Notes: generated by a model from the letters alone, not told the origin. A DNA stretch of 32,000 nucleotides from Vibrio vulnificus CMCP6 (GCF_000039765.1 NC_004459.3:2986104-3018103), one strand, 5' to 3'. Shown: positions 1 through 32,000, counted from the stretch's first letter. Numbers and translations are program-made.

Positions 1-75
1 TTCTGTTATCGCTGGACGTTCCAAAATAGCGTCTTGTTGCGTCTCACTAAGAGATTGCCAAACAACCGTTCTCAT
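1..75 (-). CDS. hisD: histidinol dehydrogenase, first 25 codons only (gene runs off the window start)
   Basis: The reverse strand reads ATG at 75..73, giving MRTVVWQSLSETQQDAILERPAITE. It starts 6 nt after the hisG stop, which is the canonical hisG-hisD order, and is preceded by GGAG. Confidence 0.75.
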   Translation of the reverse strand, partial: MRTVVWQSLSETQQDAILERPAITE

Positions 76-80
76 GAGCC

Positions 81-977
81 TTACTCCATCATTTTTTCAA
101 TTGGTAGAACAAGAATAGAGCTCGCGCCAAGTTCTTTGAGCTGTTCCATCGTTTCCCAGAATAGGTTTTCTGTACTCACCAAGTGGACGGCCACTCGTTG
201 TTTCTCTGCAGACAGTGGTAACACGGTTGGATCTTCCGCCCCAGGCAACAGTGCTTTGATCTGTTCTAGCTTATCAACTGGAGCATGTAGCATGATGTAT
301 TTGGATTCTTTGGCTTGCTGAACGCCTTGCATACGCGTTAACAGCTTCTCGATAAGCGCTTGCTTGTCTTGGGCAAACTCACCTGAACGTTGAATAAGTG
401 TTGCTTTCGATTGGAAAATAACCTCAGCCTCTTTTAGGCCATTGGCTTCAAGTGTTGCGCCTGTTGAAACCAAATCAGCGATTGCGTCCGCCAAACCAGC
501 ACGAGGCGCAACTTCAACAGAGCCTGTCAGCATACAGGTTGAGAAAGGCACACCTTGTCGATCCATATACGCTTTGAGCAGTTGTGGGTAAGTCGTCGCA
601 ATACGTTTCCCAGCAAGATCTTGAGGGCCATTGTATTTTTCATCTTTATCAATCGCGATGGACAAACGACATCCACCAAAATCTAGACGACTCAAGGTTT
701 CAAATTGACAAGCATCACCAGTGGCTTTGCGCTCTAGACGCACTTCTTCCAGCACGTTTTCACCGATAAAACCAAGGTCAACAACGCCATCCATGATCAG
801 CCCTGGGATGTCATCATCACGAACTAATAACAGATCAATTGGCATATTTTCTGAGTGCACGACTAAACGCTCACCCATAATATTGAATTTAACGCCACAC
901 TTTTTTAAGAGCCCTTGGCACTCTTCACTCAGTCGGCCTTTTTTCTGAATTGCAATTCTTAAGCGTTGTGTTTGCAT
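81..977 (-). CDS. hisG: ATP phosphoribosyltransferase, long form
   Basis: The ORF-track protein ([31 protein letters not shown]...) matches the long HisG family along its whole length. The track ORF begins at a TTG (998). The ATG at 977 has an AGGGA ribosome-binding site 6 nt upstream and gives the homolog-like N-terminus. Confidence 0.93.
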
Positions 978-1023
978 GACATTGTCCCTGTGCTTCAATT
1001 TGAAAATGATGAAAGTGAAAACT

Positions 1024-1060
1024 AAAAAACCCTCGAGAGATGTTGGTCTCCCGAGGGTTT
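1024..1060 (-). terminator. his attenuator terminator (segment 3:4 hairpin plus U-run)
   Basis: The minus strand reads CCCTCGGGAGA-CCAACA-TCTCTCGAGGG followed by TTTTTT, an 11-bp stem. It lies between the His-rich leader ORF and hisG. Upstream copies of CGGGAGA/CTCCCGG at 1085-1130 could form alternative pairings. Confidence 0.8.
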
Positions 1061-1132
1061 AAAATCTGAATTTGATGATTTTCACCTCCGGGAGTTTCCT
1101 ATCTCCCGGGTATGCGTACATCTCCCGAAAGA

Positions 1133-1180
1133 CTAGACTGGGTGATGATGGTGATGAATGTTCATTACAAAATTACGCAT
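1133..1180 (-). CDS. hisL: his operon leader peptide, MRNFVMNIHHHHHPV (or the shorter MNIHHHHHPV starting at 1165)
   Basis: Five consecutive His codons (CAT CAC CAT CAT CAC) at 1156..1142 are followed by Pro-Val-stop, directly upstream of the attenuator hairpins and hisG. Confidence 0.75.
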   Translation of the reverse strand: MRNFVMNIHHHHHPV

Positions 1181-1284
1181 ACTTATATAGGCTCTTAGCT
1201 TGATTGCTTCGTTGATAACCACACTAACTAAGCTTCCCTTATTTTGCAACACTTTATTTAAAAAAATATCAATTTGTATAAGAC

Positions 1285-1313
1285 AAATAAAAAGGGTAGA
1301 CGAAGCCACCCTT
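1285..1313 (-). terminator. rho-independent terminator after the NhaC-family transporter gene
   Basis: The minus strand reads AAGGGTGG-CTTCGT-CTACCCTT followed by TTTATTTG, about 25 nt after the stop at 1338. Confidence 0.6.
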
Positions 1314-1337
1314 TCAAAGTTCATATAAATGAAGACG

Positions 1338-2939
1338 TTACGCTTGTTGGCAAGACTCAATCTTTGCTTTTGACAACCAAGAGAGGATTGCACAAACGAT
1401 GATGAATGCCATGGTTGCAGCCGCTAGTGAGAACATAACGGAAGCGGTCATACCCAATACAACGAAACCAATACAAGAAACCAACGCCACTGCAAGTGCA
1501 TAAGGTAACTGAGTCGCTACGTGGTCAATATGATGACAACGAGCGCCCGTTGAAGAAAGAATCGTCGTATCAGAAATCGGTGAACAGTGATCACCAAAAA
1601 CAGAACCAGCTAATACTGCACTTAGCATAGGAAGCATAAGAGCGATATCTGTCGCACCCGCCATATCACCCGCGATAGGTAGCATAATACCAAACGTGCC
1701 CCACGATGTTCCGGTAGAAAACGCCATCAAACCAGAAAGCAGGAATAGAATCACAGGTAGCCAATGAGGGTTAATATTGCCTTGTGCCATGGTAGACAAG
1801 TAGCTACCCGTTTTCATGTCGCCAATAACCGAACCGATAGTCCAAGCGAAAATCAGAATAAGGATTGCACCAAACATCGATTTAGCACCGATCCATAAAG
1901 TGCGAGCAATTTCTGCAACTGGAAGACCTTGTTTGAACACGGTGAACAAGGCCACAGCCAAACCAACCAGACCACCATAAATAAGCGATGTACCTACGTT
2001 GGTATTTTCGAATGCACCAAGCAAGTCAAAAGCTTTACCATCCGCCGCAAGTGCTTGGCCACCGGTATAGAGCATTGAAGCGACCGTTGCAATAATCAAA
2101 GCAATGATCGGCATAACAAGATCGGTCACTTTACCTTTATCGCTTTCACGGATATCAAGCTCTTCGTCAATTTCATGCGCTTCTTTTAGGTCAGTATCAG
2201 CGTCATTGTCAAAGCCACGACCTTGTGAGGCAGCAATTTCATGTTCACGCATTTTACCAATGTCTAAACCAAACCAAGCGACCGCAAACACCATTAACAA
2301 GGCGAAAATCGCGTAGAAGTTCATCGGTACTAAACGTAGATATGCGCCTAATGCGGAATATTCAGTGATGCCATGTGACACCAAAATACCGCCGATAATG
2401 GTCATGATGTACGCACCCCAACTCGATGCAGGCATCACCACACACATTGGTGCTGCTGTTGAGTCTAGAATATAAGCAAGTTTGGCGCGTGAAACATAAA
2501 AGCGGTCCGTTACTGGGCGAGAAATCGCACCCACAGCTAGGCTATTGAAATAGTCGTCTACAAAAATGAATACGCCTAAAAACGCTGCTAGTAATTTCGA
2601 ACCTCGCTTACTTTTCACTCGAGTCTGTGCCCATTCAGCAAAAGCTCGAGTGCCTCCAGAAAGAGTCAGTAGAGCGGTGGTCATGCCCAATAACAACAAG
2701 AAACCAACAATACTCATATTCCAAGTATTGATGCCACCATCTTCAATAAAAACAGCTGAAACTTTATCTGTAATATAAGCTGCCGCAGAGCCTACCGAAT
2801 AATCATTCAGTAACACTGCACCTAGAAGAATACCGACACCAAGCGATACAAGCACTTTACGCGTTAAAATGGCTAGCGTCAGTGCCACTATCGGCGGTAA
2901 AAGTGAAATGGGAGATGTAGCAAAATCTATTAAATTCAT
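1338..2939 (-). CDS. NhaC-family Na+/H+ antiporter-type membrane transporter (candidate lysine transporter of the LysW type)
   Basis: This is a polytopic membrane protein of about 533 aa with overall NhaC-family character. The track ORF starts at a TTG (2948); the first ATG is at 2939 (MNLIDFATSPISLL...). A lysine riboswitch lies in its leader. Confidence 0.85.
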   Translation of the reverse strand: MNLIDFATSPISLLPPIVALTLAILTRKVLVSLGVGILLGAVLLNDYSVGSAAAYITDKVSAVFIEDGGINTWNMSIVGFLLLLGMTTALLTLSGGTRAFAEWAQTRVKSKRGSKLLAAFLGVFIFVDDYFNSLAVGAISRPVTDRFYVSRAKLAYILDSTAAPMCVVMPASSWGAYIMTIIGGILVSHGITEYSALGAYLRLVPMNFYAIFALLMVFAVAWFGLDIGKMREHEIAASQGRGFDNDADTDLKEAHEIDEELDIRESDKGKVTDLVMPIIALIIATVASMLYTGGQALAADGKAFDLLGAFENTNVGTSLIYGGLVGLAVALFTVFKQGLPVAEIARTLWIGAKSMFGAILILIFAWTIGSVIGDMKTGSYLSTMAQGNINPHWLPVILFLLSGLMAFSTGTSWGTFGIMLPIAGDMAGATDIALMLPMLSAVLAGSVFGDHCSPISDTTILSSTGARCHHIDHVATQLPYALAVALVSCIGFVVLGMTASVMFSLAAATMAFIIVCAILSWLSKAKIESCQQA

Positions 2940-3044
2940 GATCTTCAAAAACCAAAGTTTGGCTAGAGATCTACTGCAGACAAAGTAAACAGGATGTCCG
3001 TTACTTATGTTGAACTAAGCGACAGGGAAGTGAACACTTCACCC

Positions 3045-3222
3045 AACCTACAGTAGCGCTCCATAGTTATACATTAAATACTATGGCAGTGTTGTTCCTT
3101 TCGGATGCAACCCCAGCAAACTGCTTTGATATGCAATTCACTTCGGCAATGGATACCTTTCACTATTATTCATTGGCATCACCCCAATAATAGTTACTCT
3201 TTACCATTGCGCCTCTACGTCG
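3045..3222 (-). promoter_or_regulatory. lysine riboswitch (L-box) aptamer in the 5' leader of the NhaC-family gene
   Basis: The minus strand carries the conserved L-box blocks in order: GTAGAGGCGC, AGAGTAAC, GGGG, GAAAGG, TTGCCGAAG, CTGG, CTGCCA, GGAGCGCTACTGT. Supporting pairings are GCAATGG/CCATTGC, CTATTATT/AATAATAG, CATAGT/ACTATG, and P1 GTAG/CTAC. Confidence 0.85.
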
Positions 3223-3714
3223 ATAACAAATTCTTAACTATCTGCCGATTAAAAAAACAACAAATAATCTAATTTATCGCATCAGGTAGCGGCTATTGTA
3301 CTCATGACGCTCCTCATTGCAACAGATCTGTCTTAAGTTGATTAAATTTGAAAAATCAATATGAGACAGGTTTTCTATTGCCGTTTCATTAATCCATTCT
3401 CTTTGCATCATGATACTAATAATAGAAAAAATGAGATCACAAACCACTTTCCATTGAACCATTTTGTTATAAAGCCATCTAATCATTCGTAAAATATTTT
3501 TGAGATAGCTTTTTGTTCAGTGAAGGAATTGCTTCTACAACTTTCGTCTGTCTTAGAAATTTTATAATCATTCTTTTTTAATTTTTTTACTTTTAATATT
3601 GCTTATATTGTATTGCGCGTTAATATTAGCATCGTAAGAATTAATCTAGTTTGTTTAATTTAATTCTCGGTATTATTATTAGACAATCGACTTAGCGAAT
3701 ATATAGGAAAGGTT

Positions 3715-4122
3715 ATGTCTGAACTAACAAAAACTCTGTTGAACATTCGCAGCCTACGTGCGTTTTCTCGTGAACTTACTCTTGAGCAATTAGAAGAAGC
3801 TCTAGATAAATTGACAACTGTTGTTGCAGAGCGTCAAGAAGCGGAAGCAGAAGAACGTGCAGCGAAAGCTGAACAAGAAGCGAAACTAGCGGCTATCGCA
3901 GAACAAATTGCTAAAGATGGTATCGATGTCGAAGCACTAATCAGCGCACTTGCTGGCGAAACTAAAGTGAAGAGCAAAGGTAAACGTGCTCCTCGCCCAG
4001 CGAAATACAAGTACGTTGACACCAATGGTGAAGAAAAAACTTGGACTGGTCAAGGTCGTACACCTTCTGCAATCCAAGCTCAATTAGATGCGGGTAAATC
4101 TCTAGAAGATTTCGAAATCTAA
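3715..4122 (+). CDS. hns: nucleoid-associated DNA-binding protein H-NS
   Basis: The 135-aa protein has an N-terminal coiled-coil (MSELTKTLLNIRSLRAFSRELTLEQLEEALDKL), an Ala/Glu-rich linker, and the C-terminal TWTGQGRTP DNA-binding motif. AGGAAAGG lies upstream of the ATG, and the upstream region is very AT-rich. Confidence 0.95.
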   Translation: MSELTKTLLNIRSLRAFSRELTLEQLEEALDKLTTVVAERQEAEAEERAAKAEQEAKLAAIAEQIAKDGIDVEALISALAGETKVKSKGKRAPRPAKYKYVDTNGEEKTWTGQGRTPSAIQAQLDAGKSLEDFEI

Positions 4123-4140
4123 TACATTTTAGATATCAGT

Positions 4141-4166
4141 AAAAAGGCTCCTTTCGGAGCCTTTTT
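4141..4166. terminator. bidirectional rho-independent terminator shared by the convergent hns and gsk genes
   Basis: The sequence is AAAAA-GGCTCC-TTTC-GGAGCC-TTTTT, a perfect 6-bp GC-rich stem flanked by an A-run and a T-run. Confidence 0.85.
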
Positions 4167-4167
4167 A

Positions 4168-5472
4168 TTATCTTTCCCAATACGCTTCTTCTAAGCTATC
4201 TTCGCGTTCAGGTAAGCCACGAGATAGGCGCGGAGAATGTTGTACCAACACTTCATAACTGGCGCGGTTAGCATACTTACACACTTGAGAAAAAGATGAG
4301 TATGTCAAAAACTCATACACGTGCTTACTTGAGTTTGGCACGTTTTCTTTGTGATATTTGTTTGCCGCCATATCGTGCAGTACCGCTGAAAGTGCAGCAT
4401 CACCTGCCCCATTGGTATTTTTAATTTTCTCAGGACCGCCCATATACGGTGAAATATGTGAATAGACTTTAATCGGGTTTTCACAAGATGCTTTTTTCGT
4501 TGGACGACTAAATTCATAACGATTGAATTCAGCAATGCAGCCTGGAAGTAACGGTAGAGATGTTTCACGCTTCGCGCTGTCTTCTGTATAACCGGCCATA
4601 AATAGACCAAGCGGACCCGCAGTACAAAGTACCATGTCTGCCCAATCCAGTGTTTTATCTGAAGCGGCTAAAGGATCGGACTCCCCAGTCAATGCTTCGG
4701 CTTCATCTTCATTCATCGCAACTACCGTCACATTATCACGAATAAATTCTTGCCAGAAGGTTGGGTCATCTTGAATCACAAATTTAGTGCCAAGCGTCAA
4801 AACAACAGGTACATCGTATTTTTTTGCGTACTCGATGGCTTTCATCGTCGCATCAGGCATTGGATCACCTTCTTTACAACGAATCAAATAAGCGGTGAGC
4901 ACCAAAGCTGAGGCTTTTTTAAAGATCTTTTCCGGAATATTATCTGGATGAAGTTGGTTCATTTGACCTTCACTAATCGCAAAAGTGCGTTCACCATCTT
5001 CGGTAATCAACGCGAAACAGCGACCAATCGCGCCATCGACACCTTGCAGATAATTAAGATCCATACGGCTTGATGTGTTACATAAGTAACGGTATCCGTA
5101 ACTACCAATCTTAATATCTTGACTCATCACGCCCAATAATGTCGAACGATCATCTGCGAGCACTGAGTAATTGTGCAGCGTATTGCCAATCGTACCGCCA
5201 GCGTATTCGTTGGTAATCAGATTTTCTTGCTTTAACTGCTGATATAGCGCTTCTGCCGTCACATCGTCAATAACCAGCGAGTGCCCTTTACTCAAACCGT
5301 ATTTTTCAATCATTTCCGACGTCACTCTCGCTTCGATATCCACCAAAGTTTGATCAATACCGATAATATGAGTACGCGTCATTTTCTTGCTTTCCTGCGC
5401 CTGACTCACTAATGGGTCACGTGCATGTACGGGAAAATAGTGTTTTGATTTGCGCTGTCCGGGAAATTTCAT
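4168..5472 (-). CDS. gsk: inosine-guanosine kinase
   Basis: The 434-aa protein is collinear with E. coli Gsk from the N-terminus (MKFPGQRKSKHYFPV...) to the C-terminus (...PEREDSLEEAYWER). It carries the PfkB-type NTNGAGDAA motif. Confidence 0.95.
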   Translation of the reverse strand: MKFPGQRKSKHYFPVHARDPLVSQAQESKKMTRTHIIGIDQTLVDIEARVTSEMIEKYGLSKGHSLVIDDVTAEALYQQLKQENLITNEYAGGTIGNTLHNYSVLADDRSTLLGVMSQDIKIGSYGYRYLCNTSSRMDLNYLQGVDGAIGRCFALITEDGERTFAISEGQMNQLHPDNIPEKIFKKASALVLTAYLIRCKEGDPMPDATMKAIEYAKKYDVPVVLTLGTKFVIQDDPTFWQEFIRDNVTVVAMNEDEAEALTGESDPLAASDKTLDWADMVLCTAGPLGLFMAGYTEDSAKRETSLPLLPGCIAEFNRYEFSRPTKKASCENPIKVYSHISPYMGGPEKIKNTNGAGDAALSAVLHDMAANKYHKENVPNSSKHVYEFLTYSSFSQVCKYANRASYEVLVQHSPRLSRGLPEREDSLEEAYWER

Positions 5473-5549
5473 AGTGTTTGTCTGAGTACGGGGTTAAAAG
5501 AAGTGCGGATTCTAACTCGCACTCCCATAGGCGGCAATAAAGGCAATTA

Positions 5550-5565
5550 TAGCAAACGTTTGCTA
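5550..5565. promoter_or_regulatory. candidate PurR operator overlapping an extended -10 promoter of gsk
   Basis: TAGCAAACGTTTGCTA is a perfect palindrome matching the PurR core GCAAACGTTTGC. On the minus strand it runs straight into TGCTATAAT (-10 at 5551..5546), about 75 nt upstream of the gsk ATG. Confidence 0.6.
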
Positions 5566-5588
5566 CGTACTTTTTATTTTGCGAGGCG

Positions 5589-5858
5589 CTATTCACCTTC
5601 CATAAAGCTTAAATCTGGCAGGCAATCCAAGTTTTCGCTGTAACGTTTTAAATTGAACTCGCCGTCATTTTTCATCACGTCGAAAATCTCAATTGACATT
5701 GCACACGCCATCATCGCCACCGCATCTTCACGAGGCGTGCCTGTCATCATTAGGCGCATCAACGTTTCTTTGACCTTGATTGGATTTCCATCTTCAAGTT
5801 GATTTTCAATGATCTCGATAAGATCCGCCTCTTGCATAAATTGCATTTCGTCAGTCAT
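5589..5858 (-). CDS. small acidic hypothetical protein (89 aa); family not confidently recognised, possibly DUF1841-like
   Basis: The ORF is clean, has an ATG start and lies in the same orientation as gsk. Its composition resembles that of neighbouring genes. The ribosome-binding site is weak and I see no recognisable catalytic motif. Confidence 0.5.
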   Translation of the reverse strand: MTDEMQFMQEADLIEIIENQLEDGNPIKVKETLMRLMMTGTPREDAVAMMACAMSIEIFDVMKNDGEFNLKRYSENLDCLPDLSFMEGE

Positions 5859-6047
5859 GATGTTTACTCATTAGGATTTTTTCCAACTATGCCACATTCC
5901 CACTCAGAGCTCGCGCGGAATTTCTTTTCGCTTGTCCTTTTGCTGAAAAAAGCAGCGAAAACGAATTGTGATTGCGATCTCGGATCTGTCACCCGTTTCT
6001 GCTTTCTGTTAGAATTCGCCTCCAGTTAATTTTAGTGGTGTTGAGTA

Positions 6048-7172
6048 ATGTCTGATAACAGCCAAAAGAAAGTCATCGTTGGTATGTCTGGCGGTGTAGA
6101 TTCATCGGTTTCTGCCTATCTTCTAAAACAGCAAGGCTATCAAGTTGAAGGCCTATTTATGAAGAACTGGGAAGAAGATGATGATTCTGAGTATTGTACT
6201 GCGGCAGAAGATCTCGCCGACGCTCAGGCTGTTTGTGACAAACTTGGCATTCACCTACATAAGATCAACTTTGCTTCAGAATATTGGGACAATGTATTCG
6301 AATATTTCCTTGCCGAATACAAGGCGGGCCGTACCCCTAACCCAGACATCCTTTGTAACAAAGAAATTAAGTTCAAAGCGTTTTTAGAATTTGCCGACGA
6401 AGTACTTGATGCCGATTACATCGCGATGGGCCATTATGTCCGTCGTTCTTTCCCTGAAAATGGTGAAAAGCCACAGATGCTGCGTGGTTTAGACGGCAAT
6501 AAAGATCAGAGCTACTTCCTCTACACGCTAAGTCACGAACAAGTGGCACGTAGCCTCTTCCCTGTTGGCGACCTGGAAAAGCCAGAAGTTCGTCGCATTG
6601 CGGAAGAACAAGGTCTGATTACCGCGAAAAAGAAAGATTCTACCGGTATCTGTTTTATCGGCGAACGTAAGTTCACCGATTTTCTAAGCCGCTACTTACC
6701 AGCTCAACCGGGTAATATTGAGTCGCCAGAAGGCGAAGTGCTTGGTCAACACCAGGGTTTGATGTACCACACGCTAGGCCAACGTAAAGGCCTACATATT
6801 GGTGGCCGTAAAGGCGGTGGCGGTAACGAAGAACCATGGTTTGTTGCAGAAAAAGACCTTAAGCGCAATGTGTTGATTGCCGTTCAAGGACAAGATCACC
6901 CGATGCTGAAGTCCGAAGGCCTAATTGCTTCTCAGCTTCATTGGGTAGAACGTGAGCCAATTCGCGATGTGGTGAAATGCACGGTGAAAACTCGTTACCG
7001 TCAACAAGATATTCCTTGTACAATCATCCCTATTGATGACGAAAACATTAAAGTAATTTTCGATGAACCTGAGATCGCAGTGACCCCAGGTCAATCCGCT
7101 GTTTTCTACCAAGGTGATGTTTGTCTTGGTGGTGGTATCATCGAGAAACGCATTAAATATACTCAAGCTTAG
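6048..7172 (+). CDS. mnmA: tRNA 2-thiouridine(34) synthase (tRNA-specific 2-thiouridylase)
   Basis: The PP-loop motif SGGVDSS lies near the N-terminus ([26 protein letters not shown]). Similarity to MnmA/TrmU extends over the full length. Confidence 0.95.
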
Positions 7173-7182
7173 GAGTCGTTAC

Positions 7183-7800
7183 GTGGCGAATACACTTTAT
7201 GACCGTACCATTGCTTTTGCTGGCATGTGCCAAGCTGTGGCATTAGTTCAGCAAATCGCGAGAAACGGACATTGTGATCAAGATGCCTTTGAAACTTCTA
7301 TTAAAGCAATTTTGAATACCAATCCAGCCAACACACTTGATGTGTTTGGCAATGAGTCACAACTCAAACTGGGTTTGGAATGCTTAGTAAAAGGGATTGA
7401 TAGTACCCCCACTGGTAGCGAAGTGACTCGCTACCTCATCAGTTTGATGGCGTTAGAGCGCAAACTGATGGGCAGGAATGATGCGATGTCACAACTTGGC
7501 GATCGTATTCAGATGGTACAAAGACAGACGGAACACTATGATCTTTTTGAAGAACAGATGATCAGCAATGTGGCCAGTATCTACCTCGATGTTATCAGCC
7601 CTATCGGCCCTCGAATCCAAGTGACAGGTACGCCGACGGTATTACAACAAACATCGAATCAACACAAAGTACGTGCGTTACTCCTTTCTGGTATTCGCAG
7701 TGCCGTGCTTTGGCGTCAAGTTGGCGGTCGACGCCGCCATCTGATCTTCGGCAGAAAGAAAATGGTTGAGCAGGCGCAGATCCTGCTGGCTAGAATGTAA
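7183..7800 (+). CDS. hflD: high-frequency-of-lysogenization protein HflD
   Basis: From the GTG at 7183 (AGGAG 8 nt upstream) the protein reads [32 protein letters not shown]..., collinear with E. coli HflD. The track start at 7114 would overlap mnmA by 59 nt and add non-homologous residues. Confidence 0.88.
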
Positions 7801-7811
7801 TTCGACCATTA

Positions 7812-7843
7812 TTAGCTCGCGCCAGACGCGAGCTAATTGTTTT
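7812..7843 (+). terminator. rho-independent terminator after hflD
   Basis: The sequence is TTAGCTCGCG-CCAGA-CGCGAGCTAA followed by TTGTTTT, a 10-bp perfect stem. Confidence 0.8.
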
Positions 7844-7859
7844 GGTCAAAATCACCTTA

Positions 7860-7875
7860 GCGCAAACGTTTGCGC
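7860..7875. promoter_or_regulatory. candidate PurR operator upstream of purB
   Basis: GCGCAAACGTTTGCGC is a perfect 16-bp palindrome with the PurR core. It ends 7 nt upstream of a putative promoter, GTGACA (7883-7888)-N17-TATAAA (7906-7911). Confidence 0.6.
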
Positions 7876-7927
7876 AATATTCGTGACAATTGCCACAGTT
7901 ATTGGTATAAAGCTCGCGAAATTTTGA

Positions 7928-9319
<1,392 letters not shown>

Positions 9320-9375
9320 GAGAATCGAGAATCGAGAATCGAGAATCGAGAATCGAGAATCGAGAATCGAGAATC
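9320..9375. repeat. perfect heptanucleotide tandem repeat (GAGAATC)x8
   Basis: I counted eight uninterrupted copies directly in the sequence. The array begins at the base after the purB TAA stop and ends 11 nt before the terminator stem. Confidence 0.95.
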
Positions 9376-9386
9376 GGATAATTGTT

Positions 9387-9422
9387 AGGGTTGACGTGAA
9401 AGCGTCAACCCTTTCTTTCTTT
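9387..9422 (+). terminator. rho-independent terminator of purB
   Basis: The sequence is AGGGTTGACG-TGAAAG-CGTCAACCCT followed by TTCTTTCTTT. Confidence 0.85.
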
Positions 9423-9483
9423 AGGGCGGAGATAAGGCTAGACTCCTATTCCCGAATCTCGGAGCGCAGCGTTCCTAACTGTT

Positions 9484-10017
9484 TTATTGCCTCTGGAAGA
9501 ACAACGTAATCGTCCCTACCTCTACGCCAAACTTCTTAATCTTGGTGAGATTAAACACATGCTTTTCATCTTGGCGATAAAGCCAATCATCAAAGGATAC
9601 CGTCAAGCTTGAACCATCGACTTGCAGTTCAAAATCATAGCGCCATTGCAGTGCATTACCCAGCTCCATTCCCTCAGCAACGCCGATAATATCGTCAGCT
9701 TCGCCTTGATAGCGACCATCGGACAATCGGGTAATCCGCCAAATGCGCTGATCAATCTCACCATCGTCAAAAACAAAATCTTCAACGAGCGTCAGTGTGT
9801 TATTGTCAACAGAACCAACAATCTCAACCTCAAAGCGTCTGGTTTGTTTACCGCTATAGTCTTGCACCATGCCCCAAGCTTTCACATTTCCAGAAAAATA
9901 CTCAAACAGTTCAAACTTTGGAGATGCTTGCTGGTAGTCCTTAAGGTCACTCGAACAGCCGACCAAAACGTTCAATGTCATAACAAGCAAGACGATAAAA
10001 ACATTATGTTTGTTCAT
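9484..10017 (-). CDS. DUF3833-family lipoprotein (last gene of the eight-gene operon)
   Basis: The signal peptide has the lipobox LVGC|SS (MNKHNVFIVLLVMTLNVLVGCSSD). The family assignment comes from recalled sequence character. The ATG lies 1 nt after the upstream gene's stop. Confidence 0.8.
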   Translation of the reverse strand: MNKHNVFIVLLVMTLNVLVGCSSDLKDYQQASPKFELFEYFSGNVKAWGMVQDYSGKQTRRFEVEIVGSVDNNTLTLVEDFVFDDGEIDQRIWRITRLSDGRYQGEADDIIGVAEGMELGNALQWRYDFELQVDGSSLTVSFDDWLYRQDEKHVFNLTKIKKFGVEVGTITLFFQRQ

Positions 10018-10018
10018 C

Positions 10019-10582
10019 TTATTGATTCCATCCGATTAATTTTGCTCGCAAAGAGGGATATTGAGTTTTTGGCGATAACCAAATCGCGAGGAAAGCATCG
10101 TTAAGCTCCTGATCAGCCACATCACCGGCCACTTCAGCTTTGTCACTGTCATGTCGAATAAAAAGCAAACGCCCTTTTTCTCCATCAGTAATGTAGGTCA
10201 GTTTGTCGCCTTTTTTGATGTTGGGAAAAATCAGCTCGAGGCTATCTCTCCACGGTTTTTTCGCTGTGATACCCATCTTTTGCCACTGCTCTTCCGTTGC
10301 ACTGAGTAGATCCTCACGTGAAATATCGCGTAAGTATCGAATCTCCAAGGCGAGGGGATGTGGCGTAACATCTGCATTCACCTCGAACTCACCATTTGGT
10401 GTAACCAACTTAGAATCATAGATATCAAAGACAAACCAGCTCAATCGTGCCTCCCCAACGGTCTGCCACTGCTGCCAAGTCTCAATGTCTGCTGCTCCTG
10501 TTTGACCATAAGAGCTAGACGAAACGCCTAGCAAAAGACTAAGAAACGTACTCCGAATGACACAACTTGCTTTTCTCATCAT
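10019..10582 (-). CDS. secreted chalcone-isomerase-fold (CHI-like) family protein
   Basis: The N-terminus carries a Sec signal (MMRKASCVIRSTFLSLLLGVSSSSYG|Q). The body resembles bacterial chalcone-isomerase-like proteins that co-occur with cfa-like clusters. The start overlaps the upstream gene by 44 nt. Confidence 0.7.
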   Translation of the reverse strand: MMRKASCVIRSTFLSLLLGVSSSSYGQTGAADIETWQQWQTVGEARLSWFVFDIYDSKLVTPNGEFEVNADVTPHPLALEIRYLRDISREDLLSATEEQWQKMGITAKKPWRDSLELIFPNIKKGDKLTYITDGEKGRLLFIRHDSDKAEVAGDVADQELNDAFLAIWLSPKTQYPSLRAKLIGWNQ

Positions 10583-11054
10583 GGCGAAGAACCTTAATGA
10601 TAAAGAGCGTGATGATTGCCCATTCTAAAAACACAATCGATGCCGTTATCAACACGCTGTAACCGTAAGCCACCGCATTGAGTTTATAACCTGCGTAGTA
10701 ACTTAAGCAGCCCCCCAATGCACCTACTGTTAATACGTAAAACGGAGCAAAACGGAGCAAAATTCTTTTCAGTTGATAAGCGTACCAAGCAAAAACTACC
10801 CATAAGCTTAAAAGCCAAACGGGTAAGAAAGTCGACGTGAACTGAAAAATTGAGAGATATTGATTGAGCGAGTCGACTAGGCAGCCGACCACGGCAATCA
10901 ACAGCGTTGGTTTCCAGGTTTTTTGGTCTACTCGGTACTGATACCCCAATGTCATCAAGGCAAAGCAGAGTGTGACCCATTGCCACTGCTCGGTGCCAAT
11001 AACCGCAAGAAACCAAACGAGATTGAACCAAGCAGAGGCGAGAATAAGAGCCAT
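10539..11054 (-). CDS. DUF2878-family integral membrane protein
   Basis: The 171-aa protein is highly hydrophobic, with Trp/Tyr-rich predicted TM segments. Its ATG lies 4 nt after the cfa-like stop. Confidence 0.7.
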   Translation of the reverse strand: MALILASAWFNLVWFLAVIGTEQWQWVTLCFALMTLGYQYRVDQKTWKPTLLIAVVGCLVDSLNQYLSIFQFTSTFLPVWLLSLWVVFAWYAYQLKRILLRFAPFYVLTVGALGGCLSYYAGYKLNAVAYGYSVLITASIVFLEWAIITLFIIKVLRHDEKSKLCHSEYVS

Positions 11055-11058
11055 GATA

Positions 11059-12315
11059 CTAGGCTCTTTGAAGCGTCATGTGTACGGTACTGATGCTACG
11101 AGCTAAGAATCCCCCCTCACAATAACTTAGGTAGTAACGCCACATACGAATAAATCGCTCATCATACCCTAGTCTTTTGACTTGCTCTTCAGCGTGGTTA
11201 AAACGTCGGTGCCATTCTTGTAATGTTTTTGCGTAATCCATCCCAATATCAAACAAATCTCTAATCACTAAATCACTGTATTGGGTCGTGGCTTGAGCCA
11301 GTGAAGTCACTGACGGTAAAAATCCCCCCGGGAAAATGTACTTTTGAATAAAATCGACGTTGTTACTGTAATATTCGTAACGTTGGTCGGCGATAGTGAT
11401 CGCTTGTATTGCCATCAAACCACCAGGTTTTAATAATGACTGGCACACCTTGATGTAAGACGGTAAATATTGCTTACCTACCGCCTCTATCATTTCGATA
11501 GAAACCAATTTATCAAACTGCCCAGTTAAATCTCGATAATCTTTCTTCAATAACTGAATACGCTCAGTCAAACCTCTTTCTGCAATCTGTTGTTTTGCGT
11601 AGTCATATTGCTCATCTGAAATCGTCGTGGTTGTCACCCGGCAGCCATAGGTTTCCGCCATGTATATCGCCATTGCCCCCCAACCTGTGCCGATTTCAAT
11701 CACCTCATCACTGGGTTTTAATTGCAATTGCTGACACAAGCGATCCATTTTATTTATTTGTGCTTGCTCTAATGATTCACTATCCGAGTGATAAAGGGCT
11801 GACGAATATAACATTCTCTCATCCAAGAATACTCTGTAGAGGTCATTACCAAGATCATAATGGGCATGAATATTTTTACGCGAGTTTTCCTGCGTATTTC
11901 GATTGCTCCAATGACTGAGTTTGTAAAGCAGTTTGGTGACCCAGCTACTTTGGTTTTCTAATCCATCTAATGCATTCAGATTGAGCGCCATTAATTTCAT
12001 TAACGAAGTTAAATCCGGACTGTCCCACCAACCATCCATATAGGCTTCACCTGCTGCTATACTCCCCCCTCTCAACACACGAGAATAGAAGCCGGGGTGT
12101 TTGACTTCGATTGTTGCGCTAATGGCCACACCCGGCTTGTGATTGTGTGCCCCTACAAAGCGTTCACTACGCTCTTGAGAGTCACTTTGAAAACTTTCAA
12201 TGACCGTCAAAGTGCCGATTTCCATACGCTGTAAGCACTTAAATATCAGAGTCCTAGCCGCCTTTTGTGCTGTAGATAATGGAGAGGTAAATGCCATCGA
12301 AGAAGTATTTAACAT
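11059..12315 (-). CDS. cyclopropane-fatty-acyl-phospholipid-synthase-family SAM-dependent methyltransferase
   Basis: The protein has the SAM-binding motif VIEIGTGWG and the CFA/mycolic-acid-synthase-type C-terminus (YYLSYCEGGF). An AGGGAGA ribosome-binding site is present. Confidence 0.88.
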   Translation of the reverse strand: MLNTSSMAFTSPLSTAQKAARTLIFKCLQRMEIGTLTVIESFQSDSQERSERFVGAHNHKPGVAISATIEVKHPGFYSRVLRGGSIAAGEAYMDGWWDSPDLTSLMKLMALNLNALDGLENQSSWVTKLLYKLSHWSNRNTQENSRKNIHAHYDLGNDLYRVFLDERMLYSSALYHSDSESLEQAQINKMDRLCQQLQLKPSDEVIEIGTGWGAMAIYMAETYGCRVTTTTISDEQYDYAKQQIAERGLTERIQLLKKDYRDLTGQFDKLVSIEMIEAVGKQYLPSYIKVCQSLLKPGGLMAIQAITIADQRYEYYSNNVDFIQKYIFPGGFLPSVTSLAQATTQYSDLVIRDLFDIGMDYAKTLQEWHRRFNHAEEQVKRLGYDERFIRMWRYYLSYCEGGFLARSISTVHMTLQRA

Positions 12316-12350
12316 GCAGAATTCTCCCTAAATTTATTATTCTTCACAGT

Positions 12351-13124
12351 TTAGTTGTTATTCTCAGTCCGGTTGGCTGGAGAGCGGTATTTGGGATGCG
12401 AGTAAAATGGTGCACCTTTTTTCCATAATTTGAACGCATGCCAGTAAATCCCTACCAACACTTTTACTGTTTGAATAGGCGTTACGATCAGTCGTTTTAG
12501 CAGATTGCTACTAGAAAATGGCTCTGCACTCATCGCCATGGTGGCATCAAACTGTTTATTTTCTTTGTGGCATTCCAAATGAATATGTAACTTTTCACTG
12601 AGCGGTTTAAGTCGCCAAATATAAGACTGTTCAATGGGGTTAAAGGGTGAAACGTGAAATGCTTTGGTTTGTTTCCAGCCAAAAGACGAGTCATGTTCAT
12701 CCGCAGAAATAGCGTAATAATGACGCTCATTCCAAGGAGTGTTACTCACTTCCGCCAGTAAATAGCGCCAGTGCTCTTTCTCATCAAAAACGTAGTAGAA
12801 ATTAACCGGGCTAAAGTAGAGCCCAAGATAGCGGAGGTGGCACACCGCGATAACCCTACCGCTGACTGACTCCCCGGTGAGCTCTGTGATTTTCTCTTGC
12901 ACTGCGCGTTTGAGGCAGCCCTTCCCTACATAGTCGCTGCGTTTAAATCGCGCCCAATGCCACCAGCGAGTGCCAAACCCCCACACTTCTTTTTCAAGCT
13001 GCGTTAACTCGTCCAAATCGATCGCTGGCATGAACAATTGATAATTCAAACTATGCTCTACTGGGGTAAAGCGGCGGTGCCGAACATTACCCACAAACAG
13101 ACGACTACTGATGGCCATGTTCAC
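12351..13124 (-). CDS. DUF1365-family protein
   Basis: The N-terminal GNVRHRRF motif is typical of DUF1365. The GTG start (13124) overlaps the upstream stop as GTGA. An alternative ATG is at 13118. Confidence 0.8.
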   Translation of the reverse strand: MNMAISSRLFVGNVRHRRFTPVEHSLNYQLFMPAIDLDELTQLEKEVWGFGTRWWHWARFKRSDYVGKGCLKRAVQEKITELTGESVSGRVIAVCHLRYLGLYFSPVNFYYVFDEKEHWRYLLAEVSNTPWNERHYYAISADEHDSSFGWKQTKAFHVSPFNPIEQSYIWRLKPLSEKLHIHLECHKENKQFDATMAMSAEPFSSSNLLKRLIVTPIQTVKVLVGIYWHAFKLWKKGAPFYSHPKYRSPANRTENNN

Positions 13125-14413
13125 GCCGCCCCTTGGTGAAAAGAAGTCGCCTCTTCTTTCGCGTGCACAAGGTTGATGCCTCGCACCACATCCAAGGCGC
13201 TGCGAACGCCATCTTCATGGAATCCGTTGTACCAATACGCACCGCAAAACCATGTGTGATTTCGCCCTTGAATGTCATCTCGTCTCTGCTGTGCCGCGAT
13301 CGACTCTGTGGTAAATACCGGATGGTGGTAAACAAACTTACGGATAACTTTGTCTTCGTCTATCTTGTCGCTGCTATTGAGCGTCACGCAAAACGTATGT
13401 TCTGCTTCAATGTGCTGGAGAATGTTCATGTTGTAGGTTAACGAAGGTAAGCGTGTGTCTTCTCCTTCCTTACCATCGAGTAAATAGTTCCACGATGCCC
13501 ACGCAGCCTTTCTGCGAGGCAGCAAGCTGTCATCTGTATGCAAAACAACCTCGTTGGCTTGATATGCCATACGCGACAAAATCGAGGCTTCATCACAGGA
13601 AGCATCCTCCAATAGCGACCTCGCTTGATCGCTGTGACAGGCAAAAATAACGTGATCAAAACGTTGTGCTGCTCCTGCAACATATAATGTGACACCCGTT
13701 GAGTCGCGGATCACTTTTTCAACTGGACAGTTCAAACGAATACGATCAGAGAAGCCCTTCGTTAATGGCGGGATGTAAGCTTTTGAGCCACCATCAATCA
13801 CGTACCACTGTGGTCGGTTGGTAACATCAAGAAGGCCATGATTGAGAAAGAAACGTAGAAAAAACGTAAGAGGGAAAGCACGCATATCCGCTAAGGTCGA
13901 TGACCAAATCGCAGCCCCCATTGGCAAGATATAGTTGTCGCTAAAATAGTCACTAAAGCCATGCGTATCTAAGAACTCCCCAAGTGTTTGTTGGGCAATG
14001 TGGTCATGGTGCGCAGACGCTTTTGCCAGTTTGTTAAAGCGCAGGATTTCAAAAATAAAACCGTAGAACTGCGGTTTAAACCAGTTCCTTTTTTGAGCAA
14101 ACAGTGTCGCCAGCGTGTGGCCATTGTACTCAAGTCCATTGCTGTCATTGCGAACACTAAAGCTCATTTGGGTTGCACGCCCAGTCACGCCAATTTCATC
14201 CATCATATTGATGAAATTGGGGTAGGTTCGATCGTTATAGACGATGAACCCCGTATCGACTGAGTAGTCTTTACCGTTGAGTGCAAAATCGATCGTCGCC
14301 GTATGCCCTCCAATGTAATCATTGGCTTCAAACAGTGTAATGTCATGCGCTTTGTGCAGATGGTAGCCACATGTTAATCCGGAGATGCCTGTACCTATTA
14401 TTGCAATTTTCAT
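13121..14413 (-). CDS. NAD(P)/FAD-dependent oxidoreductase (amine-oxidase / phytoene-desaturase-like)
   Basis: The N-terminus carries the dinucleotide-binding motif MKIAIIGTGISGL...EANDYIGGH. The 430-aa length fits the flavin amine-oxidase fold. Confidence 0.88.
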   Translation of the reverse strand: MKIAIIGTGISGLTCGYHLHKAHDITLFEANDYIGGHTATIDFALNGKDYSVDTGFIVYNDRTYPNFINMMDEIGVTGRATQMSFSVRNDSNGLEYNGHTLATLFAQKRNWFKPQFYGFIFEILRFNKLAKASAHHDHIAQQTLGEFLDTHGFSDYFSDNYILPMGAAIWSSTLADMRAFPLTFFLRFFLNHGLLDVTNRPQWYVIDGGSKAYIPPLTKGFSDRIRLNCPVEKVIRDSTGVTLYVAGAAQRFDHVIFACHSDQARSLLEDASCDEASILSRMAYQANEVVLHTDDSLLPRRKAAWASWNYLLDGKEGEDTRLPSLTYNMNILQHIEAEHTFCVTLNSSDKIDEDKVIRKFVYHHPVFTTESIAAQQRRDDIQGRNHTWFCGAYWYNGFHEDGVRSALDVVRGINLVHAKEEATSFHQGAA

Positions 14414-14429
14414 ACATTATCCTTTGAAT

Positions 14430-15155
14430 TTATTGGGCAATTAATTTTGAAGCTAACGCCTTCTGCCAACGGTAAGGCAGTAACGCAAGTAACCGAATAA
14501 GAGCGGTAAACCGAGCGGGAAAATAGATGTGCTGCTTCCCGGATGCCAATTGTTGCCGAATCGCCTTTGAGGCTTGTTCAACCGTGATGATCATCGGCAT
14601 TGCAAACGTATTTTTGTCCGTCAGCGGAGTGGCAACAAAACCAGGAAAGACAGTGACAACATCAATGCCCTTGGCTTGAAGATTGAGCGACAAGCTACGC
14701 GCAAAATACCCAATCGCGGCCTTAGACGCGCCATACGCTTCCGCTCTTGGCAGGGCGAGTTCCGAAGCAATAGAACCGACAATCACCACCTTGTGTCCAG
14801 GTTGAAAATGGGTTTGGCTGGCCTCGATACAGTTCACCACACCAAAAACATTGACGCTGAACACACGTTGCATCAATTGGGCATCAACGATGCCATCGTC
14901 CATGTATTCACAATCACCGGCGTTAAATATCCAAACGTTTGGAATAAAGGGCAGCACCGATAATGCCTCTCGCGTTTGCTGGTAATCCGTGACATCAAAA
15001 CTGATCGTTGCTATGGCGGGGGAATAATCTTCTAGCTCTTGGAGAACCTGACGATTGCGTCCGCATGCAATCACTTTTGCACCTGCATCAGCAAAATCTT
15101 TCGCTAGCTGCTTGCCGATCCCCGATGTCGCACCGGTAATGAGCACTGAGTTCAT
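14430..15155 (-). CDS. short-chain dehydrogenase/reductase (SDR)
   Basis: The protein has the TGATSGIGK cofactor motif and the YGASK catalytic motif. Its ATG overlaps the upstream stop (ATGA). Confidence 0.9.
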   Translation of the reverse strand: MNSVLITGATSGIGKQLAKDFADAGAKVIACGRNRQVLQELEDYSPAIATISFDVTDYQQTREALSVLPFIPNVWIFNAGDCEYMDDGIVDAQLMQRVFSVNVFGVVNCIEASQTHFQPGHKVVIVGSIASELALPRAEAYGASKAAIGYFARSLSLNLQAKGIDVVTVFPGFVATPLTDKNTFAMPMIITVEQASKAIRQQLASGKQHIYFPARFTALIRLLALLPYRWQKALASKLIAQ

Positions 15156-15571
15156 TGCCCTAACCTCTGCTTTATGGCCCGAATGATCCCACCCAGTAAC
15201 GGAAGGTTTTCATAGAGCATTTCGCCAAGGTCAAAATAGTCGCGGTGGTAAATCACCTTCCCCGCTTCAAATTTGAGGTGTGAAACGCCTTTAACCTCGA
15301 CACTGGCCCCTTTTTTGAGTTTGGGATGCTGTAACGTCATCGTCCAAGTAAGAAAGCCTACATTGTCGATTTGGTGCTGCTCATGAATATCGAAACGGCA
15401 GTCAACCACGTTTTCATAAAGATTGGTAAAGTAAAGCTCCAACGCTTGCCAACCCTCTAAGCGATGTGCAGCATCCTCAAACACGACGTTTCTATGATAT
15501 ACATCCGCCAGTAAGTGAAGATTGTCTTTATTCAGTGCTCGGTACACATTACCGACCTTCATCGCGTCCAT
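15152..15571 (-). CDS. NTF2-like (SnoaL-type) small protein, first gene of the operon
   Basis: The 139-aa size and sequence character fit nuclear-transport-factor-2-family proteins. An AAGGGA ribosome-binding site is present, and the gene is 4-nt coupled to the SDR gene. Confidence 0.65.
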   Translation of the reverse strand: MDAMKVGNVYRALNKDNLHLLADVYHRNVVFEDAAHRLEGWQALELYFTNLYENVVDCRFDIHEQHQIDNVGFLTWTMTLQHPKLKKGASVEVKGVSHLKFEAGKVIYHRDYFDLGEMLYENLPLLGGIIRAIKQRLGQ

Positions 15572-15675
15572 ATTTCCCTTGTTCCATGGTTAAAGTGTTT
15601 TAAAAACAGTCACATTTAAAACATAGACTAGTGTAAGCAGTTATACCGATTGTTTTTTTGTATAACTTCTACTGA

Positions 15676-15701
15676 ATACGAGAGGGGAAAAATTTGGATC
15701 A
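15676..15701 (-). promoter_or_regulatory. candidate ECF (ChrR-controlled sigma-E type) promoter, TGATCC-N15-CGTAT
   Basis: The minus strand reads TGATCC (15701..15696), AAATTTTTCCCCTCT, then CGTAT (15680..15676). The motif lies about 105 nt upstream of the operon's first ATG and immediately downstream of the htpX terminator. The match is to a consensus recalled from memory. Confidence 0.4.
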
Positions 15702-15704
15702 CTC

Positions 15705-15739
15705 AAAACGAAAAAAGCCCAGAGAGAGTTCTCCAGGCT
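15705..15739 (-). terminator. rho-independent terminator of htpX
   Basis: The minus strand reads AGCCTGGAGA-ACTC-TCTCTGGGCT (10 bp including 2 G-U pairs) followed by TTTTTCGTTTT. Confidence 0.7.
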
Positions 15740-15811
15740 TTCTGTTTCGAATCCAATTCGCTGATGAGTTGACTCACCTTTGCATCGATTCGCGATTCAC
15801 TTGTCGCATCA

Positions 15812-16690
15812 TTAGAAATTGCGAAGGGCAGCGATACGCTTATCGAGTGGCGGGTGGCTCATAAGCAGTTCCGTTAGAGATTGCTTACCGTTGATACCAA
15901 ATGCCATCATGGTGCCATCCAGTTTTGATTCTTGGCTCATTTTTAGACGCTCTAGAGCCGCTATCATTTTCTCTTTACCAACTAGACGGGCGGCTCCCGC
16001 ATCGGCATGGAATTCACGATGACGGCTATACCACATGGTGATGAAGCTCGCGAGGAAACCAAACACCAGCTCAAGCGCGATAGAAACCGCGAAATACACC
16101 ATCATGTTTGAACCTTCACCTTCTTCATCGCTGTTATTAGAAGCCACCATGTTGGCAATAAAGCGAGACAAGAAGATAACGAAGGTGTTCACAACACCCT
16201 GCATCAACGTCATGGTCACCATGTCACCATTGGCGATATGGCTCACCTCATGCGCCAGCACCGCTTCTGCTTCATCACGTGTCATGTTGTGCAGCAGACC
16301 CGTAGAAACCGCGACCAGCGAATCGTCACGCTTTGCCCCAGTTGCAAACGCGTTGATATCCGGCGAATCATAAATGGCAACGGTTGGCATACCAATGCCC
16401 GCTTGCTGAGCTTGGCGACTCACCGTTTCCAATAACCAGTGCTCTGTCTCGTTACGAGGGCTCTCGATCACCATTCCACCGACAGAGCGTAGTGCCATTC
16501 CCTTTGACATCATCAAGGAGATAAATGCACCACCAAAACCAAATACCGCAGCCATCACCAATAAACCTGAGAGGCTTCCTGGCTGCATTCCAGTTACAGC
16601 ATAAACAATGTTCAACACAACGCTGAGGACTAGAACCACAGCTAGGTTGGTAATTAAAAACACATGACTCGCTTCATTACTTTTCTCCAA
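15812..16690 (-). CDS. htpX: M48-family zinc metalloprotease HtpX (start uncertain: TTG 16690 or GTG 16663; see the frameshift finding)
   Basis: The protein carries the HEVSH (HExxH) motif and is collinear with E. coli HtpX from FLITNLAV onward. The canonical RBS-plus-ATG (16677) is in a different frame. Confidence 0.9.
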
Positions 16691-17008
16691 AGAAGCTTAT
16701 TTATATTGATAGCCAGTTGAGCTGGCCTCTTTTGCTAATAGATATAGTCTAATTTGTTTAAAAACAAGGTTAAGTGATAAATTGCAACATTTGTTTACCA
16801 AGATGCTTATCTGTTAGAAATCAACACCATCGAATTTCTCTGCATCGTTTTGTTTCAAACGTCCTCTCACACGTTAGACTTTTGTCTTATTGTGCTTATT
16901 CGGCTTCGTGCTATTTTCAATGTCAGATATTCAATACTGCTCTGAACTAGGTCGAATCGTCTTATCTGTGCCAATGAAAAGCGTTTCAAACAGAGCAGAA
17001 ATAAACCC

Positions 17009-17197
17009 ATGTTAACAAAGGACATGATCATGGTAGAAGCTAACAACTATCAAATGGCTATTGATTTATTGTGCTGTCACCTAGGGATTTCTGAAGAAGA
17101 GGCAAAACAGCAGCTCGGCATTTCAACTGAGCAGCAAGTTGCAAAGCAAATCTCGGATACTCAACAGGCGCTTATGGGCTTAGTTCAAGACAAATAA
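17009..17197 (+). CDS. small hypothetical protein (62 aa; more likely 55 aa starting from the ATG at 17030)
   Basis: The ORF ends 20 nt before a strong terminator. AAGGA lies 7 nt upstream of the third ATG (17030). I recognise no family. Confidence 0.45.
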   Translation: MLTKDMIMVEANNYQMAIDLLCCHLGISEEEAKQQLGISTEQQVAKQISDTQQALMGLVQDK

Positions 17198-17211
17198 GCG
17201 CAAGACCTGAT

Positions 17212-17249
17212 AAAGAAAGGGCTGCCAACGGCAGCCCTTTTGATGTTTT
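17212..17249. terminator. bidirectional terminator between the small ORF and bioD
   Basis: The sequence is AAAGAAA-GGGCTGCC-AAC-GGCAGCCC-TTTTGATGTTTT. Confidence 0.8.
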
Positions 17250-17931
17250 AAAGCTCGAGTAACACATCCGCATTGATGTATTTACCGAGGTCTTTACGCT
17301 TGGCGCTTGGGATATAAGGAATTTCGCCCAGCTTTGGAACCTCCAAGCGCTCTTCCAACATATCAATGATCTCTGCGTAGTGCTCTGTGCCAGGATTCAC
17401 TCGATTAGCAACCCATCCGACCAAATTAAGGCCATCGGCTTTGATCACTTCAGCGGTCAGTAAGGCGTGGCTGAGGCAACCCAATTTGATGCCAACAACC
17501 AACACAACAGGCAGATCTTCTTGCTTAACCCAAGTAGACAGGCTGTCAGTGTCTGACACTGGAACTCGCCAACCACCCGCACCTTCAACAAGCACGACGT
17601 CTGCATTCTCTTTGTGCTGCGCAAGTTTGCGGCTCAGCACAGCATAGTCAATTTCTACTTTTTCATGTTTTGCCGCAATGTGCGGAGACGCTGGCAACTC
17701 GAGGGCATATGGATTGATGTCCTCGTAATCAACGGCCACTGTCGCCGCTTTCTGCAGGTGCAAGGCATCTGAATTACGCCAACCTTCTGGCGTTTTATCG
17801 CTGCCTGCCGCTACTGGTTTATAACCAATAGTACGTAGATCTTTGGCCGCTAATGCGTGAAGAATCGCTTTAGATGCCACGGTTTTGCCCACATCGGTAT
17901 CCGTACCTGCAATGAAAAATGCTTTCATCAT
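17248..17931 (-). CDS. bioD: dethiobiotin synthetase
   Basis: The protein reads [24 protein letters not shown], containing the P-loop motif GTDTDVGKT. Its start overlaps the bioC stop (ATGATGA). The track's longer N-terminus is non-homologous. Confidence 0.92.
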
Positions 17932-18737
17932 AACTGTATAACCCCTAAACAAACCTTATAACTTGCCGGTACATGACCTAGATGGTTCTGAAATGTCTGG
18001 TACTCTCTTTCCACTCGTTTTAACGCTTGTCTTGTCGTTAAACCATGTGAGCGCCCGCTTACATGGTTCGCACCTATACCCTTAAGATCACGCATAACAG
18101 CAAACGCAGACTCGTACCAGACTGTGATATCGGTCAAGTCTAGATGATGGTTATGACTATGAGATTGCGCTAACGCAATTTTTACCTGATTGGCAGAGAT
18201 AAAACGGTTGACGTGTTGATATGAGTCAATTTTTGCCCAGGCTTGCTTTAGCTCATTGAGTGAGCCATCCAGTAATGTGGAAAACAACACTTGGCCATGC
18301 GGTTTTACAACACGGTTCATTTCACGTAAAGGCCGCGATAAATCCTCGCACCATTGCAAGGCTAAGCTACTGAAGACAATGTCAAACTCATCACGTTCGA
18401 ATGGCAAAGACTCCGCATCGGCAACGCGATACGACACCGACTCTAGCCCACAACGGGCCTTTGCCTGCTCAAGCATCTCATGCGATAAGTCGGCACATAC
18501 GACTTCAGCGCCTCGTTGCAAAAGTTGCCACGAGAAATACCCCGTGCCACAACCAAGATCCAAAACACGCAAGCCCGATAAATCTTGGGGCAGTTTATCT
18601 AATAACTTATGTCCAACTTCTCGTTGAAATGCCGCATGCTGGTCATAGCTTTTAGCCGCCTTACCGAATGCTTGAGCAATAGCCAGCTTATCCACATACG
18701 CTTCCTCCGCAGTAAAGGATACCTTAGCCATTTCCAT
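17928..18737 (-). CDS. bioC: malonyl-ACP O-methyltransferase
   Basis: The protein has the SAM motif VLDLGCGTG. The gene sits between bioF and bioD, and its ATG overlaps the bioF stop (TAATG). Confidence 0.9.
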
Positions 18738-19894
18738 TAGTGCTCTCCTGTAACTGTCAGCAGTACTTGTGCCAGTGTGTGCATCTGTTCTTTTGTGTGA
18801 TTAGCAGACAACGTGATTCTTAGGCGTGCCGTGTTTTGGGGTACCGTCGGCGGACGAATCGCTGTCAACCAAATGCCTTGCTCTCGGCAACGCTGTGCAA
18901 CCATCACGGCTTGTTGTGTCTCTCCAATAAGCCACGGTTTGATCGGCGTTTGAGTGGCCACAAAACTATCGTGCTCCCCCAAATATTCCGCAAAAAGGGT
19001 TTGTAGCTCATTAAGCTTGTCTCGTCGCCACTGCTGCGTTCGAATCATCTCCACTGCATGCGTCAACGCGAAAGCTTGTGCAGGAGGAAGCGCGGTAGAG
19101 TAAACGTGGTGACGAGCAAATTGAGCAAGGAAATCACCGCTGGATTTATCCGTTAGAAGTGCAGCCCCCGATAAGCCGAAAGCTTTACCAAAGGTGACCA
19201 CCAAAAAATCTGGCTTCACACTAGCGAGCGCACAGCTTCCGCGACCTTCTTCACCGAGCACGCCAACACCATGCGCATCGTCCACCATTAAGCTCGCCGA
19301 ATGGCGTTGGGTGAGCGCGTGCATTTCAGCCAATGGTGAACAATCACCATCCATGCTAAATACGCCTTCCGTCACCACCAAACTTGGGCAATCAGATCGG
19401 TTTAAAATCGTATCTAGTGCTTTAAGATCATTATGCTTAAATCGCTTCATGGTAGCAGGAGACAAAAGCCCCGCCTCGATTAAAGAAGCGTGATTTAATT
19501 TGTCTTGCACTAGGAGATCGCCTTTTTCAAGCAGTGCAAACAACAACGCTTGATTGGCCGAAAATCCCGATCCAAACAAAGTGGCACTTTCATACCCTAG
19601 CCAATCGCATAAGGAAGCCGCGAGATTACTGTGCGCAGGCGTGTAGCCCGTCACCAATGGAGATGCCCCGCTGCCACAACCATATAAACTCAAACCCTGC
19701 TGCCAAGCTCGAACTAAAGATTGATCGTTCGCCAACCCCAAATAGTCGTTGGCAGAAAAATTGAGATAGCGCTTCCCTTGATGTTCTAAAACCGTTTGAT
19801 TTCCCGAGAAAATCACTTCACTTTGGCGACTCAAGCCCTGTTCACGTCTCTGCTTCAGGGCTTGCGCGATTCTTTCGTTAAAGGCTTGCGTCAT
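18737..19894 (-). CDS. bioF: 8-amino-7-oxononanoate synthase
   Basis: The protein belongs to the alpha-oxoamine synthase family and has a PLP lysine context (TFGKAFG). Its position in the bio operon fits. Confidence 0.93.
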
Positions 19895-20930
19895 AAAACA
19901 GATCGTCTTTTGTTGGGCGAGCAGCCACGCTTTCGACTACGCGATCTAACAATTCGTTTTCTGTAATTTCATCAGGTTTTTGTGAGACTTGCTGACTGTT
20001 AATACCCAGCTTGTTAAACAGCTGCATGTCTTTATCTTCGGAAGGGTTTGGTGTTGTGAGCAGCTTACAGCCGTAAAAGATTGAATTGGCGCCCGCCATA
20101 AAACACAAGGTTTGCATTTGCTCATTCATGTTTTCACGCCCTGCCGACAAACGAACGGCTGAGGTCGGCATCATAATACGAGCAACGGCGATTAGGCGGA
20201 TGAAATCAAACGGGTCAACCTCTTCAGCCGTTTCTAAAGGTGTCCCTTTCACCTTAACCAGCATGTTGATAGGAACACTTTCTGGATGCGTAGGCAGATT
20301 GGCCAACTCAACAAGCAACCCAGCGCGGTCATTCGCGCTTTCCCCCATACCGATGATACCGCCAGAGCAGATCTTCATGCCTGCGTCACGGACATGAGAT
20401 AAGGTATCTAGGCGATCTTGATAAGTGCGTGTGGTAATAATGTTACCGTAATACTCCGGTGAGGTATCGAGGTTGTGGTTGTAATAATCCAAACCCGCGC
20501 TTGCCAGTTGCTTAGCTTGTTCTGGGGTTAACATGCCCAGAGTCATACAGGTTTCCAGCCCCATATCTTTGACGCCTTTGATCATGTCAGTCAGCAGCGG
20601 CATGTCGCGTTCTTTCGGATTCTTCCAAGCTGCTCCCATACAAAAACGAGTCGAACCGGCATTTTTGGCCTTTTGCGCGGCATCCAGAACACGCTCCACT
20701 TCCATTAATCGCTCTTTTTCAACATCCGTTTGATAACGAGCGCTTTGCGGGCAGTATTTGCAATCTTCTGGACAAGCACCGGTTTTAATCGAAAGCAAGG
20801 TACTCACTTGCACATAGTTCTTAGGGTGGTATTGACGATGAACTTGCTGCGCTTCAAACAACAAATCCATAAAAGGCATTTCCATCAACTCACGAACTTG
20901 CGCATGAGTCCAGTTATGACGTACTTCCAC
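19878..20930 (-). CDS. bioB: biotin synthase (radical SAM)
   Basis: The protein has the [10 protein letters not shown] (CxxxCxxC) cluster motif. A GTG start at 20930 (AGGA upstream) gives [33 protein letters not shown], which aligns with the E. coli BioB N-terminus. The track start at 21023 adds 31 non-homologous residues that run across the operator. Confidence 0.93.
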
Positions 20931-20970
20931 GTGTATTCCTTGCGTAATAGTTAACTTGCTATTTTTGTTC

Positions 20971-21007
20971 TGTTGACAGTCTACCGAGTCCCGATAAACT
21001 GTCAACA
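20971..21007. promoter_or_regulatory. bioO-like BirA operator in the divergent bioB/bioA control region
   Basis: TGTTGACAGT-N17-ACTGTCAACA is a perfect 10-bp inverted repeat spanning 37 bp. Its size and location match those of E. coli bioO. Confidence 0.65.
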
Positions 21008-21070
21008 TTAGCAAATAAATCAAAGTTTACATCTGGTTTGTTTTTAATCTATTTTTACTTGGATTTTATT

Positions 21071-22348
21071 ATGGATTTGGCCTTCGACCGCCAGCACATC
21101 TGGCATCCCTACACTTCGACTCTCACACCTCTGACCTGCTATCCCGTGAACTCCGCAAGTGGTGTGTATATCAAACTGGAAGACGGAACCACGCTCATCG
21201 ATGGCATGTCTTCATGGTGGTCGACCATTCATGGCTACAATCACCCTCACTTGAATCGAGCGGCACATCATCAAATTGATCAAGTATCCCATGTGATGTT
21301 TGGTGGTATCACTCATCAGCCAGCGATCAATTTGTGTAAAAAGTTACTGTCCTTGGCGCCAAATAACCTAGAGCATGTCTTTCTCGCTGATTCAGGCTCA
21401 GTGGCCGTGGAGGTTAGCTTAAAAATGGCCTTGCAATACTGGCACGCAAGAGGTGAGCGCAGGCCGAAATTTTTGACATTACAGCATGGCTACCATGGCG
21501 ATACCTTTGCAGCAATGTCGGTCACCGATCCTGACAACTCGATGCATTCACTCTACAAAGGCTTCTTACCAGAGCACATATTTGCGAAATCACCGACTGG
21601 TGGCTTTTGGGATGAGTGGAAGCCAGAAGATCTCACTGACTTTGCGCAGAAGATTGAACAGCACCATCAAGAATTAGCCGCAGTAATCCTTGAACCCATC
21701 GTGCAAGGCGCGGGAGGAATGCGTATCTATCATCCAGAGTTTCTGAAAGGCGTTCGAGCACTTTGTGATAAGTATGGTCTACTGCTAATAGCAGATGAAA
21801 TCGCGACTGGTTTTGGCCGTACTGGCAAGCTGTTTGCCTGCGAGCATGCCGATATCCAACCGGACATTCTGTGTGTCGGTAAAGCACTGACTGGGGGCTA
21901 CATGACCCTTTCCGCGACCTTAACCAGCAAACACGTCGCCGATACGGTTTGTGGCGGTGAAGCAGGTTGTTTCATGCACGGTCCAACCTTTATGGGCAAT
22001 CCACTCGCCTGCGCCGTCGCAACCGCCAGTTTAGAGTTGATAGAGCAAGGCCAATGGCAACAGCAAACCAAGCAAATCGAATCGCTGTTTTCTGAGTTAC
22101 TGCCAAAACTTGAAGAATACGACTTGGTGAAAAACACCCGTTGGTTAGGTGCGATTGGTGTAGTGGAAACACATCGCCCAGTGAATATGGAAACCGTCCA
22201 AGCCCTGTTTGTTGAACAAGGTGTTTGGATTCGCCCCTTTGGCAAACTGATTTATATGATGCCGCCATTTATCAGCGAGCCGGCTCATATAGAACAATTG
22301 GTGAACGCCATTGAAACCGCACTTCAGCGTGCCGAGTGTTTTGTTTAG
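21071..22348 (+). CDS. bioA: adenosylmethionine-8-amino-7-oxononanoate aminotransferase
   Basis: The start MDLAFDRQHIWHPYTS matches BioA N-termini. The class-III aminotransferase motif DEIATGFGRTGKLFA is present. The track start at 21038 adds 11 unlikely residues. Confidence 0.93.
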   Translation: MDLAFDRQHIWHPYTSTLTPLTCYPVNSASGVYIKLEDGTTLIDGMSSWWSTIHGYNHPHLNRAAHHQIDQVSHVMFGGITHQPAINLCKKLLSLAPNNLEHVFLADSGSVAVEVSLKMALQYWHARGERRPKFLTLQHGYHGDTFAAMSVTDPDNSMHSLYKGFLPEHIFAKSPTGGFWDEWKPEDLTDFAQKIEQHHQELAAVILEPIVQGAGGMRIYHPEFLKGVRALCDKYGLLLIADEIATGFGRTGKLFACEHADIQPDILCVGKALTGGYMTLSATLTSKHVADTVCGGEAGCFMHGPTFMGNPLACAVATASLELIEQGQWQQQTKQIESLFSELLPKLEEYDLVKNTRWLGAIGVVETHRPVNMETVQALFVEQGVWIRPFGKLIYMMPPFISEPAHIEQLVNAIETALQRAECFV

Positions 22349-22360
22349 CCACGAGATAAT

Positions 22361-22390
22361 AAAAAACCCAGCACAGTGGCTGGGTTTTGA
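22361..22390. terminator. bidirectional terminator between the convergent bioA and serS genes
   Basis: The sequence is AAAAAA-CCCAGC-ACAGTG-GCTGGG-TTTTGAG. Confidence 0.8.
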
Positions 22391-22410
22391 GATTTTTTAT
22401 GGTTAATCAA

Positions 22411-23781
<1,371 letters not shown>

Positions 23782-23809
23782 TTAACCGAACAAATGTATC
23801 CAAAAATGC

Positions 23810-25159
23810 CTACTTTTCATAGCGCTTTTGTGGGCTATTTGCGTCTAAATTAGCCAAGTAATCTAACTTTTCAGCGATTTTGCTCTCTAAGCCTCGATTT
23901 GTTGGCTGATAGTACTTGCGATCATCAATTTCAGCAGGCAAATATTGTTCGCCCGCGGCGTAGGCCCCTGGTTCATCATGAGCGTATCGATAACCTTCCC
24001 CATAACCAAGATCTTTCATCAATCCGGTCGGTGCATTACGCAAATGGAAAGGCACTTCAAATTCAGGAAGATTATGTGCATCCGACAGCGCTTGCTTCCA
24101 AGCGGTGTAGACCGCATTACTTTTCGGCGCGCACGCAAGGTAAACGATCGCCTGTGCAATTGCGCGTTCGCCTTCTGCGGGCCCAACACGGGTAAAGCAA
24201 TCCCACGCGGAAAGAGCCACTTGCATTGCCCTCGGATCCGCATTGCCCACATCTTCAGAGGCAATGGCCAGCAAACGTCGCGCGATATAGAGTGGATCAC
24301 AACCGGCAGCGATCATTCTCGCCGACCAATAAAGCGCAGCGTCCGGGTTTGAGCCGCGAATGGATTTGTGCACAGCAGAGATTAAGTCGTACCAAATGTC
24401 GCCTTTATTATCAAAACGAGAGACCTTCTCCCCCGCCACTTCCGCCAATAGCTTTAGCGTGATCTCTTTTTCACCCTGAGCATTGTCTTCTGCCATGTCA
24501 TACAGCAGCTCAAGATAGTTAAGAGACATTCGCGCATCACCATTGACGAGCTCAGCCAGACGATCCAAGACATTATCAGCAAAGTGTGCTGGTGTATTAC
24601 CCAGACCACGTTGTTTGTCGTTGATCGCTTGGTTTAATGCCAGTGAGATTTCTTCTTTGTTGAGTGACGTAAGCTTATACACACGAGCACGTGACAATAA
24701 TGCGTTGTTCAGTTCAAACGATGGATTTTCTGTGGTCGCGCCGATAAAAGTCACTGTTCCATCTTCAATGTGAGGTAAGAAGGCATCTTGCTGTGATTTA
24801 TTAAAGCGATGTACCTCATCCACAAACAAGATGGTGCGACGACCCGCCATTTTGTTCTCGCGTGCTTTTTCAATTGCGGCACGAATTTCTTTCACGCCGG
24901 ACGTGACCGCAGAGACGCGTTCAACTTCCGCGTTGGCGTAGTTTGCGGCTACTTCCGCTAATGTTGTCTTGCCTGTACCTGGAGGCCCCCACAAAATCAT
25001 TGAATGAATGTGGCCGGCCTCTAGCGCGCGACGTAATGGCTTACCAGGGCCTAAAATATGCTGCTGACCGATGTACTGTTCGATCGTTTCCGGTCTCATA
25101 CGAGCAGCAAGGGGACGAAAATCTTCGTCCCCTGAAAAATCTAAGGTGTAATTTGACAC
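23810..25159 (-). CDS. rarA: replication-associated recombination protein A (AAA+ ATPase)
   Basis: The protein has Walker [10 protein letters not shown] and is collinear with E. coli RarA/MgsA. A GTG start at 25159 gives MSNYTLDFS, compared with MSNLSLDFS in E. coli. The track ORF begins at a TTG at 25165. Confidence 0.93.
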
Positions 25160-25165
25160 TGGCAA

Positions 25166-25762
25166 TTAGTTCCTTTGGTCATCCACTTCAACCCCTTCAG
25201 GGATGTTAAAGGTGAAGCGGGCAGCTGCAGGCTTTCCTAGTTTCATATCCGTAAACTTGAAGATGCCTTTTTGTCCATCTTGTTCAATGACATTAAAACC
25301 ATGCACAATCCCTTTTGCATCAATATCAATTTGGAACTGCCCCTGGGTAGAGTCTGCCGCTTTCGGCACGAGAGTGAACACATTACCATCTTGCGTGATT
25401 TGATAGTTTTCCCAATCACTGGACTGATTACGAGTGAGTAAAACAAACGGTGTTTGTTGTACAGCTTGTTCTTGCCAGTAAATGCTTACCTGTTCAATAA
25501 ATGGGCTGTAATACCATAAGGTTTTTCCATCCGAAACCAACAGGTTTTCATCCGGTAAAGAGGTACTCCAGCGAAACAGGCTTGGTCTGGCAATATCAAC
25601 GCTGCCTTCCCCTTCCATCACGACTTCACCCTCTGGGCTTGTCACCGTTTGGTTGAAGTTTGCGCTAAAGCCATCATTCATGCCTAATCTCTGATTAAGC
25701 TCTTGCTGTGGATTTGCCAATGCTGACGCGCTAAGGAAAAATACAACTAACCATTTTTTCAT
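25166..25762 (-). CDS. lolA: outer-membrane lipoprotein carrier protein
   Basis: The signal peptide is [16 protein letters not shown]|N. The body is LolA-family, and the ftsK-lolA-rarA-serS order is conserved. Confidence 0.92.
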
Positions 25763-25834
25763 TTTTATACCTATTTACGGCTAAGGTTTAAAAGGAGTTG
25801 CACGTTTTGACTCCTCCTTCTAAACGAAAGTTCA

Positions 25835-28792
25835 TTATTCTCTTGGTGGTGCAGGAGCCAGCACTTCTCGGTTGCCATTATGGCCCGGTGCACTGACGAT
25901 CCCTTGAGCTTCCAACTGCTCTACAATACGCGCCGCACGGTTATAGCCAATTTTGAAACGGCGCTGAACACCAGAAACCGAACCACGACGTGACTGAACA
26001 ACATGTTCAACCACTTGATCGAAAAGGGGATCAAGGTCTTCATCGCTCTCCATTTGTTCGCCAGGTAGCAAACTTTCTGGCCCCTGTTCACCGCTGATGA
26101 TCTCGTCAATGTAGTTTGGTTTACCACGCGCTTTCCAGTTGTTTACAACCGCATGCACGTCATCATCAGAGGCAAAGGCACCATGCACCCGGATGGTGTG
26201 ACTCGAACCCGGAGGCAGGTAAAGCATGTCACCCATACCCAATAGCGATTCAGCACCGCCTTGATCGAGGATGGTACGAGAGTCGGTTTTGGTGGAAACG
26301 GTAAACGCCACTCGTGTTGGAATGTTCGCTTTGATCAGACCTGTAATGACATCTACCGATGGACGCTGTGTTGCTAGGATCAAGTGGATACCCGCCGCAC
26401 GCGCTTTTTGCGCCAAGCGTGCGATCAACTCTTCCACTTTTTTGCCGACCACCATCATGAGATCCGCAAATTCATCCACAACAACGACGATATACGGCAG
26501 TTTTTCTAATAATGGTGGCTCCGTATCCATGCTATCCCCTTCTTGCCAGAAAGGATCGTGAATAGGATGGCCCGCGTCTGCCGCCATTTTCAGTTTCTCA
26601 TTAAAACCTTTAATGTTACGCACGCCCATCACAGACATCAGTTTGTAACGACGCTCCATCTCACCAACACACCAACGTAATGCATTAGAAGCATCTTTCA
26701 TGTCAGTGACAACTTCCGCTAATAGGTGTGGAATGCCTTCGTACACCGAAAGCTCCAGCATTTTCGGGTCGATCATAATAAAACGCACATCTTCTGGGCT
26801 TGCTTTATAGAGCATGCTAAGAATCATGACGTTTACCCCAACAGATTTACCAGAACCCGTGGTACCCGCCACCAGCACATGCGGCATTTTCGCCAAGTCT
26901 GCGACCAATGCTTCACCAGCAATATCTTGCCCTAGAACCACCGTGGTCGGTGACGTTGCATTCTGGAACTGAGGACTATCAATCACATCAGACAGGTAAA
27001 CCGTTTGACGGCTCATGTTTGGCAGCTCGAGTCCCACGTAGGGTTTACCAGGGATCACTTCAACAACTCGTACAGCCATTGCCGACAATGAACGTGCTAA
27101 GTCCATGGATAAGCTCGAGATGCGGCTAACCTTCACGCCCGGCGCTAAATCAAGTTCAAAACGGGTAATTACAGGTCCTGGGAAGATCCCAACCACTTCC
27201 GCGGTGATCTTGTAGTCGGCCAGTTTAGATTCGACCAATCTTGCTACTTGTTCTAGCGCTTCTTTATCGATGAAATTCTCACGTTTTTCAGGGTGATAAA
27301 GTAGCTCAAGCGTTGGTAGCGGCTCTTTCGGCACCGGCAGTGAGGTGTCTTGTTTCATCAAAAACGGGTTCTGCGTCGCCGCCATATTTTGCTGTGCTTT
27401 AGAGACCATGTTTTGGAAAGCGACCACATCTTGATCTTGGTCTTCGTCCTCTTCCACATAATCTTCCATTTCTGGATTCACATCGCCCACACTGTCAGCA
27501 ACAGGCAAGTCCACAATTTCTTCTTGAGTAGTATGTTGAGTAGTTTGTTCTACTCCTAGGTGAGAGAACATTGGCTCTGCCGACGACGCCATTGCGGATC
27601 TCTGCGCCTCATTGTGATGCAATGGTGCTTCTTCAGCAAAACCGACCATGACAGGCTCATCGATTTCTTCTGAGATCTTATCCAGTTCGGAAAGTGAGAT
27701 AACGTGATCAAACTCTTCAACATCCACACTGAAATCTTGTGCATGTTCAACTTGTGTTGTTTGAGAGTGTTCTGCAGAAACTTGAGCGATATCGGCAACA
27801 TTATAACGTGCACGCTCTGTACTCATGGTGTCATCAGGCAGGTCATTCACCGACAGCGCTTCTTGCTCTAACTCTTCAATTGTGGCGTTAAGCTTTTTCG
27901 CTCGCTCAAAGGAGTTATCCTCCAGTTCATCCAGCTCGTCAGAGACCGTTTGGTAGCTTACTGTTTGTGGCATATGGATCGGGTATTCTCTGCGCATTTG
28001 AACCACAGGCTCCACAGGTAGCGGATCAGGAATACGCTCTTCCTCAACAATCTCATCTTGCTGTGCTTCTATTTGTGGCTGAGCTTTAGGTTCATCGTCA
28101 GACAATGCGATCGGTTGTAATTCAGGGGCGATAACTTCTGTTTTTTCACCGCGAAGGCGATTCAGCGCCCACTGACAAACATCGAGAAACAGGCTACCGA
28201 TCCATTCGACAATCGAGAGCCATGAGATGCCAGTAAGTAGAGTAAAACCCGCCCCCCAAGCAAACAGCAACACCAACGTTGTACCCAGTAGGTTCAGTGT
28301 GGGTAACGCAAGACTATTGAGAACATCGCCAAGCACACCACCAGAAGAAAAATACCAGATATCGTCAAAATTGATGTCCGCCAAACCACAACTGGTTAAA
28401 ATAAGTATGGCCAAACCGAGTAAACGCGTTCCCCACAACATGAGATCAATGTGTTCATCTTCGTCTCTGGTTCGGAAAAAGACCCATGTCACAATCACCA
28501 ATAGCACTGGCAACAAATAAGCCAACAGGCCAAATGTAAAGAAAAGTGTATCCGCTACCCAAGCACCAAATTGTCCACCGGCATTGCTGATATCTCCACC
28601 CCATGAGGTTTGAGACCAAGAAGGGTCCGCTGGGCTAAAGGTTAATAGGGCAATTGAAAGGAAAGCAGAAGTCAGTACGCCTAGAATAAGGCAGCACTCT
28701 TTGAGACGTTGAAAACCGTTCAGACGAGAAGACTGAGCCTCTTCGCTTGTTTTAATAATGGTTTGTACTTTTTTAGCGTTCTCTTTGAACAT
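25835..28792 (-). CDS. ftsK: DNA translocase FtsK
   Basis: The protein has N-terminal TM segments, a long acidic/Gln-rich linker, and a motor domain with Walker A GTTGSGKS. The C-terminal gamma winged-helix reads [30 protein letters not shown]. Confidence 0.96.
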
Positions 28793-28824
28793 AAATCAAC
28801 TTGAATCAACAGTAACTGAAACAT

Positions 28825-28848
28825 TCCGAGCGGCCTATGCCGCTCGGA
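28825..28848 (-). terminator. GC-rich hairpin between lrp and ftsK (possible weak or partial lrp terminator)
   Basis: TCCGAGCGGC-CTAT-GCCGCTCGGA forms a perfect 10-bp stem. On the minus strand it is followed by ATGTTTCAGTT, a poor U-tract. Confidence 0.35.
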
Positions 28849-28936
28849 TTCATAAGTCGATTTAACCATATCGAAAGGAAAAACCCAACGCTTGGAAGGT
28901 GAAAGCAGCGATATAAGCCGCTTTCCTTACAAGAAT

Positions 28937-29431
28937 TTAACGTGTTTTAATCACAAGTTGGTTGGTTTGCTTCACTTCTTCCATTACAACGTAGGTTCGA
29001 GTGTCATTTACACCTGGTAAACGAAGCAGAGTATCACCGAGCAATTTACGGTAAGCACCCATATCAGATACACGCGTTTTTAATAGATAGTCGAAATCAC
29101 CAGAAACAAGATGACACTCTTGGATATCATCCAGTTTTTGAACCGCGGCATTAAACTGTTCAAATACATCGGGCGCACCACGATTTAACGTAATTTCAAC
29201 AAACACGAGCAATGAGGCGTCTAGGTATTGAGGGTTTAACAATGCGGTATAACCCGTAATGTATCCTTGACGCTCTAAGCGACGAACACGCTCTAAACAT
29301 GGAGTTGGAGAAAGCCCCACGCGCTTAGAGAGTTCAACGTTTGAAATTCGACCATCTTTCTGCAATTCATTCAAAATATTGCGATCGATACGGTCTAGAT
29401 CCTTGGACGGCTTTTTGTAGTTATCTACCAT
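28937..29431 (-). CDS. lrp: leucine-responsive regulatory protein (Lrp/AsnC family)
   Basis: The 164-aa protein has the HTH region DRIDRNILNELQKDGRISNVELSKRVGLSPTPCLERVRRLERQGYI, nearly identical in pattern to E. coli Lrp. An AAGGTGGA ribosome-binding site is present. Confidence 0.96.
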   Translation of the reverse strand: MVDNYKKPSKDLDRIDRNILNELQKDGRISNVELSKRVGLSPTPCLERVRRLERQGYITGYTALLNPQYLDASLLVFVEITLNRGAPDVFEQFNAAVQKLDDIQECHLVSGDFDYLLKTRVSDMGAYRKLLGDTLLRLPGVNDTRTYVVMEEVKQTNQLVIKTR

Positions 29432-29586
29432 TTTTTATTCCACCTTATTACTTCCTTGCAAAAAAATATACTACAACTTTTTAATATTCAGTATCAAATT
29501 TTGCCACATCACATCTATACTAGGCACAAATTCGACATTACACCCTACACATAGTCAATACAACCAGAATAAAACGAGGAGTCAGG

Positions 29587-30711
29587 ATGATTATTGGCGT
29601 TCCAAAGGAAATCAAGAACCACGAATACCGTGTTGGTATGATCCCAGCCAGTGTGAGAGAGCTTATCTCACATGGTCACCAAGTTTTTGTTGAAACTAAT
29701 GCCGGTGCAGGCATCGGTTTTTCAGACGATGATTACATCGCTGTAGGCGCATCCATTCTTCCTACTGCTGCTGACGTCTTCGCGAAAGCAGAAATGATTG
29801 TAAAGGTAAAAGAACCTCAAGCTGTTGAGCGAGCCATGCTCAAAGAGGGGCAAATATTATTTACTTATTTGCACCTAGCTCCAGATTTTCCACAAACTGA
29901 AGAGCTAATCAAGAGCAAAGCTGTCTGCATTGCCTATGAGACTGTAACAGATCATATGGGTCGCTTACCACTACTTGCTCCAATGTCTGAAGTTGCTGGC
30001 CGTATGTCTATCCAAGCTGGTGCACAAACTCTAGAAAAATCTCACGGTGGCCGTGGTTTACTTCTTGGTGGTGTACCGGGCGTTGAACCAGCAAAAGTCG
30101 TTGTTATTGGCGGCGGTGTCGTTGGTGCTAACGCTGCTCGTATGGCTGTTGGCCTACGTGCTGATGTTACTATCCTTGACCGTAACGTGGATACGCTTCG
30201 TAAATTAGACGAAGAATTCCAAGGCCGCGCTAAAGTCGTTTATTCTACAGAAGATGCGATCGAGAAGCACGTTCTAGAAGCCGATCTTGTCATCGGTGCG
30301 GTGCTCATCCCAGGCGCAGCAGCACCAAAACTGGTCACAAAAGAACACATCGCTAAGATGAAGCCAGGTGCCGCTGTTGTTGACGTTGCAATCGACCAAG
30401 GCGGTTGTTTCGAAACTTCTCACGCAACCACACACGCAGAGCCGACTTACATTGTTGACGATGTCGTACACTACTGTGTTGCTAATATGCCAGGTGCCGT
30501 CGCTCGCACTTCTACTTTTGCCCTTAATAACGCGACTCTACCTTACATTGTTAAGCTTGCAAACAAAGGATATCGTGAAGCATTGTCAGCAGATAAAGGC
30601 TTCCTACTTGGTCTAAATGTGATTCACGGTAAAGTGACGTGCAAAGAAGTTGCAGAAAGCTTTAACCTAGAATACGTAGATCCAGCAGAAGCCATTCGCA
30701 TGTTTAGCTAA
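29587..30711 (+). CDS. ald: alanine dehydrogenase
   Basis: The protein starts [18 protein letters not shown], has the NAD-binding motif [11 protein letters not shown], and is 374 aa long. An AGGAG ribosome-binding site is present. Confidence 0.93.
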
Positions 30712-30735
30712 GCTGAAAATTCTAATGCTCTCAGT

Positions 30736-30765
30736 AAAAAGCTCGCATAAATGCGAGCTTTTTTA
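30736..30765 (+). terminator. rho-independent terminator of ald
   Basis: The sequence is AAAAA-GCTCGCA-TAAA-TGCGAGC-TTTTTTA. Confidence 0.85.
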
Positions 30766-30827
30766 TTACGATGCGTTCTAAGTTATAACAACAAATTCTA
30801 TATGTAACACTGCCAAATAAGCATTTT

Positions 30828-32000
30828 TTAGGTGTTCTTTCTGTCAGATGCGTGAATAAGAATATTTCTCGGAGTAATATCTCGATCGCAAAATTCACTT
30901 AGCGATACTTGATACCCTTGTTCTTGGAGATACATGGCTTTGTCATAAATAAGCCACATTTCAATTGCACGTTGAAAGATTTGCTGTACCAAGCTTAGCC
31001 TTTCCATACGCCAAAAACGTTTCGCACCTTCAGCCTCATACTGATCGAAGTTCACTTGCGGCAAGTTCCATTCTTTCAGCTCCGCAGCCCAACGACAAAA
31101 CGCTTCAAAGCCAAGTGAAAGCTGTGACTTTTTAATACTCGGTACAGGCGCATACTCTTTAAAAGCACACTCTTGTCTTAGTAGCAAATCCAAACCAAGA
31201 CGAAAATTCATCTCTAATTGTCGATGTCGCTGAACCCGGCTTCCACCAGTCACTGTCTGCTGCAATGGAATTCGCAGTTCACTTCGGCTAAGACGTATTG
31301 TCGAGAGCTTAGCCACACTCGACAATACTTGGTAAGCGTCGCTCTGAATGAGGTGATAACAACAAGGAGCAATCGTCATCGCTGCTACGCCTTTCTCGCA
31401 ACCATACTGCATCATTCGAACATGTAAATCTCCGCAGGCATGTAAGGCGACGGCATGCTGTTCGGGCTTAAAGTATTGTTTAGATTGACATTCAAGAGCG
31501 TCACCTTGAACAAAATGCATGGGCAGATTCAGTGCATCCGCTTCGGATTGACCACTTTGGCACAAGGGTAACTGATACTCAAAACTCGTCACGCGTTGCC
31601 TGGTTTGGGAAGAAAGAACTCGGCCTAAATATCCCTTACCCGAGCACCATTCCAGCCATTCGCTCCCTTGGTGACGAGTTAGGCTATAAGAGCCCATTGC
31701 TTCAATTTGCTTAAGTTTTCGTCCTGGAATTCCGACACCAAAACGCTCAGCGAGTTTAATGGTCGTTATCGAGTGTGGTGCAAGTGCAATGTTCGCCAAT
31801 ACCGTTCTGCTATCTGGAATAAACCTACCAAGATCTGCCATCAAACTAGTGGGATCGAGTTTGTATTGTGATAACTCTTGCGCTGAGAGTGAGTTTAACC
31901 ACGCACACATATCAGGATGCGTGTCGACCCAAGGAAGTTGTTCATGCAAACTTTGATGAAATGGTTCAAAACGCCAGAATCGTTGGTGCTCAGTAAGCCA
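30828..32000 (-). CDS. SAM-dependent-methyltransferase-like protein, 5' end outside the window
   Basis: The reading frame stays open to base 32000; upstream of the track's TTG it reads WLTEHQRFWRFEPFHQSL. The protein contains a glycine-rich EWCSGKGYLG motif and resembles the Methyltransf_32-type family. The substrate is unknown. Confidence 0.6.
   Translation of the reverse strand, partial: WLTEHQRFWRFEPFHQSLHEQLPWVDTHPDMCAWLNSLSAQELSQYKLDPTSLMADLGRFIPDSRTVLANIALAPHSITTIKLAERFGVGIPGRKLKQIEAMGSYSLTRHQGSEWLEWCSGKGYLGRVLSSQTRQRVTSFEYQLPLCQSGQSEADALNLPMHFVQGDALECQSKQYFKPEQHAVALHACGDLHVRMMQYGCEKGVAAMTIAPCCYHLIQSDAYQVLSSVAKLSTIRLSRSELRIPLQQTVTGGSRVQRHRQLEMNFRLGLDLLLRQECAFKEYAPVPSIKKSQLSLGFEAFCRWAAELKEWNLPQVNFDQYEAEGAKRFWRMERLSLVQQIFQRAIEMWLIYDKAMYLQEQGYQVSLSEFCDRDITPRNILIHASDRKNT

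Follow-up and report, generated by a model that had tools for sequence, protein, structure and literature searches.

The question raised by this locus is what function joins eight closely packed genes of Vibrio vulnificus CMCP6, three of which resemble enzymes of furan fatty acid synthesis, and whether all eight belong to one unit. The locus was analysed within a 32,000-nt stretch of DNA, here called the window. It is the Vibrio member of an already described light/singlet-oxygen stress cluster, with five companion genes that are conserved. The original prediction presented the system as under-described, which overstates the case: the cluster has been published as a member of the ChrR, MerR/PhrR or LitR regulon in V. 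cholerae and Pseudomonas.

Operon layout and promoter region

The open reading frame listing of the window displays eight minus-strand genes that span positions 9484–15571. In their order on the minus strand, genes 1 and 2 overlap by 4 nt (ATGA), genes 2 and 3 are separated by 16 nt, and genes 3 and 4 overlap by 4 nt (GTGA); these are followed by gaps of 35 nt (genes 4/5) and 4 nt (genes 5/6), an overlap of 44 nt (genes 6/7) and a gap of 1 nt (genes 7/8). The junctions match exactly those predicted, i.e. ATGA and GTGA overlaps, gaps of 1–35 nt and one 44-nt overlap, and a Pfam search supports every one of the eight family assignments made earlier. Independent gene calls in public assemblies of the same species show the identical eight genes and the 44-nt overlap. 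Some of these calls start gene 4 at an ATG two codons downstream, giving a 255 aa protein and changing the 4-nt GTGA overlap with gene 3 into a 2-nt gap.

The flanking genes purB (7949–9319, plus strand) and htpX (15812–16690, minus strand) are both located in the window by the open reading frame listing and annotation, as had been stated. A search of the window for ECF sigma, ChrR and MerR genes found none, in agreement with the predicted absence of a regulator gene. A terminator-like hairpin of htpX (15712..15743, minus strand), which consists of a 14-pair stem followed by a T-run, is the 5′ boundary of the operon unit. Its T-tract extends into the −35 element of a predicted promoter, and the arrangement of a hairpin followed by TGATC is also found in other Vibrio species.

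The predicted promoter is an ECF11 (sigmaE-ChrR type) site with the sequence TGATCC-N15-CGTAT (15676..15701, minus strand), found by motif scan, with the gene 1 ATG lying approximately 105 nt downstream. It is the sole match in the window, against 0.03 expected by chance. It can equally be written TGATC-N16-CGTAT, which fits the pattern TGATC(C)-N16-18-CGTA(T) expected ahead of an operon in this regulon. The published sigmaE-ChrR consensus is TGATC-N16-18-CGTAT, and VC1118 has a sigmaE-type site at −102 (Tardu et al. 2017, PMC5241685). In loci of Vibrio, Photobacterium and Alteromonadales, comparable sites precede gene 1. Position 15701, where the original prediction ended the cluster, coincides with the −35 element of this predicted promoter.

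Just downstream of the −10 element is a palindrome, GTTATAC-N13-GTATAAC (15640..15666, strand unassigned), which is a candidate operator for a MerR-family light regulator of the LitR/PhrR type. The extended palindrome is unique in the window, with a pattern that was defined after the site was seen; read alternatively as TATACA-N11-GGTATA, it deviates from the hexamer pattern at one position, with 0.65 chance matches expected. In other Vibrio species the AAGTTGTACAA...TGTACAACTT boxes align with this palindrome; compared with the V. cholerae counterpart, its spacer has 1 nt more. In Pseudomonas, the LitR consensus reads T(G/A)TACA-N12-TGTA(C/T)A. TGTACA-N10-13-TGTACA boxes in related loci are found only at the head of light-inducible genes. 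The Vibrio promoter region appears to combine an ECF sigma promoter with a LitR-type operator.

The V. vulnificus cluster is the ortholog of V. cholerae VC1118–VC1125; the gene order and the position between htpX and purB are equal to those of VC1117–VC1126. VC1118–VC1123 are induced by blue light via sigmaE-ChrR and a MerR-type regulator (Tardu et al. 2017, PMC5241685). From dark to blue light, RPKM values rise from 75 to 8485 for VC1118, 59 to 3071 for VC1119, 86 to 3453 for VC1120, 63 to 1396 for VC1121, 69 to 2127 for VC1122 and 54 to 363 for VC1123 (PMC5241685). The same six genes are derepressed in a chrR mutant, residual light induction of VC1118 is gone in a chrR merR double mutant, and the sigmaE/ChrR dependence was shown by both RNA-seq and qRT-PCR (PMC5241685). 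The rpoE-chrR pair adjoins the cluster in 27 related loci, and in 27 other loci the neighbor is a MerR regulator, mostly together with a photolyase. The predicted membership in a singlet-oxygen regulon is thus supported by the ECF11-type promoter, by the published data on the V. cholerae orthologs and by rpoE-chrR adjacency in other genomes.

Core genes and a probable furan fatty acid pathway

Gene 3 (13121..14413, minus strand) encodes a 430 aa FAD-dependent enzyme of the amine-oxidase fold (Pfam Amino_oxidase/NAD_binding_8, 3e-21) with a GxGxxG motif at its N-terminus; the nearest solved structure is LkcE (9e-46). Gene 4 (12351..13124, minus strand) encodes a 257 aa DUF1365 protein (Pfam, 5e-76) whose homologs share a set of invariant residues on alignment; a sequence search for a solved relative found none. 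Gene 5 (11059..12315, minus strand) encodes a 418 aa SAM methyltransferase of the CMAS family (Pfam, 2e-84).

The UfaD of R. sphaeroides is RSP1091, a flavin desaturase as long as the gene 3 product (430 aa); its UfaO is RSP1090, a DUF1365 protein that forms the furan ring in an O2-dependent reaction, and its UfaM is a CFA-like methylase, the active copy being RSP2144. UfaD, UfaO and UfaM are necessary and sufficient for formation of 9M5-FuFA; UniProt entries of the characterised pathway proteins are Q3IYV7, Q3IYV8 and Q3J4I7. The pathway has been demonstrated in Rhodobacter and Rhodopseudomonas, and UfaM also in Halomonas. Shared Pfam families, synteny, length and published Pseudomonas BLAST tables are the grounds for homology between the Vibrio proteins and these enzymes, and they support the assignment of genes 3, 4 and 5 as UfaD-like (a fatty acyl desaturase), UfaO-like and UfaM-like, respectively. 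The original prediction linked the triad to the ChrR/sigma-E regulon and the furan pathway; this proves correct, and families and synteny allow each gene to be matched to its enzyme. A DUF1365 gene beside an amine-oxidase-fold gene, as the furan pathway calls for, is found in genes 3 and 4 with their 4-nt overlap. Among 67 related loci with enough flanking sequence, from a genome scan in which Rhodobacter and Rhodopseudomonas are not represented, the UfaD-like/DUF1365/CMAS triad is present in all 67, as is the position of the gene 3 homolog directly upstream of DUF1365.

The operon is thus probably a photo-oxidative-stress unit that makes methylated furan fatty acids (FuFA) from acyl chains already carried by the membrane phospholipids. 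In the dark, ChrR would hold the ECF11 sigma factor and a LitR/PhrR repressor of the MerR type would occupy the palindrome that directly follows the promoter; the genes for both regulators lie in another part of the genome. On exposure to blue light, singlet oxygen or peroxide, sigmaE would be freed and the repressor relieved, and transcription would then begin at TGATCC-N15-CGTAT. The UfaM-like gene 5 product is expected to convert cis-vaccenate to 11-methyl-12-trans-18:1, which the UfaD-like flavoenzyme of gene 3 would convert to the 10,12-diene; the UfaO-like DUF1365 protein of gene 4 would insert an oxygen atom from O2 and close the furan ring. The known pathway products on phospholipids are 11Me-12t-18:1, 11Me-10t,12t-18:2 and 9M5-FuFA, and the Vibrio enzymes probably make the same products as their characterised homologs. 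The searched literature contains no lipid analysis of the orthologous operon in any Vibrio. FuFA would scavenge singlet oxygen and radicals in the bilayer, and its oxidation may feed back on ChrR turnover, as proposed for Rhodobacter.

That feedback gives a further reading, compatible with scavenging, in which FuFA is chiefly a signal: an oxidation product would report singlet-oxygen damage to the membrane and drive ChrR proteolysis in a positive feedback. Loss of RSP2144 or RSP1091 in R. sphaeroides slows ChrR turnover and lowers activation of sigmaE by singlet oxygen, and a review proposes FuFA peroxidation as a second messenger. These mutant data are from R. sphaeroides, however, and in many genomes the cluster goes with a MerR-type regulator and lacks a neighboring ChrR, so that it is kept where the target of the feedback is not encoded beside it. 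A chiefly signaling role is a possible reading, but a somewhat doubtful one.

Companion genes and the extent of the unit

Gene 1 (15152..15571, minus strand) encodes a 139 aa SnoaL_2/NTF2-like protein (Pfam SnoaL_2, 4e-16), the ortholog of VC1118; VC1118 carries the wrong annotation 'transcriptional regulator'. Gene 2 (14430..15155, minus strand) encodes a 241 aa classical SDR oxidoreductase (Pfam adh_short, 3e-35) with TGxxxGxG and YxxxK motifs, and its score of 473 bits exceeds the cutoff of 406 for the NCBIfam equivalog PRK06101. Its counterparts, from the mapping in the literature, are RSP1087, VC1119 and PSPTO_1119. The SDR homolog is found in 49 of the 67 loci and the gene 1 homolog, directly upstream of the SDR, in 47.

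The remaining three companions face the envelope. Gene 6 (10539..11054, minus strand), the VC1123 ortholog, encodes a 171 aa polytopic inner-membrane protein (Pfam DUF2878, 6e-29) with approximately five hydrophobic segments by hydropathy. Gene 7 (10019..10582, minus strand) encodes a 187 aa secreted protein of the chalcone-isomerase fold (Pfam Chalcone_3, 5e-8) with a signal-peptide-like segment at the N-terminus. Its AF2 model (pLDDT 82.6, N-terminus disordered) gives Foldseek matches to CHI, CHIL, AIM18p and the fatty-acid-binding AtFAP1. Gene 8 (9484..10017, minus strand), the counterpart of VC1125, encodes a 177 aa lipoprotein (Pfam DUF3833, 3e-65) with the lipobox LVGC, in which Cys21 is invariant among homologs. 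The AF2 model (pLDDT 89.8) is a predicted 10-stranded beta-barrel of the FABP/calycin type, and Foldseek matches are to BFA1, OssO/OlmO spirocyclases, FABP-like Ycf58, nitrobindin and lipocalins. The models of genes 7 and 8 thus display predicted folds known to bind hydrophobic ligands. The gene 8 counterpart in R. sphaeroides is probably RSP1088, described in the literature as a 'lipoprotein'.

The original prediction gave these five genes no assigned role, and this is borne out in R. sphaeroides, where deletions of RSP1087 (SDR), RSP1088 (lipoprotein) and RSP1089 leave FuFA levels unchanged. A working guess divides the five into two modules. In the cytoplasm, the SnoaL-like protein and the SDR would work on FuFA or on oxidised forms of it; in the envelope, lipid that has been modified or damaged would be bound or moved by the DUF2878 protein, the periplasmic CHI-fold protein and the DUF3833 barrel lipoprotein. 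The more specific form of this, two conserved, uncharacterised add-on modules consisting of a cytoplasmic SnoaL-like/SDR pair that processes dioxoenes and a three-protein envelope lipid route, is speculative and, taken as a whole, unlikely. The cytoplasmic pair could process dioxoene products that arise when FuFA traps singlet oxygen; one possibility is that reduction followed by cyclodehydration regenerates the furan and so repairs the scavenger. The envelope proteins could bind acyl lipids that have been modified or oxidised, or shuttle them between the two membranes. The DUF2878 gene follows the methyltransferase in approximately 47 of 67 loci and is possibly a membrane partner of CMAS-type methyltransferases, because it also follows a second, shorter CMAS enzyme in other genomes (loci L058, L067 and L070). 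A V. cholerae VC1123 mutant shows a large OmpU/OmpT shift and a colonisation phenotype (PMC12971978), with which the two modules, if real, would be compatible.

All eight genes are tightly packed, as predicted, but by V. cholerae RNA-seq the induced operon comprises just the first six. Genes 7 and 8 may lie outside the shared transcript or function, because VC1124 (387 to 580 RPKM from dark to blue light) and VC1125 (1989 to 3315) have high basal levels and are induced less than 2-fold (PMC5241685); the published operon prediction also ends at VC1123 (PMC5241685). Genes 1–6 would then form a stress-inducible lipid-modification operon, and genes 7–8 a constitutive envelope pair with its own transcription that simply lies beside it. 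The full eight-gene set is found in 26 of the 67 loci, and the gene 7 homolog in 35, nearly always alongside gene 8. Against mere adjacency, genes 7 and 8 accompany the core in at least 33 of the 67 loci, in Vibrionales, Enterobacterales, Aeromonas and Alteromonadales, and remain close even when moved upstream (Colwellia) or inverted (Oceanospirillaceae). RSP1088 lies inside the R. sphaeroides operon and the proposed core regulon, and gene 7 overlaps gene 6 by 44 nt. An internal promoter for genes 7–8 can also coexist with a shared function. That the eight genes are not one system is quite improbable.

The methyltransferase and related systems

Gene 5 aligns with residues 66–413 of E. coli Cfa. 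The bicarbonate ligands of that enzyme, C139, E239, H266 and Y317, read S, E, Q and Y in the gene 5 protein. Of 76 aligned cluster-linked methyltransferases, 75 have Q where E. coli Cfa has H266, and the Cys139 position is Ser in the gene 5 clade, while the second, shorter methyltransferases within related loci keep H266 (9/9). Gene 5 does not fit a bona fide Cfa, either on this ligand set or on its score of 314 bits against the equivalog cutoff of 400 for its top NCBIfam match, Cfa PRK11705. The H266Q and C139S changes and the synteny with proven UfaM genes of R. palustris and Halomonas point to a UfaM-like enzyme rather than a true cyclopropane synthase. Those syntenic genes have been shown experimentally to encode cis-vaccenate 11-methyltransferases, and the Halomonas gene, which is contiguous with ufaD and ufaO, yields 11-methyloctadec-12-enoate in E. 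coli. That gene 5 is nevertheless a genuine CFA synthase, with the cluster making cyclopropane, cyclopropene or other modified acyl chains instead of furans, is very unlikely: its best NCBIfam and PDB matches (the latter 6bqc, 1.7e-67) are CFA synthases, VC1122 is annotated as one (Tardu et al. 2017, PMC5241685) and cyclic fatty acids are also present in the Halomonas UfaM strain, but the score, the lost His and Cys ligands, the constant linkage of gene 5 homologs to UfaD-like and UfaO-like genes and the activity of the syntenic enzymes all stand against it.

E. coli Cfa (PDB 6bqc) shares with gene 5 the CMAS fold, the SAM-binding motif and an N-terminal lipid-binding domain; it differs at ligand positions C139 and H266, and the E. 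coli gene is stand-alone and growth-phase-regulated, without UfaD/UfaO partners. The closest system is V. cholerae VC1118–VC1125, with the eight families in the same order and a sigmaE-type promoter followed by LitR-like boxes. There are two palindromes in V. cholerae and one clear palindrome in the window, and the V. vulnificus DUF1365 protein is approximately 65% identical to that of the V. cholerae-labelled locus L001.

The R. sphaeroides system (RSP1091–RSP1087 and RSP2144; Lemke et al. 2020) likewise has the flavin desaturase followed by DUF1365, and an SDR and a lipoprotein in the operon. There, sigmaE-ChrR control and the FuFA pathway are demonstrated (Lemke et al. 2020). The R. sphaeroides operon and rpoE-chrR are divergent, the gene for the active UfaM (RSP2144) is at another site beside a photolyase gene, the SDR is at the opposite operon end, and SnoaL-like, DUF2878 and CHI-fold genes are not reported in the operon; in V. 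vulnificus the operon includes the methyltransferase, and the regulators are not linked to it. R. palustris (RPA2571–RPA2568) and Halomonas sp. YLGW01 carry contiguous ufaD-ufaO-ufaM genes in the order of genes 3-4-5, with demonstrated activity, but their accessory genes are different or undescribed. In R. palustris a further enzyme, FufM, produces dimethyl-FuFA; the window contains no second methyltransferase that resembles FufM.

The Pseudomonas LitR/PplR cluster (P. putida, P. mendocina) and the P. syringae PSPTO_1121–1114 sigma/ChrR regulon are similarly light- or ROS-inducible and show the run phrB, SDR, FAD oxidoreductase, hypothetical, ufaM/cfa, hypotheticals. These clusters contain a photolyase and a regulator, both absent from the window, and depend on a sigma-70 promoter that LitR represses or, in the case of P. 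syringae, on an ECF sigma. In Arabidopsis, AtUFAMD1 (AT3G23510), a fusion of methyltransferase and flavin oxidase, and AtUFAO1 (AT1G30130), a DUF1365 protein, are predicted to carry the same three activities. They are eukaryotic lipid-droplet proteins with UfaM and UfaD fused, without an operon and without the accessory modules.

Organization and setting of the operon

Eight minus-strand open reading frames, numbered here genes 1–8, run from window position 15571 down to 9484 and code for putative proteins of 139, 241, 430, 257, 418, 171, 187 and 177 aa. Genes 1 and 2 overlap by 4 nt (ATGA) and genes 3 and 4 by 4 nt (GTGA), genes 6 and 7 share 44 nt, and the remaining neighbours are separated by 16 nt (genes 2 and 3), 35 nt (genes 4 and 5), 4 nt (genes 5 and 6) and 1 nt (genes 7 and 8); the original prediction of eight tightly packed genes with these overlaps and gaps was accurate in every particular. 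Independent gene calls of public assemblies that encode identical gene 8 and gene 5 proteins agree on all eight genes and on the 44-nt overlap. The sole variation among these assemblies is the gene 4 start, which is GTG (257 aa) or an ATG two codons later (255 aa). The nucleotide identity of the whole operon to a public assembly is 98.4%. The predicted families are borne out by Pfam, where all eight proteins score above curated cutoffs, in order SnoaL_2, adh_short, Amino_oxidase/NAD_binding_8, DUF1365, CMAS, DUF2878, Chalcone_3 and DUF3833.

The remaining genes of the window are housekeeping genes. Those on the purB side of the operon are hisG, a Na+/H+ antiporter-family gene, hns, a PfkB-family kinase gene, mnmA, hflD and purB itself, and those on the htpX side are htpX, bioD/C/F/B/A, serS, rarA, lolA, ftsK, lrp and ald. 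The GC content of the operon is that of its flanks and the htpX-operon-purB arrangement is found in all seven Vibrio loci recovered (purB detected in 5/7), thus recent horizontal acquisition is rejected. No ECF sigma factor, ChrR or MerR-type gene is found within the 32-kb window, as had been predicted, and a regulator encoded inside the window is rejected, as only H-NS and Lrp are present there.

A search with Rfam gave no RNA element for the operon, its leader included. Elsewhere in the window it shows a lysine riboswitch (3046–3225, minus strand, 134 bits) upstream of the Na+/H+ antiporter-family gene at 1338–2948, and a histidine operon leader (1021–1157, minus strand, 90 bits) upstream of hisG. 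A perfect 7-nt tandem repeat, GAGAATC, is present in 8.1 copies at 9320–9376 in the purB/gene 8 intergenic region and begins right after the purB stop codon. Conspecific public assemblies carry 7, 8, 9 or 12 copies, thus the repeat is a strain-variable VNTR.

The core triad and a probable furan fatty acid pathway

In R. sphaeroides the 10,12-diene is made from 11-methyl-12-trans-18:1 by the flavin-dependent desaturase UfaD (RSP1091), UfaO is the DUF1365 protein RSP1090, and UfaM is a CFA-like methylase that adds the methyl branch (Lemke et al. 2020, PMC7380195). Every step of this furan fatty acid (FuFA) pathway takes place on phospholipid acyl chains (PMC7380195). The three R. palustris genes RPA2571-2570-2569 are contiguous and suffice for FuFA synthesis. 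Halomonas sp. YLGW01 has ufaD, ufaO and ufaM in direct succession, and the UfaM of this strain yields 11-methyloctadec-12-enoate in E. coli.

Gene 3 is assigned as UfaD-like, gene 4 as UfaO-like and gene 5 as UfaM-like. This mapping is based on the identities of UfaD, UfaO and UfaM, on the contiguity of the genes in R. palustris and Halomonas and on the length of RSP1091, which at 430 aa is that of gene 3. The original prediction had pointed to these enzymes and could not match gene to enzyme; the Rhodobacter, R. palustris and Halomonas data now provide the assignment. The Vibrio 'cfa' operon is thus probably a FuFA pathway.

The gene 5 sequence aligns with that of E. coli Cfa (6bqc, 1.7e-67). 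Against the NCBIfam Cfa equivalog it scores 314 bits, under the cutoff of 400. E. coli Cfa was aligned with 76 methyltransferases that are linked to the cluster in related loci. In this alignment its four side-chain bicarbonate ligands, which we take to be C139, E239, H266 and Y317, correspond to S, E, Q and Y in gene 5. Q is found at position 266 in 75 of the 76 and is shared by the Halomonas-type proteins, which have a proven UfaM as a relative; H is retained in 9/9 second, shorter CMAS methyltransferases from some of the same loci. This pattern fits a clade that would release a methyl-branched olefin instead of closing the cyclopropane ring.

Three loci (L058:4182-5793, L067:746-2373 and L070:4958-6534) carry a second CMAS-family methyltransferase of about 350 aa with Cfa His266 kept, directly followed by its own DUF2878 gene. 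The pair is situated approximately 4–5 kb upstream of the UfaD-UfaO-UfaM core, and this second methyltransferase could be FufM-like, with DUF2878 as its partner.

In the homolog search for gene 4 (12351–13124) the best 120 matches are all from Vibrio, and none of the matches listed exceeds 77–78% identity. V. vulnificus matches to genes 8 and 7 show 97% and 93% identity, and many assemblies carry genes 5 and 8 as exact copies. The conspecific DUF1365 cluster is apparently absent from the gene 4 results, which is treated as a database quirk and not as biology.

Distribution and regulation

A profile made from diverse DUF1365 proteins was run against one genome per species and returned 80 related loci (L001–L080), none of them from Rhodobacter or Rhodopseudomonas. 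The open reading frames of each locus were scored against the eight window proteins, and counts are over the 67 loci with enough flanking sequence. The triad, genes 3, 4 and 5, is present in 67/67 loci. Gene 2 is found in 49/67, gene 1 in 47/67, gene 6 in 37/67 (approximately 10 further DUF2878 genes are recognised by Pfam only), gene 8 in 36/67 and gene 7 in 35/67. [quoted passage not shown] Genes 6–8 move as a cassette, which is upstream of the core in Colwellia and inverted in Oceanospirillaceae.

Clustering of the remaining open reading frames shows an ECF sigma factor adjoining the cluster in 27 loci, in 26 of these together with a ChrR-type zf-HC2 + Cupin_7 anti-sigma factor. A MerR-type regulator adjoins the cluster in 27 other loci, mostly with TudS/DUF1722 and photolyase genes. 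No locus in the L008–L080 lists has both types of neighbour, and among the loci scanned only Vibrio has the cluster between htpX and purB without a nearby regulator. The structural cluster is thus ancient and has been wired to either of two unrelated light/ROS regulators, an apparent exchange of regulators around a conserved set of structural genes, and Vibrio appears to use both regulators, acting in trans.

Two further variations were noted among the loci. In 13 loci of the Alteromonadales type (e.g. L031:2957-3577) rpoE-chrR has a stand-alone LON substrate-binding-domain protein nearby, which could be relevant to the proteolytic turnover of ChrR. The triad of beta-proteobacterial, Nitrospira-type and some gamma-proteobacterial loci comes with a Blc-like lipocalin, a DUF1295 membrane protein and a membrane fatty acid desaturase (e.g. 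L062:14324-14986, L047:7868-8758, L064:7516-8622) in place of genes 1, 2, 7 and 8.

The V. cholerae orthologs, VC1118–VC1125, are also situated between htpX (VC1117) and purB (VC1126) (Tardu et al. 2017, PMC5241685). RNA-seq values from dark to blue light, with the column order inferred from a header fragment of the supplementary table, are 75 to 8485 for VC1118, 59 to 3071 for VC1119, 86 to 3453 for VC1120, 63 to 1396 for VC1121, 69 to 2127 for VC1122 and 54 to 363 for VC1123 (PMC5241685). In a chrR mutant VC1118–VC1123 are derepressed in the dark and VC1118 is still induced 2.5-fold by light; in a chrR merR double mutant this induction is lost and dark expression is higher still (PMC5241685). 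A sigmaE motif is reported 102 nt upstream of VC1118 (PMC5241685), and RegPrecise puts VC1123 in the regulon of 'PhrR', a MerR-family regulator (PMC12971978).

In the window, a terminator-like hairpin of htpX (15743–15712, minus strand) leads straight into TGATCC-N15-CGTAT (15701–15676, minus strand), a predicted ECF11/sigmaE-type promoter and the sole such site in 32 kb, with 0.03 expected by chance. Directly downstream is the palindrome GTTATAC-N13-GTATAAC (15666–15640), a candidate operator, which aligns with AAGTTGTACAA...TGTACAACTT boxes in the htpX-gene 1 intergenic region of seven other Vibrio species. In the 20-kb related loci, TGTACA-N10-13-TGTACA boxes are found almost only at the head of light-inducible genes, and are similar to the LitR operator footprinted in Pseudomonas, T(G/A)TACA-N12-TGTA(C/T)A. 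The window palindrome has one mismatch to the hexamer pattern, alone a chance-level match, and its spacer is one base longer than that of V. cholerae; the putative operator assignment is only moderately secure. A second perfect 9-nt inverted repeat, TGTTTTAAA / TTTAAAACA, with arms 10 nt apart, lies in the 5′ leader at 15596–15623, downstream of the candidate operator and ahead of the gene 1 ribosome-binding site. This repeat is roughly aligned to the second TGTACA box of V. cholerae without matching the motif.

Tight spacing and conserved synteny favour co-function of the eight genes. In the same V. cholerae table, read with the same column order, VC1124 (387 to 580) and VC1125 (1989 to 3315) are barely induced and are high in the dark, and the published operon prediction stops at VC1123 (PMC5241685). 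By analogy, genes 7–8 likely have an internal constitutive promoter. Scans for sigma-70 promoters and terminators inside the operon were at or below chance, with no reliable promoter candidate ahead of gene 7.

The following mechanism is proposed as the most likely. Light-generated ROS would release the ECF11 sigma factor from ChrR, the MerR-type repressor would also be relieved, and operon transcription would follow. The UfaM-, UfaD- and UfaO-like enzymes would then convert cis-vaccenate chains in phospholipids stepwise to a methylated FuFA, which would act as a trap for singlet oxygen and radicals and, as in Rhodobacter, may exert feedback on the turnover of ChrR. There is a chemical precedent in which a 1,3-diene and O2 form a furan via an endoperoxide and then dehydration (PMC10777415); such a route would explain why UfaO needed no reductant (PMC7380195). 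Gene content, families, synteny and cis-elements are established here, and the enzyme activities of the homologs and the regulation in V. cholerae, established elsewhere, would apply by analogy.

Accessory proteins and comparison with known systems

We infer all of the roles discussed here for the five accessory genes (1, 2, 6, 7 and 8). Gene 1 has an NTF2-like SnoaL_2 domain and no DNA-binding domain by Pfam, thus the annotation of VC1118 as a transcriptional regulator is rejected. Gene 2 displays the classical SDR motifs TGxxxGxG and YxxxK and matches an uncharacterised NCBIfam equivalog. Searches of PDB sequences gave no match for genes 1, 4, 6, 7 and 8, and none at E <= 1e-20 for gene 2.

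Gene 6 (DUF2878) shows approximately five hydrophobic segments in its hydropathy profile. DUF2878 comes after the UfaM-like gene and, in L058, L067 and L070, also after the second, 350-aa CMAS methyltransferase, which suggests that it is a functional partner of this class of lipid methyltransferases. Deletion of VC1123, the V. cholerae DUF2878 gene, raised infant-mouse colonisation, with ompU up 316-fold and ompT down (PMC12971978), and this fits an envelope-level effect.

Gene 7 has a signal-peptide-like N-terminus, and its AlphaFold model (pLDDT 82.6) has matches to chalcone isomerase and CHI-like proteins, to yeast AIM18p/AIM46p and to FAP1, a fatty-acid-binding protein of Arabidopsis. In gene 8 the lipobox is LVGC and Cys21 is invariant. 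The model of this protein (pLDDT 89.8) is a predicted 10-stranded beta-barrel like BFA1, the OssO/OlmO spirocyclases, FABP-like Ycf58, nitrobindin and lipocalins, with TM-scores of 0.55–0.68 that indicate a likeness of fold class and not a functional assignment.

The widely annotated Vibrio 'cfa' operon is re-labelled as a probable FuFA operon in pathogens (V. vulnificus, V. cholerae) where antimicrobial blue light is being explored. It offers FuFA biology a concrete and testable set of conserved SnoaL-like, SDR, DUF2878, CHI-fold and DUF3833 proteins, and as the eight-gene set is also found in Enterobacter, Serratia and Erwinia, any function found would reach well beyond Vibrio. In the literature searched, no paper was found that ties the operon to the FuFA pathway. 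New here are this explicit assignment, the position 266 Q signature of the methyltransferase clade, the finding that the two kinds of regulator neighbourhood exclude each other, the dual layout of promoter and candidate operator seen in Vibrio, and descriptions of DUF3833 and the CHI-like protein at the level of fold. These hold little surprise for a specialist.

The cluster itself is already published as a member of the light/singlet-oxygen regulon in V. cholerae, Pseudomonas and Rhodobacter, and the core FuFA chemistry is already solved in two alphaproteobacteria. In R. sphaeroides, in-frame deletion of RSP1089, RSP1088 and RSP1087 left FuFA unchanged (PMC7380195). The published 'core' sigmaE-ChrR regulon also includes the SDR RSP1087 and the lipoprotein RSP1088, which correspond in type to gene 2 and, probably, to gene 8.
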